DNA of 64,000 bases from a virus (lineage: Duplodnaviria > Caudoviricetes), in the IMG/VR virus record IMGVR_UViG_3300033076_001012, positions 25,028-89,027 of that record, one strand, 5' to 3'. This document shows, one piece after another, positions 1 through 64,000 of this stretch. The notes under the pieces are model-generated. The model did no database searches. It had not been told where the DNA came from and worked only from the letters and a program-made list of their open reading frames with translations. Numbering within the stretch: the first letter of the stretch is position 1; every line of letters starts with the position of its first letter. The position numbers and the translations under genes were made by a program.

Positions 1-307
1 CTTCTGTAATTTTACTACCAAATAGTATTGCCAGTTTTATTTACTCTTATAAGTATTCAGTTATAGAATATTATTCTTATCAAGAAGTAAAATATTAGGA
101 AGTATGTTTAGGTGAACCCTTAGTCATCAAAGGTTGCTTACTCTCTCCAAGAAATTACGGAGGAGATTACGAGTTTAATCTCAGTCCTTTCATTATACCC
201 ATACACCAATAATTATTCAACTAGCAATGTTTTAAATGTTTTTTAAGTAAAGATTCTAATTCTTTAATAGATTTACTTTTTATGAAAAATCAAATTGAGT
301 TTAAGTA

Positions 308-739
308 TTAACCTAATATTTCATTATAATCATTTATAAATCTATTTGCAATTATTTCAGCTGAATTTTCTTTTTTAAAGCAAAAACCCACCGAACAGAA
401 AGAACCGTAAGTCTGATCATCCACATAGCCGAAAGCCCAAACTGAGCCTTTTTTTTCAAACCAAGGATAATATTTAAAACTATTAGTATTAAAATATGGA
501 ATCCATTCTTTATAATCGTTATCAATAAAATTTACAGCTTTTATGATAGTAATAATTTCTAATAGTTTATCATTATAAAATCCTTTAGGATTTGGATTAA
601 CATTATAATCTTCTAATAATTTTTTAGCTGATTCATAGTTTATATTATTAACAGTTAATTTATTAGATGTTTGTCTTGAAATTTCATTCAATTGTTGTTG
701 TGTTAGAGTTATCGAAACTCCATTAATGTCTATTTTCAT
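308..739 (-). CDS. DGR-target family paralog 4 (orphan, VR-like C-terminus)
   Basis: Shares TIIKAVNFIDN..KEW.P.F....KY.P.F and GF.FK....A.I...F...Y with 57013..57441; segment 377..448 has only 7 A in 72 nt on the coding strand. Confidence 0.85.
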   Translation of the reverse strand: MKIDINGVSITLTQQQLNEISRQTSNKLTVNNINYESAKKLLEDYNVNPNPKGFYNDKLLEIITIIKAVNFIDNDYKEWIPYFNTNSFKYYPWFEKKGSVWAFGYVDDQTYGSFCSVGFCFKKENSAEIIANRFINDYNEILG

Positions 740-745
740 AATTGC

Positions 746-994
746 TTATTTTAATTTATTTTTATATTTTGTTTTATAATACTCTAAGGTTTCTTCTTTT
801 CTCCTTTTAATATCTTCAAAATATTTCATTGTTTCATTCTTCTTTTTTTGAATCTCTTTATAATAATCTCTGGTTTTTTGTTTTTTAATTGTATCATTAA
901 GAATTGATATTTTAGATATTAAATTATCAACAGTTTTTATTCTTCTATTAATAAATGTAGATTCTAAATTTTGATATTTATTATATGTTTTCAT
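746..994 (-). CDS. hypothetical basic coiled-coil protein
   Basis: ORF track; co-oriented with neighbours. Confidence 0.6.
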   Translation of the reverse strand: MKTYNKYQNLESTFINRRIKTVDNLISKISILNDTIKKQKTRDYYKEIQKKKNETMKYFEDIKRRKEETLEYYKTKYKNKLK

Positions 995-1109
995 TATTAC
1001 TTGTGGTTTTGAGATTTATTAAATTGTTATAAAAAATAGTAATAATATGTACTAAAAGATATACTATTTGTGAAGATGTTAGCTATATCTAATAATACAC
1101 ATTAATAAT

Positions 1110-1565
1110 TTATTGTTTTTGATATATATTTTTTATATTAAACTGTCCTCCAGCACCTGATATATAGTTTATTGTAAGTATATCGTTTACAAGTTTTCCG
1201 CTACATGTTATTTTAGTTGTTCCTCCATAATTAGGGTCTATCTGTTGAGTATATAGATCGTATCCTGATAGAGTGGTTTGTAAATTTATTATATTTGAAC
1301 AATCTAAATAAACTAAAGTGGCTTGGTTGTTTATAATACTTATTTGTAATATAGAATTTAATGGACAAGAACTGTTAGTTTGTATCAGTTTATATTTACC
1401 AAGCAGTGGACTTGGAGGATTGGTGTTGCCATTACTGCTATATACTGTTGGTGCAGGAGGTTGTTCTTTAGTACAACCTGTTAAACAAAATGTTAATAAT
1501 ATTAATGATAAAAGAGCAAACCATATAAGTTCTTTTAATCTTTCTTTAAAGTTTTTATCTTTCAT
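1110..1565 (-). CDS. putative lipoprotein
   Basis: Likely start MKDKNF at 1565; hydrophobic stretch ending in lipobox LTGC, then a Pro-rich linker. Confidence 0.65.
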   Translation of the reverse strand: MKDKNFKERLKELIWFALLSLILLTFCLTGCTKEQPPAPTVYSSNGNTNPPSPLLGKYKLIQTNSSCPLNSILQISIINNQATLVYLDCSNIINLQTTLSGYDLYTQQIDPNYGGTTKITCSGKLVNDILTINYISGAGGQFNIKNIYQKQ

Positions 1566-1584
1566 AGTTTTGATATATTTATAA

Positions 1585-1878
1585 TTAATTACTTGAATAT
1601 ATTTTATGATTCCACGAATCAATTTTTTCATTTACTTGTATATCTGTATCTGATAAACATATATCTTTTCTATATAATTGGTATAATAAATCAGAATGTA
1701 TCCATATACTACAATTAGTTTTATAGTAGAATGGTGTAAATACAAATATTACAGGTATTGAATTAATCGCATCATAAGGTGTTCCTTTATTTGATTCTTC
1801 CGAATCTTTTTTAGCTCTAATAGATAAATATCTTTGAACTACTGGAGCAAATAACATATTGTGATTGTGGTTATTCAT
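1585..1878 (-). CDS. hypothetical protein
   Basis: ORF track. Confidence 0.5.
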   Translation of the reverse strand: MNNHNHNMLFAPVVQRYLSIRAKKDSEESNKGTPYDAINSIPVIFVFTPFYYKTNCSIWIHSDLLYQLYRKDICLSDTDIQVNEKIDSWNHKIYSSN

Positions 1879-1882
1879 AACA

Positions 1883-2080
1883 TTATTTGTTAGTTAGTAT
1901 TTTAGGGCCATATAATAATCCATTATAACTTCTTATTTGTAGTAACCCTGTTTTGTAATTTGGTTGTTTCTGTAATTCATGTTTTTTCCATGCACATAAT
2001 GAGGCTGAACCTCTTATGATTGTTTCTTGTATAATACCATTTTGTATATATACAAGACAGTATTCTTTAATTTTATCCAT
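1883..2080 (-). CDS. hypothetical protein
   Basis: ORF track; packed against neighbour. Confidence 0.55.
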   Translation of the reverse strand: MDKIKEYCLVYIQNGIIQETIIRGSASLCAWKKHELQKQPNYKTGLLQIRSYNGLLYGPKILTNK

Positions 2081-2404
2081 AAGTCTTTAGTTTTAAAGAT
2101 TAATGTTAGTATTAGTTGGATAAATATATCAAGTACACATGATAGTGTACCTGATATAGAATAGATTAATTTATTCATTTTATTTTTTATTATATGTTGA
2201 ATACTATTATTGCATATGTTAATATAAATAATGTTGCGTAGATTGTTGTTTTTGTGTTAATTTCTAAGTTTTTCATAGTTTTGTAGTTTTATTTTTTATT
2301 TAATGGTTATTTTATCCTTCTGTACTCATTTATAATAATTAATTGTAGGTTGTTTAATTATTATAAATGTCTCACCTTAGGAATGAGTTTATGGTACATT
2401 AATA

Positions 2405-2433
2405 AATCCTCTAACTTATTAGGTTAGAGGATT
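2405..2433 (-). terminator. intrinsic terminator-like hairpin
   Basis: AATCCTCTAAC / GTTAGAGGATT 11-bp stem just downstream of 2457..2903. Confidence 0.6.
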
Positions 2434-2456
2434 ATAGCCATATATTATTGTTGTTT

Positions 2457-2903
2457 TTATACTAAAAGAGCACTTTCAGTTGATACAGATACTGTTGTTT
2501 GTGCATTAATTGGTGTTTTACCATTTGCACGAACAATAGCTTCTGCATTTTCACCTTCAAAGCATACAATTGTTACATTGTCTGCAAATACAAGTGAGCC
2601 ATCTTTACGTTTTTGTTGTGTACCATCAGCAAGAAGTACAGGATATTTTTCAACTTTCATGTTGATGATAGATCCTGGAATTTCTTTTCCGATAGCAGCA
2701 CTAACTGTTGATGGATTAGCACCTTTCCATGTAGTACTTCCATCAGCGTTATGTGCCTGGAAGAATGTTCTTTTTACACTTGGTGCAAAAGGATTAGAAG
2801 GATTGCCAAATTCAGCAACATAGTATTGACGACTTTTTTTACCATCAGTTCTTTGTTTTTCAGTTTTTACGTCTGTTATAGACATTAATTTTACAGTTTT
2901 CAT
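2457..2903 (-). CDS. hypothetical protein (possible OB-fold/ssDNA-binding)
   Basis: Clean ORF with following terminator; beta-rich with aromatic/basic residues; the fold is a guess. Confidence 0.55.
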   Translation of the reverse strand: MKTVKLMSITDVKTEKQRTDGKKSRQYYVAEFGNPSNPFAPSVKRTFFQAHNADGSTTWKGANPSTVSAAIGKEIPGSIINMKVEKYPVLLADGTQQKRKDGSLVFADNVTIVCFEGENAEAIVRANGKTPINAQTTVSVSTESALLV

Positions 2904-3446
2904 AGTGATTTGTTTTTTAATTAATTGTTTAGTTGATTTTTAATTGTGTTTATATAATATATGGCTTATTTCACTCTGCATATAACTCATAAAGTTATTA
3001 GAGGCTTGTGACTCTTGTAGTGTTAGTACAGCTGCATTAAAAACCCATCAGCTTTTAAACTAATGGGTTAACCACAAAATAAATTCAGTATAAAGCCCTG
3101 AATTATCGGCTGTTTGTTTAATAATATATTGTGTATAATGTTCCGTTATTTGTGAATGTATAAGATTCCATAGTTTTGTAGTGTTAGATTGTTACTAATT
3201 TGGTTAAAAAGATAACAGCTTTAACCACTGTTGTGAGAACATAACATTCAAGTTAAGTACAGGTTTTTATATATTGGTTTGCGGTTTTATTTGTTAAAAC
3301 TGCTATATAAAAGGTGATGATTTGTAATATTTAATGTTAGGGAAAAGTGTGATTTGTTAGGTGTAGTGGTAATACCACACTCTAACATCTTCTTTATCAA
3401 CAAGTTATATCATCATTTTTCAATCATTAGTTTATTCAAAAAGTAT

Positions 3447-3468
3447 AAAAAATGGGGATTTCTCCCCA
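3447..3468 (-). terminator. intrinsic terminator
   Basis: TGGGGA/TCCCCA stem with A6 on + (U-tract on -) downstream of 3474..3707. Confidence 0.7.
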
Positions 3469-3473
3469 CTTAA

Positions 3474-3707
3474 CTAAAATATCCAGCGCATTACAGGACT
3501 TCCGTCACTATGTATTAAAGGATTACCTTCTGCATCAACACATCCTTCTCTACCAATTGGTGAAAAGTCTTTTACTTCATCACCAACTTTCAAGTTATCT
3601 GGATTAGCACACCATGCAAATGTATAACCAATTGCATATTTGTTAGATTTGTGTCCAACAAGAATTGTCTTTCCAGATTCAGATAATTTACATACTGTAG
3701 TTTTCAT
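3474..3707 (-). CDS. hypothetical protein, first gene of leftward block
   Basis: ORF track; followed by terminator. Confidence 0.7.
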   Translation of the reverse strand: MKTTVCKLSESGKTILVGHKSNKYAIGYTFAWCANPDNLKVGDEVKDFSPIGREGCVDAEGNPLIHSDGSPVMRWIF

Positions 3708-3972
3708 AAGTTAAGTTTTTTGTGGTTAATACTTTAGCCTGGGTATCTTCCCCTGCCCAAAGCTATGTGGGGGTGATGATATGGGGTGGATCACCTCACC
3801 ACTCATATACCATTTTTTTTAAATTTTTAAAAAATTTTTTAAATTTTAAAATTTAATAATGCTATTTTAAAGGGGTCTAAAAACTATACAATCTACCTAA
3901 AAATATCATATTCCCTAAACATTGCTCAATTCACCAACCAACACTCTCCACAAAAACTAAATAACATTTTTC

Positions 3973-4003
3973 TTGCTTTTTACATTTTATTTACTTATAT
4001 TTG
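3973..4003 (+). promoter_or_regulatory. Bacteroidota primary-sigma promoter
   Basis: TTG(3973)-N20-TATATTTG(3996-4003), matches the TTTG / TAnnTTTG consensus. Confidence 0.75.
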
Positions 4004-4009
4004 TACTTA

Positions 4010-4360
4010 TCATTATGCAGAATATACTTTATAGCATATCAGAGGTAAGACATCTAACTATAGATGAGTCCCCTTTTAGAAGTTGGGTTGTATGAGTAAC
4101 CACTAAAGTAAAAATATAAATACAAATACTTTAATGTTGGCGAAAAGAGTTAAACCAGATAGCCCCAATAGTGATAAAAACTGGTTAGATTGAAAGATTG
4201 TAGGGTGGATACAGGAATAAGTAACCCTCTTGAATTAACAAGGAGTAAGTATCCACGCAGGTGAAGTTCAGACCCAGAAAAGCTAATGAACAGACGAACG
4301 GCTACAATCAATTAAACTAACTAAAACTGGCATAAGGGAATACCCCCCTAAGGGGTATAG
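4010..4360 (+). ncRNA. candidate structured ncRNA / long leader A
   Basis: No ORF; nested stems GATTGTAG/CTACAATC, GTGGATAC/GTATCCAC, GTTCA/TGAAC, AACCAG/CTGGTT, ATACCCC/GGGGTAT. Confidence 0.5.
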
Positions 4361-4398
4361 TGTATCTAATAGTTAAAAATTACATAACATAACAAAAC

Positions 4399-4677
4399 AT
4401 GAAAGAATTTTTAAAATTTCTTCTTAAAAAAGAACAAAGAGGTGAACTAAGATTTGGAATACTTAGTCATATAGTACAGATATTGTGTATTATAGCATCT
4501 TTTGGATCTACTCCTGACATTATTGATGCAATAAAAGAATGTTCAGTATTTGAAGCTATATTTGTTCTTTTGGGTATATCATGTTGTATAGCAGCTCCTT
4601 TTATGTTTTGGATATCAAGATTCCTAAACTTTAGGAGACTACAGAATCTGTCTGCAACTAACCCTAATCTCAACTAA
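4399..4677 (+). CDS. membrane protein (2 TM)
   Basis: Two hydrophobic segments. Confidence 0.65.
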   Translation: MKEFLKFLLKKEQRGELRFGILSHIVQILCIIASFGSTPDIIDAIKECSVFEAIFVLLGISCCIAAPFMFWISRFLNFRRLQNLSATNPNLN

Positions 4678-4678
4678 C

Positions 4679-5128
4679 ATGATAGTTGATATTATATACA
4701 ACTTATTACCCCTACTACTTGTAGTAGTTGCAGCTGCATGTAACGCAGTTATGGACACTCTAACACATCATTACGATAGCTCTGTATTTAAACTAAAAGA
4801 TAGACAGTTTTGGGACCCCTCTATATCTTGGGAAAATAAATACAATATACTTACAGACTACAATACTGGTAAAAAAACATATATACATAAAAAAATAGGT
4901 GATACTAACATAAATACTATAGATGCACTTTCAGATGCCTGGCACATATTTAAATCCCTATCAATAATATCCATACTATTAGCTCTATCCTTAACATCCA
5001 TTATCCCATTAACCATACCCACAATCCATCCATTAATCCTACTACCATCCCTTCTAATACTTTATGGATTAGTGTGGAATAAAACATTTAATCTGTTCTA
5101 TAACAAACTCTTACTTATCAAAAAATAA
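4679..5128 (+). CDS. membrane protein
   Basis: Three hydrophobic segments; NAVMD...FWDP..SW.NKY...DAWH..K motifs. Confidence 0.7.
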   Translation: MIVDIIYNLLPLLLVVVAAACNAVMDTLTHHYDSSVFKLKDRQFWDPSISWENKYNILTDYNTGKKTYIHKKIGDTNINTIDALSDAWHIFKSLSIISILLALSLTSIIPLTIPTIHPLILLPSLLILYGLVWNKTFNLFYNKLLLIKK

Positions 5129-5159
5129 TAAATAAAAGTAATAAAAAGTAACATTTTAC

Positions 5160-5190
5160 TTGACTTTTAAGAATCAAACTACTATATTTG
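5160..5190 (+). promoter_or_regulatory. Bacteroidota primary-sigma promoter
   Basis: TTG(5160)-N20-TATATTTG(5183-5190). Confidence 0.75.
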
Positions 5191-5196
5191 TAATAG

Positions 5197-5461
5197 TTCT
5201 TTGATATAACCAGTTTAGGTTACTCGAACAAGTAGCTGACACTATAAGTTTGCTCTCTGAGCTTTAAAGTCAGTAATCCAACTATTATCATCTAATGTTG
5301 GTGGTTGATGTGGGGAAAACAACCTGTAAGATACTATCGAGTATAGATCTTACATAAACCCCAAACATTCATATAAAATGTTATCCTACTTCCCCGTACA
5401 TACAACCCCCTGAAGTATTGAGATAACATAAACATCCCCAACCCCCTAAAGTTGGGGTTTT
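5197..5461 (+). ncRNA. candidate structured ncRNA / attenuator B
   Basis: Own promoter; stems CTGAC/GTCAG, CCAAC/GTTGG, GGTTG/CAACC, TGTAAGAT/ATCTTACA; ends in a terminator. Confidence 0.55.
5436..5461 (+). terminator. intrinsic terminator
   Basis: CCCCAAC/GTTGGGG stem followed by TTTT. Confidence 0.75.
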
Positions 5462-5546
5462 GTTTTTATAAATATTTCATAGTTTTTTATTCAAACCTAA
5501 TAAATTATATTAGATAAAAATATAATAAAAATAGTTAATTAATAAT

Positions 5547-5951
5547 TTGGAAATAACATACATTGTTATTATCTTTGTCTTATACATAAATTCCATGACA
5601 ATAGAACATAAAGGAGATATTAAAACACTTCTAAATTATAAACTAACTATTCTTACTCCATATCTTAAAACAACTAATAAAGAGAATATGGTAATTATCT
5701 ATCTTTTAGATAAGTATCTTCAAATAAAACATGAAGTAGAATTTCAAAAGAAATTAAATTCTCCTGAAACATTTGCTAACATGGCTAGGGATCTGGGTAT
5801 ATCAATAGATTATCTTAATAACATAAAACGTGCTTTAAGAGTTAAAAAACTATTAACAGAAAACAACTCATTATCCAATATACTCTACACCCTCATTCCT
5901 TCAAAGGATGAATCTAAAAATACTATAAGCTTTAAGTTCTCATTACAATGA
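5547..5951 (+). CDS. hypothetical protein (start may be internal ATG, MTIEHK)
   Basis: ORF track; possible HTH-like segment (MARDLGISIDYLNNIKRAL). Confidence 0.6.
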   Translation: MEITYIVIIFVLYINSMTIEHKGDIKTLLNYKLTILTPYLKTTNKENMVIIYLLDKYLQIKHEVEFQKKLNSPETFANMARDLGISIDYLNNIKRALRVKKLLTENNSLSNILYTLIPSKDESKNTISFKFSLQ

Positions 5952-6253
5952 ATATAATACCTATACCAAAACAGTTCCACATCTTTGGAGAACTTCATAA
6001 AGTTAAACAGTTAAAAATTGTAAAGGATGGAGAAGAGTTTGTATTAGGATTGTATAATCCTGATACAAACATTATAAAAATACAAAAAGCATCTGAGACA
6101 AGAAATCAAGACCAAGTTGAACAAACATTTTTCCATGAACTTGTTCATGCATCACTTGGACATTTATCATATGATAAACTTTACGAAGATGAAGTATTTG
6201 TAGATAACATGGCAAAAGCATTACATCAAGCATTTAAAACAGCTAAATATTAA
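5948..6253 (+). CDS. zincin-like metallopeptidase
   Basis: HExxH motif TFFHELVHASL. Confidence 0.7.
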   Translation: MNIIPIPKQFHIFGELHKVKQLKIVKDGEEFVLGLYNPDTNIIKIQKASETRNQDQVEQTFFHELVHASLGHLSYDKLYEDEVFVDNMAKALHQAFKTAKY

Positions 6254-6258
6254 AACAT

Positions 6259-6372
6259 ATGAACAATACACCTAATTTTGAAGTAGTATCAACTAATACA
6301 TTTAAATATAGACTAATTAGATTATTAACAAACCCCTTTAAATATCTTTTCTTTGGAAAATATGAACTATAG
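6259..6372 (+). CDS. small hypothetical protein (37 aa, not in ORF track)
   Basis: MNNTPNFEVV...FFGKYEL* fills the gap between neighbours. Confidence 0.4.
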   Translation: MNNTPNFEVVSTNTFKYRLIRLLTNPFKYLFFGKYEL

Positions 6373-6631
6373 TGTGAAATTTAATAACGGTTATAGATAT
6401 TATAAATACGAGTACTCTAATTTAGAGGATGCTGTAAATGCGATACAACTTTTTTCAAAATATAAAAATCTTTTTACTAAAAATCATCCAACTGTTGATA
6501 TACGTATAATAGTCTCTAACTTAATGAATACACCTATAGTTATAGAAATTGAAACATGGCACAAAGACTTAGGAAAAGACCCCTTGAACACGAATACATC
6601 AGAAAACTCATCAAATCAGTTGCTGATATAA
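6353..6631 (+). CDS. hypothetical protein
   Basis: ORF track. Confidence 0.55.
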   Translation: MENMNYSVKFNNGYRYYKYEYSNLEDAVNAIQLFSKYKNLFTKNHPTVDIRIIVSNLMNTPIVIEIETWHKDLGKDPLNTNTSENSSNQLLI

Positions 6632-6906
6632 ACAATACAACAACTGAGAAAGTTGAACATATATTATGGACACAATTTAAACTTGTAAAATCTGTAATAG
6701 AAGAAGGAGAAATGAGATCTATACTTTTACCAAACTTCGGTAAATTCTGGGCAAATATAAAACTAAAAAATTACATAGATGAAAAATATATAAAAAAACA
6801 CGGTTTTAAAAAAGAATTACTTAAAAAACCAATACCTGAATTAGCTAAAAGAAGAAGAGGAAGACCTGTTAAAAATACCAATACAGATGTTAAATCAAAA
6901 ACTTAA
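6556..6906 (+). CDS. HU/IHF-like DNA-binding protein with C-terminal AT-hook
   Basis: VADINNTTTEKVEHIL...ILLPNFGKF resembles the HU/IHF core; RRRGRP AT-hook. Confidence 0.7.
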   Translation: MAQRLRKRPLEHEYIRKLIKSVADINNTTTEKVEHILWTQFKLVKSVIEEGEMRSILLPNFGKFWANIKLKNYIDEKYIKKHGFKKELLKKPIPELAKRRRGRPVKNTNTDVKSKT

Positions 6907-7138
6907 AAATATATACGATGGTTGGAAAGGTTTAGTCTGGAAAGATGAGAGAATGAAAACCTTTGCAGAAACAAGAGCTACCATATGTGCTCCATGCGGA
7001 TATAATGCTGCTAATATATGTAAAGCTTGTGGATGTTTTATTCCTGCTAAAATCAAAGCTAAAGGAGCATCTTGTCCAAAAAAATTATGGAATAATGTAA
7101 CAGATGAAGAATTGAATAACATAAATATTACTAAATAA
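6887..7138 (+). CDS. Cys-rich (probable Zn-binding) protein
   Basis: CxxC..CxxCGC..K......CP..W pattern. Confidence 0.7.
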   Translation: MLNQKLKNIYDGWKGLVWKDERMKTFAETRATICAPCGYNAANICKACGCFIPAKIKAKGASCPKKLWNNVTDEELNNINITK

Positions 7139-7416
7139 TGATAGTAGAGTTAAATATATTATCAGATCTTTATTCGCCACCTGTTAAAAATAACAGACAA
7201 AAATTAATAAAAGAAGGTATTGTAACAAAGATGTTAGTTAATACTTCAGATATTAAATATATAGAAGAAACATTCGATAAGAACGGTAAAATACAAAAGA
7301 ATGTTTGCGCTATTAAAATTGATCAGGAAATAATGAGAGTAAAAAATAGTTATAATACTATTAAAAAACTTATTCTTCCTGATAAAATACATACAGGATT
7401 TAAAGAACATAAATGA
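7138..7416 (+). CDS. hypothetical protein
   Basis: ORF track; coupled to neighbours. Confidence 0.65.
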   Translation: MIVELNILSDLYSPPVKNNRQKLIKEGIVTKMLVNTSDIKYIEETFDKNGKIQKNVCAIKIDQEIMRVKNSYNTIKKLILPDKIHTGFKEHK

Positions 7417-7718
7417 TTAATAAAGATATCTTTCCTGAAGATAAACATATATCAAACTATCTACCCTTAGATAAGGGGTTAAACTTTAATTTAAAAGAAG
7501 TTAAAAGAATTTCTATAGATATAGAAAAAAATATAAAAGAAGATGAAAACGAAAAAATATTGACTCTCCTCCTTAAGAGGAGAAATGAGAGAGTATGGAT
7601 AACAATAAGAGACTATAATAAACTACATGATTTGAATATAAATATAGAAAATATTCTAAGTTTAGAATATGAAAACTCCAAAAGTAACAAATATAAAATG
7701 ATAATTAATTATATATAA
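7413..7718 (+). CDS. hypothetical protein
   Basis: ORF track; ATGA overlap. Confidence 0.6.
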   Translation: MINKDIFPEDKHISNYLPLDKGLNFNLKEVKRISIDIEKNIKEDENEKILTLLLKRRNERVWITIRDYNKLHDLNINIENILSLEYENSKSNKYKMIINYI

Positions 7719-7790
7719 GGTTTCTAAGCATATGTGGAGATGCTCCTGATTTGTACTCAGGATAACAGGGTTCGACTCCTTGAGAAACCT
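7719..7790 (+). tRNA. trnT: tRNA-Thr(UGU)
   Basis: Acceptor GGTTTCT/AGAAACC; D stem GCAT/ATGC; anticodon stem CCTGA/TCAGG with loop TTTGTAC; T arm CAGGG-TTCGACT-CCTTG; no encoded CCA. Confidence 0.9.
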
Positions 7791-7814
7791 CTAAACAAAT
7801 AAAACAAATAAACA

Positions 7815-8129
7815 ATGACGGAAGAGAAAAATGTAGAGTATTCTTACTCAGCGATTGGTGATAACATTGTAGTTGATCCAAAGATTAAAGATGAAACAGA
7901 TAGTGGTATTAAACTTTTAGATAAAACAGCAGAAGATAATAAAGAAATGTATCCTGAAGTAATTTCTGTTGGCGAAAAAGTTACAGGTATAAAACCAGGT
8001 GATAAAGTAGCTTTGCATCATATGGCACATCCTACTATGATACCTTTAGGTAAACGTAAACTATTTAACTTTAAACAGTATGATATTATAGGAGTAGTAT
8101 CTGAAAAACCTAATCTAATGAAAATTTAA
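7815..8129 (+). CDS. groES: GroES-like co-chaperonin
   Basis: IGDNIVV...T.SGI.L...EVISVGEKV.GIKPGDKV...DIIGVV. Confidence 0.85.
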   Translation: MTEEKNVEYSYSAIGDNIVVDPKIKDETDSGIKLLDKTAEDNKEMYPEVISVGEKVTGIKPGDKVALHHMAHPTMIPLGKRKLFNFKQYDIIGVVSEKPNLMKI

Positions 8130-8138
8130 TATAATTAA

Positions 8139-8291
8139 ATGGAAAATTTAGAAATAAGACTTTTAAAACTTGAAACAGAACTTAATGAATTACGTTCAAG
8201 GATGTTATTTCTTCAATCTGAAATTGTTAGTATTAGATTATCAATGAATGATTCATACAATAGTACAATTCCTAAAATAACTACTTCCTAA
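8139..8291 (+). CDS. small coiled-coil protein (50 aa, not in ORF track)
   Basis: MENLEIRLLKLETELNELRSR... fills the gap before 8294. Confidence 0.5.
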   Translation: MENLEIRLLKLETELNELRSRMLFLQSEIVSIRLSMNDSYNSTIPKITTS

Positions 8292-8293
8292 GT

Positions 8294-8809
8294 ATGGAAC
8301 CTCTTGAACTAAAAGATAATCTTGTAGTTTTTAAACCTGAGTTTTTGACTATATCAGCTTTCAAAAAAGTATGGGAAACTGATAAGTCAAAGACTAAGGA
8401 TAAAGCCTTTAAAGATTTAATGTATGTATATCACATGGCTTCAAAGAAGTCGATATATAGTGATTGGCCGGAAGATAAAAAAGAAGAAGCTATACTTCAA
8501 GATGTTCTTTTAGATAAAAACTATAAACCTTCAAAAGAAGTAAAAGAAGCAATTCTTAAATTCGAAGAATTTAGTACACCAAAGCAAAGATTATTAGAAG
8601 CAGCTAAAGCTAAAATAGATGATATTGCAGTATTTTTAAAAAATACACCTCTTACAGTAGAAACATCTGATTCAATTCTTGCTATGTTTAAATCTATATC
8701 TACAACAGTTAAAAACTTTGATGATATAGAAGCAGCTGTTAAAAAAGAAACAGATACACATAATGTTAAAAGACGTGGTGATAAAGCCACAGGATTATTT
8801 GAAGAATGA
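8294..8809 (+). CDS. putative terminase small subunit
   Basis: Helical protein immediately upstream of and overlapping terL (ATGA); assignment by position. Confidence 0.5.
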   Translation: MEPLELKDNLVVFKPEFLTISAFKKVWETDKSKTKDKAFKDLMYVYHMASKKSIYSDWPEDKKEEAILQDVLLDKNYKPSKEVKEAILKFEEFSTPKQRLLEAAKAKIDDIAVFLKNTPLTVETSDSILAMFKSISTTVKNFDDIEAAVKKETDTHNVKRRGDKATGLFEE

Positions 8810-10782
8810 AACTTGTAGGTACAGATAAATTCAGAGAAGAAGCATTAAAGTTTCAGAAAGATGGTATATACTGTAAATATACCACAGGTACTCATGCACA
8901 TCGTGAGTATTGGATGGAGCAACATAAAAGATGTTTGGAAGGTTACCATAATGGAGAATTTTGGATACCTGGAACATATTATTTTTATTTAAACTTCTCA
9001 CCAATTCTTGCAAAGAATGAAAAAACTGGACGTAAGCAACAAGAGTTTGCAAGATTTACTGATGTAGATTTAGAATACTTTAATATAGTTGAAAGAGCAC
9101 GTAAAGAAAAAAAAGGTATAATTCTTCTTAAACCAAGACGTACAGGTTTTTCATTTAAAAATTCAAGACTTGCTGTACATGAATATAATTTTTACAGAGA
9201 TGCTAAATGTATAATAGCAGCATCTAACTCCGAACTATCTAAATATACCATGAACATGGCTTTAGACGGTTTAAACTTTTTAGATAAACATACTGAATGG
9301 CGTAAACAAAGAGATCCTGATACAAAAGATTTTGTAAAAGCAAGATATAAAGAAACAAAAGATGGAGTAACTACATGGAAAGGTAACCATTCAGAAATTT
9401 TCACACTCACTTTTAAAGACAACCCATTTGCTGCAATTGGTAAATCAGCTAATTTATTCTTTTGGGAAGAAGCTGGAAAGTTTTCAAATCTTATAAGTTC
9501 TTATAATATATCTGAACCTTGTTGGAAAGATGGTGATGATATGATAGGTATTCCACTTGTTTACGGAACAGGAGGAGATATGTCTGTAGGTACAAAAGAT
9601 TTTGCTGAAATGTTTTATCATCCTGAAAAATATAATCTTCTAGCTTTTGATAATATATGGGAAGAAGAAAAGGTAGGAACTAAATGCGGATGGTTTATAC
9701 CGGCAACCAGAATGAGATTTGGTGAATATAAAGGTGAATCAATGGTTGATAAGGACGGAAACTCTAATCAAGAGTTAGCCTTAAAATCCATTCTTGATTT
9801 TAGAGAATTAAAGAAAAGAGGAGGTTCTAAACAAGATTATCAAGATGCACTAACTCAATATCCAATCCATCCTGGAGAAGCCTTTCTTCAAAAGACAGGA
9901 AACATGTTTCCAACTGCTGATCTATCAGCAAGGTTGGCCAAATTACAAACAGACACCTCAATAACAGGTGCTGATTATATAGGAGATTTAGTTCTTACAG
10001 AAGATGGTAAAGTAGAATGGAAACTGAACACTAAACTAAAACCTATAAACAACTATCCAACTGATAAAGAAGATAGTTCAGAAGGATGTGTAGTAATCTT
10101 TGAACATCCTTATATTGATGAAGTTGGACAAACACCTTATGGTAGATATTTAGTTGGAGTTGACCCGTATGCTCAAGATAAATCTGAAAACTCTTCTTCT
10201 CTAGGTTCAACTTTAGTTTATGACAAAGTAACTAATAGACTTGTAGCTGAATATACAGCTAGACCAGCTACAATGAATGATTATTATGAAAATGTAAGAA
10301 GACTTATAAAATATTATAACGGTATATGCTTATATGAAAATCAGATACCTGGATTATTTCAATATCTTCATAATAAAAACGAATCTTATCTTTTAATGGA
10401 CCAACCTGAATATATAAAAGATATTATACAAGATTCTAAAGTTAATAGACAAAAGGGTATACACATGACAGCAGGTATTAAAGCTCACGGAGAAGATTTG
10501 ATAAATGCTTGGTTACGTTCACCTTATGAATCAGATAATGACATATTAACACTTCATAAAATACGTTCTATACCTCTTCTTCAAGAACTAATATCCTATC
10601 ATCCTGATGGAAACTTCGATAGAATAATTGCTCTAATAATGTTAATGTATGCTATACAACAACTTAAAAAACATAGAATAGAAGAAGCTTCTGAAAAGAA
10701 TGATGATATTTTTTCACAAAAATTTTTCCAAAAACCTATAATAAGAAAACATAATAATGCTATAAGATCAAATCCATTTTAA
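8806..10782 (+). CDS. terL: terminase large subunit
   Basis: Walker A-like LKPRRTGFS, Walker B LFFWEEAGK, nuclease VGVDPY and terminal FDRIIA. Confidence 0.95.
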   Translation: MKLVGTDKFREEALKFQKDGIYCKYTTGTHAHREYWMEQHKRCLEGYHNGEFWIPGTYYFYLNFSPILAKNEKTGRKQQEFARFTDVDLEYFNIVERARKEKKGIILLKPRRTGFSFKNSRLAVHEYNFYRDAKCIIAASNSELSKYTMNMALDGLNFLDKHTEWRKQRDPDTKDFVKARYKETKDGVTTWKGNHSEIFTLTFKDNPFAAIGKSANLFFWEEAGKFSNLISSYNISEPCWKDGDDMIGIPLVYGTGGDMSVGTKDFAEMFYHPEKYNLLAFDNIWEEEKVGTKCGWFIPATRMRFGEYKGESMVDKDGNSNQELALKSILDFRELKKRGGSKQDYQDALTQYPIHPGEAFLQKTGNMFPTADLSARLAKLQTDTSITGADYIGDLVLTEDGKVEWKLNTKLKPINNYPTDKEDSSEGCVVIFEHPYIDEVGQTPYGRYLVGVDPYAQDKSENSSSLGSTLVYDKVTNRLVAEYTARPATMNDYYENVRRLIKYYNGICLYENQIPGLFQYLHNKNESYLLMDQPEYIKDIIQDSKVNRQKGIHMTAGIKAHGEDLINAWLRSPYESDNDILTLHKIRSIPLLQELISYHPDGNFDRIIALIMLMYAIQQLKKHRIEEASEKNDDIFSQKFFQKPIIRKHNNAIRSNPF

Positions 10783-10826
10783 TACAAAAGAATATAATCT
10801 ACCTTTTCTTTTAAGAAAAAAATTAG

Positions 10827-10834
10827 TATACTTG
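10827..10834 (+). promoter_or_regulatory. promoter -7 element upstream of portal
   Basis: TATACTTG; the -33 position is TTT rather than TTG. Confidence 0.5.
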
Positions 10835-10870
10835 TAAATTGGTCTTTTTCTATCCAAAAACTTCTATCCA

Positions 10871-13387
10871 ATGAGTGATTCAACATATTCATCCACTTTC
10901 ACAGCTGCTCAATTACCTCGTCAAAAACTACCAATATCTAAAAAAACAGATAGTTGGAGAAGACAGTGTATAGATGCTGCTTTGCACATTGTAGGTATCT
11001 ATGATAGTAATAGACGTTCTACAAGAGCAAGAAAACAAAAAAATTATGATTTGTTGAATGGAAAGTTCAATAGACAAGATTTGGAATATGCTGCTAATCC
11101 TTTAGGAATTGAAGTAAACAATCTTAATTGGCCTGCAACTATGCAACCATATGATTGTTGGAATCCTATTTTTCAAACACTTTTTGGAGAAGAAGCCAAA
11201 CGTCAAATGAGTTTTATAGTACGTGCAATTAATGATGATGCTATATCTGAAAAAGAAGAAGAGCAAAAAGAACAAATATTACAAATATTACAACAAACTT
11301 TACAAAAATATATAGAAAATCCTGAAGAAAATCCTGAAGTTGATGAACAATTACAAAAATATTCATCAATGAATTATCAGGATATGAGAGAGTCTATAGC
11401 TACAAAAATACTAACATATCTCAAGAAATCTTTAAATCTTGATATGATGTTTCAAAAAGGTTGGGAAGATGCTCTTGTAGCAGGAGAAGAAATATATGCT
11501 GTTGAAACATATGGTGGAGAACCAAGTGTACGTAGAGTTAATCCCTTAGAATTATATTTTCAACTGCCTCATAATTCAGATATGATAGATGATGCAGAGG
11601 TTATAGTTGAACATACATATATGAGCATATCTCAAATCATAGATGTATTTTATGATAAACTAACACCTTCTGAGGTAGAGCAGTTGGAAGGAATGTTATC
11701 ACAAGGAGATAATAATTTTCTACAAACAGCAGATGTTATTATCTTAAAAGAAGATATATCTATGGATAGTTATGCTCACCGTTCAATAATGAGTGATCAT
11801 AAAGGTAATCTTAGAGTATTTAAAGTTACATGGAAATCTAAAAAGAAAGTTGGTAAATTATCATATATAGATCCGACTACAGGCGAACAATTGGAAACAA
11901 TTGTATCAGAGGATTTTAAAGTAGATAAAGAAAATCCAAATGAACACGTAGAATGGATGTGGATAAATGAATATTGGGAAGGTTATAAAATAGGTAACGA
12001 TATGTACCTTGAAATAAAACCTAAGCGTTTACAGTATCGTAGAATAGATAATATATCAGCTTGTAAAAGTGGATATGCCGGTACAGTTTATAACTGTAAC
12101 AACTCACAATCAGTATCCTTAATGGATAGACTTACTCCATTCATATACCTATATATAATTATGTGGTATAGACTTGAGTTAGCAATTTCTAAAAATAAAG
12201 GAAAGATAGCTCTTATTGATGTGGCTCTTATTCCTGATGGTTGGGAAATGGATAAATGGTTATACTATGCTGAAACAATGGGTATAACATTTACCAACTC
12301 CTTTAACGAAGGTAAAAAAGGACAAGCTACTGGTAAACTTGCCGGAAACATGTCCCACTCAGGAAACCAATCTTTAGATTTAGAAACAGGTAATTTCATA
12401 CAACATATAGTAACAACTCTTCAATTCATTGAACAAAAACTTCAAAAACTTTCAGGAGTATCTGATCAAAGAATGGGAGATATTACACCTTCAGAACTTG
12501 TAGGTAATACAGAAAGAGCTGTTATACAATCATCCAATATTACAGAACGCTGGTTTCAAATACACAACTATACTAAACAAAGAACTTTAGAACTACTTAT
12601 AGAAGCTGCTAAACATGTCTGGTCACAAAAATCCAAAAAAATACAGTATGTCACAGATGACATGGCTACAGTATTCTTTTCAGTTGATGGACCCCAGTTT
12701 AACAATGCAGAGTATGGTGTATTTGTATCTAACTCTATTAAAGATCAAGAGGCTCTTAATATTATTAAACAACTTATGCAAGTTGCAATACAGAATGATA
12801 AAGTTGAACTTTCATCAGTAATAGATGTTTTATCAAGTGAATCGACAGCTGATATTAAAAATAAACTTCTTAATGCTGAAGCTAAAAGAGCTGAGCAAAT
12901 ACAAGCTTCTCAACAACAACAATTAGAGCATGAGCAAATGCTTAAACAAATGGAGTTAGAAGAAAAACAAAAAGATAGAGATTTAGATCAGTATATAGCT
13001 GATGAGAATAACCGTACAAAAATAGAGGTTCAAGAAATAGCTAATTACTTTAAAGCTGCTGATACAGATTCTAACAATAACGGTATTCCTGATCCAATTG
13101 AATTGGCAAATCATGCTCTTGAAAGACAACGTCTTGAATCAGATATGTTAACAGAAAGAATGAAAAATGACAGAGAAGCTCAAAAACATATTTCAGATCT
13201 TCAAGTTAAGCAAAGAGAACTTCTCCTCAAAGAAAAAGAACTTTTGGCAAAACAAAAAGATACTGAAAAGAAAGCTAAAACTGAAAAAGATAAAATTGAA
13301 GCTCAAAAAAAGATAGAGAAGTTAAAAGCTGATACTGCAATTAAGGTAGCAAAAATGAAACCTAAACCTGCAAATAAAAAGAAATAA
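10871..13387 (+). CDS. portal protein (crAss-like)
   Basis: Follows terL; N-terminal LPRQKLP..KK...W, NYDLLNG and RRVNP motifs; long coiled-coil C-terminus. Confidence 0.9.
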   Translation: MSDSTYSSTFTAAQLPRQKLPISKKTDSWRRQCIDAALHIVGIYDSNRRSTRARKQKNYDLLNGKFNRQDLEYAANPLGIEVNNLNWPATMQPYDCWNPIFQTLFGEEAKRQMSFIVRAINDDAISEKEEEQKEQILQILQQTLQKYIENPEENPEVDEQLQKYSSMNYQDMRESIATKILTYLKKSLNLDMMFQKGWEDALVAGEEIYAVETYGGEPSVRRVNPLELYFQLPHNSDMIDDAEVIVEHTYMSISQIIDVFYDKLTPSEVEQLEGMLSQGDNNFLQTADVIILKEDISMDSYAHRSIMSDHKGNLRVFKVTWKSKKKVGKLSYIDPTTGEQLETIVSEDFKVDKENPNEHVEWMWINEYWEGYKIGNDMYLEIKPKRLQYRRIDNISACKSGYAGTVYNCNNSQSVSLMDRLTPFIYLYIIMWYRLELAISKNKGKIALIDVALIPDGWEMDKWLYYAETMGITFTNSFNEGKKGQATGKLAGNMSHSGNQSLDLETGNFIQHIVTTLQFIEQKLQKLSGVSDQRMGDITPSELVGNTERAVIQSSNITERWFQIHNYTKQRTLELLIEAAKHVWSQKSKKIQYVTDDMATVFFSVDGPQFNNAEYGVFVSNSIKDQEALNIIKQLMQVAIQNDKVELSSVIDVLSSESTADIKNKLLNAEAKRAEQIQASQQQQLEHEQMLKQMELEEKQKDRDLDQYIADENNRTKIEVQEIANYFKAADTDSNNNGIPDPIELANHALERQRLESDMLTERMKNDREAQKHISDLQVKQRELLLKEKELLAKQKDTEKKAKTEKDKIEAQKKIEKLKADTAIKVAKMKPKPANKKK

Positions 13388-13392
13388 GGAGA

Positions 13393-14148
13393 ATGTTTAG
13401 ATCGTTGCCTGCAAAAGATAGAGTTGAATTAATGATGGCTTATAAGAAAACTAATCCATCATTATCATACTATGATATGATAAAACAATTTAACTCAGAA
13501 GTAGAGGAGTATACTAAAGGTGGTAAGGTTAAACCTGCTCCCATAGATCCAAACCTCACTATTCTGCAACAAGAAATTGCTCCTCCCATACAAGATAATA
13601 CTTTTGTACAACCTCCTATCATACAACAACCTCTTACTAAACAATCCTTAATAACTAAACAACAACCTCACAAATTTAACAGACAAGAGTATACAGATAA
13701 GTTAAAAATATATACCAATAGAGAAAGTTTTAGTAAAAGTCCTTTAAAAGGAAGAGAACATCTTATAACAAAAGCTGTAGAAGATTCTTATAATCTAACA
13801 GGTGTAGAGATACCTCCTGAATTTATGTTAACTCAGGGACAACAAGAAACACAACTTGGTACTAAACTTAAATCCAGAAATAATATATGGAATGTTGGTA
13901 ACTATGATGATGGTAGAGTAAAACATTATAAAAATGTATATGATGCTGCTTTAGATTATTCTAATTTAATTGCTAAAGACTATCTTAGAAATGGTAAAAA
14001 GACAATAGACGATTTATTATCTCCAGGAGGATATGTAAATTTTGACAATAAAAGATATGCTTCAGATCCAAATTATGAAAATAAAATATCTAAAATGATG
14101 GACTATACTAAAAGATATATAAAAAATAGATATAAAAAATCTCAATAA
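13393..14148 (+). CDS. GH73-like glucosaminidase, possibly virion-associated
   Basis: TQGQQETQLG, NNIWNVG and YASDPNYENKI motifs; YTKGG motif in the N-terminal part. Confidence 0.75.
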   Translation: MFRSLPAKDRVELMMAYKKTNPSLSYYDMIKQFNSEVEEYTKGGKVKPAPIDPNLTILQQEIAPPIQDNTFVQPPIIQQPLTKQSLITKQQPHKFNRQEYTDKLKIYTNRESFSKSPLKGREHLITKAVEDSYNLTGVEIPPEFMLTQGQQETQLGTKLKSRNNIWNVGNYDDGRVKHYKNVYDAALDYSNLIAKDYLRNGKKTIDDLLSPGGYVNFDNKRYASDPNYENKISKMMDYTKRYIKNRYKKSQ

Positions 14149-14184
14149 TGCTATAAAAACAATCTGTTATATATTAACAGCATA

Positions 14185-14215
14185 TTGTAATCTGATTATC
14201 AATCAATTATATTTG
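14185..14215 (+). promoter_or_regulatory. Bacteroidota primary-sigma promoter
   Basis: TTG(14185)-N20-TATATTTG(14208-14215). Confidence 0.75.
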
Positions 14216-14236
14216 TAATTTAAACATAAATTAACT

Positions 14237-15562
14237 ATGCCAACAAATGATGGAGGAGGTTTTAACCTCAGTGTGCTGGAGAACGCGGCAAAATTCAATG
14301 AATCTTTAGACTTTAATCCAAATATTGAAAGTATTGAAGAACTTGGTAATATGGATAGCTCAACTAATAAAACAGTTGACACCACAGAGTCTAAAACCCA
14401 AAATAAAGAAAAGGGTAAAGAAACCAAGAACCAAACTGGAGATGATGATACTTTTAGCGAGTATCAGGAACAAGAGATTGATAGTATAGAGGATCTTGAT
14501 AAGATTGATAGTGAAAATAAAAAAACTGTTAAGGAAGTAGAAGAAGATAAAGATAATGCTAAATCTACTACTAAAACAGATAATAAAGAAATAAAAGCTG
14601 ATAAAGATTCTGCTAAAGAATCATCAACACCTAAAACTTTAAATGCTTTAAAGGTGTTTGGTGAAAACTTGGCAGAAAGTGGAGTTATAGACTTTAGTTC
14701 TGAAGAATTTGAAAAATCATCTGATAAAGATGAATACTTTACTACTAAAGTAGCTGAACGTATAGCCAAAGGAGCTGAAGAGTTATTTAATGAACGCATA
14801 GGAGAACTTCCTGCTGAAATTGAAGAACTTGTAAAATTACATAAAGAAGGTGTTCCTCTTCATTCAATACTTGAAGCTGATAAACGTATAGATGCTTATG
14901 AGAAAATATCCTCAGAAACTTTAAAAGAGGATGAAATTCTACAAAAGCAGCTTGTACAAGATTTATTAGAAGCTCAAGGTATTCCTAAGGAAAAAATACC
15001 AGCAAAACTTAAACGTTTTGAAGATTTAGGTATCTTAGAAGATGAAGCAAATGATGCTTTAGAAACCTTGAAAACTTATGAAAAGGAATCTAAAGAAGAA
15101 ATGATTAGACAGGAGAAAACAAAAGCCAAACAACAAAAGGATGCTTTTGAAGCAAGAATTAAAAGTATTGAAGATACTATAAATTCCAAGTCTGAAATAT
15201 TAGGAATACAATTAAATAAAGATACTAAAAAGAAATTAATAGATGGTATCTTAAAACCAGTGGGTAAAACAGCTGATGGAAAAGCATATAATGCTATTCA
15301 GAAAGCAAGAATGGATGACCCAGAGTATGATTTAAAAGTAGCAGCTTTTACTATTTTATTAGGAACAAATCTTGATAAGATTGAAAAGAAAGCTGAGACA
15401 AAAGCAGTTCGTAAACTATCATCTGTAATTGATGAAGAACCTAAAATATCTAAATCTGGTTATTCAACAAGAGGTGAAGTTGATGATGAAAATAGAGTTG
15501 ATGTAAACACTATAAAAGGTGCTCTCGACTTCTTAAAAAGAAAAAACAGTATTTATAAATAA
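14237..15562 (+). CDS. probable scaffolding / head assembly protein
   Basis: Acidic low-complexity N-terminus plus coiled coils, directly upstream of MCP as in crAss-like phages. Confidence 0.65.
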   Translation: MPTNDGGGFNLSVLENAAKFNESLDFNPNIESIEELGNMDSSTNKTVDTTESKTQNKEKGKETKNQTGDDDTFSEYQEQEIDSIEDLDKIDSENKKTVKEVEEDKDNAKSTTKTDNKEIKADKDSAKESSTPKTLNALKVFGENLAESGVIDFSSEEFEKSSDKDEYFTTKVAERIAKGAEELFNERIGELPAEIEELVKLHKEGVPLHSILEADKRIDAYEKISSETLKEDEILQKQLVQDLLEAQGIPKEKIPAKLKRFEDLGILEDEANDALETLKTYEKESKEEMIRQEKTKAKQQKDAFEARIKSIEDTINSKSEILGIQLNKDTKKKLIDGILKPVGKTADGKAYNAIQKARMDDPEYDLKVAAFTILLGTNLDKIEKKAETKAVRKLSSVIDEEPKISKSGYSTRGEVDDENRVDVNTIKGALDFLKRKNSIYK

Positions 15563-15596
15563 TTAACAATAAACAATTAACCAAAACAATTAACTA

Positions 15597-17045
15597 ATGG
15601 CACAAACAATCAGTCCACTACAGGTCTATTTTCCAAAATCTTGGAGCGGCCTTACAACTGATAATCATTTGGCTGCAATTTTTGCAAGTCAGCCACAACT
15701 TGTATCTGATGTAATTTCAAGAGTATTTGGAATGAACCAATACAAAGGGCTTGATTATCTGCTTACTAACATCGGTACTAAAGAATTAGATACTGATGCA
15801 GATTATGAATGGATGCTTAAAGGAGATGACAGGAAAGCAGTAAACATTGTTTCCTATACAGCTCTTGACACCACTCGTGCTGGTATCAACCAGTCTCTTT
15901 TCACTATTGAATTAGATGAAAAATATTTCCAATTATCAGATACTCTTATCTTTGATGATCGTGAATATCAAGTACGTGTAATGACTGAACCGGAAGCTAA
16001 TGGTGTAAACTGGTTATATACCGTACAGTTAGTAACTAACGATAACACTAAATTTGTTCCTGCTGCTCAATTAGCTGCTGGTAAACGTGTATCTAAACTT
16101 TACTCTATTCAGGAGCGTACACTTAACCGTACTTACGGATCAACTAGTTTCAGTTCTCCTTTCAAAATGCGTAACATCTTCTCCACTCTTGGAAAAGAAT
16201 TTACTGTTCCTGGAAACATGCATGATCGTCCAATGGTATTCTCTATGTTAGATCCTAAATCTAACAAGCGTACTAATATGTGGACTAAATATGCTGAATG
16301 GGAAATGCTTTGTCAGTGGGTACGTGAGAAAGAAAACAACTTGATTTACTCCCGTTTTAATCAAAATTCTAACGGAAGTTTCTCAATGAAAGGTTCAAGC
16401 GGATTCCCAATCATGTCTGGTGCAGGTCTTCGTGAACAAATCTCTCCATCTTATAAATTCTACTACTCTACTTTCACTATTGATTATTTGACAGAAGTTC
16501 TTTTGAACCTTTCTATCAATATTCTTCCAGAAGACAAACGTGAGTTTGTACTTTTAACTGGTGAGCGTGGAATGGTACAATTCCATAAAGCAATGGAGAA
16601 TAAAGTTGCTTTATTCCAACCTCTAGGTAACCCAAGCCGTTTATTTGGTTCAGGTCAAAACTTAGGATTTGGTGGTCAATATGTATCTTATAAAGGTCCT
16701 CAAGGTATTGTAGTATCTGTAGTATCTATTCCTCAATACAATGATACTATTGATAATCGTACATCACATCCTGATGGAGGCTTCACTGAAAACTATCGTT
16801 ATACCATCTTAAACTTTGGTACAACTGAAGGTGAACCTAACATTACTAAAGTATACCCTAAAGGACGTAAAGACCTTATGTGGCATATTGCTGGTTCAAC
16901 TACTCCTTTTGGTCCTAACACTAGCTTCAACACTGGTGCTGCATCAAAAGTTGATGGTTATGAATTAATGATGTTTACTACTCAGGGTATTATGATTAAA
17001 AACCCAATGAGTTGTGCTGAATTAATTTACAATAGCTCAAACTAA
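15597..17045 (+). CDS. major capsid protein (crAss-like)
   Basis: W.GLTT.NHL, SG.GLREQI and TGERG motifs; size 482 aa; strong terminator follows. Confidence 0.92.
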   Translation: MAQTISPLQVYFPKSWSGLTTDNHLAAIFASQPQLVSDVISRVFGMNQYKGLDYLLTNIGTKELDTDADYEWMLKGDDRKAVNIVSYTALDTTRAGINQSLFTIELDEKYFQLSDTLIFDDREYQVRVMTEPEANGVNWLYTVQLVTNDNTKFVPAAQLAAGKRVSKLYSIQERTLNRTYGSTSFSSPFKMRNIFSTLGKEFTVPGNMHDRPMVFSMLDPKSNKRTNMWTKYAEWEMLCQWVREKENNLIYSRFNQNSNGSFSMKGSSGFPIMSGAGLREQISPSYKFYYSTFTIDYLTEVLLNLSINILPEDKREFVLLTGERGMVQFHKAMENKVALFQPLGNPSRLFGSGQNLGFGGQYVSYKGPQGIVVSVVSIPQYNDTIDNRTSHPDGGFTENYRYTILNFGTTEGEPNITKVYPKGRKDLMWHIAGSTTPFGPNTSFNTGAASKVDGYELMMFTTQGIMIKNPMSCAELIYNSSN

Positions 17046-17054
17046 TAAATAACT

Positions 17055-17092
17055 AATAACTACAGGGTAAACAATCCCTGTAGTTATTTTTA
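17055..17092 (+). terminator. intrinsic terminator
   Basis: 13-bp stem AATAACTACAGGG/CCCTGTAGTTATT plus T tract. Confidence 0.85.
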
Positions 17093-17136
17093 TAATTTTA
17101 AATTAAAAAGATTAAACAAATTAAATAAATAAAGTT

Positions 17137-17982
17137 ATGTCAAGTGAAGTAAAGGAAAGTGTAGTTGGAATAAAGACAGTAACTGTTAAACCTATTAAAC
17201 GTAGAGGTTGGTTACCGGAAGGTCACGATGGTGAGTATAGATTCACAGGAACAAGAATATTTTTTCAACCTGAAACAGATTCTAAAACTCGCCAATTAAA
17301 AACAGGTCTTACAGAAGAAGATGAACGTAGACTTGAAAAATTGATGCATATGACCCCAGGAACATTAAATAAATATAATAAAGACTTTTGGGGTAATAAT
17401 TTAATGAGTATTCCAAAAGAAGGTAAAACTTATTATTTAGATAATCCAAAAGATGAACTTGAATATAAAGTTTTAATTAATTGGTCAAAAGTAGCTCCTT
17501 CACAAGCAGCTGTGATTGATTGTCCTGAAGCAATATTCTTCTTATCAAATGTAGAAGAGGATGCTAAAAAGGAAGTTGTAAAGGCTAATATTGAAATGAA
17601 AGCAATGAAGACATTTGGAAAATTATCAACAGATGATATGAAAAATGTTCTTAAAATATATACCCAATTAGAAGGTAAATCTACTGGTAAAATAACAAAA
17701 GACATGTCAGTAGACTTCATATCTTCAACCTTATATAAAAAGGTTAAAGAAAATCCTGAAGAGTTCCTTCGCATTGTAGAAGATCCATCATTTGAAACTC
17801 GTGTTTTAATTGATGATTTAGTGTCTAATAGAATACTTACTAAGTCAGGAAGTAAATATATTATAACTGGTGGAGACGTATTAGCACCAACACTTGAAGC
17901 AACTGTGGACTATTTAAAAGATCCACATAATCAAGATGTTTTGTTAACATTGATTCAAAAGTTAAAATCTATTAACCAATAG
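17137..17982 (+). CDS. conserved crAss-like protein downstream of MCP
   Basis: Position; TGL...DE.RLE motif. Confidence 0.7.
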   Translation: MSSEVKESVVGIKTVTVKPIKRRGWLPEGHDGEYRFTGTRIFFQPETDSKTRQLKTGLTEEDERRLEKLMHMTPGTLNKYNKDFWGNNLMSIPKEGKTYYLDNPKDELEYKVLINWSKVAPSQAAVIDCPEAIFFLSNVEEDAKKEVVKANIEMKAMKTFGKLSTDDMKNVLKIYTQLEGKSTGKITKDMSVDFISSTLYKKVKENPEEFLRIVEDPSFETRVLIDDLVSNRILTKSGSKYIITGGDVLAPTLEATVDYLKDPHNQDVLLTLIQKLKSINQ

Positions 17983-17989
17983 ATAGACA

Positions 17990-18694
17990 ATGACCGTATC
18001 AGAAATGCATACAAACTTTAAGATTATCTATGATAAAACAGATAGTCTTAACTACCCAAACTTCCTACCGGAAGAAGTAGATGTGTTTCTGAACAATGCT
18101 CAGGATAAATTTATTGAACAAAGAGCATATGGTAACAATGCAAGGAGAGAAGGACTGGAAGAAACCCAAAAGAGAGCTGATGATATCAGGGAGGTTATAA
18201 AAAACTATACCACCAGTCCTTCTACCTCCTCATCTGCTAATAAACCTAATGGAAGATTTGTAACACTTCCAACAGATTATAGACATGCAATTCAGGAAGA
18301 AGTTCTGATAAGTTATACAGACTGTAATGATGTTACACAAAGTAAAACTGTAGAAGTAATACCTCTTACACATGATAGATATAATAGAGCCATTAATGAT
18401 CCTTTTAACAAACCTAATACAGATAAAGTATTAAGACTTGTATATGAAGGTGGACAATTTGAATTATTATTTGCTCAAGGAACATCTATAACAACTTATA
18501 GATTGAGATATATAAAAACACCTCAACGTATAAGATATGGAACAGTGTATAGTACACCAACAACTAATCAAGATTGTGAATTGGCAGATCATACACATAT
18601 TGAAATTGTAAACTTAGCTGCTCAGATGGCATTAGAAAATATTAATGCTCCAAGAACACAAAGTTTTACAGGACTTGTAAATACTCAAGAATAA
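17990..18694 (+). CDS. tail ring/adaptor protein
   Basis: MT..EM...F...YDK....P.F...E.D.FLN.AQ and Y.LRYIK.P; crAss-like ring family pattern. Confidence 0.75.
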   Translation: MTVSEMHTNFKIIYDKTDSLNYPNFLPEEVDVFLNNAQDKFIEQRAYGNNARREGLEETQKRADDIREVIKNYTTSPSTSSSANKPNGRFVTLPTDYRHAIQEEVLISYTDCNDVTQSKTVEVIPLTHDRYNRAINDPFNKPNTDKVLRLVYEGGQFELLFAQGTSITTYRLRYIKTPQRIRYGTVYSTPTTNQDCELADHTHIEIVNLAAQMALENINAPRTQSFTGLVNTQE

Positions 18695-18722
18695 ACTAAC
18701 AATAACCAAATATTTTAAAAAA

Positions 18723-19229
18723 ATGGCAAATGTACCAACAATAGCAAGCACAAACAGGGCGACTGTTCCTGGAATTGGAGCTTTAGCTAATCAACCTGTA
18801 AAAGCAGGTGACTTTAATCCACTTGTAGATCGTGTAAATTCTATTGCTTCAGATGCTAATACAATTTCAGCAACTACAGGTACAATAACAACTCTTGCTA
18901 CAACTACACCAACAGTAACTAAAGGAACTGTAACACAAGCTACAAGTATTACCACCGGTGTAACTGTTAATGCAAGCGCTGGTGTAATTACAACAGTGGC
19001 TCTAACTACAGCTGCTGGTGCTCAAGAATCACCTTTTGTAGTAACTAACTCAGCTGTAGCTACCACTTCTGTAGTTATTTTAACTACAGAATATGCTAAT
19101 GGTAAAACAGGAACTCCTATAGCTATAGCAGAAGCTGTATCAGCAGGTTCTTTTAGTGTACGTATTCTTAACGGTAAAGCATCTGGAGCACTTAACGATG
19201 TAGTTAAAGTACACTTTTTAATAGTTTAA
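18723..19229 (+). CDS. structural protein (head fibre/decoration candidate)
   Basis: Thr/Ala-rich; C-terminal domain shared with 22007..23641. Confidence 0.6.
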   Translation: MANVPTIASTNRATVPGIGALANQPVKAGDFNPLVDRVNSIASDANTISATTGTITTLATTTPTVTKGTVTQATSITTGVTVNASAGVITTVALTTAAGAQESPFVVTNSAVATTSVVILTTEYANGKTGTPIAIAEAVSAGSFSVRILNGKASGALNDVVKVHFLIV

Positions 19230-19261
19230 TTTGGATATAATAAACATTTGTTGTATATTTG
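19230..19261 (+). promoter_or_regulatory. Bacteroidota primary-sigma promoter
   Basis: TTTG(19230-33)-N20-TATATTTG(19254-61), full consensus. Confidence 0.8.
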
Positions 19262-19326
19262 CAACACTTTATAAATAAAAATAACTAACCCTTAGTGGTA
19301 ATTAAAAACAAAAAAAACAAAACAAA

Positions 19327-20568
19327 ATGTTATCTAACGGATTATTTAACACATTAATCGGTAAGTCAATTAGCCGTACAGCAAGTGTACAAGCTTATGA
19401 CCCAACAGCATCAGGCTTTTTGGCTGATGGAGAAGTAGTTGTTCTTGATAAAACAGGAGCTGCTCTAACACCTGGAAACACTGTATCAGACAGTGATTTT
19501 ATTACTATTGTACAACGCTCTGGAGCAACTGCTTCTACAAGTACTGTAAAACGTTCTGTACGTATTCAAGGAGCCAATGTAACTTCTTTTAAAGGAAAAT
19601 CTTACACTGCTGCTGCTGAACAAGTATCTTATGTGGGCTATAATGGAACTTCAGGTTCTATTGAAGCTTTAAATAGCAATACTTACCAACTACGCATTAA
19701 CTTTAAACATGATAAAGAAATGTGGAGTGAGCAAAACAATATTAACTATAACGAATATACATCTGATTCTTCAGCTACACAAGCTGAGATTGCGGCTGCC
19801 TTTGCTAAAAAATTCACTGCTCCATATCCTTCATCTAATGCTGATATTAAAGTAGAGCGTGTATGTGATGGAACTGCTACAGCTTTAGGTTCTTCTCGTA
19901 CACTTACTGTTACTAATGGTTCTACCACTGTAACAGCATCAGGTTCTGGACATAACTTAGTTGCTGGTGATGTAGTAAAAATTGGTGGTAACGCTACTAC
20001 AGATCCTGCATATCTTGTAGCATCTGTATCAGGTAGTACAACTATTGTACTTGATAGCGCTTTCCAAGGATCGAGTGCAAGTGGTGTTTCAGCTTATGAA
20101 ATGTCTTCTATCACTTCTTGGGGATTGAAAATTACAGGTAAAGCTCTTACCTTCTCTATCCCAATGTTCAGCACTTACATGAAAGTTGCATTTGATGTTA
20201 CTCTTGGTAACTTTGGTACAACTACTGTAACTGATTCAACTGCTCCTTCTAAAGGAAATGGTACATATGAACATGCTGCTGTGAGTGAATATTTCTCATT
20301 GGGATATGATGGATTCTTATCTACACGTAATGCGGTTCCTGCACAACCTGTACCTTTCTCAGATGCAACAAGTGGAACAAACTACGATGTTATCTCAATT
20401 GAAGGATACCTTGTAGAAGATGTTAGTGTTATTTCTGGAGCAAAACCTGCAAAATTTCAAGTACACATCTTTATGGTAGATGGAGCTTCTCAAACAACTA
20501 ATTTGTTGGCTCAATTAAATCCTTGGATGGCTTCTTGCCCTAAAACTTTTGCTAATATTACAGTTTAA
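19327..20568 (+). CDS. probable auxiliary capsid protein
   Basis: Own promoter and terminator; F.GK.Y....EQV.Y.GY motif; position in the head module. Confidence 0.6.
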   Translation: MLSNGLFNTLIGKSISRTASVQAYDPTASGFLADGEVVVLDKTGAALTPGNTVSDSDFITIVQRSGATASTSTVKRSVRIQGANVTSFKGKSYTAAAEQVSYVGYNGTSGSIEALNSNTYQLRINFKHDKEMWSEQNNINYNEYTSDSSATQAEIAAAFAKKFTAPYPSSNADIKVERVCDGTATALGSSRTLTVTNGSTTVTASGSGHNLVAGDVVKIGGNATTDPAYLVASVSGSTTIVLDSAFQGSSASGVSAYEMSSITSWGLKITGKALTFSIPMFSTYMKVAFDVTLGNFGTTTVTDSTAPSKGNGTYEHAAVSEYFSLGYDGFLSTRNAVPAQPVPFSDATSGTNYDVISIEGYLVEDVSVISGAKPAKFQVHIFMVDGASQTTNLLAQLNPWMASCPKTFANITV

Positions 20569-20578
20569 TAGTTAAATT

Positions 20579-20614
20579 ATAACCTCACTACTTAATGAGT
20601 AGTGAGGTTATTTT
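20579..20614 (+). terminator. intrinsic terminator
   Basis: AACCTCACTACT/AGTAGTGAGGTT stem plus T tract. Confidence 0.85.
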
Positions 20615-20674
20615 AACATTTTAGACATGATCAACTAAACAATTTACTAATCTTATTTAAAATATAAATAAAAA

Positions 20675-21088
20675 ATGGCTAACGAAAAAACAAGAAAAAG
20701 AGTAGCGAAAGCAACTTATGATTTTTCTGTAGATGGTGGAGCAGTATCAACAATAACTCCAGCTATTACTGAAATTATTCCAACAGGTGCAATTGTTACC
20801 GATGTAATTATTGATATGACTACAGCACTAACCTCTGGTGGATCTGCTACAGTAGCAGTTACAGCAGGAGGTGTTACAATTCAAGGAGCAGTTGACTATA
20901 ACCAATTACCGTATAGTGGTACAGGTTTAGGACACGTATTACGTGCAGGAGCTTCAGGAGCTACTGGTGTAACTACTGCACTATATCTTCCAATTAAAAC
21001 TACTTCTGATGCAGCAATTAAAGTTGCAATTGCAACAGCTGCTTTAACAGCTGGAAAATTTAATGTATTCGTAGAATACACTCTTTAA
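20675..21088 (+). CDS. structural protein (head decoration candidate)
   Basis: beta-rich, YDF.VDGGA; followed by terminator. Confidence 0.6.
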   Translation: MANEKTRKRVAKATYDFSVDGGAVSTITPAITEIIPTGAIVTDVIIDMTTALTSGGSATVAVTAGGVTIQGAVDYNQLPYSGTGLGHVLRAGASGATGVTTALYLPIKTTSDAAIKVAIATAALTAGKFNVFVEYTL

Positions 21089-21108
21089 TTATTCTAATTG
21101 TATAGTAT

Positions 21109-21138
21109 AATAAGGAGAGAACATACTCTCCTTATTTA
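21109..21138 (+). terminator. intrinsic terminator
   Basis: AATAAGGAGAG/CTCTCCTTATT stem. Confidence 0.75.
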
Positions 21139-21182
21139 CTTTATACTCTAACTAAAACATTAACGTATTAATAATCAATCTA

Positions 21183-21977
21183 ATGGCTACAATTGCAAGA
21201 ATATCAGTAACAAGTGCAAATAATGGTAAGTCATTCGATGTAACAGATGCTACTGGAGCATATAATGCTACTACTAACACAGGTGGATATGGATCTCCTA
21301 ATTTTACCACAGGAGATGTTACGGCTGCTACAGTACAAGTAACAGCTTTTGGTAGCACATCTACATATTCTGTAAACGTATATTCAACTCTTCCATCTTC
21401 TGCTTCTGCATCATTTACAATAAATAATGATGATATAGGTTTTGAAGATGATGAGGTAATAGCTGATGGTATTTATCTTATAAGATATAATCTTACAGGT
21501 AAATTCAACATAACTGCCGTATCAACAGGAGCTGGAGGAAGTTTTACGGTTTCAGGTAATAAATCAAGTGTATTCTCAACAGGAGATACATTTACAATTA
21601 CAGGCTCAACAAACAATAACGCTACTTGGACAATATCTGCTATAACTTATAACAGTGGTCCAAATACAACAACTTTTACGGTTACTGGTACAGTTGGTGC
21701 AACAGCTGATGGTCAAATAAACTTTTCAACATATACTTCAGTATATCAAATGTTTTATACAGAAGTGCAATCGTGTCTTCTTGAAAAATTAAGTGAGCTT
21801 GAAGTAAACGATTGTGCTGAATGTATGGAAGATAAACTTAAACGTATTTCTAAAATAGATGCTTTTTTATCAGCAGCAAGATATGCTGCTTTATGTGGTA
21901 AAGTAAATAAAGCAGATGCTTTACTTACCTATGTCACATCTCTTTGTGATTTGGAAGATTGTGATACTTGCAATTAA
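21183..21977 (+). CDS. probable tail hub protein
   Basis: D.TGAY......GGYG.PN N-terminus; Cys-rich helical C-terminus; precedes fibres. Confidence 0.55.
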   Translation: MATIARISVTSANNGKSFDVTDATGAYNATTNTGGYGSPNFTTGDVTAATVQVTAFGSTSTYSVNVYSTLPSSASASFTINNDDIGFEDDEVIADGIYLIRYNLTGKFNITAVSTGAGGSFTVSGNKSSVFSTGDTFTITGSTNNNATWTISAITYNSGPNTTTFTVTGTVGATADGQINFSTYTSVYQMFYTEVQSCLLEKLSELEVNDCAECMEDKLKRISKIDAFLSAARYAALCGKVNKADALLTYVTSLCDLEDCDTCN

Positions 21978-22006
21978 TAATATATTAACAATATAAACAC
22001 ACTAAA

Positions 22007-23641
22007 ATGGCTTGTGTAGATTGTCAAAATTCTTTAACATTACCTGTAGGTGCAATTGGCCCAACAGGAGCAACAGGAGCAACAGGCGCTACTGGAGCCA
22101 CTGGTGCTACAGGAGCAACAGGAACAGATGCTCCTCCTGTAGCAGTATCATCTGTTACCTCCAATGCTATAACAGTAGCTCAAAAAACATTCACTACTAA
22201 TGTAACTCCAGCCTTTGCTCCAGGACAAACACTTAGAGCAATAGCTGCATCTGCTCCTTCTAATTATTTAGAAGGAACTCTGAATTCTGCATCATCAGGT
22301 ACAACAGTCATTATTGATACAACAAGAATTGTTGGTTCAGGAACATATTCTGATTGGGATATAGTAGTATCAGGAGATGTTGGTGCTACAGGTGCTACAG
22401 GTGCGGCTGGAGCCGCAGGAGCCAACGGTGCTGGATATTATGCAACATCTTCTTCAAGTGTTGCTATAGGTACAGGTGCTAAATCCTTTACTACACAGTC
22501 AGGTTTAGCATACTCCACTAATGCTAGAGTTAGAATGGCGAACTCCTCTACAAATTATATGGAAGGTGTTGTTTCAAGTTATTCAGGAACAACTCTTGAT
22601 GTTACAGTAGATAGAATTGTTGGAAGCGGTACATATAGTTCATGGACTATAAATATAGCAGGTGATGTAACAACACTTACTGACACAGGATGGACAAACC
22701 TTAGTGGATTTGATCATTTACCATCTGCATCAAGACCTCAGTATAGAATTTTAAATAAAATGGTAGCCTTTAGAGGAACAGCTGTTATTCCTTTATCAAC
22801 AGATACAGGAGGTACAACAACTGGTTTAACTCTTGTAGCATACACAACAGAAAATGATTATGCTGCATCTACAGGTAAAGTAGTACCTTATCAAGGTTCA
22901 GGAGGAGTGGATTTAAATAGTGCAGGAGATTTAAAATTTAATAAATCTGCTAACGCTATAGGTGGTTATACACCTGATAACACTTATTTTAAAGAAGTGA
23001 TTGGTATGCGTAGAGTAGATTCCTCCTCAGGAAGTGAAGAAGTACTTTACACCGGACATTTTAGAGCATATATAACATCAGCAGGATTATTAGGTGTGCA
23101 AACACTTAAAGACCATGAATTGTTTAATGGAACTTTAACAGGACATTCTCAATTAAGAAATTTAACAGCTAATGTTACAAGTGGAGATTATGTTACATTA
23201 AAAAATACAAGCGATAGTGTTGGTGCAGTTTCCCAAGCTACAAGTATTACTACTGGTGTTACTCTTAATAGACGTAAAGGTGTAATAACAACACAAAGTG
23301 CATCAGCTGCTGCTGGAGCATCGCATACATTTACTGTAACTAATAGTACAGGTGATTCTAATGCAACACTTTTAGTATCTATAATAAACTACTCAGGAAC
23401 ATTCTCTACAAACGGTATACCTATTATAAATGTAGATAATAGAGGTTCAGGAACTTTTGATATAGTTATATCTAATGGACACTCAGCAAACGCTTTGAGC
23501 GGTACTCTTGTACTATCTTATGAATTAGTTAATACTCAAAACTCTATAACTCATCAGGTTACACTTGATGCTGCTGAACCTTTCCAAATAGGTGGATTTA
23601 ACATTAACTTAGATGGATTAACTGCATACTTAGCTCCGTAA
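22007..23641 (+). CDS. tail fibre with collagen-like repeats
   Basis: Two Gly-X-Y runs (GATGATG...), a duplicated ~80-aa domain (NY.EG......G.T......RIVGSGTYS.W), N-terminal CxxC. Confidence 0.8.
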   Translation: MACVDCQNSLTLPVGAIGPTGATGATGATGATGATGATGTDAPPVAVSSVTSNAITVAQKTFTTNVTPAFAPGQTLRAIAASAPSNYLEGTLNSASSGTTVIIDTTRIVGSGTYSDWDIVVSGDVGATGATGAAGAAGANGAGYYATSSSSVAIGTGAKSFTTQSGLAYSTNARVRMANSSTNYMEGVVSSYSGTTLDVTVDRIVGSGTYSSWTINIAGDVTTLTDTGWTNLSGFDHLPSASRPQYRILNKMVAFRGTAVIPLSTDTGGTTTGLTLVAYTTENDYAASTGKVVPYQGSGGVDLNSAGDLKFNKSANAIGGYTPDNTYFKEVIGMRRVDSSSGSEEVLYTGHFRAYITSAGLLGVQTLKDHELFNGTLTGHSQLRNLTANVTSGDYVTLKNTSDSVGAVSQATSITTGVTLNRRKGVITTQSASAAAGASHTFTVTNSTGDSNATLLVSIINYSGTFSTNGIPIINVDNRGSGTFDIVISNGHSANALSGTLVLSYELVNTQNSITHQVTLDAAEPFQIGGFNINLDGLTAYLAP

Positions 23642-23683
23642 ACATGACTTACTCTTTATCAATGCTGTATAGCTGATAAGGCA

Positions 23684-23965
23684 GTGAAATATATTCATAA
23701 AGAAACATCTGGTCAATACAACCTTGATTGTGAGCTAAATAAAATAATTGCTGCTGTAAGATTACTTGAAGGATTAAAATGTCCAGATACTATTATAGAA
23801 CTTGAACAATTAACTCAGACAGAACTTGAAGCTACTCTTGAACAATTAACTGACTATTGTAACTGTATACAATGTATGGATGATGAAGATATTATAGATG
23901 ATACATTACCTACAGGTTTAAATGAGTTACTTCACGATGATGATGACTCTATATTACTTTCTTAA
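23684..23965 (+). CDS. Cys-rich tail-associated protein (start uncertain)
   Basis: GTG start; frame is open 12 codons further upstream (LTLYQCCIADKA). Confidence 0.55.
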   Translation: MKYIHKETSGQYNLDCELNKIIAAVRLLEGLKCPDTIIELEQLTQTELEATLEQLTDYCNCIQCMDDEDIIDDTLPTGLNELLHDDDDSILLS

Positions 23966-23982
23966 TACCAAACAACACAACA

Positions 23983-25746
23983 ATGGCTGGTAAAAAAATA
24001 CATCAATTAGCAGAAACTACTTCATTGGATAGCAATGACAGAATACCTCTTGATAGATTTGGTACTGATAGTGAGTGGGGAAACTATTATATAAAAGCTT
24101 CTAATTTAGTTGGTACAATCAGTGGAAGTGGTACAGCTAATAAGCTAGTTAAATGGAACACTTCTTCAACACTTACAAATAGTGGTTTTTTAGCTGAAAG
24201 CGTTAATGGTATATCATTAACAACAGGTTACTTAGCTGTTGGAGATACAGTATCTGCAACTAACAGTTTATTGATAAAAGCTGTTGTAGCAAATACAAAC
24301 ATTGCTGACTTTAAAAAAACAGATGGTACATCTATAACAACAATATCTAACTCTGGATTTGTTGGTATAAATAAATCAACTCCATCTGCAACATTACATA
24401 TTAAATCTACAGGTACAACAATTCTACAAGTAGAAGAAAGTACTTCATCTATTTTAATGATGAAAATACATAATACAGGAGCTATTTCTTTAGGTAGAGG
24501 AGGAGCAGCTACAGGAGATGAAAGTATAGCTTTAGGCTATGGTACAACTGCTACTAATAGTAGTACTGTACTAGGATCATCTTCTTCAGGAACAGGAACG
24601 TATGCAGTAGTTATAGGAGCAGGTTGTAATACAGCTGTTAGAGCAACAGTTGTAGGTAGTTCTTCATCTGCATCAGGAGGATACGCTGTTGCTTTAGGTC
24701 AGGAAAATACAGCGAGTGGCGTAGGAGCATATGCTATGGGTTATTTAGCTACATCAAGTGCTGACTATGCATATGCTTTAGGTACTCAAACAACTTCTTC
24801 TCATGCACATTCCTATGCTATTGGAAGAGGAGCTACGACAGGAGCAACTAATCAAATAATATTAGGAAGCAGTGCTTCTTATGTTTATAAAGTAGGCATA
24901 AATACAAATACTACAGATGCAAATCTACATATAAAAACTACAGATAATAGTTCATCTTCAAAAGCTATATTGATTAAGAATTTAGCAGGTAATACATTAT
25001 TTGTACAAAACAATGATGGAAGTTTTGCCATAGGTAAGTCAGCTTCTAATTACAATAGTAGATCTGTAACAATAGGTGAAAGTGCGACAACTACACATCA
25101 GGAAAGCGTTGCGCTCGGTGCGCTATCTTCAGCAGGTTTATATACAGTTGCTTTAGGTGATCAAGCAGTTGGACTATCAAACTGTGTAGTTATTGGTAAA
25201 AACGCAACTACATCATCAAATGATGCAATTTCTATTGGAGGAGGTAGTACAGTAAATGGTTTAAGTTCTTATGTATTTGGAGTTAATAATACAATTAACG
25301 GTTCATACATAACTTGTTTAGGTTATAGCAATACATATACAGGAGGAGGCTCTGGAGAACCAACGTTTCTTTATGGTGAAAGTAGTAGATTTTTTATTGA
25401 AAATGTAAGAAATGGAATAGATAGAGAATTTAAATTACGATCTGTTACTTCAGATGGTACAACAACTTTAAAAAATTCTGCTATATTATTACTTTCTTCA
25501 TATTATAGTGGAAGTGCGAATGACTATGAATGTAATATAAAACATGAATTATTAACAACTTCACCAACAAGTATGTTAAATATATCATTTGGTGGAACAT
25601 CAAGATTTAAGTTTTATAGTAGTGGAAAAGCAAACTTCTCTAACTTACAAATTGGCAATGCAGGATTATCAACAGGTGACTTATATCAAGATACGGCAGC
25701 TAATATTTTAGCAGCTGGAGATAAAATAGTTGCGATTAAAGTTTAA
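23983..25746 (+). CDS. tail fibre/adhesin with YadA-head-like repeats
   Basis: ~14-aa repeats of type A.ALG..A.A....S.V.G. Confidence 0.75.
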   Translation: MAGKKIHQLAETTSLDSNDRIPLDRFGTDSEWGNYYIKASNLVGTISGSGTANKLVKWNTSSTLTNSGFLAESVNGISLTTGYLAVGDTVSATNSLLIKAVVANTNIADFKKTDGTSITTISNSGFVGINKSTPSATLHIKSTGTTILQVEESTSSILMMKIHNTGAISLGRGGAATGDESIALGYGTTATNSSTVLGSSSSGTGTYAVVIGAGCNTAVRATVVGSSSSASGGYAVALGQENTASGVGAYAMGYLATSSADYAYALGTQTTSSHAHSYAIGRGATTGATNQIILGSSASYVYKVGINTNTTDANLHIKTTDNSSSSKAILIKNLAGNTLFVQNNDGSFAIGKSASNYNSRSVTIGESATTTHQESVALGALSSAGLYTVALGDQAVGLSNCVVIGKNATTSSNDAISIGGGSTVNGLSSYVFGVNNTINGSYITCLGYSNTYTGGGSGEPTFLYGESSRFFIENVRNGIDREFKLRSVTSDGTTTLKNSAILLLSSYYSGSANDYECNIKHELLTTSPTSMLNISFGGTSRFKFYSSGKANFSNLQIGNAGLSTGDLYQDTAANILAAGDKIVAIKV

Positions 25747-25772
25747 TATATATTAATATATAATACAGACAT

Positions 25773-26129
25773 ATGGGAAATTTACTTTCACAATCACAGT
25801 TTTTACAACAAATATCTACAAGTTTAGGAAACTATCCTCAAGCTTTAGGTTATGAATCAATTACTGTTGATAATACAGTTAAAAAATTTACAATACCTTC
25901 AAATGCTAATAGAGCACTTGTTGTAGTTGCAAGTTCAGTAGCTGCACCTGCTTTCTCTATAAGATATAGAGAAGATGGTGGAGCACCTACTGCAAGCGCA
26001 GGAGGAGGTATGCCAAAAGGTAACACTGATGCTTTTGAAATAACAGGAGCTGAAAACTTAGCACGTTTTGCTGTAATACAGGAAACTGCTGGTACACATT
26101 ATCTTAACATTACTTACTACAGTAGATAA
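25773..26129 (+). CDS. small structural protein
   Basis: beta-rich, inside fibre cluster. Confidence 0.55.
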   Translation: MGNLLSQSQFLQQISTSLGNYPQALGYESITVDNTVKKFTIPSNANRALVVVASSVAAPAFSIRYREDGGAPTASAGGGMPKGNTDAFEITGAENLARFAVIQETAGTHYLNITYYSR

Positions 26130-26164
26130 GTAATATAAGTTAGCACAATTTAACTTTTAGCTAC

Positions 26165-27709
26165 ATGGCAAGCACAGTAGTAAGAAAAATATTTACAACA
26201 GCATCAGGTGGTAGCGGTTCCTCTATAACATTAGTTGCAGGAACTAACATTACTATTGATAATACTGATCCTACACAACCAATTATATCAACTACTGCTG
26301 ATGATATTACTATAGTTGCTAACTATTCTGCTCTACCTGCTGCAAACACTGTATCAGGAAAATTTTATTGGTGTTCAGCATCACAAGGTACAAGTTGGTT
26401 ACCTGGTTCTCTTGGAGGCACTTATTATTCAGCAGGTTTATACTATTCTAATGGTACAACTTGGGAATTTATAGATGTACCTTATCAAGCAACTCAAGCA
26501 ACCGTTGATACAGGAACAAATACTAACCAGTTTGTAACACCGAGTACATTTACTAATGCAAGTAAGTGGGCTAACTATGGATTATTAGCTAATCCATTAT
26601 CTCAATTTGCAGCTACAACATCTGCTCAGTTAGCAAGTGTTATTAGTGATGAAACAGGAAGTGGAGCATTAGTATTTGGTACAACTCCTACTTTTACAAC
26701 AAATATAACAACTCCTAAGATAATTGGAGGAACAGGTATAGGAAGCAGTTTAGATATACAATCTACAAGTGGAGTAGGTTCGTCAGACTATATAAGGTTT
26801 TTGGTAGGTAATAATGGAGCAACAGAAGCTGCTAGATTTTTAACAGGTGGTGCGCTTCTTATAAATAGAACAACTGCTACATCAGCTGCCGGTAAAGTAG
26901 AATTGTCAACAGGTAACAATGCGTATGGATATACCCACACTAACGGTACAATAATACTCACAACATATGTGGATGTAAGTACAGCATCATATTTAGGAAC
27001 TGCTACAAATCATGCTTTAGATTTATTTGTTAATAATGGTGCAACAAGATTAAGAGTACAAGCTGGAGGAAATATCGGTATAGGTAGTAAGTTATATATA
27101 AGTAATGTAGCAAGTACTCCAACTGCTCTACTTCATTTAGGCGCAGGTTCTTCATCTGCTAACAGTGCTCCTGTAAAATTAACTACAGGTACACCGAATA
27201 CTACTGCCGAAGCAGGGGCTTTAGAATATAATACACCACAACTTCTTTTTACAAATGGTGGTGGACAAAGACAAGAAATACCATTAATACAACAAACGAG
27301 AGTAAGTACTCAATTAGATGTCACATCTTCAACATCTGTTGTCCAAGTAACTGGACTTACATCAACTCTTGTGGCTGGAAAAATATATAAATTTGAAGTA
27401 AAATTATTCGTTGATGCATCAGGTGGAGGTACAAGAGTTTCTTTTGGTGGTACAGCAACAGCTACAACATTTATCAATCAGTATAATATATTAGATAATG
27501 CAACAAGTGGTGTTTTACCATCACGAACAACAGCATTAACTACAGAAGTAACTAACAATCCGCTAACGAGCGGATTTATAACAATGGAAGGAACAATTGT
27601 TGTTAATGGAGCAGGCACTTTTTATCCCACATTTGCACAGAAAACATCTAACGGTACGGCATCAAGCGTACTTGTTGGTTCATCTTTTATAGTAATGGAA
27701 ACAGCATAA
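26165..27709 (+). CDS. tail fibre protein
   Basis: Thr/Gly/Ser-rich; SAQLA..ISDETGSG.LVF..TPT fibre motif. Confidence 0.75.
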   Translation: MASTVVRKIFTTASGGSGSSITLVAGTNITIDNTDPTQPIISTTADDITIVANYSALPAANTVSGKFYWCSASQGTSWLPGSLGGTYYSAGLYYSNGTTWEFIDVPYQATQATVDTGTNTNQFVTPSTFTNASKWANYGLLANPLSQFAATTSAQLASVISDETGSGALVFGTTPTFTTNITTPKIIGGTGIGSSLDIQSTSGVGSSDYIRFLVGNNGATEAARFLTGGALLINRTTATSAAGKVELSTGNNAYGYTHTNGTIILTTYVDVSTASYLGTATNHALDLFVNNGATRLRVQAGGNIGIGSKLYISNVASTPTALLHLGAGSSSANSAPVKLTTGTPNTTAEAGALEYNTPQLLFTNGGGQRQEIPLIQQTRVSTQLDVTSSTSVVQVTGLTSTLVAGKIYKFEVKLFVDASGGGTRVSFGGTATATTFINQYNILDNATSGVLPSRTTALTTEVTNNPLTSGFITMEGTIVVNGAGTFYPTFAQKTSNGTASSVLVGSSFIVMETA

Positions 27710-27735
27710 TAATATAAACATAAATAAATAATAAT

Positions 27736-28104
27736 ATGGGAGCATTAGTAAAAAAAGTAATAGGTCAAGATGTAAAAACAGGTTTAAATATTGAGTGCCA
27801 AATTTGGCAAATAGTTATTGATAGTAAAGCAGAAATGATAAATGTAGTTTATGATTTAGTTTTACTTGCTCCAAACGGAGAGATAGCTACTGTATTAAAA
27901 ACAGATCATTTTGTAAGATTAAATCAACCTGCTATTTTAGATAAAGATGGTAATACTATTAAATTAGCAAATTTGAGATTTAATGATTTGAGAGTTTCTC
28001 CAATAGGACAAGCTATTATTGGAATGTTAACAACAGATATAAACTTAGTACAAACTGTAACATCTATTGTTACAGATTTAGAACAAAAACAACAAACTCC
28101 TTAA
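27736..28104 (+). CDS. hypothetical protein (possible fibre chaperone)
   Basis: Follows fibre gene. Confidence 0.55.
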   Translation: MGALVKKVIGQDVKTGLNIECQIWQIVIDSKAEMINVVYDLVLLAPNGEIATVLKTDHFVRLNQPAILDKDGNTIKLANLRFNDLRVSPIGQAIIGMLTTDINLVQTVTSIVTDLEQKQQTP

Positions 28105-28466
28105 TGTCATATCTTAAAAGTTTTATATTATTTATAATAGCTGTAAGCTTATTTATACCAATTGGTATAGTAGGGTTCATTATTCAAATAATTTGGAATC
28201 TTGCAGAATTTGATGTATATTTAGCAAATGTTGCTATCCAGTTTGATAGAACTGGAAATGTAGTTTGTCCTGAACTACTTGATTTACTGTTTATTAAGAA
28301 GGCTACTGGTCATAGATTTGGTAATAATGAAACAGTAAGTTGTGTTATAGGGTTAAACAAAGCAACAAATACATTAACGTGGCTTGGTATACTGCTTTAC
28401 AAGACACTTAATAAAATAGACGAAAATCATTGTGAAAAAGCAGTAAAAAAAGAATATAAAAAATAA
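28104..28466 (+). CDS. membrane-anchored phage protein
   Basis: N-terminal TM; SCVIG.NK...TLT.LG..L...L..ID.NHC. Confidence 0.65.
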   Translation: MSYLKSFILFIIAVSLFIPIGIVGFIIQIIWNLAEFDVYLANVAIQFDRTGNVVCPELLDLLFIKKATGHRFGNNETVSCVIGLNKATNTLTWLGILLYKTLNKIDENHCEKAVKKEYKK

Positions 28467-28470
28467 AAGT

Positions 28471-28638
28471 ATGAAAGAGAAGTTGGAAAAAAGACTTGAT
28501 GAATTAAACAAAGCAAAAGAACAGTTTATTGCTAATGCTAATGCTTGTGAAGGAGGTATTTTAGAAATTACACAATTGCTAAAAGAATTGAAAGAATCCA
28601 CACCTGTTCTTAAAAAGGAAGAATCTAATAAAAAATAA
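28471..28638 (+). CDS. small coiled-coil protein (55 aa, not in ORF track)
   Basis: MKEKLEKRLDELNKAKEQ...; fills gap on the coding strand. Confidence 0.6.
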   Translation: MKEKLEKRLDELNKAKEQFIANANACEGGILEITQLLKELKESTPVLKKEESNKK

Positions 28639-28659
28639 TTTAGTAATTTTTTATCTATT

Positions 28660-28917
28660 ATGGCTCCAAGTAATCGTGATCCACTACAAGAAATGATTTA
28701 CAACACTCTTGTTGGAATAAAAGAAGATATTGGTAAATTAACCGCTAATAGTGAATATCAAAGTAAAGCCATTGAAATAGTTAGTGATTCTCACTATAAA
28801 TTAAAAAATGATTTTACTGTACATAAGACTAAAGTAGTTACTATAAGTGGAGTAATAGGTACTTTTTTTGGAGGATTATTTGGAGCTATAGTTGCATGGT
28901 TTACTAAACATATTTAA
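28660..28917 (+). CDS. holin/antiholin-like membrane protein
   Basis: Coiled coil plus single C-terminal TM, upstream of endolysin. Confidence 0.55.
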   Translation: MAPSNRDPLQEMIYNTLVGIKEDIGKLTANSEYQSKAIEIVSDSHYKLKNDFTVHKTKVVTISGVIGTFFGGLFGAIVAWFTKHI

Positions 28918-28925
28918 TATCTAGA

Positions 28926-29408
28926 ATGGATAATATTTCTATAAAAAGAATTGCTACCTTACATCCTAAATTAAGGTCTGAAGCTGGAAACATTTTATTA
29001 GAATGTGAAAAGGCCAACGTTAGTATTAGAATAACATCTGCATTTAGAACTCCTGAAGAACAAGATTCTTTATTTGAACAAGGAAGAACTAAACCTGGAG
29101 TGATTGTAACAAACGCTAAAAGATGGCAGTCATACCATAACTACGGTTTAGCAGTTGATATATGTTTATATAGAAAAGATGGTAGCATAAGTTACTCTGC
29201 AAAAGAAGATTTGGATAATGATGGAATAGCTGATTGGTTTGAAGTAGTAGCCATATTTAAAAAATATGGTTGGGAATGGGCAGGTGATTGGAAAACATTT
29301 AAAGAGTTTCCACATTTACAAAAAACATTTGGATATAAAGAAATTACACTTCAAGATATTGTTTTAAACAAAAAACAACTTATAGATAACAAATATCCAA
29401 TTATATGA
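28926..29408 (+). CDS. endolysin, M15 (L-Ala-D-Glu) peptidase
   Basis: ITSAFRT..EQ..LF.QGRT.PG.IVTNA...QSYHNYGLAVD...W.GDW..FK..PHLQ. Confidence 0.92.
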   Translation: MDNISIKRIATLHPKLRSEAGNILLECEKANVSIRITSAFRTPEEQDSLFEQGRTKPGVIVTNAKRWQSYHNYGLAVDICLYRKDGSISYSAKEDLDNDGIADWFEVVAIFKKYGWEWAGDWKTFKEFPHLQKTFGYKEITLQDIVLNKKQLIDNKYPII

Positions 29409-29650
29409 TAAAACTTAAAAAATATTCTAGTGAAGGTAGAAAGACTAAACTATGGTCTGATTTACTAATGACATTTTCTGTAGCTGCTATGACAATTACT
29501 GTAGGTTTACCATTATCAGACCATGATATTAAATGGGTAAATTTTGGAATAGGTGTAGTTGGATTAATGGGTAAATTATTAACCAATGTTGCAGAATTTA
29601 AAATAAAAGAAGAAGAAACTGTAGAAGAAGAACCTAATGAAACTAAATAA
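29405..29650 (+). CDS. putative holin
   Basis: Two TM segments, charged C-terminus, overlaps endolysin. Confidence 0.6.
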   Translation: MIKLKKYSSEGRKTKLWSDLLMTFSVAAMTITVGLPLSDHDIKWVNFGIGVVGLMGKLLTNVAEFKIKEEETVEEEPNETK

Positions 29651-30215
29651 ATCACATTTATTATTTGCTGGTGCACTTGTTATACTTACAATTCTATTAT
29701 TAAAGTTTAATAAATGTAATAATTCTCCAACAACAAATGTAACAACAACAGATACCATTGTTGCTGTACAAATTATACATGATACTATTATTAAAACAAA
29801 TACTGTAAATATCTATAAACCCGTAACAAAATTTGTATATTTAGTAGATTCTTCAAATAGAAAAAACTGTGACTCAACAAGAGTTTATACATCGTCTTTA
29901 AAAGACTCAATAATAAACATATCTGTTATAGATAGTGTTAACGGTAAATTATTAGGTGCTAAAATTAGCTATGTAGCTAAAGTACCAAAAGACTGTGTAA
30001 TTGTTACAAAAATTATAACAAAATATGAACAGATATCTGTACCATATAAGTATCAACTTCTTAGTGGTATAGAAGTTGGTGGCAATCTCACATCTTTTAA
30101 TAATATATCTCCTACTCTACTGTTTCAGTATAATAACAAAATATACAGTTACAAATATAATATACTTTTAAATACTCACAATATAGGAATATGTATTAAA
30201 CTTTTTGGAAAATGA
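29637..30215 (+). CDS. putative spanin-like protein
   Basis: N-terminal TM then DT..repeats and beta C-terminus; lysis module position. Confidence 0.5.
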   Translation: MKLNKSHLLFAGALVILTILLLKFNKCNNSPTTNVTTTDTIVAVQIIHDTIIKTNTVNIYKPVTKFVYLVDSSNRKNCDSTRVYTSSLKDSIINISVIDSVNGKLLGAKISYVAKVPKDCVIVTKIITKYEQISVPYKYQLLSGIEVGGNLTSFNNISPTLLFQYNNKIYSYKYNILLNTHNIGICIKLFGK

Positions 30216-30622
30216 AAAATGATTTAATGAATAAGGCTGTTGAGATAAGCAAAACATCCTCTACACAAACAGGTTCTATAGGAGAATTTTTTGGAAAACT
30301 CTTTCAATTAAGAGATGTTGCTCATTTAAATCATCTTAAAAGTCAATCTTACGCACAACATGTTGCTTTAGGAGACTTCTATGATGGATTGTTAACATTA
30401 ACAGATGATTTGATTGAATGTTATCAAGGCATTAAAGGTATAGTAGACATATCTATACCTGCTTCAAAAGCATCTGATCCTACATTATCTTTGCAGGAAT
30501 TTTATACTTACTTTCAAAATAACCGTAGTAAATTCTTTACTGAATCACAACTTTTAAATATATCTGATGAGATATTATCTCTCATTAATAAAACAATTTA
30601 TAAGTTAAAAAACCTTAAATAA
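30212..30622 (+). CDS. ferritin-like four-helix protein
   Basis: H..HL.S.SYAQH.AL..FYD.L..L.D.L.E.YQG. Confidence 0.7.
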   Translation: MKNDLMNKAVEISKTSSTQTGSIGEFFGKLFQLRDVAHLNHLKSQSYAQHVALGDFYDGLLTLTDDLIECYQGIKGIVDISIPASKASDPTLSLQEFYTYFQNNRSKFFTESQLLNISDEILSLINKTIYKLKNLK

Positions 30623-31335
30623 TGGAATTGACTAAGAAACATCTTATATATGAACTCTTAAATATAATAAGAGCAGGTAAAGGTGGAGATTCAGATGATG
30701 AGACTATAAGTCACGAATTATTAAGTTATTGGATAGACTCTGCAAGAAATGTTCTTATAAGACAAGATCTTGAAAAAAACAGAACTATATCCAACAATAT
30801 ACGTCAATCTTTAGGTTGTGTACCTGTTTCATTAGTAGATGCTTCAGTATGTTGTAATTTAGTTACAGAATGTAAAGTATACAGAACTTCTGTAAAGATA
30901 CCTAAAACCATAGAATTATATCAAAGAGACTTAATAACGAGAGTTGGACCAGCTTCTATAACTCAACCTGCATTTCAACTAATACCTTATGAAAGAGCTG
31001 CTTGGGTAAAATATGGTCCTCTTCCTGGAATAAACAGAATACCTAAAGCTTTTTTATTTGATAGTTATATTTACATATTAGTTCCTAATTTAGATATAGT
31101 TCTCACATCAATTAATATACAAGGAGTATTTGCTTCACCTCAAGAAGTATCTACTTTCAATACATGTGAGGGAACAATTTGTTACTCAGATGATAGTCCT
31201 TATCCAATATCTGAACACATGTTAGATCCTCTTAAAAAGATAGTATTAGAATATTTAAGAATATCGGCCAATCAACCCACTGACAACATAGGAGATGGTA
31301 GATTTAAAGTAGAATCAAATGTAGAAAAAACATAA
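30622..31335 (+). CDS. tail ring protein
   Basis: IYELLN.IR....SDD..IS...L.YWI...R..LI.Q; crAss-like ring family pattern. Confidence 0.75.
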   Translation: MELTKKHLIYELLNIIRAGKGGDSDDETISHELLSYWIDSARNVLIRQDLEKNRTISNNIRQSLGCVPVSLVDASVCCNLVTECKVYRTSVKIPKTIELYQRDLITRVGPASITQPAFQLIPYERAAWVKYGPLPGINRIPKAFLFDSYIYILVPNLDIVLTSINIQGVFASPQEVSTFNTCEGTICYSDDSPYPISEHMLDPLKKIVLEYLRISANQPTDNIGDGRFKVESNVEKT

Positions 31336-31348
31336 ATATATATAAATT

Positions 31349-31807
31349 ATGAAGTTGGGAAAGAGGGGAAAGGGAAAGATATTACCTGATTATAAAGCTA
31401 AACATATATATCTCTATTATAAGAGAACAACTGATGAAAAACTCCAACATACCAACGGAGAGTTTTATAAAATTTTAACAGATTTAAACAATGGTTTAAA
31501 AGATCACATTTTATCAGGAGATGCTTTTTTCGTACCCTGTGGATTAGGTTTTATAAGAATAAAAAAAGCTAAAAGAAGACTTGAAAAAGAACATTTAGCT
31601 ATAGATTGGGGAACTTCAAGAAAAGTTAATAAAATAGTATATTTTCTAGGGGGACTTGGAAATAAGAGATCTATTTACAAAATAAAGTGGTTCAAACCTA
31701 AAAAGGTAAGAAATATTTCTCCATATGTTCTAACTATGGAAAGAAGATTTAAAAGAAGATTGGCTGCACACTTAAAAAATAATCCTGATATAGATTATAT
31801 GAATTAA
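31349..31807 (+). CDS. IHF-like protein (crAss-like)
   Basis: F.VP.GLG.IRI.K...IDW..S; position before ring/muzzle genes. Confidence 0.7.
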   Translation: MKLGKRGKGKILPDYKAKHIYLYYKRTTDEKLQHTNGEFYKILTDLNNGLKDHILSGDAFFVPCGLGFIRIKKAKRRLEKEHLAIDWGTSRKVNKIVYFLGGLGNKRSIYKIKWFKPKKVRNISPYVLTMERRFKRRLAAHLKNNPDIDYMN

Positions 31808-31823
31808 CATATAAATTACCAAC

Positions 31824-32636
31824 ATGATAGTTAACAAATTTATTAGTTCTAAAGACATTATAAATCAGGTATATAGAGATACCGGAAGTTCTGAGGATTT
31901 ACCGATAGCAGATATGCTATCATGGATATATGAAGGATTGGAGATAATGAATCAACCTATTCAATATATTAAAAAAGTTACAGGACATGAAGCTAATCCT
32001 AACTTAAATATAACAAATTATAAAGCTCCTCTTCCATGTGATTTTCACAAACTTGTACAGATTGCTGTAAATGGTATGCCAGCAAGATACTCCAATAGTA
32101 CATTTCATCATTTATTAGATGGAACATGTTGTGGATTACAAAACAGTGTGGATACAGCTGATACATTTATTGATAATTTTGGTAACTCTTTTTCACCACA
32201 AGCTTCTACATTATTTTCTACATCAAATATTTATGATGTAGTAACCTTTGATATAAATAATGATTATTTAACCCTCTCCATAAGAGAGGGAGAAGTTTGT
32301 ATTGCTTATTTAGCTTATCCTACAGATGATGAAGGATGGCCGATGTTACCCGATGATATGAGTTATAGAGTAGCTATAACTAAATATTTAATGATGAAAC
32401 TTGCTTATATTAATTGGATAAAAGATGCTACCAATAATGGTAAGAGAGCCATCTTTGAACACTCTGAAAGAGAATGGGCTTGGTATGTTGCGCAATCTAC
32501 AAGTAAATCTAAGATACCATCTTTAGAAGAAATGGAATCTTTAAAAAACCAACATTTAAGATTAATTGATAAAATTAATCAGCACGATACCTTCTTTAAA
32601 ACTTTAGGGGGTAAAGAGAATAGGAAAAAGCACTAA
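31824..32636 (+). CDS. tail tubular/ring protein (P22 gp4-like)
   Basis: Y...LP.DF..L, CIAYLAYPTD..G.PM.PD; precedes muzzle gene. Confidence 0.8.
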   Translation: MIVNKFISSKDIINQVYRDTGSSEDLPIADMLSWIYEGLEIMNQPIQYIKKVTGHEANPNLNITNYKAPLPCDFHKLVQIAVNGMPARYSNSTFHHLLDGTCCGLQNSVDTADTFIDNFGNSFSPQASTLFSTSNIYDVVTFDINNDYLTLSIREGEVCIAYLAYPTDDEGWPMLPDDMSYRVAITKYLMMKLAYINWIKDATNNGKRAIFEHSEREWAWYVAQSTSKSKIPSLEEMESLKNQHLRLIDKINQHDTFFKTLGGKENRKKH

Positions 32637-32645
32637 TAGATATTC

Positions 32646-35600
32646 ATGGAACAAGCTATCAATACTTTTGAAGGAGGTATCAATAAAGATTTTCATAAAC
32701 TTACAATACCTGCAACACAAGCTACTCACATTGAGAATATGCGTATTACTACAGATACTGGTAGTACTACCAAATCTCTTATTAATGTAGAAGGTACATC
32801 CCATATGATAGATTTTCCAGATTTATCAGATGTATATAAAGTTACATCAACGAGTCAATCTATTATTACTGTTCAATATTCGTTTAATATAAACGGTACA
32901 TTAATAATATTCAACTCTACTTCAGATACTGAAGATTTAGCATTAGATTTTAATGCAGCAGCAACATCCAATCCTACACTAAACAGTTTAGGTATTACAG
33001 GAATCTCTGATAAAGATGGTAACTCAATGTTAATCTATTCAAATAATGGTCAAACATTTACTTGCATAATGGTTACTTCTCCAGCTTTATCAACCATTAA
33101 CATCTCTCAAATATTATTATATAGAACCAAAGCTAATATAACTATTATAGGAAGTTTTCCTATAAGAGATTATATATATCTTATAACAACTACAGATAGT
33201 TCCTCAACTGGAGGGTCTGGCCAAATATGGAGATATTCTTATGATACTACTGGCCCAACTACCACATCTACTTTAACACTTCTTTATGATAATAACATAA
33301 ATTTAACAACTCAACATCCTATATTTCCTCCTGCAATAACAGGAGTATATGAGAATGTTGAAACTATTAGATTATACTGGACAGATAATTTTAACAAACT
33401 TCGTTCATTTAATGTAGCAGATTCTACAAATGGATTTGCTTTAGATCCTTCTTTACTTGATATAGAACCTCCTGTTGATAATGATCAAGCTGTGCTTCAA
33501 AAAATAACATCTGATGGTAACAATGCTTTATATGTTGGTACATATGAAGCAACTTATCGTTTAAAAAACTCTTCAGGTGTTACTAAGTTTGGACCATTAT
33601 CAAATATAGTATCTATAGTTCCATTAGATGAAGCTTCTTTTACAGGTTCAAATTATACAAGTTATGTTGGTGGAGGAGTAGGTACTAAAACTAATAAAAA
33701 TATTCATTGGAAAATATCAGGTTTAGATACAGATTTTGAAAGAATTGAAATACTTATAATATATAGAAGTGCTTTAAATGGAACACCTATTATATATAAA
33801 ACCCATGATGAAGAACTTCCTGCAAACGGTGTATATGAATTTACATATAGTGGACAAGAATTTATAGAAGAACTTACCATTAATGATTTTTTAGAAGATA
33901 GATTTGCATTTACTCACTGTAAAACAATAGCCGCTAAAGATATGCATTTGGTTGTTGGAAATGTGAGAAATGAAAAAACAGATTTTACATATGATGCAAG
34001 AGCCTATATACATATGAAAGTAGGCCCCGTATGGGATTTTATAATAAGAGATTCTCAAGGAAATTCTACATCATGGTTAGCAAATTATGGTGCGGATTAT
34101 AACAATATATCTGAAGACCATGATGCAATAGCTCCTTTTAATGATTCATTAACAAACGGTATATCATCTTCTACGGGTTATTATGCTTATAATCCTGATA
34201 CAGGATTTTTGGGAGGTAAAGGAGCAAATATAACATATGAGTTTGGAACAGAATATGTTAGAGCAGATATAACTAACAACATAGGTTCTCAACAAACAGC
34301 TCCTTTCAGACACACTAATCCGAACTTTTATACATATACTTATAATAACGGTGCAGGTAAAGAATACAACTTTAACATGGCTCCTGATGGAGTAAAATCA
34401 GCTTATCATTCATCCGTACTTAAAGGTTATCAAAGAAATGAAATATATAGATTTGCTATTGTCTTCTATGATAAACAGGGTAGATCGTTGTTTGCTAAAT
34501 GGATAGGTGATATTAAAATGCCCGATTACTGTGATGTATTAGACCCTAATAACAAAGGTATTTGTGATGATGGTTCTAATCCACCAAACGACTTTAGATT
34601 ATCTTTTTCTTCAGGAGACTATGGTGGATATTCTGATGGATCATATCTTTCTATATTATATATAAAGTTTAATATATCCATACCTCAAAATATATTACAA
34701 TATATTTCAGGTTTTCAAATAGTTAGATGTGAAAGAACAGATGCTGATAAAACAATTATTGGAAGCGGATTAATGATTGCTACTGCTGCCGATAGTGGAA
34801 CATACTATACACATGATACATCCACTTGGATAACAGGAGCTTTAAATAACAATACTCCAGAAAAAATACAAACCATACAATCTCCTGAATTTCAATTTGG
34901 ACTATTTCCAGGATTTGCAAGTGGAGATAAGATTTTAACTAAACAAAGAATTACTCATAGTAATACACAATTATATACAGATTTGGCTGGAACAGCCACA
35001 GATTATTATTATATGTGGAAGTTTTCCAAATCCGAACCTTTAACGAATGTAGGAGGAACGGCTCAGGAACAATTAATTGTAACTGAAGCAGGTGTTGTAG
35101 GATTTGGTGGAGCACACACGTTTAACCAATCACCTAATACAGGTATAAATTTCAGAAATCACTCTGAACCAAATGGTAGTAGTGAATATGAAGGAATAGG
35201 TGCTTCAACATTATTAATCGGATTAAATGCTACATTTGATTATACCTTTAACGGTGTTACACAAGCAAACAATAGAAAATATTATGTTAACTATTATAGA
35301 CAAAGAGCCTCCCAATATGGAGGAAATAGTTACTCGCAAAGATCCAATTCAGTTTATATAGCTTGTGGGGACTTTCAACCTGTATTGTCAAATATAACAA
35401 CAACTACTTCTTATACTCATAAAGTATTTGGTGGAGATATATTTACAGTATATTATGACAATGAAAAGATTGTAAAGAATTGGGGAACACAAGTTCCAGG
35501 ATTACCAGCCGCTCCATCAGGAAGTCAGTCTGCTACATTCTATTTTCCGTGTGAAACAACCTTTAATACAGAGCTTAGACAACAATCTCATACTAATAGA

Positions 35601-36947
35601 GATTTAACAACTGAAGGTACAGGTGCTTCTGCAAGAGAAGATTATGAATATAATAAAGTGTATTCAAATGAAAGAAATGTAGTTAAGTTTTTTCCAAAAC
35701 CTGTAGACTTTAGATCAGTAGATGAATATGATTCAAGATTTTGGATTTCTCAGAAAAAAATAGCAGGAGAAAGTAAAGATAGTTGGGCTATATTTCTAAC
35801 AAATGATTGGCAAGATGGTCAATCTGAATATGGACCGGTTAATTCATTATTAATGTTTAACAATGAATTATGGTTTTGGCAAGATAAAGCTTATGGTATT
35901 CTTCCTATAAATAGGAAAACAATATTAGACGATAATTCAACTACAGGTAGTGCCCCTGTACTATTAGGTACAGGACAATTAATTGATATACCAAGATATC
36001 TATCTACAAGAGTTGGTTGTAAACAACAAGGTGCTATAGTAGCATCACCAAATTCCATAGCCTTTTTTGATATTTTAAGCAGAACAATGTATAAAGTTGG
36101 TTCTAATGGAGAACAACCTATATCTGATATTAAAGGTTTACAATCATATTTTCCAGTGAACTTAACAGGTAAAATACAAATTAAAGATAATCCTATATAT
36201 TTTGATTCTACATTAAACAATTCAAGATGTGGTATAACTTGTGTGTATGATTATAGATATAATGAATTTATATTCACATTTATAGATGCTAAGTATAATT
36301 CAACTACAACACAATATGCTGAAAATAAGTTTACTGTAGCATTTAATGAACAAACAGATCAGTTTGGAAGCTTTTATACTTATTATCCTTCTTTATATAT
36401 ATCTGATACAAAAAACTTTTTTGCTGCTGATCCAAATGTAAGTTATAAATTATATATTCATAATTCAAGAAGTAATTTCTGTAAATGGTATGGTGCAACA
36501 ATAGCAGATCCCTCTAAACTATCAATAGTTATAAATAAAAATCCTGACTATGCTAAAATATTTGAGAATTTAGAATGGTTTATGGAAACCAGAGATATTA
36601 CTTTAAACCTTTACTCCATAAATGAAACATGGTCATCAATAAGATGTTATACAGATGTTCAGAATAGTAATTTTATTACTTTATCTTTATCTTCTAATTT
36701 ACGAAGGAAAGAAAGAAAATGGCAAATAGCTGTACCAAGAAATGCTGTTAACTCTCAAGCTCTTGTAACTACAGGATTAGATATATTTGACGCAACCAAT
36801 TTAACAACTGGTGCAACACGTCTATTTAGAGATAAGATGAGAAATAATTATATGACAGTAGATTTTGTGTACAATAACACTTTTCCAACAAGAAATCAAA
36901 TATCTATACCGTATATTAAAACATATTATCAAATATCTCCAAGATAA
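32646..36947 (+). CDS. tail muzzle/stabilisation protein (P22 gp10-like)
   Basis: N-terminal NTF.GG.NKD, LYWTD.FN..R.FN, GY.RNEIYRFAIVFYD; 1433 aa. Confidence 0.85.
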   Translation: MEQAINTFEGGINKDFHKLTIPATQATHIENMRITTDTGSTTKSLINVEGTSHMIDFPDLSDVYKVTSTSQSIITVQYSFNINGTLIIFNSTSDTEDLALDFNAAATSNPTLNSLGITGISDKDGNSMLIYSNNGQTFTCIMVTSPALSTINISQILLYRTKANITIIGSFPIRDYIYLITTTDSSSTGGSGQIWRYSYDTTGPTTTSTLTLLYDNNINLTTQHPIFPPAITGVYENVETIRLYWTDNFNKLRSFNVADSTNGFALDPSLLDIEPPVDNDQAVLQKITSDGNNALYVGTYEATYRLKNSSGVTKFGPLSNIVSIVPLDEASFTGSNYTSYVGGGVGTKTNKNIHWKISGLDTDFERIEILIIYRSALNGTPIIYKTHDEELPANGVYEFTYSGQEFIEELTINDFLEDRFAFTHCKTIAAKDMHLVVGNVRNEKTDFTYDARAYIHMKVGPVWDFIIRDSQGNSTSWLANYGADYNNISEDHDAIAPFNDSLTNGISSSTGYYAYNPDTGFLGGKGANITYEFGTEYVRADITNNIGSQQTAPFRHTNPNFYTYTYNNGAGKEYNFNMAPDGVKSAYHSSVLKGYQRNEIYRFAIVFYDKQGRSLFAKWIGDIKMPDYCDVLDPNNKGICDDGSNPPNDFRLSFSSGDYGGYSDGSYLSILYIKFNISIPQNILQYISGFQIVRCERTDADKTIIGSGLMIATAADSGTYYTHDTSTWITGALNNNTPEKIQTIQSPEFQFGLFPGFASGDKILTKQRITHSNTQLYTDLAGTATDYYYMWKFSKSEPLTNVGGTAQEQLIVTEAGVVGFGGAHTFNQSPNTGINFRNHSEPNGSSEYEGIGASTLLIGLNATFDYTFNGVTQANNRKYYVNYYRQRASQYGGNSYSQRSNSVYIACGDFQPVLSNITTTTSYTHKVFGGDIFTVYYDNEKIVKNWGTQVPGLPAAPSGSQSATFYFPCETTFNTELRQQSHTNRDLTTEGTGASAREDYEYNKVYSNERNVVKFFPKPVDFRSVDEYDSRFWISQKKIAGESKDSWAIFLTNDWQDGQSEYGPVNSLLMFNNELWFWQDKAYGILPINRKTILDDNSTTGSAPVLLGTGQLIDIPRYLSTRVGCKQQGAIVASPNSIAFFDILSRTMYKVGSNGEQPISDIKGLQSYFPVNLTGKIQIKDNPIYFDSTLNNSRCGITCVYDYRYNEFIFTFIDAKYNSTTTQYAENKFTVAFNEQTDQFGSFYTYYPSLYISDTKNFFAADPNVSYKLYIHNSRSNFCKWYGATIADPSKLSIVINKNPDYAKIFENLEWFMETRDITLNLYSINETWSSIRCYTDVQNSNFITLSLSSNLRRKERKWQIAVPRNAVNSQALVTTGLDIFDATNLTTGATRLFRDKMRNNYMTVDFVYNNTFPTRNQISIPYIKTYYQISPR

Positions 36948-36985
36948 AACCTAACAATCAATGTTAGATGTAAAATATATATAAC

Positions 36986-37013
36986 AAAAAGCTTGCTTTT
37001 GCAAGCTTTTTTT
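36986..37013 (+). terminator. bidirectional terminator-like hairpin
   Basis: AAAAAGCTTGC-TTTT-GCAAGCTTTTT. Confidence 0.75.
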
Positions 37014-37023
37014 ATTATATTTA
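36993..37023 (+). promoter_or_regulatory. promoter overlapping the terminator hairpin
   Basis: TTG(36993)-N20-TATATTTA(37016-23) upstream of the cargo operon. Confidence 0.55.
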
Positions 37024-37077
37024 TCTGTTTTACACAACACTAACTTTACAAATAACTAACAACAAAACTTATTATAC

Positions 37078-38616
37078 ATGTCAAAACATTCAAAAATTAT
37101 TAGAAAACCTAAATTAAAGGGTAAGTCTTCAAAAGAAGTCCCTGAATATGGTTGGGGTGGAGGAATACAAGGAGGAGTTTCAGGAGCTGCTCAAGGAGCA
37201 CAGTTAGGTTTTTCAGTAGGAGGACCTTGGGGTGCTGCTATAGGAGCAGGAGCAGGTTTGATATATGGTGCTTATCAAGGTTCAAAAGCAGAAGATGAAC
37301 AAAAGAAAATTGAAAATAATAGCGCATATTCAGCTTATTTAAAAGGTTTGGAAGCAAGTGGAGCAACTAGATTTAAACAAGGTGGTCAAATTAATAAACA
37401 ATTAATTGAAGTTGAAGGTGATGAATTAGAAGTAGATACTAAAGGACATATTATAAAAGATTATAAAGGTAAAAACTCTCATATAGATGGAGGATTTAAA
37501 ACTCTTTCTAAATCTGGAAATATTATTATTCCTCATAAGTTTAGACAGAAATTTTTAGATGGTGATGATGTGTCTAAACAAACTATCATACAACAACTTA
37601 AAAGAGATCAGGTAAAAAGAGATAATCTTGAATTAGATACTTTTAGATCTATGGAAGATGTAGAATATGGTAAAGGTGGACAGATACATATTAAACCTGA
37701 AAATAAAGGTAAATTTACAGAAGCTGCAAAAAGAGCAGGAATGGGTGTACAAGAATACGCTAAACATGTATTAGCTCATAAAGATCAACATTCTTCTACA
37801 TTAATTAAACGTGCTAATTTTGCTAGAAATGCTTCTAAGTTTAAACATGAAGAAGGTGGAACTATTAAAAAATATGGTGGAGATTTAGATAATAATGAGT
37901 TTTCGTTAATAACATCACCTGATGAAACAAATGATGTTATGGAAAACATTATACAACCTGCTTTCGATAAAGAATTTAAAAGACTTCCTTCTGAAAGAAA
38001 CAGACAAATGAGTGCTGGAGTTAATAATGCATTAACCTATGCACCTATTGCTTATGATATGATAAAAGGTTTAGAAAAACCTACATATCTTAATCAAGAA
38101 GATTATCAGAACCCTTATGAAACACAAGCTCTTTCTTTAATGCGTAATAGGAAAGTGGATATGACACCTATTAGACAAAGAATGTTAGCTAATAGACAGT
38201 CTGCTCTTAGAAACGCTAAAGAATCTCAATCTTTGAGTGGTGGTGCTTATTTATCCAATGCTAATCAGATAGAAGCAAATACACAAAATGCTATGGCTAA
38301 TGCTCAAATGCAAGAGCAGGATATAAATAATAGATATAGAGGTGAAGAAGCATCTACATTAGCAAATCTTGGTGCAGATAGAGCAAGAACTAAACTTGGT
38401 ATTAAAGATATTAATCTAAGAAATATTGCTGCTACTAATGCACATACTGCTAAAGCTACAGAAGGTGTATCTAAAGCTGCTTTAATGAAACAAAGATATA
38501 GTAATGCAGGAAGTAGAGATGCTGCTTTAGCATCTGTTTTACAAGAAATGTTTCCTGATAGTTACAATAGTCCAGAATTCTTAGAATATTTTGAAAAATT
38601 AAAAAACTTTAGATAA
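37078..38616 (+). CDS. ejected cargo protein (crAss gp45-like)
   Basis: Gly-rich hydrophobic segment GG.QGG..GAA.GA.LG..VGGPWGAAIG; repeated xxGG motifs; EVEG.E and SH..GG. Confidence 0.7.
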   Translation: MSKHSKIIRKPKLKGKSSKEVPEYGWGGGIQGGVSGAAQGAQLGFSVGGPWGAAIGAGAGLIYGAYQGSKAEDEQKKIENNSAYSAYLKGLEASGATRFKQGGQINKQLIEVEGDELEVDTKGHIIKDYKGKNSHIDGGFKTLSKSGNIIIPHKFRQKFLDGDDVSKQTIIQQLKRDQVKRDNLELDTFRSMEDVEYGKGGQIHIKPENKGKFTEAAKRAGMGVQEYAKHVLAHKDQHSSTLIKRANFARNASKFKHEEGGTIKKYGGDLDNNEFSLITSPDETNDVMENIIQPAFDKEFKRLPSERNRQMSAGVNNALTYAPIAYDMIKGLEKPTYLNQEDYQNPYETQALSLMRNRKVDMTPIRQRMLANRQSALRNAKESQSLSGGAYLSNANQIEANTQNAMANAQMQEQDINNRYRGEEASTLANLGADRARTKLGIKDINLRNIAATNAHTAKATEGVSKAALMKQRYSNAGSRDAALASVLQEMFPDSYNSPEFLEYFEKLKNFR

Positions 38617-38617
38617 A

Positions 38618-40639
38618 GTGGCAAACCTCTACGAAATTCCTGCGGAATATGTACCGATAGATACATATGCTCCACTACCTTTTGATGATTTGCTTAGAGC
38701 AGGTCAATTAAGAAAGAAAAATGAGGATGATCTAATATCCGGTATTAAAGTTTTAGATAGAGATATAAAATATGCTCCTTGGAGAGAACAGAGAGCAATA
38801 AATCTTCAAACTGACATACATAATAAAGTTGATGATTTAGCTAATCAAACCTTTCAAAAAAAGAATTTTTCTGATGCAAGAAAACAAGCTCAAACTCTAG
38901 GGAGAAAATTGCATGAAGATTTCCAATTTGGAGAACCTGCTAAATTGCAAACAGAACATGATAGATGGGTTAATAGACAAAAGGAATTTAATGATGCACT
39001 AGAAGCTAATAGAAAAAATCCTGATAAACCAGGAGGTTTAACCCCAATGGATGTTAGATTATTGCAAGAAGAAGATATGGATAATGTGAATCCTGATTCT
39101 CCTTATGATAGTTATAATCCCCAACCTTTTGTTACAAATCCAGGTATACAAACTGAGATACAAAAGATTGCTAAAGAAATGCCAGCATGGTCAGAAGATA
39201 AAATAGGTAAATGGGCATCTACTCATGGACTTCCTTCTGATAAACTTCAAAGTTTTATTACATCTGTTAAAGAAAAAAAGTTTGATGTAATGGAACCTAT
39301 ACTTACTAATTATATATTAAACAATCCTGATTGGCAAGCTTATTTAAGTCAACAAGCAAGATTATATTCCAGAAAAGTAGATCCAGACAGATTAACAAGT
39401 ATTGATCCAAATATTGTGGATAAATTATCAAGAGCTTATCCTGAATTAGATCAGAACTCTCCTGAGTTTCAAACATTACTCGCAAGAGAACAAGCGAAAA
39501 AAGAATTACCTTTTCAGTTAGCTTCTACAATAGCTAGAAACGCAGCGTCTACTAATATAGTAAAAGATGTTGATGTTAAAAGAGATATTGTTACAGATGA
39601 AGCAGAGTCTGAAAGAAGGAAAAATCCAGAACCTTCTGTTGTACCGTATTATGAAACACCTTCTTTAACAATTAAAGGAGTTGAGTATGAAGGTACGTTT
39701 ACACAAAAAGAAAAAGGAGAGTTTATAGGAAATGCTTTAACAAAAGAGGAATATGATAAACTATCTCCTGCGGAGAAGATGAAAAGACAAGGAAATTATA
39801 CATCTCCTGATGAAAAATCCTTCTCAAAAGAAAAAGGTTATTTACAACCCAATGAGATTCCTCAAAAGAAATATGAACTTGCTAAAGGAGTATTATCTCT
39901 TCTAAAAGATTCTCCAGAATATGCTTCTATATTTAATAAATGGAACAATAAAGAAAATTTAACAAAAGAAGAAGCTGATAAAATTTATCCAATGTTAGAT
40001 GAGATTGAAAAACAAGCTTCAGAAAATAAAATGTTTAATGCTCAATCTGTGGAGTTTACTCCTGAGGAAAGAAAAGTTGTTAACGGTGGATTATTTGGAT
40101 ATAATTCACAAGGTATAAGTAAAGAAACAGTTGTTAAAAATTTAGGAACAGGAAGCTCTGGAAATGTTAAATTTTTAGACGAGAATGGTGAAACTCTTTC
40201 TCTAAAACAACTTAAAGAAAATCATTCAGAAGATGCTGCTGTTGAAGTAAATGGTAAATTTAAGGCAGAAAACGTCTTTCCTCTATTAGCAGGAGGTGAT
40301 AAATCCTTCCAAGTACCAACACAACTGTTTATTGAAGGAAAACAGTATATTGTTTCTGGACCAGAAGGATATTTAGATGCTAAAACAAAAAGTCCTTACA
40401 ATGAAGCAAATATAAACTATCAAAGAGATAAAGTTGTAAATGCAATATATCAAGCAAAAGCCTCACCCATTCCTTTAAATATGAGAATACATGGTGTTGA
40501 AACAATTACAGGATTTGATAAAAAAGATAATACTTTCAATTTAAAAATAGGAAATGTTAATAAAAAATTCAATACCGCAAAAGAAGCTGAGAATTATATT
40601 TTTGAAATGAAAGAAATATTAGCCAATAGTAAAAAATAA
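38618..40639 (+). CDS. ejected cargo protein
   Basis: GTG start; Y.P...Y.PLPFD.L N-terminus; lies between cargo and RNAP genes. Confidence 0.65.
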   Translation: MANLYEIPAEYVPIDTYAPLPFDDLLRAGQLRKKNEDDLISGIKVLDRDIKYAPWREQRAINLQTDIHNKVDDLANQTFQKKNFSDARKQAQTLGRKLHEDFQFGEPAKLQTEHDRWVNRQKEFNDALEANRKNPDKPGGLTPMDVRLLQEEDMDNVNPDSPYDSYNPQPFVTNPGIQTEIQKIAKEMPAWSEDKIGKWASTHGLPSDKLQSFITSVKEKKFDVMEPILTNYILNNPDWQAYLSQQARLYSRKVDPDRLTSIDPNIVDKLSRAYPELDQNSPEFQTLLAREQAKKELPFQLASTIARNAASTNIVKDVDVKRDIVTDEAESERRKNPEPSVVPYYETPSLTIKGVEYEGTFTQKEKGEFIGNALTKEEYDKLSPAEKMKRQGNYTSPDEKSFSKEKGYLQPNEIPQKKYELAKGVLSLLKDSPEYASIFNKWNNKENLTKEEADKIYPMLDEIEKQASENKMFNAQSVEFTPEERKVVNGGLFGYNSQGISKETVVKNLGTGSSGNVKFLDENGETLSLKQLKENHSEDAAVEVNGKFKAENVFPLLAGGDKSFQVPTQLFIEGKQYIVSGPEGYLDAKTKSPYNEANINYQRDKVVNAIYQAKASPIPLNMRIHGVETITGFDKKDNTFNLKIGNVNKKFNTAKEAENYIFEMKEILANSKK

Positions 40640-40645
40640 TTTATC

Positions 40646-43600
40646 ATGCCAGATCCAAAAAAAGAAAATATAGGGTTAACAGATGATTTCTTTGACCAAA
40701 TGGCTAAAGAAGGTGTTAAACTTGATTTACAAAGATATGATACGGGTATTGAACCAAGAAGTTTAAATATACCAACAACCTCACAATATGATAAAGGTTT
40801 TATAATTCCAGATTTAGAGTCTGAACAAAAACAATTAGATGCTCTAAATGAACATAGAGAAAACGCTCAAGGATTTTGGGACTCTATGGGTAATGCTACA
40901 GTTAAATTAGCTCTTAAAACAGCTACTAAAACTGCACAAGGAATATCAGATGTATTAATAGGTATTCCTTCAGCCATAGCAAGTCGTGATATAAATCAAT
41001 TATTTGATAACCCTATATCTAAAGGTATAACGACCATAGAAGAATCTATAAATGAAGGTTTACCTAATTACAATTCTCAAAAAGATATAGATAAAAACAT
41101 TCTTGAAAGAGCTTTTACAGATTTAGATTTCTGGACAAATGATATAATGTCAGAAGGTGTTCCCTTTTTAGCATCTGCCTATCTAACTGGTACAGGAATG
41201 GCAAAAGTTTTAGGTCCAGCTACTAAAGCATTATATGCTAACCAAATAACTAAAGCTAATCAAGCAGCTATGGATGCTGCTACTAAAGGTGTATTTTCTG
41301 AAGCAACAGCAAATGCCTTGCAAGAAGGTAAACTCGCAGCTCAGCTTGGTAAAATAGATCAAGGTTTAATATCTTTTGGTGCAAGAACTGTAGAATCATT
41401 GGCTGAAGGTAAACAAACAAGAGATGAAGTATTTACTAACTTAATGACAGGCGGTGAACAAGGTGCTCCTAAAATAAATCCTAATACTAACAAACCTTAT
41501 ACTGAACAAGAGGCTAAAACTAAAGCCGGTAGAGCAGCTATGGCCACGTCTTTACTTAACTATTGGATGATGCCAATAGAGTATATGCAAGCAGGTAGTT
41601 GGATGAAAACTTTCTCTAATAGTAGAAAATCTATATTAAAAGAAGTAGGTGATAAACTTGTTACAGATACTAAATTACAAAAGTTTGGTAAAGAAGCTTT
41701 TAAAAATGCAATAACAGAAGGTTATGAAGAATCTTTTCAAAAAGGTATACAAGATTATATAAAAGACAAATATACAGGAAATTATACAGATAGTGAAATA
41801 GGTAGTGTGTTAGATATATTTTCACCTTTAGCAGATATAACAGCAAAATCTTTAAAAAATTATACTACAAAAGAAGGCTGGGATGCCATAGGTCAAGGAA
41901 TGATTCTTGGTGGTTTATTTGGTGCAGCTGCTGAAACATTTGGATCAGGAGCTAAACGAGAAAATGAAAAAATTAATAAACTTAAACAGTTAATAAAAGA
42001 TAATGATTACTTAAAAGGTAATATATCTAAAGCTGTTGAAGTACAAGAAGACGGTTCAGTTAAAGTTAACGATAAAAACATAACTGAACTTTTTAAATCA
42101 CAATTAGATTTTGAAAGAATAGAAGGTTTAAAACAAGCTGCTCTTTTAAATAATGATGAAGAAGCTTTTAAAACATTTGATAATATACAATTTGCAAATT
42201 GGGCGTATACACATTTTGAAGCAGGACTTGGTGATAAATTAGAACATCAGATAGAGTCTATTAAAAATCTTGAAGATCCTGAAATAGCTAAATTAAATCC
42301 TTTAACTAATTCAGAAGGTAGAATACTCACTGCATCAGAGTTATCTAATAGATATTTAGAAAAAGCTAAACAACTTGAGAAATTATATAATTCTGTACAA
42401 GAAAGATATAATGTTCCTGATCCTATCAGAAAACAATTATTTGAAGAGAGTGTTATTCAAAATGAAACACTTGAATCATTAAATAAATTAAATCAAAAAA
42501 TACTTCCTTTAGATAGTAAAATATTTAATGCTAATTCTTTATTTACAGCAGAAGAGTTGAGGGATAAACCATTATCTGCTGATGAATTAGAATTAAAAGA
42601 TCTTAAAGAAAAACAGGAAGATTATAAAAAAACACTCAAAGACTCTTATAAAAGATTTGCTGATTTAACAGATCCCAAAAAAATTGAGGAAGCAGCAGCT
42701 AAACAAAAAGAGATTATTGAAAAACATAAAAAAGAATCTTCTAAAAAAGAAGAAGAATTTAATACTCCTTCTCAAGAACCTGCTAAATCTGAAAATGTCA
42801 ATAAACCAGCAGAGTCTTTCTTTGAACAAACTCCAGAAGATGTAAACAATACTCCATCTTCTACTGGAACAATGACTCAAACAAATCCTGCTACAGATAA
42901 AGTAACAGGAACTGTAACTACTCAATCTACTCCTACATCCGATAATGTTATCACCAATCCTTTTAGTGGATTAACAGGAGAAAATGTAGAGACTCCTGCT
43001 GAACCTACCTATAGTATAAAAGGTGAAACAACTACTACAGAAAAAGTAGAACAGGAAAGTTTAACTAAAGAGGCTGTACTTAAACCCTATGAATCCTCTG
43101 ATGAAGAACAGTCAGAAGTTAGTACCACAATGACTAATAGTACTAATGCCACTATTTCTGAACAAGAAGAATTTTCAGGTAATACAGAAGAAAGTATTAA
43201 ACTTGGAGATGTTGGAGACAATAAGTCATTAGCTGCTGTTCCTAATGTAGCAATGATGCACCTCTACAATCATATTGTGGAATGGAAACCCTTTGGACGC
43301 AATTCTCTTAAACGTATTTTTAAATGGGTACATGGAGATGATGGATTGGTTATTAGAGATAATACATCAGGCATTGATGAAAAAGCTCTTAATAATCTAA
43401 AGATTGGTGATAAAGTATATTTTCAATTACAAACTGTTAATAATCCCTTAAACGATCAAAGAGTTAAATCTATTCCTGAAAATGCAAGAGGATTAACTGA
43501 GGGATATTATGAAGCTATAGCTATTAGAAAAGAAGGTAGTGGAGAACTACTTGGTTATGTACAATTACCACATGAAGCTAAAGAAGGTAGAACTCCTGCA

Positions 43601-46600
43601 CAAACTGAAGAATATGCTAAAGTAAGAGAAAGAATAATTACTGAACGTAAAAGTATTATCTCTAAATTAAAAAACGGTGAACGTGTAGTCACTACAATAA
43701 GTGATAAAGGACGTGGTAATTTATTATTTAGAAAAGGTAATAAACAAAGTGTTCCTTTATATAATCAAATAGATGAAAATACAAAAATTCCTTACAGTAT
43801 TTTTAACAATGTTCCTATAAGAGAAAAGGATAAAGTAGGAGGACAAGCTGTTTTTGCTTATATATCAAAAAACAAAGCTACTAATCAAAATACTGTAGTT
43901 ATACCTTCTTTAGAAGATGAATCTCAAAGAGGAGTATTGGAAAAAGATTCTGCTAATTTAGCATCTTTTGGGAAAGTTGGTCAAGTATTTATGTTAGTTA
44001 AAGCTGCTAACGGACAGTGGTCAGGTATTCCTGTATATAGTACACTTGTTACTCCTGAATTAGCAGATGAAATAGTAGATGTTATATCTAATTTAGAACC
44101 TAAATCTGTTAATGATGTTATTAGAGCACTTAATGACTATGTATATGTTACAGGAGAAGATAAAACTACAGGACAGATAAAGGCTGTTGTGGCTAAAGAT
44201 GGATTTGTAGGTTATGTAATAGGCAAAGATAAATATAGTTTAGAAAAAATTAAAACTTCTTCTACTGTTAAAGAAGCTTTTAAGAAAGCGCTCACTACTC
44301 TTAAACAAAACATATCTGTAGCTAACATTAATACTGACGTTGCACAAGAAAAACTAAAGTCTCGTCAAACTCTTGCTACAAATGCTTATACGGATAATGG
44401 TGAATATTTTGTACAACCTTTTGTAACTTTTAAACCTACTGTAGATCCTAAAGATGAAGCTTTAAAAGAACTTGAAGATAATAGAAAACAATCTGCAAGT
44501 TCTGAACAATCTACTACTATCTCCACCTCTCCTAAAAAAGATATAGGTAATGATGGTACAATGGCATTTAAAGAAAAAAGTGTTATTAATAAAGTAACTA
44601 CTCCTGAAGATGTTCGTGCATTTAGACAATGGTTATCTAAAACACTTCCTCAATTTGATCTTACAGTTGAAGACTTTGAGAAATTAAAAGCTCTTAACCC
44701 CAATAGTTGGGGAGCTTTCTCTAATATGATAATTTATCTTAATGAAGGTGCACCTAAAGGGACAGGTTTCCATGAGGCTTTTCATGGAGTATTTAGATCA
44801 TTATTGACATTAGATGAACGTAAGAATGTTCTTGAAATAGCTAAAAAGTTATATGAAGCACCTACTGAACAACGCTTAACTTTCTTAAATGAAAGACATC
44901 CTAATCTTACACGTCAGGAGCTTATAGATTTAGCATATGAAGAAAAGTTAGCTGATGAATATAGTACATATACACAAACATATACAGAATCTTCTTTTAT
45001 TAAAAGATTAGGTACAATTATAGTAAATTTGTTTAAGAAGATAAGTCAATTCTTTAATTTGATTAAAACTTCTAATAGTTCACAATTAGAGATGTTCTTT
45101 AACTCTATAAACCGTGGAAAATTCTCTACAACTAAACCTTTATATACTACTCAACAATTTGATGTAGCATATGCTCCCATAGGTAATTTAAACAATACTT
45201 ATAAAGCAACTAAAATACTTACTATAGCTAATAAGATAGTTGCTGAAAATATGAGGTATTTGGGATTAGGTATATCACAAGAAGATATAACTCTCTCAAG
45301 TTTATTTAATCCTATATTTGCTAATTATGAAAAGATAAGTAAAGATCCCAATCATCCTGGTCAAGCAGCAGCTAATGAATTATTTATACATAGAGCTGAA
45401 GTAGAGAAACAAGTTAAAAAACATTTAAATGGTTTAGGATTTAAATTTAATAATAAAGAAAAACAAATAAAAGATATACCATCTACTATAGATGATACAA
45501 CAGCTAAAGATATAGAACAATTATCTGCTCAAGGAAACCTTACTAAAAGTTTTGGAGATGTGACAAGTATTCCAGGTATGAAGTCTGCATCTACACGTTT
45601 AAAACTATTTCTTGCTGGTATAGAACAATTAGATGAAAATGGTAATGTTAAAAAGGATGATTTAGGTGAAACCTTATATCACGATATGAAAAATCTATAC
45701 TATAGTATAGAAAGAAAGCTTCTAGGTGTTTATTCTTTTGAAGAACAAGTAGCTAAATTAAAAGAATGGGGAAATATACGCCCAGAGTTTAATCAAGTTG
45801 TGGATAAGCTTATAAACAATAGAGAACATGTTATTTCTAAAGAAGAACAAGAAAGAATTAAAAGTGATTTTAAAACCAACTTCTCTAAAGATCAGTTAAA
45901 GTTTATACTTACTAAAGCATCTGTTATAGATGGTGGACTTAAAGTAGAAATTATAGATTCTAATAGAACAGATATTAGAACAGCTTTACAAGATGAATGG
46001 AAAAATGCTTATATATCATCATCAAATAATGATACAGTTGCTGATATATCTGCTGATGGGACAGTAACTACTAACGGTACTGATAAAGCCAAAAAATTAG
46101 CTAAAGATACATTAGAACTTCTTGAGAAAGCTAAAGCTGATCCTAAGAATATTAGAATATTTGATCCGAAAATAATATCTAAACTGTTATCTAAAACTGG
46201 TATTATACTTAGCAATGATACTATAGTTAATGAGTCTAAAATAGATAGTAACTATATATCAATGTTGGAAGACCTCAATACTATAGCAACACATTTAGCT
46301 AAATCTAAAGAAGAAGCTTCAAATAGTGAAATAGCCTATAGAGAAGCATTTAAAAAATTTGCTGATAGAGAAGCAGAAAATCAACTAAGTTTATATACTT
46401 CCTCATTCACTAATGGTGAGAATAAAAATGTTTACAGTATTCAGTTACCAACTTTTGCATCTAAAATGATGAATAAGTTAATAGCTGACAGAAAGACATT
46501 TAAGGCAGAACTTGCTTCTATAAAACAGGATTCGTTCTATGAACATAGTAATCTTCTAAATGCTCTTAATACTAATGATAAATTTAGACAAGAGAAGTTT

Positions 46601-49600
46601 AAACTTGAATATTTTGATGCATTAAAGAATGAAGCTTACGGCTCAGAGGGGGCCGTATATGATAATATACAAGAACGTGACTTCTTAGCTGCATCTATAG
46701 CATTGTTTGAAAATGCTTCTTCTAATCAAGGAACTTCTACCACAGCCCATAAATATGTATATCTTACACCAGCCGATAAAAGTATGGGTATGATAATACA
46801 AGCTATGAGTTATGATGTAAAAACTAAAGATGGTAAATTTGATCATACCTCACCTATACTCAACAATTATGTTAATGTAGTATTATCTGAGATTGAACGT
46901 CTTAGAGGAGCTATTGAATTAAGAGAATTTCATAAAGCAAATCCTGATGTTAACATAGATCATAGATTACGTGAAAACTTCCATTATAAAAAAAAATCCT
47001 CTAAATTTGCATTTGATGGAAGAGCCTTTGAATTTAACTTTATACCGGAAGTAAACTCTCTAATTAAAGAGTTAGATGCTTATATAGTAACTAATCCCAC
47101 AACTACAGCAAAACAAATATTTTCTTTACCTCAATTCAACAGCGGCATTAAAAATGCTATTTATCAAAACTTATCTGCTGAAACAGAGAAAGTGGTTATT
47201 GAAAGTTTAAACAAGGGTATTATTAAAAAAGATGCTGAAGGTAACTATAGTATTTTTGGACTCACTCCAATGACTGAAAAAGGTGCAGAGCTTAACAACG
47301 CCATTGTTCAGAGATTGGCTAAATTTTCTCTTAACCAAAAATTATTTAATATAGAGTTTTCTAACCTTGTTAATGGAGATATAGCAGGGTATAAACCTGG
47401 TGATGAACCTAAAAGGGTGTATCAAGTTGGTAGTTTTGTAACTAATAACAACTTTACTAAAGATACTAAAGTAAAAATATCTATATCTAAAGATATAACT
47501 GAAGGTAAGGATGGAGCTAATAAACTTCCTGAAATGAAAGATTTTGAGGAAATGTTAGAAGCTGATGGTTTATCTAAACAGGAGATTAATCAATACTTGA
47601 AGAAATATAATGATACTAATACAACAGATGCTCAATTACTCATTACTCCAGATTTTTATAAACAATTACATGAATCAAGAGGTACATGGAGTTCCGAATT
47701 ACAAACAGCACATGATATAGCTGAAGGTATTATTAAAAATCCTTCTAAGGAACAATTGAGTAAAGCTTTCTCTTTATTATCAGCTACTAAACCTTTTATA
47801 TTTACAAAAGTATTCAATCAGGATAATAAGAAATGGGAGTATATACAGATAAAATGTGCTACACTAACTCTTTATAATAATATCTTAGAAGATAATAATA
47901 CTTTAAAGAAACTTAAAAATAAGATGTTAGAATCTGGAGCACATGCTCATGCTTTTGAATCTACACTTAAAGCTTTTCTTCCTTTTAGAAAAGAACTTCA
48001 AACAATGTCTTCTGAAGATTTTAACAATACATCTATTATTATAGATGCTGATAGTTTTGGTATTCAACAAGATAACCCTAATCATATGGTTGAAGAAGAA
48101 AACGATGCTCTCAGACAGTTAAAGATGTTAATACCTGGAGCTATAGATCCTAATTTAACATATAACGGTATTAGTGGTAAAGAAATACTTGATAGTATAC
48201 AATCTTTAGAAGCACAAAATATACAAGAGAGTTTGATAGAATTTAAAAGTGAACTCTATAGTAAGGGTCCTAAATTCAAACAAATGATTCAGGAACATCT
48301 CACTAAACGTGGAAGTACTGAAAATGTAGAAAAAGCTCTTGAATTACTTGCTAATGGAGATTTTAGAGGAGCTATGGATGGTCCGTACTCAAGAGATTTC
48401 CAATATCTAATAGGTTCTCTATTTACTAATAGGGTTATTAAACAAGCATTTGTTGGAGGTTCTGCTGTTCAAGCTTCAAGCATGGGTTTTAAATTTAACA
48501 ATTTGACTGAACAACAAAAAGCTGTTGATAATGATATAACTCTTAAAAATCTACAATCTAGTTTAAAATATGTATTTACAATAGATAAAGATGGTAATAA
48601 ACAACTAGCACACATAGAATGTGCTATGCCTGTACCTGATAAGAGATTCTTGAAAGAAGATGGTACACCAATGGATATTAAAGATGTTCCTGAAGAATTA
48701 ATTAAATTAATAGCTTATCGTATTCCTACAGAAGGTTTACACTCCATGTTACCTATTAAGATAGTTAAGTTTTTACCAGCAACCACAGGTAATTATATAC
48801 TACTTCCTGCCGCTACAGTAACTCAACTTGGATCGGACTTTGACTTTGATAAAATATACTTTTTAAGTAAGGCTCATAAAAATTTAGAAGAAATAAAAAA
48901 TGATACTACTATTAATGGTAGAAATAATAAGATTCTTGACCACTATTGGAATTTACTTACAGCTAAAGAAAACTTTAGACACCTTATTAAACCTTCAGGT
49001 TTCGATGAATTAGAAAAATATAAACAAGAGAATTTTCCTGAAATAAAACAGGATTCTAACTTCTTTAGCGGTATAACTCAACGTGCTCTTAAACAAAGAA
49101 ATGGTTTGGGTAAACAACTCAAAGGATTGGCCACAAGAGAAGTATCAGGACATGCTTGGAGTAATATACTAGGTCTTACTACTAAAACCATAAATGTTAA
49201 TGGAGAAGAAGATGCTTCAAAGTTTATAACATTTGATTTTAAAAAGAAAGATAATATATCTGAAAGATATTCTACAAACGGTAAAACATTGATTACAGAT
49301 GAATTAGGAACAATGTTAGCTGCTGTAATGGATGATTTAAAAAATCCTATTCTTGAAGCTCTTAACATTAATCTTGATACGTACCCTGTATGGGCACTTA
49401 TAGTAGAAGCAGGTTTTGGTACTAAAACAGCTTTAGATTTTATCACACAACCTGTACTTAAAGATTTATCTTCTAAACTTGCACTTAATAGAAATAAATT
49501 ACGTGAAGAAGGTGAACCATATCACACTAATAAAACACTATTTGCAGAATATCAAACAAAGAAAACTAATGCCATCAAAGATCTTCTAGATGAAAATGGA

Positions 49601-51220
49601 GTAATAAAACAAGAATATGCTGTAGATTTACAAACTAACTTTAAAATAGAAGATGTTAAAAAGTTAGATGAAATGGTTTTTTTAACAAGTGTTGATACAA
49701 ACAAGTTACTTTATTTTAGAGATTTAGCTAAAAACTTAAATAATGCAAGACCGGCTGAGAAAGCTGTATATTATGCATTTCAATTACAAGTACTAAAGAG
49801 ATTTTCAGATTATTCATCTATTGCTAATGATATATCTGATACTAAAAGGTATTTTACTTTGAATAAAGAAGTAGGGCCTACATTAGAAGATGTCCTCAGC
49901 ATAGATTATTTATATAATAAGATACAAGATTCTAATAATATTCAAGGATTTGATCTATCTAAACTTCCTCAATTAGCTGTGTTAGGAGATGTACATGAAG
50001 AACTTAAAAACTTTTATGACATATATTATCCCTATATGTCAAGTGTTTATCATAATATTAAAGAAACAGTAGCTATTGGTCAAAACAAACCTTTAAATAT
50101 ATTAAATTCTACTATAAGAACTACAATGGATTTATTCATAAGTTCTATGCTTACTCAATTACAACCTAATAGTATATTTGTTACAGATAGAATAGAAAAA
50201 GAGAGGTTAATTAGAGAAGTTCCTCAAATGATCAGAGCTATTAAAAATCCTAAAAATGATGAAAAGTATGCTAATGGTAGATTAAGAAATAGTCCTTTCT
50301 TTCAAAATATAACGGTTAATTATAAAGGAAAGCTTGGAACTATTAAACTTAAAGGAGGAGCGTTGGATGAATCTTTGAAAAATCAAATAAGTGATTCATT
50401 ATTAGGCATTTGGAATCAGCCAAATTGGAAAAATATAGTTGTAGATTTACTAAAATATAGTTATCTTTACGGTGGACATTTCACAGGTATTGGAAGTTAT
50501 CATAATTTAACACCTTTCGAAATATTCGAACAATTAAATTTAATTGATTATAAAAAACAATCAACCAAAGAACTTAATGATAGTAAATTTAATATTACAA
50601 CAGAACAGGTGAATAGAATTAAAGATCAATTAATCAGATCTTTTGCTAAAGATTTAACAAATGTGTTTAAAAAAGATTTATTCTTTGAACATAAAGATAA
50701 CGCCAAAGATAAAAAAATACATGATATTTTAACCACAAGTTTATCTATAGCTAAAGCTACAAAAAATGCAGAAAGACTAACTTATGATGATAATGAAGAA
50801 ATTAAATTTGTAGAATATATTAGAGTGTATCAACCTAAAGGAGCTAATCTAATGTATAAATTAACAGAAACTCAAGGAGAAAATGCTACCTACACTCTCA
50901 CCACACCTCTTGGTAAACGTGGTTTATTAGTTGAAACAGATATATACAATGATATAGAAACATCTATTTTACCTGAGAATAATGAGGGAATAGAAAAAGA
51001 AATAATGGAAAGTGTTATAGATACTAATACACTAAATGATTTACCTGAAGGTGTGGAAGATTCTTGGTTACAACAATTTCCTACTATGGATGATAGAATA
51101 GAAATACAAGACATTACTAATGTAAAAATATCATCAAGTATAGATCAAATATCAAATATAGATATTGTATCTCCTAAAGGAAAACCTTCCATTGATATAA
51201 CCGATGAAAACAATTGTTAA
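40646..51220 (+). CDS. virion-encapsidated RNA polymerase (large multidomain protein)
   Basis: Catalytic GSDFDFDK (DxDxD at 48836-48850), RIPTEGLHSM, TDAQ, zincin-like HEAFH at 44771-44785. Confidence 0.9.
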   Translation: MPDPKKENIGLTDDFFDQMAKEGVKLDLQRYDTGIEPRSLNIPTTSQYDKGFIIPDLESEQKQLDALNEHRENAQGFWDSMGNATVKLALKTATKTAQGISDVLIGIPSAIASRDINQLFDNPISKGITTIEESINEGLPNYNSQKDIDKNILERAFTDLDFWTNDIMSEGVPFLASAYLTGTGMAKVLGPATKALYANQITKANQAAMDAATKGVFSEATANALQEGKLAAQLGKIDQGLISFGARTVESLAEGKQTRDEVFTNLMTGGEQGAPKINPNTNKPYTEQEAKTKAGRAAMATSLLNYWMMPIEYMQAGSWMKTFSNSRKSILKEVGDKLVTDTKLQKFGKEAFKNAITEGYEESFQKGIQDYIKDKYTGNYTDSEIGSVLDIFSPLADITAKSLKNYTTKEGWDAIGQGMILGGLFGAAAETFGSGAKRENEKINKLKQLIKDNDYLKGNISKAVEVQEDGSVKVNDKNITELFKSQLDFERIEGLKQAALLNNDEEAFKTFDNIQFANWAYTHFEAGLGDKLEHQIESIKNLEDPEIAKLNPLTNSEGRILTASELSNRYLEKAKQLEKLYNSVQERYNVPDPIRKQLFEESVIQNETLESLNKLNQKILPLDSKIFNANSLFTAEELRDKPLSADELELKDLKEKQEDYKKTLKDSYKRFADLTDPKKIEEAAAKQKEIIEKHKKESSKKEEEFNTPSQEPAKSENVNKPAESFFEQTPEDVNNTPSSTGTMTQTNPATDKVTGTVTTQSTPTSDNVITNPFSGLTGENVETPAEPTYSIKGETTTTEKVEQESLTKEAVLKPYESSDEEQSEVSTTMTNSTNATISEQEEFSGNTEESIKLGDVGDNKSLAAVPNVAMMHLYNHIVEWKPFGRNSLKRIFKWVHGDDGLVIRDNTSGIDEKALNNLKIGDKVYFQLQTVNNPLNDQRVKSIPENARGLTEGYYEAIAIRKEGSGELLGYVQLPHEAKEGRTPAQTEEYAKVRERIITERKSIISKLKNGERVVTTISDKGRGNLLFRKGNKQSVPLYNQIDENTKIPYSIFNNVPIREKDKVGGQAVFAYISKNKATNQNTVVIPSLEDESQRGVLEKDSANLASFGKVGQVFMLVKAANGQWSGIPVYSTLVTPELADEIVDVISNLEPKSVNDVIRALNDYVYVTGEDKTTGQIKAVVAKDGFVGYVIGKDKYSLEKIKTSSTVKEAFKKALTTLKQNISVANINTDVAQEKLKSRQTLATNAYTDNGEYFVQPFVTFKPTVDPKDEALKELEDNRKQSASSEQSTTISTSPKKDIGNDGTMAFKEKSVINKVTTPEDVRAFRQWLSKTLPQFDLTVEDFEKLKALNPNSWGAFSNMIIYLNEGAPKGTGFHEAFHGVFRSLLTLDERKNVLEIAKKLYEAPTEQRLTFLNERHPNLTRQELIDLAYEEKLADEYSTYTQTYTESSFIKRLGTIIVNLFKKISQFFNLIKTSNSSQLEMFFNSINRGKFSTTKPLYTTQQFDVAYAPIGNLNNTYKATKILTIANKIVAENMRYLGLGISQEDITLSSLFNPIFANYEKISKDPNHPGQAAANELFIHRAEVEKQVKKHLNGLGFKFNNKEKQIKDIPSTIDDTTAKDIEQLSAQGNLTKSFGDVTSIPGMKSASTRLKLFLAGIEQLDENGNVKKDDLGETLYHDMKNLYYSIERKLLGVYSFEEQVAKLKEWGNIRPEFNQVVDKLINNREHVISKEEQERIKSDFKTNFSKDQLKFILTKASVIDGGLKVEIIDSNRTDIRTALQDEWKNAYISSSNNDTVADISADGTVTTNGTDKAKKLAKDTLELLEKAKADPKNIRIFDPKIISKLLSKTGIILSNDTIVNESKIDSNYISMLEDLNTIATHLAKSKEEASNSEIAYREAFKKFADREAENQLSLYTSSFTNGENKNVYSIQLPTFASKMMNKLIADRKTFKAELASIKQDSFYEHSNLLNALNTNDKFRQEKFKLEYFDALKNEAYGSEGAVYDNIQERDFLAASIALFENASSNQGTSTTAHKYVYLTPADKSMGMIIQAMSYDVKTKDGKFDHTSPILNNYVNVVLSEIERLRGAIELREFHKANPDVNIDHRLRENFHYKKKSSKFAFDGRAFEFNFIPEVNSLIKELDAYIVTNPTTTAKQIFSLPQFNSGIKNAIYQNLSAETEKVVIESLNKGIIKKDAEGNYSIFGLTPMTEKGAELNNAIVQRLAKFSLNQKLFNIEFSNLVNGDIAGYKPGDEPKRVYQVGSFVTNNNFTKDTKVKISISKDITEGKDGANKLPEMKDFEEMLEADGLSKQEINQYLKKYNDTNTTDAQLLITPDFYKQLHESRGTWSSELQTAHDIAEGIIKNPSKEQLSKAFSLLSATKPFIFTKVFNQDNKKWEYIQIKCATLTLYNNILEDNNTLKKLKNKMLESGAHAHAFESTLKAFLPFRKELQTMSSEDFNNTSIIIDADSFGIQQDNPNHMVEEENDALRQLKMLIPGAIDPNLTYNGISGKEILDSIQSLEAQNIQESLIEFKSELYSKGPKFKQMIQEHLTKRGSTENVEKALELLANGDFRGAMDGPYSRDFQYLIGSLFTNRVIKQAFVGGSAVQASSMGFKFNNLTEQQKAVDNDITLKNLQSSLKYVFTIDKDGNKQLAHIECAMPVPDKRFLKEDGTPMDIKDVPEELIKLIAYRIPTEGLHSMLPIKIVKFLPATTGNYILLPAATVTQLGSDFDFDKIYFLSKAHKNLEEIKNDTTINGRNNKILDHYWNLLTAKENFRHLIKPSGFDELEKYKQENFPEIKQDSNFFSGITQRALKQRNGLGKQLKGLATREVSGHAWSNILGLTTKTINVNGEEDASKFITFDFKKKDNISERYSTNGKTLITDELGTMLAAVMDDLKNPILEALNINLDTYPVWALIVEAGFGTKTALDFITQPVLKDLSSKLALNRNKLREEGEPYHTNKTLFAEYQTKKTNAIKDLLDENGVIKQEYAVDLQTNFKIEDVKKLDEMVFLTSVDTNKLLYFRDLAKNLNNARPAEKAVYYAFQLQVLKRFSDYSSIANDISDTKRYFTLNKEVGPTLEDVLSIDYLYNKIQDSNNIQGFDLSKLPQLAVLGDVHEELKNFYDIYYPYMSSVYHNIKETVAIGQNKPLNILNSTIRTTMDLFISSMLTQLQPNSIFVTDRIEKERLIREVPQMIRAIKNPKNDEKYANGRLRNSPFFQNITVNYKGKLGTIKLKGGALDESLKNQISDSLLGIWNQPNWKNIVVDLLKYSYLYGGHFTGIGSYHNLTPFEIFEQLNLIDYKKQSTKELNDSKFNITTEQVNRIKDQLIRSFAKDLTNVFKKDLFFEHKDNAKDKKIHDILTTSLSIAKATKNAERLTYDDNEEIKFVEYIRVYQPKGANLMYKLTETQGENATYTLTTPLGKRGLLVETDIYNDIETSILPENNEGIEKEIMESVIDTNTLNDLPEGVEDSWLQQFPTMDDRIEIQDITNVKISSSIDQISNIDIVSPKGKPSIDITDENNC

Positions 51221-54200
51221 TTATGAAATGTAAACTTGATATAAAAAAGGGAATTATTAAAGAAGCTTTAAGAGAAGGTAGTTCAGAAAATATTAAATCT
51301 GTTACTGAAGATACATTAAGAGTATCTAAAGAAAACTTTAAAGCTGATAATCAATCTTTTAGAGTAGCTGAAAATATATCAAAAAGAATTGATAAATTAT
51401 TTGATACACAAATAACACAGATAATACCAGTAACTTCAGGACATGATATTAAAATTACTCCTACAGAAAAACTTATAGATGAGTATTACAATAAATACAT
51501 TGAACAATATAATAAACAACAACAGTTAGAGAGTGGTATTAATAAAGAAGGTGATAGTGAACCTTTATATCAAATTAAACCAACTACCACACATTCTCCA
51601 AATGAAGAATTAAACACAAGACTTAAAGAGTTTGCTAATGTTAATGGTATACCTGTAGAAGTATTTGATACTTTAATAGAAAGACTAGGAGGAGACTATG
51701 TAGCTGCTTATGATACTTTTAACAAAGCTATACTCATAGCTCATAATAAATCGGATATAACCACATTACCTGAAGAAGTTGCTCACATGATAATTGATCT
51801 TTTAGGTAAAGAACATCCTCTCATTAAGTCTTTATTAGTTCAAGTCCAAAAAATGGACTATAAAGATTATTTGAGAAAAGAAGATCCTTCTTATGAGGAC
51901 TTATATAATGGTGATAATGAAATTATGATATTGGAAGTAGCTGGTAAATTACTTAGAGATAAAATAATTAATAGACATTTATCTAATGAAAAAACCAAAA
52001 CTATTTTAGAGAAACTTATAGATAAAATTCTTAAATTTTTTAAGAAAATGTCTTTAAATAGTTTAGATAAAGTTAAAGAATCTATTGATGAAATAACATC
52101 TCAATTAGCTGATAAAGCTTTTAATAAAGAAGTTATAAGAAAAGACTATTATCCAACTATACAAAACCAACCTGCCAATAGATACTTATTTCAAACAAGT
52201 ATAAAAAAAGAAGATTCTCCTATTGAATATAAGGCTCAGTTAATAGTTTTAAAAAGAAGAATTAAGAAATTTGAAACTGCAAGAAAAAAATACGCTCCTA
52301 CAGATGCTGGATATGTTTATTGGGATAAAAAGATAATTGATCTACAAGCTAAGATTGAAAGTTATGAAGAGAGTAAAAATAAAGAAGTACTTATAAAAGC
52401 AGGACTTGAATTACTTAATGGTATAGAAAGCTTTATAGATAAAGTATCTACTGATATAGAACAAGGTAAAAATATTGCTGATATAGATCCTCAAGATATT
52501 GCTTATTCTATTGAAATATTAGATACCTTTAGTAAAATGGAAGGTACTATTGAAACAGCTACACGTTTAAAGAATTTATGGGAACCTATTATTTCTAAAA
52601 TTGCATTAGCTTATGTGAATAAATTTAATACTTCCGGTAAAGAAATAACAGAGGAAGATATTAAATCACAAATACATGATATTGGAGATTGGATAACTAA
52701 ATTAGGTACTGCTACCGATGCTACAGATTATTTAGTTAGAACTGCCGGTAGTTTAATTAAAAGTACACAAGCTGAAATAAGTCGTAATACTAAACATATA
52801 AAAGGAGAGATTGAAGAAGCTGTAAAGAATTTACAGGAGTATCAACAATCTTCAGGCATATCATTAAAAGATATGTATGATATATTTATTCAAGATATAG
52901 ATACTACAACTGTCCTCACAAGACCCTATACTACTGAATACTATAATTTATACAAAGCTTCCTGGAAAGATGGTGAAAAAGGAGCTAAATGGAGAGCTGA
53001 AAATACATATTTTGATCAGGATTCTTCTGAATGGAAACCTTCTAAAAGAGAGTTTATTAACTCTAATTATGAAAGAATACAATCTACTCCTGAACTAAAA
53101 AAGTTCTATGATTTTTATAAAAAAACTATAAATGAAGCTAAATCTAAACTACCCATTAATGTAGCTGAAGATTTTATAGCTAATATACAAGAAAGTGTGT
53201 TTAAAAATATCATAACTTCTGATAAAACTATAGGGCAAAAAGTATTTGGTTTAACTGAACATATATTTGGAGTAAAAACAATCTCCGATAGTGACTTTAT
53301 ATTTGATGAAGAACTATTAACTGATGAATTAAGCCCTAATAAGTTTCAAAAGAGATTGACTGCTAAAGAAAAAACAAGAAATTTAGGTGATGCTCTTTAT
53401 GAGTTTGCTACATTTGCTGAAAGTTATGATAAAATATCACAAGTTTTACCTGTAGTTAAACTCTTAAAAGATCAAATTGCTAATAAAAAATATATATCTG
53501 CTTCGAGACAAAAGATTAGTATTGAAGGAGCTAAAAGTAATGCTCATGCCATGATAACAGCTGCTATGGATATGCAGTTGTTAGGTAAAATGAAAAAAGA
53601 AGATGAGTTTTCTCATAAATGGAAAACTCTCGATGAAAATGGTAATGAGATAACTAAAAGTGTATCAGCAAGTTATATAGGTGATTTATTACTGAGAATG
53701 AACTCTATTCTTAGAATAGGGTTAAGTCCTGCTGGAGCATTATCTAACATATTTATTGGTGATATAGGTAATATAGTAGAAGCGTTTGGAGGAAGATTTT
53801 TTGGAGTTAGTGATTTAAACAAAGCTTCAGGAATTTTCTTTCAAGAGATCTTTAAAGAAGATTCTAAATTAAGAGCTGTACTTGAACAACTTAATCCTTT
53901 GATGGAGTTAGAAGATTATAAAAAACCTGATATTATAGCTGGTAAAAAATTATCTCCTGAGAAATTTATGGAGCTTCTTTACAGCCTTCAATCTAAAGGT
54001 GAGTTATTTCTTCAATCGAGAACTATGATAGCTAACATGCTACATGATGAAGTAATGACTAAAGATGGTAAAAAAATAACTGTATGGGAAGCGTTTGATG
54101 ATAAAGGAAATGTAAGAAAAGATGTTGATTTAAAAGGTTTATCTGAACAAGAATTTATGGATAAGATAAGCCTTAAAGTTAAAGCTATTAACAAATCTAT

Positions 54201-54864
54201 ACATGGTAGGTATAGCTCACAAGATGCTTCCTCTATGCAGCAATTTGTACTATTTAGAATGGCTTCTCAATTTAGAAAGTGGATACCTGCCGCATTAGAA
54301 AATAGATTTGGTATAAAGAAATATTCTAATGACTTAGGTGTAGAAATTGAAGGTAGATATAGAAATACTCTTAAAATGCTAATAGAATTAGCTAAATATG
54401 GAGGAAAATTAAAAGAAGGTAGAGAACTTACGGAACTTGAAAAGTATTCTCTAAAGAAGAATTTGGCAGATGTAATAATATTTGCAGCAACGATGTTCTT
54501 ATATGCCGCTGTTAAAGGAGGAGATGATGATAAAAATGAGAAACGTTTACGTAATCCTTGGATTAAATTAAGTTTAGATCAACTCAATAGAGCTTCTGGA
54601 GATATGTTATTTTTCTTAAATCCTAAAGAATTTAATAATATGGGTAAAAATGCATTACCTGTAACTAAACTGATAGATGATGTATTAACTACTATAACAT
54701 ACATTCCCTATGCTTTTAGTAATGATCCTAAAGCAAGATATAGATCTGGTTCAAGAAAAGGTGAGAATAAGTTTTGGGCTAAGGCAGCAGATATTACTCC
54801 TGGTTTAAATAATATTCATAAGATAAAAAGGGCTTGGAATGACTATGTGTATATGGAATATTAA
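51214..54864 (+). CDS. large ejected/cargo protein (likely start MKCKLD at 51223)
   Basis: Zincin-like LPEEVAH; helical; QFRKW.P.....RFG near the C-terminus; last gene of + block. Confidence 0.7.
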   Translation: MLIMKCKLDIKKGIIKEALREGSSENIKSVTEDTLRVSKENFKADNQSFRVAENISKRIDKLFDTQITQIIPVTSGHDIKITPTEKLIDEYYNKYIEQYNKQQQLESGINKEGDSEPLYQIKPTTTHSPNEELNTRLKEFANVNGIPVEVFDTLIERLGGDYVAAYDTFNKAILIAHNKSDITTLPEEVAHMIIDLLGKEHPLIKSLLVQVQKMDYKDYLRKEDPSYEDLYNGDNEIMILEVAGKLLRDKIINRHLSNEKTKTILEKLIDKILKFFKKMSLNSLDKVKESIDEITSQLADKAFNKEVIRKDYYPTIQNQPANRYLFQTSIKKEDSPIEYKAQLIVLKRRIKKFETARKKYAPTDAGYVYWDKKIIDLQAKIESYEESKNKEVLIKAGLELLNGIESFIDKVSTDIEQGKNIADIDPQDIAYSIEILDTFSKMEGTIETATRLKNLWEPIISKIALAYVNKFNTSGKEITEEDIKSQIHDIGDWITKLGTATDATDYLVRTAGSLIKSTQAEISRNTKHIKGEIEEAVKNLQEYQQSSGISLKDMYDIFIQDIDTTTVLTRPYTTEYYNLYKASWKDGEKGAKWRAENTYFDQDSSEWKPSKREFINSNYERIQSTPELKKFYDFYKKTINEAKSKLPINVAEDFIANIQESVFKNIITSDKTIGQKVFGLTEHIFGVKTISDSDFIFDEELLTDELSPNKFQKRLTAKEKTRNLGDALYEFATFAESYDKISQVLPVVKLLKDQIANKKYISASRQKISIEGAKSNAHAMITAAMDMQLLGKMKKEDEFSHKWKTLDENGNEITKSVSASYIGDLLLRMNSILRIGLSPAGALSNIFIGDIGNIVEAFGGRFFGVSDLNKASGIFFQEIFKEDSKLRAVLEQLNPLMELEDYKKPDIIAGKKLSPEKFMELLYSLQSKGELFLQSRTMIANMLHDEVMTKDGKKITVWEAFDDKGNVRKDVDLKGLSEQEFMDKISLKVKAINKSIHGRYSSQDASSMQQFVLFRMASQFRKWIPAALENRFGIKKYSNDLGVEIEGRYRNTLKMLIELAKYGGKLKEGRELTELEKYSLKKNLADVIIFAATMFLYAAVKGGDDDKNEKRLRNPWIKLSLDQLNRASGDMLFFLNPKEFNNMGKNALPVTKLIDDVLTTITYIPYAFSNDPKARYRSGSRKGENKFWAKAADITPGLNNIHKIKRAWNDYVYMEY

Positions 54865-55032
54865 AAAATAATACAAAGCGCTAAGTAAAAAAAAAAATAA
54901 AGCAAAGAATGTTCTGAATACTTGAACTACTAAGTGAGGATTTCATACCCCAATCTTCCTTGCTTACTTAATTGTTTTTTTTCATAATTTGTGGTTTTAA
55001 TTAGTGAAATTTTAATAAAAGGATAGTTAAAA

Positions 55033-55455
55033 CTATCCTTTTATTTTACTTCTATACAATAATTCTTCAATAAATATTAAATGATAAGCTTTCCATTGTT
55101 TTGAAGTAACACTTTGATCTTCAATTAATTTTTCAGTGAAATTTTTAAGAATCCCAACAATATGGTTTGTTTCTAAATCTTTAAGTAAAGATGTAATAGG
55201 AGTCCTTAAAAATCTACCATTTTTACCATATCTTTTAGTCCACTTAAAAGAGTTTCTTATATCATAAATCAAATTACTAATTTCATCTTCTTGCAAAGAA
55301 GCTTTTCTATTATCAGGAAGAGAATATCTTGTATATTCAAATCCTCCATCTATCATATGAAAATTTCCCTTTTTATCAGTATAAGTTTTATAATCATGTC
55401 CATAGAAACTAAAAAGTTTAGTTCCATCAGTACATTGTAAATAATTTATTTTCAT
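55033..55455 (-). CDS. hypothetical protein
   Basis: C......S...HDY.......IDGG..Y.R motif. Confidence 0.7.
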   Translation of the reverse strand: MKINYLQCTDGTKLFSFYGHDYKTYTDKKGNFHMIDGGFEYTRYSLPDNRKASLQEDEISNLIYDIRNSFKWTKRYGKNGRFLRTPITSLLKDLETNHIVGILKNFTEKLIEDQSVTSKQWKAYHLIFIEELLYRSKIKG

Positions 55456-55694
55456 ATTTCATAAGTATTTATATATTGTGTATCATTACACTGGTCACAA
55501 TCATAATTTTCTTGATTATCAGGTATAATATAATCTAAAAGATCATCTATTAAAATATGTAATTTATCTACATGTACTTTATTCACTAAATCGTTAACTA
55601 TTTTCCATTTTTCTGCTTCTGAAAGATCAGATGTATCTTTATTATCAACTCTTGTCCACCAAGCAGTACAACCTTCTGATTTAACTATTCTCAT
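55452..55694 (-). CDS. hypothetical protein
   Basis: ATGA-coupled; CxxC near the C-terminus. Confidence 0.6.
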   Translation of the reverse strand: MRIVKSEGCTAWWTRVDNKDTSDLSEAEKWKIVNDLVNKVHVDKLHILIDDLLDYIIPDNQENYDCDQCNDTQYINTYEI

Positions 55695-55900
55695 CTTTTT
55701 AACAATTTTAATATATATTCAGCTAATACAGTTCTACCATAGAAACAATTATCACAACAACATCTAACAGTAATTCTTTTTCTTTTATTGTTTCTATCAA
55801 TCATTTCATTATGTTCTTTTAATTCATCTTCACTAAGATTACAATCTGGATTTCTAATGTCATAATAACACAATCTAGATTTTATATAATCAAGTTCCAT
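55691..55900 (-). CDS. small Cys-rich protein
   Basis: LC.YD.RNP...C.CDNCFYGR. Confidence 0.65.
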   Translation of the reverse strand: MELDYIKSRLCYYDIRNPDCNLSEDELKEHNEMIDRNNKRKRITVRCCCDNCFYGRTVLAEYILKLLKR

Positions 55901-55901
55901 A

Positions 55902-56144
55902 TTAGAAAATTTTAGCCATTAAATAACCTATTCCAGTACCACACATAGCACCTAAAGCATATACTAATCTATCACTTTGTTCACCAAAAGCTATCTTTTT
56001 ACTATTAATTGCCCATGTATAACTAAGAAAAAAAGAACTAATTAACATTAACCAAATTAAATCTTTAGTTATACATTTAACATTAAATGCTACAAGAGAA
56101 ACTTGTAACATGGCAGTAAAGAATAATTTACTTTTTTCTTTCAT
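55902..56144 (-). CDS. small membrane protein
   Basis: Three hydrophobic segments. Confidence 0.65.
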   Translation of the reverse strand: MKEKSKLFFTAMLQVSLVAFNVKCITKDLIWLMLISSFFLSYTWAINSKKIAFGEQSDRLVYALGAMCGTGIGYLMAKIF

Positions 56145-56159
56145 TTTATTTATTTTTAC

Positions 56160-56232
56160 TTAAATTAACTAGTTTTCAATAATTTACTAACAAGTTTTAA
56201 GTTATTTATTTATTTTTTACCAATAGGTAAGG
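56160..56232 (-). ncRNA. DGR spacer 3 (structured RNA downstream of TR3)
   Basis: TTACC-TATT-GGTAA hairpin, then TTAGTA...GAAA element. Confidence 0.7.
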
Positions 56233-56254
56233 TTAAATATTAATTAAAATTAAG

Positions 56255-56336
56255 TAATAAGTACATTCACTGTTCCAATTCAGATTGTAATAGTTAGAAG
56301 AATTATAAACTAACTCACTACTAGAACTAATAGAAA
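56255..56336 (-). repeat. DGR template repeat TR3
   Basis: 82-nt match to 56444..56525; 19 mismatches, all at TR adenines. Confidence 0.95.
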
Positions 56337-56364
56337 GTTGTAATATTTAACCTACTAAGAACAA

Positions 56365-56766
56365 CTAATAATTGTTATCTCTTAGATTTTGATACTCTTT
56401 AATAAAATTCTCGCCAACAAAAGTAGCTATTTCAGAAGTTTTATAAAAAGCACATCCACCGACCCAACACAGAAAGAAATAGCCAGAAGAAATATAAACC
56501 AACCCACCACCAGAACCAATAGAAAAATGCGGAAAATATTTATATTCATTAGTATTTTTCCAATTTGGTTTCCATCCTTGATTAAAATATTTTTCAATTT
56601 GTTTAATTACTCTATAAGGACAACTAAATTGAGGTTCATTTAATCTCCTGCAAACTTCTTTATATGTAGTGCAAGTAAATATATCTTCACCATTTATAAT
56701 ATCTTTTAAGGCATCTACTTCTTTTTGTAGATCATTTAATTTATCTTGTGCTTGTTTTTTATTCAT
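56365..56766 (-). CDS. DGR target protein 3
   Basis: N-terminal coiled coil, W.PNW.N...YKY.P.F, VR3 near the C-terminus. Confidence 0.92.
   Translation of the reverse strand: MNKKQAQDKLNDLQKEVDALKDIINGEDIFTCTTYKEVCRRLNEPQFSCPYRVIKQIEKYFNQGWKPNWKNTNEYKYFPHFSIGSGGGLVYISSGYFFLCWVGGCAFYKTSEIATFVGENFIKEYQNLRDNNY
56444..56525 (-). repeat. DGR variable repeat VR3
   Basis: Encodes SIGSGGGLVYISSGYFFLCWVGGCAF; differs from TR3 only at adenines. Confidence 0.95.
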
Positions 56767-56789
56767 AATATTTGAGTTTGTTTACTATT

Positions 56790-56819
56790 AGCACATCTTA
56801 TAGAGATATAAGATGTGCT
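56790..56819. terminator. perfect 13-bp hairpin between cassettes 2 and 3
   Basis: AGCACATCTTATA-GAGA-TATAAGATGTGCT; function unclear. Confidence 0.45.
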
Positions 56820-56829
56820 TTAGTTTAGT

Positions 56830-56897
56830 TAATTCTGTTCAGCATTTAAGTTACTAAGAATATTGTTTTTATTGTTATCTTTTAGCAATAGCTAAGG
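56830..56897 (-). ncRNA. DGR spacer 2 (structured RNA downstream of TR2)
   Basis: TTAGC-TATT-GCTAA hairpin, then ATTCT-TAGTA...GAAC-AGAAT. Confidence 0.7.
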
Positions 56898-56914
56898 ATG
56901 TATACTATATATAA

Positions 56915-56986
56915 ATAGTAAAAACTAAGTGGATAGTTAGAGTTAGAATAATAGTTATTCACGTAATTCAAAGACTACCTATACTT
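56915..56986 (-). repeat. DGR template repeat TR2
   Basis: 72-nt match to 57085..57156; 18 mismatches, all at TR adenines. Confidence 0.95.
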
Positions 56987-57012
56987 TAGTTATAATATAC
57001 TATCCTACTAGT

Positions 57013-57441
57013 TTATTCTTCTAGCCAAGAATTATATAAAGTTAAAAATTGTTTAGCTATATACTCAGCAGATTTTTTATTTTTAAAGTAAAAACCAAGC
57101 GGAAAGATAGAGAAAGAATAATAGCCACCCACGCAATACAAAGACCACCCAGACCGTTTATTAAATTCAAAATATGGAATATATTTGTATTCATTATAAT
57201 TACCAAAATTGGGTTTCCATTCTTTGTTTTCATTATCAATAAAATTAACAGCTTTGATAATAGTTTTTAATTGTTCACTAAAAGAAGTAATGTTATAAAA
57301 TTCTATCCCTAATACTTTACAAGCATCTCTTAAACTTTTAATATCCTCTACTTTATATTCAGGAGCATTTATTATTTCTTTTAACTTATCGACTTCATAT
57401 TGTAAATCCTGTAATTTCTTTTGGGCTTCTGTTTTATTCAT
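57013..57441 (-). CDS. DGR target protein 2 (start MNKTEAQKK at 57441)
   Basis: ATG 4 nt after the RT stop; paralog of targets 1 and 3; VR2. Confidence 0.92.
   Translation of the reverse strand: MNKTEAQKKLQDLQYEVDKLKEIINAPEYKVEDIKSLRDACKVLGIEFYNITSFSEQLKTIIKAVNFIDNENKEWKPNFGNYNEYKYIPYFEFNKRSGWSLYCVGGYYSFSIFPLGFYFKNKKSAEYIAKQFLTLYNSWLEE
57085..57156 (-). repeat. DGR variable repeat VR2
   Basis: Encodes RSGWSLYCVGGYYSFSIFPLGFYF; differs from TR2 only at adenines. Confidence 0.95.
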
Positions 57442-57445
57442 AAAT

Positions 57446-58387
57446 TTATGTTTTAATATATTTGTTTTTAAGATTGATACCGTTACAATGATTAATCCAG
57501 CCATTATAACTAGCAATAGATTTATTATTCTTATTATATTTAATCATTTTAATGAAATTCTTTTTAATTGTTTTTCTAAGTTTAATATGTGTAGAATAAC
57601 TCACATAACCAACAAAATCTATTCCTCTATTTTTGATGGGAAATATTTGATAATTACTTAATTCTAATTTTAGATTATACCAAAGATAATTTTTTATATT
57701 ATTTAATATAATTCTTAATTCATTCTTATCATTACCTAATATAACTATATCATCGCAATATCTAAAATATTTAAGTTTTAATTCTTCTTTAATCCAATGA
57801 TCAAAATAAGTTAGATAAAAATTAGCAAAGAATTGTGAACAATAATTACCTATTGGTAAACCAACATTACTATCTATTATTTCAAATATTAAATTAAGTA
57901 AATTTCTATCTTTAAATTTTCTTAATAACAATTTTTTTAATATTTCATTATTAATAGAAGGATAGAATTTCTTTATATCTAATTTCAAACAGTATTCATA
58001 ATTTTTAACATCCTTATTTAAATCTTTTAAACAAAGATGTATACCTCTCTTTTTAATACATGAATAAGTTTGTTTTATAAAACATTTTAAAAATATAGGT
58101 TCTAATATATTTAATATTGCATGATGACATATCCTATCAGGATAATAAGGAAGTCTATATATTTCTCTTATTTTACCTTTTTCTTTAACTTTAAAAATAG
58201 TATAATTAGAGGTTTTATAAGATTTATTTAATAAAACATGATGTAAATTAATTAAAAGATCTTCTTTATTTCTATCAAATTTCCTTACACCATGTTGTTT
58301 AGACTTACCCTTTCTTGCCTTTTTTTCAGCTAATTTAATATTACCAATGCTACAAACTTGTTGATATAGATTACCTACTCTTTTCAT
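57446..58387 (-). CDS. DGR reverse transcriptase (313 aa from MKRVGNLY)
   Basis: LPYYPDRICHHAI, LKLDIKKFYPSI, GLPIGNYCSQ (DGR-type GxxxSQ), YFRYCDD, GIDFVGY. Confidence 0.96.
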   Translation of the reverse strand: MKRVGNLYQQVCSIGNIKLAEKKARKGKSKQHGVRKFDRNKEDLLINLHHVLLNKSYKTSNYTIFKVKEKGKIREIYRLPYYPDRICHHAILNILEPIFLKCFIKQTYSCIKKRGIHLCLKDLNKDVKNYEYCLKLDIKKFYPSINNEILKKLLLRKFKDRNLLNLIFEIIDSNVGLPIGNYCSQFFANFYLTYFDHWIKEELKLKYFRYCDDIVILGNDKNELRIILNNIKNYLWYNLKLELSNYQIFPIKNRGIDFVGYVSYSTHIKLRKTIKKNFIKMIKYNKNNKSIASYNGWINHCNGINLKNKYIKT

Positions 58388-58394
58388 AGTCTTT

Positions 58395-58470
58395 ACAATT
58401 AACACTTTTTCCACAATTAAGGTACTAAAGTATTTGTAAATATTCTGTTGTTTTTTGGCAATAGCCAAAG
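58395..58470 (-). ncRNA. DGR spacer 1 (structured RNA between TR1 and RT)
   Basis: TTGGC-TATT-GCCAA hairpin, then AATACT-TTAGTA...GAAAA-AGTGTT. Confidence 0.7.
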
Positions 58471-58498
58471 TTAATAATAGATTTATAAAGTAAAGAAA

Positions 58499-58564
58499 AG
58501 TAGACTCATTTGAATTAGAATTCCAGTTATTATCATAATGGAAAGACTAACTAGAGCTAGAATT
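58499..58564 (-). repeat. DGR template repeat TR1
   Basis: 66-nt match to 58659..58724; 15 mismatches, all at TR adenines; begins inside the target-1 stop codon. Confidence 0.95.
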
Positions 58565-59027
58565 AATTATTAACTTGATAAGAAAAATAATCTATATAAA
58601 TATGATTAAACTTTTTACAAGCATCTTGTAATAAATTATCTGCTTTAAAATGTTGACAAGCAGACCCACGTGAACTAGAAGTCCAGCCACTACCACAATG
58701 GAAAGACCAACCAGAGCCAGAACTAAATTTATAATAAGGTATATACTTATATATACTTGAATTATTCCAATCTAAAATAGTTTTTTCATTATAAGCTTGT
58801 ACTATTTTAGGGATAAGAGAACACGCATTTAAATATCTTTCTCTTTTATTTTTAGTATTTAAAGGAAAAATAATATAATCATTTATATCTTCTTCTAATA
58901 CATCAAAAACATCTTCTAAAGTTTGAATTCTATCTATTATATCTTCAGGAGAATTTATAATTTTTTCAAGTTTATCAATTTCTTTTTGTAAATTTTTTAT
59001 TTGCTTTTTAGCTTCTTCTTTTTTCAT
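58563..59027 (-). CDS. DGR target protein 1
   Basis: MKKEEAKKQIKNLQKEIDKLEKIIN N-terminus, DWNN...YKY.PY, VR1. Confidence 0.92.
   Translation of the reverse strand: MKKEEAKKQIKNLQKEIDKLEKIINSPEDIIDRIQTLEDVFDVLEEDINDYIIFPLNTKNKRERYLNACSLIPKIVQAYNEKTILDWNNSSIYKYIPYYKFSSGSGWSFHCGSGWTSSSRGSACQHFKADNLLQDACKKFNHIYIDYFSYQVNN
58659..58724 (-). repeat. DGR variable repeat VR1
   Basis: Encodes SSGSGWSFHCGSGWTSSSRGSA; differs from TR1 only at adenines. Confidence 0.95.
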
Positions 59028-59061
59028 TATTATATTTTTTATATTTTATGATTAAACCATG

Positions 59062-59460
59062 TTAATAATTTATTACTTTAGCAAAACCTTCCTTTACAAG
59101 TTGTTCATTTAAACAAATTTCTTGACCTTTTGAATCAATATAGTATATTTTAGCTAAATATCTACCATATTTTTCTCTAATATCCTGAAAGGATTCTACC
59201 TTAATTTGAGAATTAAGTGGTATAATCTCAGCAACTTTTAATCTTATAGAAAATCCTTGTTTTTTGGAAGAACCTTTTATTTCAGGAGTATTTATTCCAA
59301 ATAACCTGAACACTTGTAAAACATATGTTTTAAAACCTAAATCTACTAATATCTCAAGAGTATCTCCATCTATAATTTGAGATATACTACATCCTTCATA
59401 AATTCTGGGTCTTTTAGGATGAATAGGAAAAGTAATGTTTTTATCAATTTTTTTACTCAT
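59062..59460 (-). CDS. thermonuclease (SNase-like) family protein
   Basis: IIDGDT...VDLGF......RL.GINTPE...EKYGRYLA.IY...LNE.LVKEG.A. Confidence 0.9.
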   Translation of the reverse strand: MSKKIDKNITFPIHPKRPRIYEGCSISQIIDGDTLEILVDLGFKTYVLQVFRLFGINTPEIKGSSKKQGFSIRLKVAEIIPLNSQIKVESFQDIREKYGRYLAKIYYIDSKGQEICLNEQLVKEGFAKVINY

Positions 59461-59756
59461 TTTCTTTTAATTCTAACAAGTTCTTTAAATATCGTTCTTA
59501 CTATATCAGATTTAGTTACAGCCTTATTTTTAAGAGTATCTAAAGATCTAATACATTCATTTTCTCTTTCAACTATCAGTCTTGCTAAATGTTTATAGTC
59601 TAAATCTTCAAATTCTCCAACTTGAGCAATACAGGATGTGGATTTTACCCCAGGTTTATTATAAACAATCCATATACCTTCTCTAGGAAATCCATTAAAA
59701 CCATCTGAATATCCTATTTTCTTATATTTTTTACCTTCTTTTTTATATAGTTGCAT
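59457..59756 (-). CDS. hypothetical protein
   Basis: YKK.G.KY..IG....GFP..GIW. Confidence 0.65.
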   Translation of the reverse strand: MQLYKKEGKKYKKIGYSDGFNGFPREGIWIVYNKPGVKSTSCIAQVGEFEDLDYKHLARLIVERENECIRSLDTLKNKAVTKSDIVRTIFKELVRIKRK

Positions 59757-59783
59757 ATTTTTATTTTTTTATTTTAATATAAC

Positions 59784-59808
59784 AAAACCACAGTTTTTTA
59801 GACTGTGG
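59784..59808 (-). terminator. intrinsic terminator
   Basis: CCACAGT/ACTGTGG stem followed by TTTT on - strand. Confidence 0.7.
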
Positions 59809-59990
59809 CATGTTATATCATGCTAAAAGCATAGGGTTAATCATACACCCCAAGAGTCTATCTATTCAGACTGTCAAAGAGTTTATTCACTGCAACTCAT
59901 AAGCGTTTCCTATATTGGCAGAAACCACCAAGGACTGATATTTAAGTGCTTTATCCCCAACACTAAAAGTCTATCCTTTTAGTCATAAAG
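59785..59990 (-). ncRNA. candidate structured ncRNA / leader C
   Basis: ORF-free; six consecutive short hairpins ending in a terminator. Confidence 0.45.
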
Positions 59991-60034
59991 ATTATTATAT
60001 TAGCTAATTTTGGAAATCTTTATTAAACCATATA

Positions 60035-60817
60035 TTATTTTTTCAAATAAGCTTTTAGACTTGTTTGAAAGAATATTCCACAAGATGAACATTGCATCCT
60101 TTTTTTAATTGCTCCTGTTGCAGATATTCTATTACCATTACTGATAGTAGAATCTGAACCGCATTTAGGACAAGAACAATCATCTTTACCTTTTAATATA
60201 CCAATATGGATTTTAGGTTTGCTATAAAAAGAAAGTTTATTATATACTTTTTCAAGCAATAAAACATCTCTTTTACAATAATGAACCATTTTCTTCATAG
60301 CATTTTCATCGTTATTTAAAACAATGTTTTTCCATAAATCATATCCTGTTTTTAATTTACCGCCAAATCCAAAGAATTTAGCAATATAGTCAAGTCTGTT
60401 ACTATTAAATTTAAATAATTTTCTACTTATTTTTAATGTATCCACACTTACAAATTCAGGTAGTGATTTAACTCCATGATACAGCGCTCTGGTTCTCAAC
60501 CATTTAATGTCAAAATGATCTCCGTTATGAGCAACTATTTCATCAGCTGTATTTAAGATTTTTACAAAATCTAAAACCATTTGTTTATCATCACCTTTTG
60601 ACCATTCAAAACTATGAACTTTAGATTCATGTTCCCATTTATAACAAATGCAGATTATTGCTCTCTCTTTCAATATACTATCATGTGTTATATTTAAATC
60701 TCTACCAACATTCCATGTAAAAACTACATTTGGTGATGTTTCAATGTCAATAAATAACCTTTTTATGTTTTGTTTAGAAAGCTTCTTTTTTAAAGCTTTC
60801 TGCATTTTAATATTCAT
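60035..60817 (-). CDS. RNase H-like 3'-5' exonuclease with C-terminal Zn ribbon
   Basis: FIDIETS, VAHNGD.FD, YC..DV.LLE, CPKCGS...CSSCG. Confidence 0.88.
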   Translation of the reverse strand: MNIKMQKALKKKLSKQNIKRLFIDIETSPNVVFTWNVGRDLNITHDSILKERAIICICYKWEHESKVHSFEWSKGDDKQMVLDFVKILNTADEIVAHNGDHFDIKWLRTRALYHGVKSLPEFVSVDTLKISRKLFKFNSNRLDYIAKFFGFGGKLKTGYDLWKNIVLNNDENAMKKMVHYCKRDVLLLEKVYNKLSFYSKPKIHIGILKGKDDCSCPKCGSDSTISNGNRISATGAIKKRMQCSSCGIFFQTSLKAYLKK

Positions 60818-60963
60818 TACATTTAATTTAGTTTACACTAAACTTAAACAAATAAATAAGGGGTAGTATCCAAGAATCAAAATTATGAATTAAAACTCTT
60901 TAGATATTTCTACCCCAATTATTTATTTTTTGTTTAAGTTTTTCCAACAACACAACTCATCAA

Positions 60964-61458
60964 CTAACTTAAAACAATATTTTTTCTTATTTTTTTAACT
61001 GTATCATTTATGGATTGTTTTGAACAATTCATTTCCTTAGCTATTTCACTTTGATTATAGCCGTCCATTATTTTATAATAGACGTTTTTTTGATGATTTG
61101 TTAATTTATCTATATTAAATCCTAAACAGTTATACTCAGGAGTATAATAATACTTATCCGAATCAACATCTATATAATAAGTATTTCTATACATTCTTCC
61201 AGAATTTTGTCTCTTATCATATCTTCTTTTATAAGTCTGCCACAAATTTATTCTAAGATGTGCAAATAATTGATTATATGATTCATATTCAGGTTTTTTA
61301 CTAATTCTTTTATTGTATATAATATATGTATCATGTAACATATCTTCAGCCAATGGAATATTCACATATCCTTTATTATCCAATCTAGATAAATTTATTG
61401 AATATTGCATTAATTTTGGCATATACTTTATAAAATCTTCATTTTTAGCAACTATCAT
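60964..61458 (-). CDS. sigma-70/ECF-like transcription factor
   Basis: AEDMLHDTY (region-2-like) and C-terminal HTH (GYNQSEIAKEMNCSKQSI). Confidence 0.7.
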   Translation of the reverse strand: MIVAKNEDFIKYMPKLMQYSINLSRLDNKGYVNIPLAEDMLHDTYIIYNKRISKKPEYESYNQLFAHLRINLWQTYKRRYDKRQNSGRMYRNTYYIDVDSDKYYYTPEYNCLGFNIDKLTNHQKNVYYKIMDGYNQSEIAKEMNCSKQSINDTVKKIRKNIVLS

Positions 61459-61664
61459 TCAGGATTCACTCTTTTATAAAAGAAGGGGTCAAGATCTTTA
61501 ATCTTATCGAACAGTCTTTCCTGTTTTAACTTGGCTTTTCCATATTCTTTTTTATTAGAATCTTTACCGAGAGATGCCTCTATGGCAGCATTTTGTTTAA
61601 GAAGTTTATCAATCTTTTCCCTTACTTTTTCATCTTTATAATAACTCCAATTACTTTCTTCCAT
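61455..61664 (-). CDS. hypothetical protein
   Basis: ORF track; coupled overlaps. Confidence 0.6.
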   Translation of the reverse strand: MEESNWSYYKDEKVREKIDKLLKQNAAIEASLGKDSNKKEYGKAKLKQERLFDKIKDLDPFFYKRVNPE

Positions 61665-62256
61665 GATCTTCTAGCACACTACCTTGTTTAAATTTACCAC
61701 TGTATATTTCAATATTCATATCCATAAGAGGAGCCGGATCTTGATCTCTGGGAATAAATGTCCACCTACTTTTAGGTAAACCATCATTTATTATATTTTC
61801 CCAAGTTCTATAAGCACTATCGTGCTTATACACAACAGCTCTTATTCTTTCAGCACTTTCTCTATTAGTTGAATAAGTATGAAAATCTATCATTCTTTTC
61901 TTATACTCATCAGAAACTTTAGAATACTTACCTTCTTTTATACAATCGTAATTTATTTGTTGATGTACAGGTACATCATAAACATACATAGTATGATATT
62001 TATCAGGTTCATATGATGTTACATAATAATCACAATTTTTTAACTCTTCTTCATAGTTAAGAAACCATTTATTATTACTAAATGCATATAATATAAATAT
62101 ATGATTATCTAATTCAGGATAATCAGTATCTCCAATAAAACACCCTTTTAAATTATCATTTATTAGAAAATCAGAAGAACGATGATCTAACATTGGTAAA
62201 ATAAAAGTAAAACTTCTATTATAAATTCTTTCCATCTTCACAATTCTATCCCACAA
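61651..62256 (-). CDS. hypothetical protein
   Basis: ORF track; I..GKYSK.S..YK motif. Confidence 0.65.
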   Translation of the reverse strand: MWDRIVKMERIYNRSFTFILPMLDHRSSDFLINDNLKGCFIGDTDYPELDNHIFILYAFSNNKWFLNYEEELKNCDYYVTSYEPDKYHTMYVYDVPVHQQINYDCIKEGKYSKVSDEYKKRMIDFHTYSTNRESAERIRAVVYKHDSAYRTWENIINDGLPKSRWTFIPRDQDPAPLMDMNIEIYSGKFKQGSVLEDHGRK

Positions 62257-62273
62257 ATTTAATTAAAATTTAC

Positions 62274-63080
62274 TTAAAAGTCAAATTCCTCAACCTCACC
62301 ATCTACTTTAAAATCTTTCTTTTCTATATTAAACTGTATTGGTGCAGGCACTTCAAATCCTTCATATTCCTCAAGAATATGTAAGCATTTATAATTCTTA
62401 TAAAATTCATTAATTCCTTTATTTTGACCAAAATGATCAGTATATGCTTTTAGAGCTACAGATGAATAAATTGATTCATCAACATTATCATATAATTTTT
62501 TAGCATATACCTCACCTCTTTTAGGTAGACCTTTAATATTATCTCCGTTTTGTCCAGAAATCATATCTAACCAAAAATTATAGACTGCATTTGTATGATT
62601 AATCGTTATCCATTGAGAAGTTCTCCAGTTCCAATGAATTCCCTCAAGAGCTAAAAGATCTTTATCTATTGCACAAATAAAACTATCTTTAGTTTTAAGT
62701 CTTGTTATATTAACAAAGTCATCTGTTTCAGCACCATCAAATATATTGAATTTCCATAAAGATACCATATACTCTTTACATTCCTGATACCACTTTAAAG
62801 GATCTCTCTTTTTCCTATTAGCTTTGTATTCAGGATATATAGTATATCTAAAATTATTTTTTCCTTGTAAAAAACCTATATAACTTTTAGCTTTTGTTTC
62901 TTTACAAATTTTAGTTAAGATATAGTCAACACCCTTATAAACATCCTCTTCAAATTTCTCCTTATAGACATACTTGTTCTCTCTCTTAACAGGTTCTCCA
63001 TTAGAGTCTAATTCTTTCATTGGATGACAAGCACTAAATATTATACTATCACCATCAATTATTGCTATATCTTTATTCAT
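62274..63080 (-). CDS. 5'-3' exonuclease (T7 gp6/FEN-like)
   Basis: IIDGDS, NFRY....EYKANR, ETDD, IDKDL, G..GDNIKGL...G. Confidence 0.9.
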   Translation of the reverse strand: MNKDIAIIDGDSIIFSACHPMKELDSNGEPVKRENKYVYKEKFEEDVYKGVDYILTKICKETKAKSYIGFLQGKNNFRYTIYPEYKANRKKRDPLKWYQECKEYMVSLWKFNIFDGAETDDFVNITRLKTKDSFICAIDKDLLALEGIHWNWRTSQWITINHTNAVYNFWLDMISGQNGDNIKGLPKRGEVYAKKLYDNVDESIYSSVALKAYTDHFGQNKGINEFYKNYKCLHILEEYEGFEVPAPIQFNIEKKDFKVDGEVEEFDF

Positions 63081-63083
63081 ATT

Positions 63084-63389
63084 TTAAACATTTACTTCTA
63101 CTTTTACTCCAGAAAGTTCATCCAAGTAAGTAACAAACATTTCCATAAAGTCAGAATATAATCTAACTCTTTCATTATAAGCATTGATTTTAGAATTTTT
63201 AACAATTCTATCGCCATCATCATTCAAAAGACTATATTCATATAGTTCATCATCATCTACTAGATCTTCAAGATACATCCTAACAAGATGATCTTTTTCT
63301 TTATCTAAAGCATTTATTAAAGGAATATGTACAGGACTAAATCTTGATACTCTAAAAGCCTGTTCTTTAAATTCATTAGTATATTTCAT
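63084..63389 (-). CDS. hypothetical protein
   Basis: ORF track. Confidence 0.6.
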   Translation of the reverse strand: MKYTNEFKEQAFRVSRFSPVHIPLINALDKEKDHLVRMYLEDLVDDDELYEYSLLNDDGDRIVKNSKINAYNERVRLYSDFMEMFVTYLDELSGVKVEVNV

Positions 63390-63392
63390 AAT

Positions 63393-63896
63393 TTATTTTT
63401 TAAAAGTAGAAGCAATATATTTAACCATATCTGTATAATTAGATGTTTCAGAATAACCTATATTCCTAAGAAAGTCAAAGTAATTTCCACCTTTATAGTA
63501 TTTATTTTGCCAATTTTTATAAAATGTTACGCTTTCTTTCCAATTATTAAAATTTAAATAACCTTTTGATGTTTGAAAACCAAATAAATTATTTTTACTA
63601 TTACAAACATTAGATTTTAAACTTCCTGTTTCTAATATACATTGAGCTAAAACAATGTCAGGATATTTAATATTTAAACGTTTTATTTCATAATATACAT
63701 TATCTATACTTAATGTATCTCTGTCACATAAACAAGTATCTACATATTGTATATAGAGTTGTTTATCAACACTTCGTTTACCAACATTATAACTTGTATA
63801 AATTATACATCCTAATAAACTTACTAAAATAAACCAAAATAACCAATCAGGTATTTTATTACCAGGATTGCTATTTTTATCAACATAAATTGCCAT
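63393..63896 (-). CDS. GH73-like glucosaminidase with N-terminal TM
   Basis: IVLAQCILETG...NNLFG...F.NWKESV..Y. Confidence 0.8.
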   Translation of the reverse strand: MAIYVDKNSNPGNKIPDWLFWFILVSLLGCIIYTSYNVGKRSVDKQLYIQYVDTCLCDRDTLSIDNVYYEIKRLNIKYPDIVLAQCILETGSLKSNVCNSKNNLFGFQTSKGYLNFNNWKESVTFYKNWQNKYYKGGNYFDFLRNIGYSETSNYTDMVKYIASTFKK

Positions 63897-63999
63897 ATTC
63901 TTTTATTATTTTAATATAAACTCCAGGATTTTCTTTATCTATAGTATACCACTTACCATATCTCTGATACGGAACAGGTATAGCATATACCATACTATC
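63880..63999 (-). CDS. partial CDS, possible RusA-like resolvase C-terminus
   Basis: Cut by window edge; DSMVYAIPVP...IDKENPGVYIKI resembles crAss-like RusA tails (from recollection). Confidence 0.35.
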   Translation of the reverse strand, partial: DSMVYAIPVPYQRYGKWYTIDKENPGVYIKIIKEYGNLC

Positions 64000-64000
64000 A

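Follow-up and report, generated by a model that had tools for sequence, protein, structure and literature searches.

The DGR of the Bordetella phage BPP-1 (mtd-avd-TR-brt) is the prototype of these elements. Its cDNA synthesis requires the spacer and is primed in cis from spacer residue A56, and the Bordetella reverse transcriptase (RT) is inactive without Avd (PMC6182149). Avd is not universal, as most DGRs of Zeta crAss phages were reported to lack it (PMC12386605). More than one TR has been counted in about 20% of multi-VR DGRs (55/948 DGRs; MetaCSST, PMC6642488). The multi-TR DGRs of that survey and of a MAG survey (PMC11661182) resemble the locus studied here in that two or more TRs, each paired with VRs of its own, accompany one RT; however, the surveys gave counts only, which leave aside any repetition of the spacer RNA along with the TRs, some of the cases were atypical or derived from overlaps, and none was described as a tandem target+TR+spacer array. 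The closest published layout is that of the Zeta crAss-like phages Lera and ct1yV3, which are Crassvirales-related and carry one RT with three TR-VR pairs (PMC12386605, 2025), as is the case here. In Lera, by contrast, Avd is present, the RT (399 aa) belongs to another branch and the tail-fibre targets contain C-type lectin domains (PMC12386605). Moreover, pure A-mutagenesis is confined in Lera to TR1-VR1, pairs 2 and 3 having 3 and 10 other substitutions, respectively, whereas all three pairs are clean in the present locus. The presence of a full spacer RNA for each TR was counted as a further difference from Lera and ct1yV3.

The locus lies in a 64-kb window, i.e., the whole stretch of DNA analysed, of a metagenome-assembled virus record of 89 kb (about 94% complete) that belongs to a divergent crAss-like phage. 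It shares with BPP-1 the RT clade, the A-only TR/VR pattern, the location of the VR close to the 3' end of the target gene and a structured spacer that separates TR from RT. It differs from BPP-1 in its three TRs and three spacers, in that no Avd was detected and neither a GC-rich IMH nor a cruciform could be recognised, in its targets of 133-154 aa, in which no C-type lectin fold was detected, and in its location in a nucleic-acid-metabolism gene block, with a nuclease upstream of the array, instead of among tail genes. Single-TR relatives (about 150 fetched loci, together with cr115_1, cr7_1 and crAssphage LMMB) share the RT clade and the spacer directly upstream of the RT, and the environmental ones among them also have the same small target family. 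In contrast to the present locus, they follow the canonical solution, in which one TR feeds two adjacent VRs (target-target-TR-RT), and the classified gut crAss phages have large tail or fibre targets. The locus is a clean instance of multi-template DGRs, a form that is rare but has been reported before, and not a new kind of system. The earlier note had proposed it as a candidate for an undescribed system; this could not be upheld in view of the multi-TR DGRs in surveys (PMC6642488) and the Zeta crAss phages with three pairs and one RT (PMC12386605). Multi-TR single-RT DGRs are a reported minority (PMC6642488).

Anatomy of the locus

On the minus strand the order is target1-TR1-spacer1-RT-target2-TR2-spacer2-hairpin-target3-TR3-spacer3. 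This order, the three TR/VR pairs and their 15, 18 and 19 mismatches were given exactly in the earlier note. The features are as follows.

58563..59027, minus strand: target gene 1 (ORF, 154 aa); VR1 at 58659-58724, codons 102-123; ortholog L082_up 76% identical
58499..58564, minus strand: TR1, non-coding, starting at the target 1 stop codon; 15 mismatches to VR1 in 66 nt, 15/15 at TR adenines
58388..58475, minus strand: spacer RNA 1, RT-17-like fold, lying between TR1 and the RT start codon; model R1 42 bits, E 2e-6; fold z -2.2
57446..58387, minus strand: DGR-type reverse transcriptase, 313 aa from ATG; IGNYCSQ and YCDD motifs; RVT_1 2e-17; phrog_1423 6e-105; PDB 8ub7_A E 3e-39, residues 2-302
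57013..57441, minus strand: target gene 2, 142 aa from the ATG at 57441; VR2 at 57085-57156, codons 96-119; nearest relative L085_dn (40% identity, support 87/87)
56915..56986, minus strand: TR2, intergenic; 18 mismatches to VR2 in 72 nt, 18/18 at TR adenines
56815..56901, minus strand: spacer RNA 2, in which the fold is weakest; R1 27 bits, E 0.003; Rfam RT-17 28.2 bits (cut-off 40.4)
56790..56819, unstranded: perfect 13-bp hairpin in the interval between spacer 2 and target gene 3; terminator-like in the plus-strand listing
56365..56766, minus strand: target gene 3, 133 aa; VR3 at 56444-56525, codons 81-107; ortholog L082_dn 73% identical; AlphaFold pLDDT 92
56255..56336, minus strand: TR3, intergenic; 19 mismatches to VR3 in 82 nt, 19/19 at TR adenines
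56151..56237, minus strand: spacer RNA 3, its end shortly before the next gene; R1 40.4 bits, E 4e-6; Rfam RT-17 23.4 bits
55902-56144: gene of an 80-aa membrane protein, next after spacer 3

The 52 mismatches (A>G 35, A>T 13, A>C 4) fall without exception at TR adenines; the 151 non-A positions, among them the 49 of VR2 and the 57 of VR3, are all unchanged. As adenines make up 69 of the 220 TR bases (31%), the chance of 52/52 is about 0.31^52, roughly 1e-26. The proportion of altered adenines (52/69, 75%) is the saturation value expected for a random base at each adenine. When T was used as the control base in the same TR/VR detector, one hit was obtained in 81 sequences. The three VRs are in frame near the C-termini of their targets and 64 of 68 TR adenines (94%) correspond to codon positions 1-2, while the TRs themselves are non-coding, with an in-frame TAG in TR1 and in TR2 at the sites of TGG in VR1 and VR2. 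The theoretical diversity of the three cassettes amounts to 10^11.7, 10^12.8 and 10^13.5. When each TR was paired with the VRs of the other cassettes, the best ungapped offset still left 22-30% non-A mismatches; hence no TR fits the VR of another cassette. The earlier note was also right on this point, and its DGR with one RT and three complete, non-interchangeable cassettes holds; the RT is single in the 89-kb genome. Similarity between TR and VR fades within about 10-20 nt beyond each repeat, and inspection of the VR surroundings by eye revealed no GC-rich IMH or BPP-1-like hairpin.

The RT could be aligned over its full length with PDB chain 8ub7_A, with both the IGxxxSQ and YxDD motifs aligned, whereas group II intron and retron RTs matched it at 1e-14 or worse. 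The chain is taken by us to be the bRT of the Bordetella phage, the title of the deposit reading just 'Reverse transcriptase'; a literature search on the code 8UB7 returned nothing. When all six frames of the entire 89-kb genome were searched with PF05635 (E<=10), Avd was not found, nor was an Avd-like protein found among the neighbouring ORFs in Pfam, PHROGs and NCBIfam scans. Since the Bordetella RT needs Avd, the biochemistry of the present RT may differ from that of the model system.

In the spacer RNA of about 87 nt, a hairpin and an A-run are combined with a long stem around an invariant (G/A)GUA, and compensatory changes occur in 12 of its 13 predicted pairs among 59 relatives. A covariance model (R1) of the TR-to-RT spacer, built from the relatives alone and without any sequence of the window, matched the 64-kb window exactly three times, once directly after each TR (42, 40.4 and 27 bits), the next score being 15 bits. 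In every locus examined the number of spacers equalled that of TRs. In spacer 2 the predicted fold keeps hairpin P1, with a short P2 and several non-standard pairs; the 13-bp hairpin beyond it may be a transcript end or a processing site. The Rfam RNA RT-17 (RF03020), a motif adjoining RT genes, agrees with it in architecture and in its key sequence elements, i.e., an ACCuuGCC hairpin, an A-run and a stem around UGGUA, followed by GAA and AAAAGCA. Its scores lie below the gathering threshold of 40.4 bits in spacers 2 and 3 and in the relatives (30.5-38.6 bits), and spacer 1 had no reported match; the spacer is therefore called RT-17-like and was not filed as a member of that family. At the gathering threshold Rfam returned tRNAs only in 12 related loci. 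The match and motifs of the RT, the TR adenines at codon positions 1-2 and the three matches of the spacer model identify the locus as a genuine DGR.

Relatives and origin of the cassettes

Of the roughly 165 related RT loci in the sample, almost all had a single TR-spacer unit, two units were found in the five lineages nearest the window, and three were found only in the window. The three targets of the window are paralogs of one family. In the target tree, target 1 grouped with the upstream targets of two relatives (L082_up and L009_up), target 3 with L082_dn and L085_up, and target 2, weakly, with L085_dn; the relatives have the other combinations T1-RT-T3 and T3-RT-T2. As each target of the window groups with orthologs of other phages, the three lineages must be old and have been assorted by gain, loss or recombination. 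A recent triplication in place is ruled out by the tree. The idea of the earlier note that the unit was duplicated and co-diverged is thus correct insofar as the cassettes are paralogous, with one target family and one spacer fold, but a duplication within this phage is not supported, since the orthologs are found elsewhere.

Every VR carried the base of its own TR at 41 of the 41 non-A sites that differed between orthologous TRs (4 in cassette 1, 16 in cassette 2, and 12 and 9 in cassette 3), which means that all three lineages kept homing. Fresh diversification was seen in two-TR relatives, at the upstream VR only. Two of them (L003 and L004), compared by BLAST, were 99.7% identical over 7.5 kb, and all six substitutions in the upstream VR, which also contains a 3-nt indel, were at TR adenines; the VR downstream of the RT was identical in both. 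In a second pair (L082 and L083) just two bases differed in 8.6 kb, and each of them lay in the upstream VR at a TR adenine. The downstream target protein was identical in eight contigs of two-TR relatives, and the downstream cassettes may be much less active; the samples compared were few and probably came from one study. Exact TR3, searched for in viral contigs, and a TR3 pattern with N at all A positions, searched for in metagenome contigs, gave no matches, so that no strain variants of the phage were found.

A proposed action of one reverse transcriptase on three template RNAs

The reading we prefer, with a probability of roughly 0.7, is that one DGR has a single Avd-less RT which serves three separate template RNAs in trans. 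Each module consists of a small target gene, a non-coding TR just beyond its stop and a structured spacer RNA. By analogy with the Bordetella phage DGR, priming of the cDNA would occur in cis, at an adenosine in the spacer of the very RNA that is copied, probably that of the GUA motif. With such priming a TR would work only with its own spacer, and hence the whole TR+spacer unit would have to be repeated and not the TR alone. The RT would copy each TR with random incorporation opposite adenines, and the cDNA would replace the cognate VR only, because the three TRs are too different for homing into each other's VRs. The outcome would be three separately programmed libraries, each of some 1e12-1e13 variants, in three paralogous small proteins. 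The three independent libraries of the earlier note are plausible for this genome, and we infer that the RT serves all three RNAs in trans and that each cassette is active in the present-day phage.

An alternative, unlikely but of some weight, is that only one cassette is active. The RT would then mainly serve target1/TR1, the RT-proximal cassette upstream, and cassettes 2 and 3 would have been inherited or acquired and would home seldom or no longer. It would fit the upstream VR being the only one to differ in both pairs of near-identical relatives, the uniform downstream target, the lowest score for spacer 2 and the published three-pair crAss example with its single clean pair (PMC12386605). 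On the other hand, VR2 and VR3 lack any non-A mismatch, and VR has changed along with TR at 16/16, 12/12 and 9/9 of the non-A sites that diverged in the lineages of cassettes 2 and 3, which requires homing well after the split of the phages. Furthermore, the score of spacer 3 matches that of spacer 1, and the relatives' samples are few and probably from a single study.

It is very improbable that the array is an assembly artefact, i.e., a chimera of two-cassette strains joined via the similar 5' ends of their targets. The record is metagenome-assembled and its closest relatives have two cassettes only; however, the 69-79% identity of the three targets over their first 78 nt is far too low for read collapse or a mis-join, and outside the conserved N-terminal helix the targets are just 23-29% identical to one another. 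The flanks, with the nuclease upstream and the 80-aa membrane protein downstream, are syntenic with those of L082, and the composition (23-27% GC) is uniform across the cassette junctions. Tandem duplication with gene conversion and base-biased mutation, without retrohoming, might appeal to the skewed composition of a very AT-rich genome, but it is already contradicted by the strictly strand-specific confinement of the differences to adenines of the non-coding copy, the T control, the codon positions of these adenines and the bRT-like RT and conserved spacer RNA beside every TR, and its probability is negligible.

Target proteins and significance

The AlphaFold model of target 3 (pLDDT 92) had best PDB matches with a Foldseek E of 1.9 and a VIA-align Z of 3.4 (rmsd 4.4 over 83 residues), and a C-type lectin fold was not detected in it by Foldseek or by VIA-align run widely against the PDB. 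Its matches in BFVD and the ESM Atlas were to uncharacterised phage proteins only, and no Pfam family matched more than one of 121 aligned members of the target family. The absence of a PDB match does not prove a new fold. The targets appear to form a large family of small proteins confined to phages, with a confidently predicted structure that has no convincing match among solved folds. A broader idea, which we regard as speculative and probably wrong, is that the module is self-contained and exchangeable, could be served in trans by any RT of the clade, and is collected and shuffled by phages (T1-RT-T3, T3-RT-T2, T1-RT-T2-T3). The targets, of undescribed fold with a common N-terminal helix and lying among early or replication genes, could then assemble on a common partner or together as a combinatorial set of binders, not as a classical tail receptor-binding protein but, for example, as an intracellular or counter-defence binder.

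The locus is a clean natural case of a DGR whose expansion brought in, for each new target, a further copy of the whole TR-plus-spacer RNA and not of the TR alone. Such repetition is a prediction of cis-priming, and therefore the requirement for the spacer could be tested three times in one locus. It indicates that several libraries, each programmed independently, can in principle be run by a single Avd-less RT, and provides a precedent from nature for the multiplexed DGR mutagenesis pursued by engineering groups (bioRxiv 10.64898/2026.07.21.739853). Within the clade, loci with one, two and three templates form a graded series in which the origin of new templates can be studied.

Layout and mutation pattern of the three-template locus

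The cassette array spans window 59027-56151 and is read on the minus strand. A single reverse transcriptase (RT) gene is accompanied by three target genes, each followed by its template repeat (TR), and the ORF preceding each TR contains a copy of it (VR).

Features of the array in reading order (all minus strand)
Target 1: first in order, 154-aa ORF
TR1: 66-nt repeat starting at the target 1 stop codon
Non-coding stretch between TR1 and RT: 111 nt
RT: after the 111-nt stretch, 313 aa
Target 2: after RT, 142-aa ORF
TR2: after target 2, 72-nt repeat
Non-coding stretch after TR2: ends in a perfect 13-bp hairpin
Target 3: after the hairpin, 133-aa ORF
TR3: after target 3, 82-nt repeat
Last non-coding stretch, after TR3: reaches an 80-aa membrane-protein gene

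Direct counting gave 15, 18 and 19 TR/VR mismatches for pairs 1, 2 and 3, respectively. Every one of the 52 is at a position where the non-coding copy has adenine, with no change at the 151 other positions; as adenines make up 31% of the TR bases, this pattern cannot be due to chance. The proportion of TR adenines changed in the VRs (75%) is that expected if every adenine is randomly replaced. When TRs were compared with the VRs of other cassettes, 22-30% non-adenine mismatches were found, and the three templates are therefore not interchangeable. The layout, mismatch counts, adenine-only pattern and lack of cross-fit described in the earlier note were right in every detail, and the locus is a genuine DGR, well formed, that provides a clean natural example with three templates. 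In the target reading frame, 64 of the 68 TR adenines fall at codon position 1 or 2, and the 14-18 variable codons per cassette allow 10^11.7 to 10^13.5 possible proteins. In-frame TAG codons are present on the minus strand in TR1 (window 58547-58549) and TR2 (56975-56977), where the VR codon is TGG (Trp), so that a faithful copy of either template would truncate the target; Trp is regained there solely through A-to-G. TR3 has no in-frame TAG.

The RT, which is the only one in the 89,027-bp virus genome (roughly 94% complete), matches Pfam RVT_1 and PHROG RT family 1423 (6e-105) and contains the motifs IGNYCSQ and YCDD in its translation. By far its best solved relative is PDB 8ub7_A (E 3e-39), a 328-aa chain titled 'Reverse transcriptase' that we take to be the Bordetella phage bRT; the alignment spans RT residues 2-302 with both motifs aligned, whereas group II intron and retron RTs reached about 1e-14 at best. 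Neighboring genes on the minus strand encode a nuclease, an exonuclease and polymerase-accessory proteins. The plus strand carries the genes for virion components (terminase, portal, major head protein, giant proteins); the target genes lie with those for nucleic-acid metabolism instead. TerL of this phage shows at most 40% identity to that of classified Crassvirales.

A spacer RNA behind each template

A common hairpin, its pairs altered in a compensatory manner (GGC/GCC, AGC/GCU, ACC/GGU), and a UUAGUA...GAA element are present behind all three TRs. Independently of the window, 80 loci encoding RT relatives were collected and the TR-to-RT spacers of 59 distinct ones were aligned, giving a consensus fold with compensatory changes in 12 of 13 pairs. 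The covariance model derived from this alignment (R1), which contains no window sequence, found exactly three matches when run on both strands of the 64-kb window, each directly behind a TR; the fourth-best match scored 15 bits.

Spacer matches of model R1 (minus strand)
58388-58475: spacer 1, 42 bits
56151-56237: spacer 3, 40.4 bits
56815-56901: spacer 2, 27 bits

Individual folding gave the consensus architecture for spacers 1 and 3; spacer 2 keeps the first hairpin with a shorter second stem. The perfect 13-bp hairpin (window 56790-56819) separates spacer 2 from target gene 3 and overlaps the final bases of the spacer 2 match; spacers 1 and 3 have no equivalent behind them. This hairpin may mark where a transcript ends or is processed.

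In the Bordetella phage DGR, the RT-Avd complex is bound by the spacer downstream of the TR, and the 2'-OH of A56 in the spacer of the same RNA serves as the cis primer for cDNA synthesis (PMC6182149). If this logic holds here, a new TR would be useless without its own spacer. Cis-priming would call for one spacer per TR, exactly as seen, the spacer count being equal to the TR count in every locus examined. The candidate priming site would be the invariant adenosine of (G/A)GUA inside the second stem.

The DGR spacers closely resemble Rfam RT-17 (RF03020), sharing with it the hairpin, the A-run, the stem that encloses UGGUA and the AAAAGCA tail, but the RT-17 scores stay just below the Rfam threshold of 40.4 bits (window 23-28, relatives 30-39). 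A consistent sub-threshold match to RF03020 was obtained for the spacers of all related loci, which suggests that RT-17 is a DGR spacer RNA and that the Rfam model or threshold misses this large clade.

Occurrence, origin and homing of the modules

A TR detector that called 45-nt windows with five or more A mismatches and none at other bases was run on the 80 viral loci. One TR was found in 69, usually serving two adjacent upstream VRs (target-target-TR-RT), and two TRs flanking the RT in four (L001, L003, L004 and L009). L069 was rejected as a fifth, its second hit being taken as an artefact inside the VR region; R1 finds one spacer there. The control with T as the base gave one hit in total, and R1 counts agreed with the detector, including downstream copies outside the training set. 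Two further two-TR lineages (L082-L084 and L085) occurred among contigs encoding target 3 relatives. None of 80 more RT loci from metagenomes had more than one spacer, and the classified gut Crassvirales cr115_1, cr7_1 and LMMB have one, with large tail or fibre genes adjoining the RT. Based on these counts over about 165 loci, multi-template DGRs are therefore found only in the low-GC subclade nearest the window, and three templates in the window only.

In another related locus, L047, a single TR (3823-3886) corresponds to VRs upstream (3652-3711) and downstream (5294-5357) of the RT, the downstream VR being part of a short ORF (80 aa). Either one template serves targets on both flanks here, or this is what remains of a lost second cassette. 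Relatives of the RT and spacer were also present on contigs of 0.35-1.5 Mb (L089, L096, L116 and L144), and thus prophages or cellular genomes also carry this type of DGR.

The earlier note had proposed that the target+TR+spacer unit duplicated and co-diverged while sharing one RT. The targets are all members of a single protein family (120-180 aa), in which the order is NxGWxPDW...KYYPWF motif, VR, GSRLCF-like motif and two helices. In the maximum-likelihood tree, target 1 clustered with the upstream targets of L082 and L009 (support 100/98), target 3 with the downstream target of L082 and the upstream one of L085 (98/94), and target 2 with the downstream target of L085 (modest support, 87/87; 40% identity). 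Recent local triplication is rejected, since each window target groups with targets of other phages. Module orders also differ, being T1-RT-T3 or T3-RT-T2 in relatives and T1-RT-T2-T3 in the window. The tree and these orders together indicate that the modules are ancient, assorted paralogs gained, lost or exchanged as units.

Where orthologous TRs differ at non-adenine sites, the VR of every phage carries the base of its own TR (4/4 sites in cassette 1, 16/16 in cassette 2, 12/12 and 9/9 in cassette 3), and therefore TR-to-VR transfer continued in all three lineages after the phages diverged. Two-TR relatives that were sampled twice differed only or mainly at TR-adenine positions within the upstream VR: L003 and L004 (99.7% identity over 7.5 kb) differ by 6 substitutions and a 3-nt indel in the VR, and the 2 bases by which L082 and L083 differ over 8.6 kb both lie at TR adenines. 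No difference was seen between the downstream VRs of these few samples, so that a lower homing rate of RT-distal cassettes is a live possibility. The 3-nt insertion (L003:3725 / L004:2869-2871) adjoins a TR adenine and is consistent with the RT slippage indels known from DGRs (PMC5758913).

The target family and significance of the locus

Together with 121 related ORFs, the targets (window 56365-59027) make up a large family restricted to phages. Target 3, modeled by AlphaFold2 with a 121-sequence alignment, gave a confident prediction (pLDDT 92.1, pTM 0.80) with a long N-terminal helix, two short helices, a beta-hairpin plus loop in which the VR (residues 81-107) is located, and a pair of C-terminal helices. 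No solved relative of the model was found with Foldseek against solved structures (best E 1.9) or with VIA-align on a set of 48,161 representative chains (best Z 3.4), and C-type lectins were absent from the matches of both; this would be no proof of a new fold. Models resembling it were uncharacterised phage proteins only. No Pfam family matched more than one of the 121 members (nine isolated weak matches, best E 0.0017), and NCBIfam gave no meaningful match for the window targets. A heptad-like helix formed by the first ~26 residues shows 46-69% identity between the three targets, compared with 23-29% for the remainder, and the 5' gene ends (58950-59027, 57364-57441, 56689-56766) show 69-79% DNA identity over 78 nt. 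This conservation hints that the N-terminal helix could be a shared docking or oligomerisation module.

Calling the locus an undescribed system, as initially proposed, was too strong. MetaCSST reported more than one TR in about 20% of multi-VR DGRs (55 of 948 DGRs; PMC6642488), and three TR-VR pairs were described in 2025 in the Zeta crAss phages Lera and ct1yV3, in which the first pair alone is purely A-mutagenised (PMC12386605), unlike the window with all three. Wu et al. (PMC5758913) and Roux et al. (PMC8144416) do not take up the point in the passages found in their large surveys, and none of these works describes per-TR repetition of the spacer RNA or modular assortment. Multi-TR DGRs are already known but little studied, and the value of this locus lies mainly in its repeated spacer RNA, an Avd-less RT for several templates, modular evolution and an uncharacterised target family.

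Follow-up and report, generated by a model that had tools for sequence, protein, structure and literature searches.

RT-17-like spacer RNAs accompany each of three template repeats in a DGR of a crAss-like phage

The DGR of a crAss-like phage in which one RT serves three template repeats (TRs) very probably equips each TR with its own cis-acting RNA, which would recruit the RT and probably prime cDNA synthesis, and its three cassettes are most likely all active or recently active. The three RNAs lie within the 64,000-nt stretch of DNA analyzed here (the window). As judged by covariance model searches and conserved nucleotides, each represents Rfam RF03020 (RT-17 RNA) in diverged form and is not an element new in kind. 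The RT-17 motif was described by Weinberg et al. 2017 (NAR 45:10811; PMC5737381) without an assigned function, and Rfam has since 2017 held it as an RNA of unknown function "near RT genes." It is now tied to DGR template repeats; in this RT clade, its location identifies RT-17 as the predicted DGR spacer RNA, transcribed immediately 3′ of the TR.

Three cassettes around one reverse transcriptase

All features of the locus are on the minus strand. The first cassette starts with a target ORF of 154 aa (58563-59027), the N-terminal DNA of which is paralogous to targets 2 and 3. VR1 (58655-58728), at the 3′ end of this ORF, matches TR1 (58495-58568) at an offset of +160. Spacer RNA copy 1 (58385-58474) follows, and its 3′ end coincides with the start codon of the DGR reverse transcriptase (57446-58387; 313 aa; Pfam RVT_1, E 2.2e-17). 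In the second cassette, target gene 2 (57013-57441; 142 aa; phrog_11581, E 3e-4) contains VR2 (57085-57157; offset of +170 to TR2 at 56915-56987), and spacer RNA copy 2 occupies 56812-56901. The third consists of target gene 3 (56365-56766; 133 aa; phrog_11581, E 1e-4) with VR3 (56444-56525; offset of +189), TR3 (56255-56336), and spacer RNA copy 3 (56151-56236). Copies 2 and 3 thereby lie past the RT stop codon, by 545 and 1210 nt, respectively. The TRs were delimited by repeat search and ungapped TR/VR comparison, which yielded 16/0, 18/0, and 19/0 mismatches at TR adenines versus other TR bases in cassettes 1, 2, and 3, respectively. An RT gene together with three adenine-only TR/VR pairs, each with the VR 3′-terminal in its target ORF, identifies the locus as a DGR. 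The adenine-only differences of VR2 and VR3 indicate that TR2 and TR3 have been reverse transcribed and homed; activity of all three cassettes, present or recent, seems likely, as the preliminary description of this DNA had proposed.

The nearest annotated RTs are those of crAss-like phages (48-56% identity), and IMG/VR holds 484 RT relatives, of which the closest are 60-69% identical in the RT. The phage also resembles those carrying known crAss-like DGRs (uncultured phage cr52_1, NC_055888; crAssphage LMMB, PMC7290462) in genome size and low GC. Among multi-VR DGRs, ∼20% are reported with more than one TR (Yan et al. 2019, PMC6642488). The present locus shares with multi-TR DGRs a single RT for more than one TR and separate VRs for each TR. 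It differs from what these surveys describe, a spacer RNA per TR being outside their scope, in that every TR and its spacer form a module, each provided with a small paralogous target gene of its own. A search of the 89-kb phage record for Avd gave no PF05635 match, and neighbouring ORFs had no Avd-like Pfam or PHROG match; a remote homologue could escape such sequence searches. In some relatives, L019 among them, an ORF separates VR and TR; it was considered as Avd and rejected, since it is a second target paralog (phrog_11581).

Kinship with RT-17 and conserved RNA structure

The starting point was a set of three minus-strand hairpins, TTGGC-TATT-GCCAA (58468-58455), TTAGC-TATT-GCTAA (56895-56882), and TTACC-TATT-GGTAA (56230-56217), whose coordinates proved correct when re-read on that strand. 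The loop and A-tract are identical in the three hairpins as claimed (UAUU, then an A-run), and the pattern TTNNCTATTGNNAAAA has exactly 3 matches in the 64 kb versus 0.07 expected from shuffles. A distance of 22-28 nt after each TR was roughly right, the measured value being ∼19-30 nt and varying with the judged end of TR/VR homology. The stem differences are indeed compensatory, with G-C or A-U at one pair and G-C or C-G at the next, and family-wide these two pairs also covary (GC 56 and AU 21; CG 65 and GC 11). A second stem enclosing UAGUA...GAA is likewise present in 3/3 copies; in copy 1, however, its register is AAUACUU/AAGUGUU, one base off the AATACT/AGTGTT first proposed. By itself, TTAGTA-N-GAA is not enriched (17 found versus 19.9 expected), and it carries meaning only at a fixed position within the helix context.

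We built a covariance model, R2, from 88 relatives, RT-17-positive relatives included. In the 89-kb phage record, R2 recovered only the three copies at E<0.01, i.e., copy 1 (50.4 bits, E 7.6e-7), copy 3 (39.0 bits, E 1.7e-4), and copy 2 (31.9 bits, E 0.005 in 662 kb), with the next match at chance level (18.2 bits, E 0.46). The three copies align across the full R2 model (positions 1-88), in keeping with the RT-17 consensus of a 4-bp hairpin followed by a 3-bp helix around an inner hairpin. The Rfam RT-17 model scored copy 2 at 28.2 bits (56811-56899) and copy 3 at 23.4 bits (56152-56234), both below its gathering threshold of 40.4 bits, and missed copy 1 at E<=10. In 5 of 16 RT relatives (57-62% identity), a match to RT-17 above the gathering score immediately precedes the RT. 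The conserved unpaired nucleotides of RT-17 are kept, i.e., ACC-U before P1, the A-run, U-R-G-U-A, G-A-A, and AAAG(C/U)A. The pre-P1 ACC deviates to ACU in copy 1 and UCC in copy 2. Besides the common RT clade, RT-17 and the phage element share the succession of CC-U, a 4-bp hairpin, an A-run, a linker of ∼20 nt, a 3-bp helix enclosing UGGUA, a mini-hairpin and GAA, and then AAAGCA. Unlike RT-17, the window copies are very low in GC and have a UAUU loop and UAGUA in place of UGGUA, and there are three of them per RT gene in this phage, two downstream of the RT.

Each copy is predicted to start with a P1 hairpin of 4-5 bp and an invariant run of ∼5 A, followed by a linker of constant length (22-24 nt). 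The next helix, P2, can be extended and would enclose an internal loop of sarcin-ricin type (5′ U-R-G-U-A, 3′ G-A-A) together with P3, a short hairpin that caps it, and the RNA would end in a conserved tail, AAAG(C/U)AAA. In copy 1, these parts map to 58467-64/58459-56 (P1, loop UAUU), 58456-51 (A-run), 58434-28/58407-01 (P2), 58427-23 (UAGUA), C58422/G58412 (P3), 58411-08 [GAA(A)], and 58396-90 (tail GUAAAGA). The corresponding positions are 56894-91/56886-83 (P1, loop UAUU), 56861-57/56836-32 (P2), 56856-52 (UAGUA), and 56840-37 (GAAC) in copy 2, and 56229-26/56221-18 (P1, loop UAUU), 56196-90/56173-67 (P2), 56189-85 (UAGUA), and 56177-74 (GAAA) in copy 3. The minimum free energy fold of copy 1 recovers P1 and P2, but single-sequence folding energy is weak for copies 2 and 3 (z = -0.8). 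Given such weak thermodynamics in a region of 23% GC, we relied on homology and covariation instead. Across 78 distinct sequences, 9/9 modelled base pairs covary, all with double changes, and 97% of cells are paired. The covariation score was 0.659, versus 0.21 in shuffles and at most 0.064 with slid partners, and the top 7 column pairs by mutual information are all among the 9 modelled ones. Pairing of the pre-P1 ACC with UGGUA (an ACC:GGU pseudoknot) was rejected; it showed no covariation, and ACC co-occurs with both GGU and AGU.

G-U pairs are common in P2 and P3 (UG 26 at pair 72-127), which points to an RNA of the minus strand. In BPP-1, a DNA hairpin or cruciform (an inverted repeat) downstream of the VR is used in retrohoming. 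The hairpins described here, as short inverted repeats, could in principle extrude and act as DNA signals of that kind. We regard this as highly improbable: they come after the TRs and not the VRs, their frequent G-U pairs would be A-C mismatches on the complementary strand, the conserved unpaired sequences are strand specific, and the whole element fits an RNA family model.

The UAGUA/GAA(A/C) signature lies between P2 and P3 in 3/3 copies. Among distinct sequences of the family, G75, U76, and A77 are invariant (76/76), and G123, A124, and A125 are conserved in 74-75/76. In JAR3D, RT-17 loop 3 and loop 8 of RT-10, the BPP-1 RNA, both match the sarcin-ricin motif, and in the solved RT-10 structures, an arginine of a nearby protein is inserted into the sarcin-ricin loop (PMC13085918). 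By sequence signature and conservation, U(A/G)GUA...GAA belongs to the sarcin-ricin type of internal loop, which the BPP-1 spacer RNA also has in the stem that binds its RT. For RT-17, these data supply a structure supported by covariation whose sarcin-ricin loop recalls the RT-binding stem in the one DGR RNA solved to date.

One spacer RNA per template repeat

In ∼150 relatives, the motif occurs once, always between a TR and the RT start. R2 places it immediately before the RT start in 75/80 metagenome loci and in almost every one of 80 IMG/VR loci; in ∼70 loci, it starts 5-29 nt past a TR whose VR has 9-22 A mismatches versus 0-2 others. The RT-17 location immediately upstream of an RT gene is that of copy 1 but not of copies 2 and 3. 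Additional copies downstream of the RT are restricted to the AT-rich subclade of this phage. L001, L003/L004, and L009 have one such extra copy each, accompanied by its own TR/VR pair (22/0, 16/0, and 16/0 A versus non-A mismatches, respectively), and L009 has a third, orphan copy (L009:7161-7243) with no detectable TR/VR. Closer relatives were also sought in metagenomes, where no relative had more than 63% RT identity or carried several copies.

The two displaced copies are explained if each TR needs its own. By analogy with BPP-1, the stem-loop bearing the sarcin-ricin motif most likely docks the RT, and the RNA would act in cis on the TR just upstream. With three different TRs, each having a paralogous target, every TR would have to carry its own copy. 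The preliminary description had assigned each cassette an RT-recognition and priming RNA under selection. The homology to RT-17, the position between TR and RT in relatives, and the covariation of all modelled pairs support this assignment, as does the identity of P1 plus A-run among the three copies (78-83%) compared with that of the target ORFs (50-55%) and TRs (36-52%). The restriction of TR/VR differences to adenines in each pair is further support. The locus is a natural experiment in which the RNA of a multi-TR DGR has been duplicated with each TR, as cis-priming predicts, and not kept only beside the RT. The TR and its ∼85-nt RNA make up a portable module; being compact and apparently Avd-less, it is of practical interest for the reprogramming of DGRs to mutagenize several loci in a targeted way. 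It is also a second, very different system in which to study the initiation of DGR cDNA synthesis and the way in which the cDNA reaches the VR.

Tandem duplication has clearly produced three paralogous cassettes, so copies 2 and 3 could be inert relics of a duplicated target-TR-spacer(-RT) unit, conserved by descent, with copy 1 the only functional one. Their lower R2 scores and the orphan copy in L009 point the same way. This reading is nevertheless quite unlikely. The duplicates are old, as their ORF and TR divergence tells, yet P1 and the A-run have stayed similar with compensatory differences, and 3/3 copies preserve the G-U-A and G-A-A that are invariant in the family. Moreover, VR2 and VR3 depart from their TRs at adenines only, and the coupling of TR and motif recurs in L001, L003, and L009.

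The element might instead be chiefly a 5′-UTR structure regulating translation or mRNA stability of the next gene, outside the reverse transcription machinery. In nearly all loci, 0-6 nt separate the motif from the RT start codon, the tail of the motif includes an SD-like AAAGG, and an ATG closely follows copy 3 and the extra copies of L001 and L003. After copy 2, however, a 13-bp hairpin and ∼45 nt precede the next start codon, and the invariant partner of the motif is the upstream TR, whereas the downstream gene varies (RT, target paralog, or small membrane protein). No U-tract follows P1, which is thus not an intrinsic terminator; terminator and promoter scans were likewise at shuffle level. 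The equivalent RNA of BPP-1 (RT-10), furthermore, has a shown role in cDNA synthesis. A chiefly regulatory function is accordingly quite unlikely, and the RNA may have a dual role in reverse transcription and 5′-UTR regulation.

Tail-TR complementarity and comparison with BPP-1

In BPP-1, cDNA synthesis is cis-primed from Sp A56 (the 2′-OH of an internal adenosine) within a TR:Sp duplex, the template:primer duplex being TR117-129:Sp47-56, and the bRT-binding element is a stem-loop containing interior loops (Handa et al., bioRxiv 10.1101/2023.10.23.563531). This spacer (Sp) RNA is Rfam RT-10, and its role in cDNA synthesis has been shown (bioRxiv 10.1101/2023.10.23.563531; Weinberg 2017). The phage RNA resembles it in that a tetraloop-capped stem-loop comes first after the TR, in the stem-loop with a sarcin-ricin-like internal loop, and in a segment complementary to the TR 3′ end, here a candidate duplex. 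In contrast to BPP-1 Sp, it is ∼85 nt instead of ∼140 nt, has no detected sequence homology (there was no RT-10 match in the window at E<=10), and places the candidate primer strand 3′ of the putative RT-binding stem, which is 5′ in BPP-1. Since no Avd gene was found, the analogy is incomplete, and P1 cannot be an Avd-binding stem in the BPP-1 sense. A BPP-1-like duplex of the A-rich linker with the TR 3′ end was rejected (cognate -2.57 versus noncognate -2.70 kcal/mol), and pairing of the sequence upstream of the TR with the spacer, the analogue of cPRT-Stop, showed no cognate excess, the TR2/TR3 leader included. The linker showed no cognate-specific pairing with the TR 3′ end or with sequence preceding the TR, so that a duplex comparable to the BPP-1 "cPRT Stop" is not evident in the phage.

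The tail complements its cognate TR at the 3′ boundary and is a suggestive candidate for the primer strand that would set the cDNA start. In cassette 1, the tail GUAAAGA (58396-58390) forms 7 candidate Watson-Crick pairs with UCUUUAC (58490-58496) at the TR1 3′ boundary. The tail of copy 2, AAACUAA(AG) (56826-18), is complementary to UUAGUUU of TR2 (56928-22), and that of copy 3, UUAAGUAA(AAA) (56163-53), pairs with the TR3 boundary UUAUUACUUAA (56260-50) at 10/11 positions. Complementarity thus spans 7-11 nt in 3/3 cassettes and is also found in subclade relatives. Cognate pairing exceeded noncognate pairing (p ∼0.014, n=10; p ∼0.001, n=71), although the advantage is modest in AT-rich sequence (7.5 versus 6.5 contiguous pairs). 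Tails begin with A only in cases where the TR carries U (3/3 versus a background of 11/60). RT binding, cis-priming, and primer identity are inferred here, the priming role because the only candidate primer-template duplex has modest statistical support. The tail overlaps the ribosome-binding region of the next gene in most loci, and its conservation could be partly translational.

The RT-17 tail might be both the cDNA primer strand and a guide marking the 3′ end of the target, a doubtful reading. In the window, the tail pairs with the TR 3′ boundary where TR/VR homology stops, except in cassette 2, where the complementary segment is inside the homology and not at its end. The tail of the GC-richer majority clade, GCAAAGG, perfectly complements the invariant VR end CCTTTGC and fits it better than the TR version CCTATGC, which has A mismatches there. 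If this dual reading is true, either RNA covalently attached to the cDNA helps it to find the VR, as an RNA-based equivalent of IMH, or the primer regenerates the VR end, like a retroviral primer-binding site. Opposite the tail, the VR base does not vary even where it is the synonymous third position of a Leu codon, and L047 changes both bases together (C with G).

Three tandem cassettes, each with its own spacer RNA

The diversity-generating retroelement (DGR) occupies the minus strand at 55.8-59.1 kb of the window, with a reverse transcriptase (RT) gene (57446-58387, minus; Pfam RVT_1, E 2e-17) and three tandem cassettes, each made of a small target ORF with a C-terminal variable repeat (VR) followed by a template repeat (TR). 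Ungapped comparison placed TR and VR at offsets of +160, +170, and +189 nt, with 16, 18, and 19 core mismatches in cassettes 1, 2, and 3, respectively, all at TR adenines. The source virus record (IMG/VR; 89,027 bp) has an estimated completeness of 94%; the RT has 484 relatives in IMG/VR, and the closest annotated RTs belong to crAss-like gut phages (≤56% identity). No Avd was found among the Pfam/PHROG matches of the 89-kb record and the neighboring ORFs. An SNase-like (staphylococcal nuclease) endonuclease (59062-59460, minus; Pfam SNase, E 1.5e-8; phrog_452) adjoins the DGR upstream, where an RNase H-fold 3′-5′ exonuclease with a C-terminal zinc ribbon is also encoded (60035-60817, minus). 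Two very large plus-strand ORFs (3524 and 1216 aa; 40646-54864) converge on the DGR block, consistent with a crAss-like phage structural or RNAP module.

A preliminary description had placed a hairpin 22-28 nt after each TR and proposed that each cassette carries its own RT-recognition and priming RNA, all three being under selection. The hairpins (P1) lie exactly where described (58468-58455, 56895-56882, and 56230-56217), each with the UAUU loop and the A-run, and the joint pattern TTNNCTATTGNNAAAA turns up 3 times in the 64 kb (0.07 expected). The gap measured ∼19-30 nt, varying with the definition of the TR end. TTAGTA...GAA alone was not enriched (17 found, 19.9 expected) and counts only because its position is fixed within the second helix (P2). 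The observation is confirmed, and the further evidence supports its interpretation. The target ORFs of the three cassettes are 50-55% identical and the TRs 36-52%, versus 78-83% for P1 plus the A-run, where the differences are compensatory; the duplication is therefore old and the RNA element the best-conserved cassette part. A 13-bp perfect hairpin (AGCACATCTTATA...TATAAGATGTGCT; 56790-56819) lies between spacer RNA 2 and the target 3 start, its 5′ arm starting within the copy 2 tail "AAAGCAC". It was scored as terminator-like on the plus strand only and might mark a site of processing or termination dividing cassettes 2 and 3.

Membership in the RT-17 family

An Rfam scan matched spacer copies 2 (56812-56901) and 3 (56151-56236) to RF03020 (RT-17 RNA) at 28.2 and 23.4 bits, below its gathering score of 40.4 bits, and reported no RF03020 match for copy 1 (58385-58474). 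The RF03020 alignment shows the same 5′ half as the model (CC-U, 4-bp hairpin, AAAA, and linker) and the same 3′ half (a short helix around UGGUA, a mini-hairpin, and GAA, then AAAGCA). RT-17 scored above threshold in 5/16 scanned relative loci, ending at the RT start. A covariance model (R1) from three of these loci was rebuilt from 88 hits (R2), which located the motif immediately before the RT in almost all of 80 IMG/VR loci and in 75/80 metagenome loci. R2 scored copy 1 at 50.4 bits (E 8e-7), copy 3 at 39.0 (2e-4), and copy 2 at 31.9 (5e-3); no fourth match at E<0.01 appeared in the 89-kb record, the one weak hit scoring 18.2 bits (E 0.46). RT-17 belongs to a set of 19 "RT" motifs near RT genes, of which RT-10 was shown to be the TR-RT spacer of the Bordetella phage BPP-1 and others were speculated to serve DGRs (Weinberg et al. 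2017). The element is a member of a catalogued family, hence not new in kind, and a non-exhaustive literature search found no papers linking RT-17 to TRs or describing one spacer RNA per TR. New are the tie of RT-17 to DGR templates, the reading of its loop as a sarcin-ricin motif, the TR-plus-RNA module repeated on either side of the RT gene in an AT-rich subclade, and a candidate primer-template duplex.

Covariation and a sarcin-ricin signature

Across 78 distinct sequences, 97% of cells were paired, with double (compensatory) changes at 9/9 pairs, and the covariation score was 0.659 versus 0.21 when shuffled and ≤0.064 with slid partners, in an alignment that is model-fitted and favors the model. 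An independent mutual-information scan returned 7 of the 9 modeled pairs as its top 7 column pairs and no sign of a pseudoknot. Family-wide, P1 is followed by five A's, the P1-P2 linker spans 22-24 nt, and the conserved 3′ tail reads AAAG(C/U)AAAG; in U(G/A)GUA, G-U-A is invariant, and G-A-A is kept in 74-75/76. Past a G.A or U-A position, P2 extends into a further helix (4.0/5 positions paired in cognate arms versus 2.8 in non-cognate ones). Frequent U-G pairs in P2 indicate an element that acts as RNA of the minus strand. P1 and P2 also appear in single-sequence folds, whose energies are unremarkable at 23% GC (z = -2.3, -0.8, and -0.8 for copies 1, 2, and 3).

AGUA facing GAA between two helices is the signature of the sarcin-ricin (bulged-G) motif. 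Copy 1 reads AGUA-C...G-GAA, like the ribosomal sarcin-ricin loop. This signature and the likeness to RT-10/BPP-1 suggest that P2, the loop, and the small capping hairpin P3 most plausibly form an RT-docking element. Strong sarcin-ricin matches in a 2026 JAR3D survey include loop 3 of RT-17 and loop 8 of RT-10; in solved RT-10 structures, according to this survey, an arginine from a neighboring protein inserts into such a motif (PMC13085918). In BPP-1 cryo-EM, the element binding the RT (bRT) is a long stem, interrupted by two interior loops, whose flipped-out bases touch bRT; without it, neither RT binding nor cDNA synthesis takes place (bioRxiv 10.1101/2023.10.23.563531).

Tail-TR complementarity and the position rule

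BPP-1 cDNA is cis-primed: spacer RNA (Sp) 47-56 pairs with TR 117-129, and priming occurs from Sp A56 at TR G117 (bioRxiv 10.1101/2023.10.23.563531). Here, the A-rich linker was no more complementary to its cognate TR end, or to the region preceding that TR, than to non-cognate ones. The tails are complementary to their TRs in copy 1 (GUAAAGA with TR1 UCUUUAC, 58496-58490), copy 2 (AAACUAA with TR2 UUAGUUU), and copy 3 (UUAAGUAAAAA with TR3 UUAUUACUUAA, 10/11 pairs). Among the relatives (loci L001-L080), L001, L003, L006, and L009 have tail matches of 7-9 nt at the TR boundary, the majority clade has tail GCAAAGG opposite TR CCUAUGC, and an initial A in the tail is confined to loci with a facing U in the TR (L012, L074, and L047). 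The excess of contiguous pairs in cognate over non-cognate combinations is modest (7.5 versus 6.5, p ∼0.014, n=10; 4.96 versus 4.67, p ∼0.001, n=71), and the tail is thus taken as a candidate primer strand only. TR/VR homology ends at the tail-complementary segment in cassettes 1 and 3 and runs past it in cassette 2; a cDNA start just upstream of that segment would fit the former two. P1 and the A-run might, for instance, form an A-minor element resembling the stem-loop and adenosines of the BPP-1 cPRT Stop. In minimum free energy folds, the tail can instead pair with the linker just upstream of P2 in copies 1 (58435-58441 with 58392-58398) and 3 (56195-56201 with 56158-56164), giving an outer helix of 7 bp beyond a UAA bulge, an option lacking in copy 2. 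Such pairing would preclude that of the tail with the TR 3′ end, making a closed/primed switch conceivable. In ∼58 GC-richer relatives, the VR 3′ end is an invariant CGC-CTT-TGC. The third base of its Leu codon, a synonymous site, is T in the VR and A in the TR, and the terminal 7-mer of this VR end is the exact reverse complement of tail GCAAAGG; L047 has CTC at this codon and G in the tail. At this VR end, information transfer seems to reach its 3′ limit, or the tail to interact in some way with the VR.

The 170 nt preceding each motif hit were compared with the locus to find adenine-tolerant repeats of them. In ∼70 loci, a TR ended 5-29 nt before the motif, and the corresponding VR lay 150-660 nt upstream with 9-22 A mismatches versus 0-2 others. 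In many relatives (about half of L001-L080; e.g., L019:2946-3790) this distance was 570-620 nt, as their one TR is preceded by a tandem pair of phrog_11581 paralogs (151 and 125 aa in L019). Both L019 ORFs upstream of the TR match phrog_11581, the family of window targets 2 and 3; the ORF between VR and TR is not Avd but another target-like gene. Such sharing of one TR by a tandem pair of target paralogs is common in the family outside the AT-rich subclade. Surveys have counted multi-TR DGRs (PMC6642488); multi-copy loci numbered 0/80 in the metagenome set. Extra motif copies downstream of the RT were confined to the AT-rich subclade nearest the window, one each in L001, L003/L004, and L009 with its own A-only TR/VR pair (22/0, 16/0, and 16/0). 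L009 also has a third RT-17-like copy (7161-7243; 33.8 bits), with no TR/VR pair detected upstream, which may be a decayed cassette. The extra copies in L001 and L003 have an ATG close downstream, as does window spacer RNA 3, 5 nt past which starts an 80-aa hydrophobic ORF (phrog_6764, function unknown; 55902-56144, minus).

What the first reader, a model, noticed from the sequence alone, without database searches (positions are those of the whole stretch)
56365..59027. DGR targets are small non-virion-type paralogs rather than receptor-binding fibres
Seen: 133-154 aa proteins with an N-terminal coiled coil (MxKxxAxxxLxxLQxExDxLxxIIN), a W.P.W/F.N...YKY.P.F motif, the VR and a closing helix. 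They have no signal peptide or TM and lie on the strand carrying nucleases and a sigma-like factor. I found no TR match in the fibre genes at 22-27.7 kb. Established: characterised phage DGRs diversify tail-fibre or adhesin domains, often with a CLec fold. Inference: hypervariable intracellular binders, for example anti-defence or host-takeover proteins, oligomerised through the coiled coil.
Basis: partly seen in the sequence, partly recalled or inferred. Interest (0 to 1): 0.8.

Follow-up and report, generated by a model that had tools for sequence, protein, structure and literature searches.

The report
Small early-gene DGR targets in crAss-like phage
A divergent crAss-like phage uses its mutagenic retroelement to rewrite three small paralogous proteins encoded among its early DNA-metabolism genes instead of a tail fibre; this protein family and this kind of non-structural target have been reported before, and what the proteins bind is still unknown.

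Summary
On the minus strand at 56255-59027 one reverse transcriptase is flanked by three 133-154 aa paralogs. Each has its own variable repeat and its own template repeat just downstream, and the mismatches fall almost only on template adenines. No other variable repeat exists in the 89-kb genome, so no fibre gene is targeted.

The proteins are not orphans. They belong to a large uncharacterised phage family (2,288 cluster representatives). In 50 of 51 RT-bearing related viral loci, that family is the DGR target. It matches cluster PC_00007 ("Phage_other", non-structural/unknown) of Roux et al. 2021 and the distal second target of LoVEphage/Quimbyvirus (Benler et al. 2021).

In 53 non-redundant loci the commonest neighbouring families are recombination, replication and methylase genes, with no tail family among them. 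A high-confidence AlphaFold model (pLDDT 95.9) matches no solved structure, so a C-type lectin fold is not shown.

The reading as intracellular binders or counter-defence proteins is plausible and already published, but untested. Oligomerisation through a coiled coil is not shown. This scan has noted similar small early-region DGR targets in other genomes.

Verdict: new member of a known kind, moderate interest.

The parts
58563..59027 (-). Target gene T1 (154 aa), small variable protein
   Evidence: ORF; member of the family profile; an ortholog (P0002) lies in a related phage fragment, L098
58646..58726 (-). VR1, codons about 101-128 of T1 (relative midpoint 0.74)
   Evidence: 81-nt repeat with TR1; 15 of 20 mismatches at template adenines
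58486..58566 (-). TR1, overlapping the T1 stop codon and running into the gap before the RT gene
   Evidence: it matches only VR1 in the genome
57446..58390 (-). DGR reverse transcriptase (314 aa from the ATG at 58390), with GNYCSQ (GxxxSQ) and YCDD motifs
   Evidence: RVT_1 2.2e-17; PHROG 1423 2.5e-105; motifs read from the translation; 52-62% identical to the RTs beside the same target family elsewhere; 46% identical to the crAssphage LMMB RT
57013..57441 (-). Target gene T2 (142 aa)
   Evidence: AlphaFold model at pLDDT 95.9; no ortholog in the relative L098
57078..57160 (-). VR2, residues about 95-122 of T2: the hairpin turn, the second strand and the following loop of the model
   Evidence: 19 of 24 mismatches at template adenines; frame and residues; secondary structure
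56908..56990 (-). TR2, downstream of T2
56365..56766 (-). Target gene T3 (133 aa)
   Evidence: an ortholog with its own TR lies directly after the RT in L098
56444..56527 (-). VR3, residues about 81-108 of T3
   Evidence: 20 of 21 mismatches at template adenines
56255..56338 (-). TR3, downstream of T3
308..739 (-). Fourth paralog (143 aa), not diversified: no TR anywhere in the genome, and a different N-terminus
   Evidence: search of the phage's own genome, E 4.1e-16, 49% identity to T2 over residues 48-139; translation; no TR-like partner
59062..59460 (-). SNase-type nuclease directly upstream of T1 (context)
   Evidence: Pfam SNase 1.5e-08; PHROG 452 1e-25
60964..61458 (-). Sigma-factor-like protein on the same strand (context)
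   Evidence: PHROG 1740 6.3e-08

Best explanation
Shown: these are the three variable-protein genes of an Avd-less DGR in a divergent crAss-like phage, and the DGR is intact or was active recently. They belong to a large uncharacterised phage family: PC_00007 of Roux et al. 2021, and the distal target of LoVEphage/Quimbyvirus.

The core of the family is an alpha/beta domain of about 110 residues. It has two helices, a beta-hairpin, a loop and a C-terminal helical pair. Many members add an N-terminal amphipathic helix.

Shown for the repeats, and inferred for the mechanism from established DGR biology: the RT copies each template repeat with errors at adenines. The cDNA then replaces the matching variable repeat. 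This rewrites roughly a dozen codons in the hairpin turn, the second strand and the following loop, while the scaffold stays constant.

Inferred: the genes lack export signals and always sit among early recombination, replication and DNA-modification genes. The products are therefore most likely soluble cytoplasmic binding proteins made early in infection. Their variable patch would be retuned to changing host or rival-element proteins (counter-defence or host takeover). In this phage there are three such binders, each with its own template.
For: DGR anatomy:
- TR/VR pairs with adenine-specific mismatches.
- Each TR is specific to its own VR, and no other VR exists in the genome.
- The RT is intact, with GxxxSQ and YxDD motifs.

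Family:
- 2,288 representatives at E<=1e-3, mostly 130-190 aa, with no Pfam family.
- 71 IMG/VR loci were found. 51 have an RT 52-62% identical directly downstream, and 50 of those 51 have adenine-biased TR-to-VR pairs in the same part of the protein.
- 53 of the 71 loci hold 2-3 paralogs.

Identity with published clusters:
- PC_00007 sequences printed in the Roux supplement carry the same motifs.
- Their VR midpoint is 0.72-0.77, against 0.71-0.76 here.
- Of 611 PC_00007 members, 97.55% were predicted as 'Other' by PhANNs.
- hhalign to the LoVEphage protein gives 98.7% probability, E 2e-16.

Non-structural context:
- Upstream neighbours are a metal-dependent hydrolase, SbcC, RecT, recombinase, primase and sigma factor.
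- Downstream neighbours are DNA polymerase, helicases and methyltransferases.
- Searches show the same kind of context.

Other points:
- No TM segment or signal-like N-terminus.
- Model at pLDDT 95.9 with the VR on the hairpin and loop.
- A related phage fragment keeps T1+TR1, the RT and T3+TR3.
- The counter-defence reading was proposed.
Against: - No experiment or proteome bears on where the protein is located.
- Gene position is weak evidence. Decoration or accessory virion proteins can be encoded outside the structural block.
- In LoVEphage-type phages a family member shares one TR with a lectin-fold tail protein. The same variable peptide therefore works on a virion protein too.
- The N-terminal heptad helix could dock onto a fibre.
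- A 2026 cohort study found no DGR that targets a known anti-defence protein.
- Divergence from the one relative found is too high to show ongoing DGR activity. Nucleotide differences are 25-29% in the VR against 16-19% outside it.
Confidence: 0.55

Rival explanations
1. The proteins are minimal virion-associated adhesins. They are made from the early-region operon but dock through the N-terminal helix onto a fibre, collar or capsid. There the variable patch binds host surface glycans, as Mtd does on BPP-1.
For: - The only experimentally studied phage DGR diversifies a receptor-binding protein (established knowledge; stated).
- Some family members share a TR with a lectin-fold tail protein: PC_00002 plus PC_00007 under one RT, and the two Quimbyvirus VRs.
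- The N-terminal helix has an a/d heptad pattern typical of docking or oligomerising helices.
- The phage Versailles member is annotated 'tail protein' by its depositors.
Against: - No tail or head family is among the 25 commonest neighbour families on either side in 53 loci.
- 97.55% of PC_00007 members were classed as non-structural by PhANNs.
- The N-terminal helix is missing or replaced in many members, including the fourth paralog here.
- Here the genes converge on the structural block from the opposite strand, at the end of the strand that carries the nuclease, polymerase-exonuclease and sigma-factor genes.
Confidence: 0.25
2. The cassettes are relics. The DGR no longer works and the three genes are simply fast-evolving early accessory genes whose TR-like copies are decaying.
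For: - 5 of 20 (T1) and 5 of 24 (T2) mismatches are not at adenines.
- No Avd gene is present, and the conserved small gene that follows the RT in most related cassettes (PHROG 19665) is absent from this genome.
Against: - The non-adenine mismatches lie at the repeat ends. The cores differ only at adenines.
- T3 has 20 of 21 mismatches at adenines.
- The RT reading frame and its catalytic motifs are intact.
- All three TRs are kept, and two of them are conserved in position in the relative L098.
Confidence: 0.12
3. The proteins are reduced C-type lectin domains. They would then be ordinary CLec-type DGR targets stripped of their N-terminal anchoring domains, with no new scaffold.
For: - Benler et al. 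describe the Quimbyvirus distal target as containing a C-type lectin domain, and that protein is homologous to this family.
- Family members end the VR with a G-S/F-R-L-like motif, like the end of CLec VRs.
- Roux et al. expected uncharacterised VR domains to be new CLec variants.
Against: - No CLec-type Pfam family such as FGE-sulfatase, DUF1566 or DUF6273 was hit in any member tested.
- hhalign to a crAss-like CLec tail-collar fibre gives 0.3% probability.
- The window's proteins lack the 25-35 residue segment that carries the 'LVLWGG' part in the LoVEphage member.
Confidence: 0.3

Closest known systems
PC_00007 ('Phage_other') DGR target cluster of Roux et al. 2021 (Nat Commun 12:3076, PMC8144416, Supplementary Note 8 and Data 5)
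   Same: - Same sequence family: the printed members share the DW-N--YKY, SGW and F-K---A------F--IY motifs.
- Same size range.
- VR midpoint at 0.72-0.77 of the protein.
- Adjacent primary and secondary paralogs next to an RT.
- Hosts in Bacteroidota/FCB.
- Judged non-structural/unknown.
   Different: - Here the host genome is a divergent crAss-like phage.
- The RT sits between the targets.
- Each of the three targets has its own TR. The usual layout is one TR serving 2-3 tandem paralogs.
Distal second DGR target of Quimbyvirus / LoVEphage (Benler et al. 2021, PMC8008677; also the four double-VR prophages in PMC12629997)
   Same: - Homologous protein (hhalign 98.7%, E 2e-16).
- Encoded among methyltransferase, nuclease and tRNA-ligase genes, away from the structural genes.
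- The same counter-defence hypothesis.
   Different: - The LoVEphage protein is 194 aa, with an extra segment before the VR.
- It shares its TR with a tail-module target and lies far from the RT.
- The window's DGR has no tail target at all, and its targets are adjacent to the RT.
Bordetella phage BPP-1 DGR (mtd-avd-TR-brt) and the other CLec variable proteins (TvpA, TaqVP)
   Same: Adenine-specific TR-to-VR mutagenesis by a GxxxSQ-type RT. A variable surface patch sits on a constant scaffold near the C-terminus.
   Different: - No Avd gene.
- The targets are about 140 aa, not 380 aa trimeric fibre-tip proteins.
- The VR is followed by about 25 coding residues, not by the stop codon.
- No CLec fold was detectable.
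- The genes lie among early genes rather than tail genes.
DGRs of crAss-like phages (crAssphage LMMB, PMC7290462; Epsilon, PMC11054128; Zeta/Lera with three TR-VR pairs, PMC12386605)
   Same: Crassvirales-type genome. Apart from Lera and ct1yV3, these DGRs also lack Avd. The RTs are related (46% identity to LMMB). A three-pair DGR has a precedent in Lera.
   Different: Those DGRs target tail-collar fibre, tail-fibre or receptor-binding proteins with CLec domains. This one targets only the small early-region family. Non-diversified members of that family occur in Suoliviridae phages cr115_1 and cr53_1.
Small DUF6273-only targets nd4_tgt2 / nd12_tgt2 (Tentaclins paper, PMC10743442)
   Same: A single small globular domain flanked by N- and C-terminal helices, with the VR forming a surface beta-hairpin.

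Membership tests
DGR variable (target) protein | A VR in the coding sequence paired with a nearby TR, differing almost only at template adenines | tested here: met
   15 of 20, 19 of 24 and 20 of 21 mismatches are at TR adenines; the other mismatches lie at the repeat ends
DGR variable (target) protein | An adjacent DGR-type reverse transcriptase with GxxxSQ and YxDD motifs | tested here: met
   RVT_1 and PHROG 1423 hits; GNYCSQ and YCDD in the translation
DGR variable (target) protein | IMH/IMH* elements and a hairpin 3' of the VR | not tested
   The 3' ends of VR and TR diverge, but no IMH or hairpin analysis was done here. The region after each VR is coding.
DGR variable (target) protein | Avd accessory gene (present in many DGRs, not all) | tested here: not met
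   No Avd-like hit among the ORFs scanned beside the cassette. The PHROG 19665 gene that follows the RT in related cassettes is absent from the genome.
PC_00007 / LoVEphage-type non-structural DGR target family | Sequence homology to published members | tested here: met
   hhalign of the family profile to the LoVEphage 194-aa protein: 98.7%, E 2e-16. The motifs are shared with the PC_00007 sequences printed in the Roux supplement.
PC_00007 / LoVEphage-type non-structural DGR target family | VR centred at about 0.72-0.77 of the protein and followed by a C-terminal helix | tested here: met
   VR midpoints of 0.74, 0.76 and 0.71, from the coordinates; helices at 122-141 in the model
PC_00007 / LoVEphage-type non-structural DGR target family | Encoded among early / DNA-metabolism genes, not tail genes | tested here: met
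   Window context; neighbour tallies over 53 loci
C-type lectin fold DGR targets (Mtd, TvpA, TaqVP) | Structural similarity of the VR-bearing domain to the CLec fold | tested here: inconclusive
C-type lectin fold DGR targets (Mtd, TvpA, TaqVP) | A sequence match to a CLec-type Pfam family (FGE-sulfatase, DUF1566, DUF6273) | tested here: not met
   No such hit in the three targets at E<=0.1, in 147 family members at E<=0.01, or in 10 longer members at E<=10
Phage tail fibre / receptor-binding protein | Location in the structural module, or a match to a tail or fibre family | tested here: not met
   The genes lie on the opposite strand from the structural block. The only PHROG hit is a weak one to family 11581 of unknown function.
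Phage tail fibre / receptor-binding protein | Presence in the virion | not testable with these tools
   Needs virion mass spectrometry or cryo-EM of a cultured relative

The most novel reading that the evidence does not exclude
The family is a second scaffold for DGR hypervariation, unrelated to the C-type lectin fold, and it works inside the infected cell. The phage would carry three independently templated, self-diversifying binders that neutralise variable host defence proteins or proteins of rival mobile elements. This would be a phage-encoded, antibody-like counter-defence repertoire.
Probability: 0.2. Interest if true: 0.85.

Novelty: new member of a known kind. Interest (0 to 1): 0.45.

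Why it matters
Almost everything known about what phage DGRs do comes from receptor-binding proteins. A large family (more than 2,000 cluster representatives) of small proteins that look cytoplasmic and are encoded among early genes is hypermutated just as systematically. Nobody knows what they bind.

This phage is a clean case. Its DGR has no tail target, so whatever advantage the DGR gives must come through these proteins.

If they prove to be adaptive intracellular binders, that would add a new layer to phage-host conflict. It would also provide a compact (about 110-residue) natural scaffold for directed evolution.

If they prove to be virion parts, they would be the smallest known DGR-tuned adhesins.

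Tried and rejected
- **Pfam:** no family for the three targets, for 147 family members or for 10 longer members.
- **PDB sequence search with the family profile:** only chance coiled-coil hits, best E-value 0.25.
- **First AlphaFold run:** with only the four paralogs as alignment it gave a useless model (pLDDT 46.6).
- **Fold searches of the good model:** no CLec or other convincing match by Foldseek or VIA-align against the PDB. BFVD returned only uncharacterised phage proteins.
- **ESM Atlas:** only hypothetical viral clusters.
- **hhalign to the crAssphage LMMB tail-collar fibre:** 0.3% probability.
- **TR for the fourth paralog:** none found.
- **Homolog of the conserved post-RT gene (PHROG 19665) in this genome:** none found.
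- **Comparison with the one close relative (L098):** it is too diverged to prove current DGR activity.
- **Coordinate problems:** two comparisons with cr7_1 genes failed because the annotated coordinates gave stop codons.

Readings rejected:
- The ORFs are not fragments of a larger broken target. The family has this length everywhere and folds confidently.
- They are not Avd. They carry the VRs.
Full report
**1. What is there**

The minus strand between 56255 and 59027 holds, in order of transcription:
- a 154-aa ORF (T1, 58563-59027);
- a reverse transcriptase gene (57446-58390);
- a 142-aa ORF (T2, 57013-57441, counted from the ATG that aligns with the paralogs);
- a 133-aa ORF (T3, 56365-56766).

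The RT matches Pfam RVT_1 (2.2e-17) and PHROG 1423 (2.5e-105). Its translation shows the GxxxSQ motif (GNYCSQ) and YCDD.

The three small proteins are 28-35% identical.

Each gene contains an 81-84 nt repeat whose second copy lies directly downstream of that gene. In these pairs 15 of 20, 19 of 24 and 20 of 21 mismatches fall on adenines of the downstream copy. The remaining mismatches sit at the repeat ends. These are three TR/VR pairs served by one RT.

I scanned the window and the whole 89,027-base genome with each TR, ignoring its adenines. Each TR found only its own VR. No gene of the structural block carries a VR.

The three targets have no hydrophobic N-terminus or TM segment. The same strand carries an SNase-type nuclease, a DNA polymerase exonuclease subunit, a sigma-factor-like protein and a 5'-3' exonuclease. 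The plus strand carries portal and major head protein genes.

**2. The phage**

The window is bases 25028-89027 of an 89-kb virus record estimated at 94% complete. The large ORF at 8806-10782, whose matches are annotated as terminase large subunits, is 38-40% identical to those of Crassvirales phages. The genome has the crAss-like two-arm layout. It is a divergent crAss-like phage.

**3. The family**

A profile of the paralogs found 2,288 cluster representatives at E<=1e-3 and 837 at E<=1e-10. Most are 130-190 aa, and a few are tandem fusions of about 300 aa. None of 147 members has a Pfam family.

In IMG/VR the family was found at 71 loci:
- 53 of them hold two or three paralogs, in most cases adjacent to one another.
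- 51 have an RT 52-62% identical to the window's RT directly downstream.
- In 50 of those 51, an adenine-biased TR lies between the last paralog and the RT and matches a VR in the same part of each paralog.

The usual layout is therefore 2-3 tandem targets, one TR, then the RT. Two loci, L060 and L070, have the RT flanked by targets as here, and L060 has two TRs.

A related phage fragment (L098), syntenic with the window, keeps a T1 ortholog with its TR, the RT, and a T3 ortholog with its TR, but has no T2. T2 is most similar to a fourth paralog at window 308-739. That paralog has a different N-terminus and no TR anywhere in the genome.

Non-diversified members also occur in the early regions of Suoliviridae crAss-like phages cr115_1 and cr53_1, and in a roughly 100-kb phage. 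Among bacterial genomes, 13 of the 15 hits are in Bacteroidota; the other two are an Ignavibacteria MAG and a Clostridia MAG.

**4. It is a published family**

The supplement of Roux et al. 2021 lists two viral target clusters judged non-structural/unknown. For PC_00007, PhANNs called 97.55% of 611 members 'Other'. PC_00007 sequences printed in that supplement show the same motifs and sizes. They occur as adjacent primary and secondary targets next to an RT, and their VR midpoint is at 0.72-0.77 of the protein. The window's values are 0.74, 0.76 and 0.71.

The family profile aligns with the 194-aa hypothetical protein of LoVEphage at 98.7% probability, E 2e-16. That gene sits among methyltransferase, DUF2400 and RtcB ligase genes. 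This matches the neighbourhood that Benler et al. 2021 describe for the distal, non-structural second DGR target of Quimbyvirus, which they link to counter-defence.

A 2025 Nature paper on gut temperate phages reports four more prophage species with a distal second VR near counter-defence genes.

Earlier notes of this scan describe similar small early-region DGR targets in other genomes. I used them only as leads to these papers, which I then read.

**5. Context**

I took the three nearest ORFs on each side of the cassette in 53 non-redundant IMG/VR loci and scanned them against PHROGs.
- **Upstream:** the annotated families are a metal-dependent hydrolase, SbcC-like nuclease, recombinase, RecT, primase, exonuclease, sigma factor and transcriptional regulator.
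- **Downstream:** DNA polymerase, helicases, DNA-binding protein, DNA methyltransferases, nucleoside deoxyribosyltransferase and MazG. A 99-aa protein of unknown function (PHROG 19665) follows the RT in 23 loci.

No tail or head family is among the 25 commonest families on either side. The window fits this pattern. PHROG 19665 has no homolog in this genome.

**6. Fold**

With a 147-sequence alignment AlphaFold gave pLDDT 95.9 and pTM 0.85 for T2. The model has:
- helix 3-25;
- helices 37-44 and 54-69;
- a hairpin of strands 86-94 and 98-107;
- a loop at 108-120;
- helices 122-141.

The VR encodes residues about 95-122, that is the hairpin turn, the second strand and the loop. The template's Asn-rich codons lie there.

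A C-type lectin fold is therefore not shown, but it cannot be excluded. Benler et al. call the Quimbyvirus homolog a CLec protein. In some prophages a family member shares its TR with a CLec tail protein. Many members end the VR with a G-S/F-R-L motif like the end of CLec VRs. The window's proteins lack the extra 25-35 residues that the LoVEphage member has before the VR.

**7. How it most likely works**

- **Shown:** the anatomy of three TR/VR pairs with one intact RT, membership of a family that is a DGR target in 50 of 51 RT-bearing loci, a constant scaffold with the variable codons on one hairpin-loop region, the lack of export signals, and the early-gene context.
- **Inferred from established DGR biology:** adenine-mutagenic reverse transcription of each TR, and replacement of the cognate VR.
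- **Inferred from context only:** the proteins are soluble cytoplasmic binders made early, whose specificity is retuned against variable host or rival-element proteins.

I put this reading at about 0.55. The virion-adhesin rival gets about 0.25 and a decayed system about 0.12. Whether the domain is a reduced CLec is a separate question, which I put at about 0.3.

The N-terminal helix has hydrophobic residues at 6, 10, 13, 17, 20 and 24, an a/d heptad pattern. This is compatible with a short coiled coil. It is equally compatible with a helix that packs on the domain, and many members lack it, so oligomerisation is not shown.

**8. Novelty**

The kind is known: a small, apparently non-structural phage DGR target of this very family. 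The counter-defence idea is published. The following were not found in the papers I read:
- this family as a DGR target in a crAss-like phage, where reported DGRs hit tail-fibre or receptor-binding proteins;
- a DGR with no tail target but three such targets;
- one TR per target;
- a confident model without a PDB counterpart.

I classify it as a new member of a known kind. Interest is moderate because the function of the whole family remains an open and testable question.

Noticed in passing
window 308-739 (-): A fourth paralog of the target family (143 aa, 49% identical to T2 over residues 48-139). It has a different N-terminus and no TR anywhere in the genome. T2 is closer to it than to T1, and the relative L098 lacks T2, so T2 with TR2 may be a recent addition.
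   Followed up: partly
L006 198-290 (-) = G000:C1 24041-24133, just upstream of the window: A 93-nt tRNA (Rfam tRNA, 35.2 bits) for which ARAGORN reports a four-base anticodon (gagg) and no amino-acid identity.
   Followed up: partly
L006 about 300-1440 = G000:C1 about 24143-25283 (window up to about 256): A stretch of about 1.1 kb between the odd tRNA and the fourth paralog. By eye it has no long ORF and a higher G+C content. It has no Rfam match at E<=0.01.
   Followed up: partly
L008:7776-8075, L012:1977-2276, L014:1685-1981 and about 20 more related loci: A conserved protein of about 99 aa (PHROG 19665, unknown function) follows the RT directly in 23 of the related cassettes. It is a candidate accessory factor in place of Avd. 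It has no homolog in this genome.
   Followed up: partly
window 57442-57516 (-): Gene callers extend T2 upstream into the 3' end of the RT gene, giving the 163-aa P0152 or a 167-aa ORF from a TTG. This would add a hydrophobic N-terminal segment. The paralog alignment argues for the ATG at 57441, so the extension is probably an artefact.
   Followed up: partly
window 58549-58551 (TR1) and 56975-56977 (TR2): Read in the frame of their VRs, TR1 and TR2 have a TAG stop where the VR has a Trp codon. An unmutated copy would therefore truncate the target.
   Followed up: no
L081 5431-5895 and L082 4085-4549 (crAss-like phages cr115_1 and cr53_1): The 154-aa gene annotated 'shock protein B', directly after the family member in both phages, may be a second paralog. 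T1 itself gives a weak PspB hit through its N-terminal helix. This was not tested.
   Followed up: no

Follow-up and report, generated by a model that had tools for sequence, protein, structure and literature searches.

In-frame stop codons opposite tryptophan in the templates of a crAss-like phage retroelement: likely cryptic tryptophan codons under an AG-to-GG context rule

Two of the three templates (TRs) of a diversity-generating retroelement (DGR) in a crAss-like phage carry an in-frame TAG codon at the position where the variable regions (VRs) of their target genes encode tryptophan with TGG. Comparison of natural TR/VR pairs makes it likely that these TAGs are cryptic Trp codons, operating under an AG-to-G rule that belongs to the clade of this reverse transcriptase (RT). 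Under such a rule the adenine of a template 5'-AG-3' would nearly always be written as G in the VR, adenines in other contexts would give the usual mixture, and the TR may hold an A where the protein needs a G at little cost. Gly (GGY) would then be spelled AGY, CGG spelled CAG, and Trp (TGG) spelled TAG, or TGA where the next base is G. We would expect retrohoming at the TAG to give TGG in about 92-95% of events and Leu or Ser in about 2%, and TAG to be kept in about 3-6%, truncating the target at the start of the variable region. The rule may be a property of the RT itself: once it has placed C opposite the G, a second C would follow opposite the adjoining A. The A-for-G state of the template would be nearly neutral.

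The anatomy of the locus, the standard genetic code, the conservation of the template stop, the context rule in natural pairs, the absence of that rule from Brt-like DGRs and one truncated allele are all directly supported. For the broader picture we judge the chances somewhat better than even: an Avd-less lineage, made up of crAss-like and many environmental phages, would have a second, near-deterministic layer in which AG becomes G in more than 90% of cases, its templates would spell scaffold Gly, Arg and Trp with adenines, TAG and TGA included, and the rare faithful copy would amount to a low-rate off state.

Results

Anatomy of the locus

The window, by which we mean the whole 64,000-nt stretch analysed, is the final 64 kb of a single-contig phage genome of 89 kb with about 30% GC. 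Its long virion-gene ORFs, one of them 3524 aa, are a crAss-like trait, and the best similarity of its RT is to the RTs of Crassvirales records. The DGR is encoded on the minus strand, at 56.2-59.0 kb, and has the following features.

58563..59027, minus strand: target gene T1, 154 aa, with VR1 near its C-terminus (ORF list and translation; relatives lie upstream of related RTs)
58659..58727, minus strand: VR1, Trp codon TGG at 58707-58709 (69 nt in register with TR1, differing at TR adenines only)
58499..58567, minus strand: TR1, starting inside the last codons of T1, in-register TAG at 58547-58549
57446..58387, minus strand: DGR reverse transcriptase, 313 aa (RVT_1, phrog_1423, IGNYCSQ and YCDD)
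57013..57441, minus strand: target gene T2, 142 aa (ORF list, translation, AlphaFold model with pLDDT 92.6)
57085..57156, minus strand: VR2, Trp codon TGG at 57145-57147 (adenine-blind repeat search)
56915..56986, minus strand: TR2, in-register TAG at 56975-56977 (read directly)
56365..56766, minus strand: target gene T3, 133 aa, terminated by TAG; the "orphan" paralog of the earlier note
56446..56523, minus strand: VR3, Leu codon TTG at 56500-56502 at the Trp column of T1 and T2 (adenine-blind repeat search)
56257..56334, minus strand: TR3, the cognate template of T3, TTA at 56311-56313 at the homologous column (adenine-blind repeat search)

Profile searches matched the RT to Pfam RVT_1 (2e-17) and to phrog_1423 (6e-105), and the protein carries IGNYCSQ at residues 179-185 and YCDD at residues 210-213, as a DGR-type RT does. 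Over the 219 nt of the three TR/VR pairs, 53 of 69 TR adenines differ and there is not one mismatch at a base other than adenine, which identifies the repeats as true DGR pairs rather than chance similarities. The fates of these adenines were mixed, with 16 kept as A, 35 changed to G, 14 to T and 4 to C. Each VR lies within the C-terminal third of its target ORF.

Cassette 1 is ordered T1-VR1-TR1-RT, and cassettes 2 and 3 are found downstream of the RT. The avd accessory gene, which is present in most but not all DGRs, is missing from this order, and none of the ORFs adjoining the cassette gave a Pfam or PHROG match to Avd. The same profile collections revealed no deaminase gene in the cassette. 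The host element is an Avd-less DGR of a gut-type crAss-like phage, with one RT and three target-VR-TR cassettes.

Template TAG codons opposite tryptophan

The TR/VR register was read directly on the minus strand, in the frames of ORFs 58563-59027 and 57013-57441. AGT-TAG-TCT in TR1 (TAG at 58549-58547) is in register with GGT-TGG-TCT in VR1 (TGG at 58709-58707), and AGG-TAG-TCT in TR2 (TAG at 56977-56975) with GGG-TGG-TCT in VR2 (TGG at 57147-57145), just as an earlier note on this DNA had reported. That note also regarded the third paralog as an orphan with Trp at the same column, and neither point held: VR3 (about 56446-56523) pairs with a TR3 of its own (about 56257-56334), and the column is Leu (TTA in TR3, TTG in VR3). 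The TR3 tract is free of in-register stops.

Adenines are also changed on the 5' side of each TAG (ATT to TTT in TR1; AAG to CGG and TAT to TCT in TR2). As some of these became C or T, the TAG must lie inside the transferred, mutagenised tract.

A TAG in a VR would not be a stop if the phage read this codon as an amino acid, and several crAss-like lineages are known to recode amber TAG (PMC12386605). For this phage we give the idea practically no chance and reject it. ORFs of up to 3524 aa are all open under table 11 in a window that is densely covered by ORFs, and reading through TAG scarcely raises the coding density. TAG terminates 4 of the 52 ORFs of at least 100 codons in the window, among them T3, at a length that fits its family. 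ARAGORN found no tRNA with a CUA anticodon in the whole 89-kb genome, its only calls being a tRNA-Thr and one doubtful candidate. The recoding or suppressor tRNA that the earlier note had wished to see checked is thus absent.

T2 was modelled with AlphaFold from 90 members of its family, and the model, a confident one, predicts that Gly98-Trp99 start the second strand of a beta hairpin ahead of the variable loop. Among 90 relatives the Trp column holds Phe in 55, Leu in 22 and Trp in 10 (87/90), which marks it as a scaffold position. Compared with the PDB, the T2 model gave no clear match (best E about 1 with Foldseek; best Z 4.5 with VIA-align), and neither program matched it to a C-type-lectin fold.

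Conservation of the template stop among relatives

Relatives of the RT, at about 55-70% identity, number in the hundreds in IMG/VR and metagenomes; in the metagenome scan the best RT identity was at most 63%. In nearly all of them the TR and RT are directly preceded by small paralogous target genes, one to three in number, with no ORF between targets and RT. In most, a single TR serves two or three VRs and the Trp column is Phe. Separate cassettes flanking the RT, as in the window, occur in the closest relatives, L001, L003/L004, L006/L009, L071, L145, L162 and L163, several of which are on contigs of 63 to 103 kb. The closest RT (L002, 69%) is on a contig that begins 78 nt before the RT gene, and no TR was found there. 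No sister strain of the phage came to light: a tblastn search with T1 gave no match in phage records or IMG/VR, and the exact TR1 core is absent from IMG/VR.

Wherever the VR has Trp at this column, the relatives that share the window's layout have a stop in the TR. It is TAG in L001, L003 (two), L145 (two), L162 and L163, and TGA in the second cassette of L001, in L009 and in L071; in every TGA case the next codon starts with G. More distant long-VR families mix TAG (L153, L177, L179, L183, L186, L233) with TGG at the same Gly-Trp motif. A TGA opposite Trp in L082 was left out of the counts, as it sits at the extreme edge of the repeat beside a non-adenine mismatch, and stop hits in L210 and L136 were discarded as frame or 3'-end artefacts. 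Some relatives have fixed non-adenine differences between TR and VR at the 3' end.

Since relatives share the stop, a recent decay of the TRs is rejected, the TAG or TGA being kept in these phages and in crAssphage LMMB. The stop is thus old and has recurred, through changes at the first G of TGG as well as at the second. The earlier note had offered parallel G-to-A decay as the simpler explanation of the TAGs, to be recognised by TGG in orthologous TRs. What survives of that proposal is that A-for-G is common at GG (47%, and 76% in AT-rich loci); the change is old and tolerated rather than recent.

Some 20 VR outcomes can be read opposite a TR stop at the Trp column, and all are TGG except one TAG. 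The exception is in L145, a soil contig with the layout of the window, whose second target ORF terminates at TAG exactly at the Trp codon. Freshly changed adenines lie on both sides of this TAG and the remainder of the VR is in frame. Faithful copying thus happens and truncates the target, as the earlier note had foreseen, but rarely. With its changes on both sides of the TAG, the L145 VR also agrees with the altered upstream adenines in showing that the 5' end of the TR is transferred, so that none of the three refuting conditions set in the earlier note applies.

A context rule for template adenines

We scanned 284 related loci and, together with the three pairs of the window, obtained 353 clean unique TR/VR pairs, in which each TR adenine was scored against its VR base according to the TR base on its 3' side. 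A control set of 65 Brt-like pairs from 57 loci in bacterial and archaeal genomes went through the same pipeline. The VR outcome in the 353 pairs depends strongly on the 3' base. The counts below come from assembled consensus sequences after selection, and the pairs are phylogenetically related, so that the number of independent events is overstated.

Related clade, A before G, all sites: n = 740, G 94.5%, A kept 3.2%
Related clade, A before G, 4-fold synonymous third positions: n = 141, G 94.3%, A kept 2.8%
Related clade, A before A: n = 2055, G 29%, A kept 25%
Related clade, A before T: n = 1644, G 20%, A kept 40%
Related clade, A before C: n = 2016, G 37%, A kept 47%
Brt-like control, A before G, all sites: n = 88, G 20%, A kept 73%
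Brt-like control, A before G, synonymous sites: n = 21, G 29%, A kept 71%

The three pairs of the window behave in the same way, with G in the VR at 14 of 14 AG adenines compared with 21 of 55 other adenines (Fisher p = 2.4e-5). The rule is seen in short-VR and long-VR families alike. The 4-fold synonymous sites (TCA G, GCA G, GGA G, GTA G, CTA G, CGA G) comprise 56 distinct 9-nt contexts, 53 of which gave mostly G. It also extends into the variable core, where 26 of 29 synonymous AG sites became G; in the flanks the figure is 97-98%. The high share of G in the flanks may reflect selection for Gly, Trp and Arg or a need for homology when the cDNA integrates. A broader rule by which the 3' neighbour is copied was considered and dropped, the signal for A before T being due almost wholly to a single 3'-end column (CTA TGC).

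Both template stops fall under the rule, since the adenine of TAG, and that of TGA followed by G, precedes a G. Out of frame, the adenine of the trinucleotide TAG gave G in 44 cases, A in 3 and C in 1, and that of TGA before G gave G in 13 of 14. Synonymous third positions are beyond the reach of protein selection and nevertheless give the same result (94% G), which rejects such selection as the sole cause. With G so frequent an outcome, truncation is to be expected in a few percent of events.

In the Brt-like pairs, A before G is the best-kept context of all, and no TR stops were found inside the 65 tracts. The AG rule is therefore specific to the RT clade of the window rather than a general property of DGRs.

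A-for-G spelling in templates

The template stops are one instance of a wider spelling habit. Where a VR has GG inside a tract, the TR has AG in about 47% of cases, and in the window in 14 of 17. At a GC content of 20-30% the share reaches 76% (Spearman rho = -0.33, p = 7e-6). The probable force behind this is AT-biased mutation, which would turn G into A in the TR where this is tolerated, and it would be tolerated because a TR guanine can be replaced by A, and by no other base, without the loss of G in the VR.

The habit must have more behind it than AT pressure, since GC-richer loci still have 47% of their VR GG dinucleotides spelled AG. In a large sister family the central Trp column is TGG in all 156 TRs, an invariance that strict neutrality of A-for-G does not predict. 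Taken together, the 47% in GC-richer loci and the invariant TGG of the sister family indicate that some cost or other constraint remains.

Discussion

Alternative explanations

The earlier note saw in the template TAGs a possible stochastic switch between ON and OFF states, or a filter through which only heavily mutagenised products pass. A frequent switch or such a filter is not supported, since roughly 94% of AG adenines turn into G in this clade, synonymous sites included, and neither a programmed switch nor a selection filter is needed to explain the TAG. In its programmed form, the switch would have the TR stop selected for, with rewrites that silence and later restore one of three paralogs. 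The conservation of the stop as TAG or TGA in orthologous and paralogous TRs would fit such a device, as would the natural OFF allele of L145, whose VR is otherwise intact. We still find it unlikely, because the OFF rate to be expected is only about 3-6% per event and a stop is present in just 1 of about 20 outcomes observed in relatives. In addition, both TAG and TGG occur at this column among the related families with long VRs, and the same A-for-G occurs at about 47% of GG dinucleotides, including synonymous sites where switching is impossible. A filter, in turn, would mean that the adenine is randomised and that Trp is seen only because stop, Ser and Leu variants have been lost, most products thus being discarded through the TAG. 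The column is indeed hydrophobic and conserved, and it lies in a predicted beta strand (Phe 55, Leu 22 and Trp 10 of 90 relatives), and AG sites in the flanks are slightly richer in G than those in the core. However, synonymous AG sites, where the protein cannot be selected upon, give 94% G and 3% A, and Leu is accepted in 22 relatives, yet TTG never appears opposite TAG. A filter of this kind seems quite improbable to us.

We hold it equally improbable that the change from AG to GG is made outside reverse transcription, by A-to-I editing of the TR RNA or by a biased repair or integration that favours the G of the old VR. The effect is strongest in the flanks, where the cDNA must anneal to its target, and sequence data cannot separate synthesis from later steps. 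Yet the rule also operates inside the variable core, no deaminase gene was seen in the cassette, and the layout common to the relatives consists of target genes, TR and RT only. Repair on the principle of once G, for ever G would moreover drive other adenines to G, and those stand at about 30% G. The possibility that transfer seldom or never includes the 5' part of the TR, leaving TAG as a frozen, harmless G-to-A change in a decaying template, is very improbable and we reject it. In its favour, the 5' limit of transfer is imprecise in BPP-1 (Wu et al. 2018), and A-for-G is commoner in AT-rich loci. But adenines upstream of both TAGs have changed, some to C or T, the VR of L145 holds the TAG with fresh changes on both sides, and the flanks have not accumulated non-adenine differences.

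Implications of the rule

According to the published view, DGR templates avoid stops by the use of AAY codons, and template adenines are treated as simply "randomised". Here a whole lineage keeps template stops at a scaffold Trp, and the sequence record suggests that it can afford to because rewriting has a fixed outcome in a single dinucleotide context. We found no paper on stop codons inside natural TRs or on an AG-specific rule; the AG-to-GG rule is a new element.

Were the rule to reside in the RT, it would give a natural instance of a reverse transcriptase that writes A as G directionally, in a manner programmed by context. The way in which TRs are read to predict diversity would then change, since roughly one in two "mutable" adenines adjoining G would not be truly variable, and those who engineer DGR mutagenesis would gain a lineage whose error rules are very unlike those of BPP-1. 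Should the AG rule be true, naive translation of a TR would misread the product that it encodes. Stops in TRs that turn up in genome scans are not all ON/OFF switches, a context rule accounting for at least some of them.

Comparison with known systems

The prototype BPP-1 element (mtd-avd-TR-brt) resembles that of the window in that retrohoming carries TR sequence into a C-terminal VR, with mutagenesis confined to adenines. Unlike the window's element, it needs Avd, and its TR has AAC codons and no stop. Which base is misincorporated in BPP-1 depends mainly on the neighbour 3' of the template A; A-to-G prevails except in AAC/AC contexts, and copying is faithful at about 69% of adenines (PMC12875486; bioRxiv 10.1101/2025.08.18.670894). 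Natural Brt-like pairs keep A before G in 73% of cases, against 3% in the window's clade. In a Brt-like element a TR TAG would accordingly truncate most products, whereas in the window's clade it would mostly yield TGG.

Another parallel is the DGR of crAssphage LMMB, assigned by its authors to lineage 3 of Wu et al., with the order target-TR-RT, no avd and a CLec3-class VR (PMC7290462). Its RT and that of the window share about 65% nucleotide identity over about 790 nt, and both elements are in crAss-like phages and have the Avd-less order target-VR-TR-RT. Nearly all adenines are changed in LMMB, where 7 of 9 AG adenines became G; the other two AG sites keep their A. The LMMB TR has TGA GTT opposite TGG GTT in the VR, at a central Trp, while the stop of the window is at the 5' Gly-Trp column. 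The text of the LMMB paper (PMC7290462) never mentions a stop codon (0 occurrences). In LMMB a single TR serves one large tail-collar fibre target of 486 aa, whereas the window has three cassettes with targets of 133-154 aa whose fold is unmatched.

Cassettes of the element and adenine substitution

The third paralogous target gene of the element carries its own pair of repeats:

56257-56334, minus strand: TR3, the template repeat belonging to the third paralog
56446-56523, minus strand: VR3, the variable repeat of the third paralog, which pairs with TR3

When the two are compared, 19 of the 24 adenines in TR3 are altered in VR3, and there are no other mismatches. With this pair, the element comprises three cognate TR/VR cassettes, all served by a single reverse transcriptase (RT).

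At four-fold synonymous sites, only about 3-20% of template adenines are kept in the clade formed by the window RT and its relatives, regardless of sequence context. Retention in the Brt-like DGRs used as a control set is far higher, at 44-80%. Overall, the RT of the clade seems to make many more errors at adenines.

Stop codons in related templates

Two related loci bear on the template stop codon that lies opposite a Trp codon of the variable repeat:

L145:1822-2124 and L145:2239-2341: soil-metagenome relative with the same layout as the window element
MT006214.1, 58617-65465: published DGR locus of crAssphage LMMB

The second target of the soil-metagenome relative is cut off at the Trp column by a TAG copied from its template, and the remainder of its variable repeat is intact. 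This target is a natural OFF allele. In crAssphage LMMB, the published template has a TGA, with G as the next base, in register with a Trp codon of the variable repeat; the text of the LMMB paper makes no mention of this TGA. Two adenines with G as their 3' neighbour, close to the 3' end of the LMMB template, stay A.

A large sister family (L010, L017, L057, L064 and others) displays fixed differences of non-adenine origin between TR and VR at the 3' end, with CTG in the template against CTT in the variable repeat. Many of its templates also have TAA, TGA or TAG directly past the 'LC' codons, where the variable repeats have Phe. These differences and stops probably mark a boundary resembling IMH/IMH*, beyond the tract that undergoes mutagenesis.

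Target proteins and neighbouring genes

At 133-154 aa, the three target proteins (T1, T2 and T3) are small; they have a helical N-terminal part and a C-terminal beta hairpin and variable loop. The structural model was confident for T2 (pLDDT 92.6):

57013-57441, minus strand: T2, DGR target

Comparison of this model with the PDB gave no matching fold (best Z 4.5), and neither Pfam nor PHROGs gave an informative match for the targets. The crAss-like phage cr115_1 (NC_055898.1) encodes a T2 homologue with 33% identity at 39833-40222 and an RT gene about 58 kb away, at 98378-99400; the DGR may target this homologue from a distance, or may once have done so.

Outside the window, at positions 24041-24133 of the whole genome record (G000:C1), ARAGORN called a minus-strand tRNA-like gene whose anticodon loop is read as four bases (gagg). 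This is the sole other tRNA-like call in the genome, and is probably spurious. Immediately upstream of T1 comes a staphylococcal-nuclease-like ORF in the same orientation (59062-59460; SNase, 1.5e-8). The ORF at 60035-60817, farther upstream, is 3'-5' exonuclease/RNase H-like and bears a zinc ribbon at its C-terminus.
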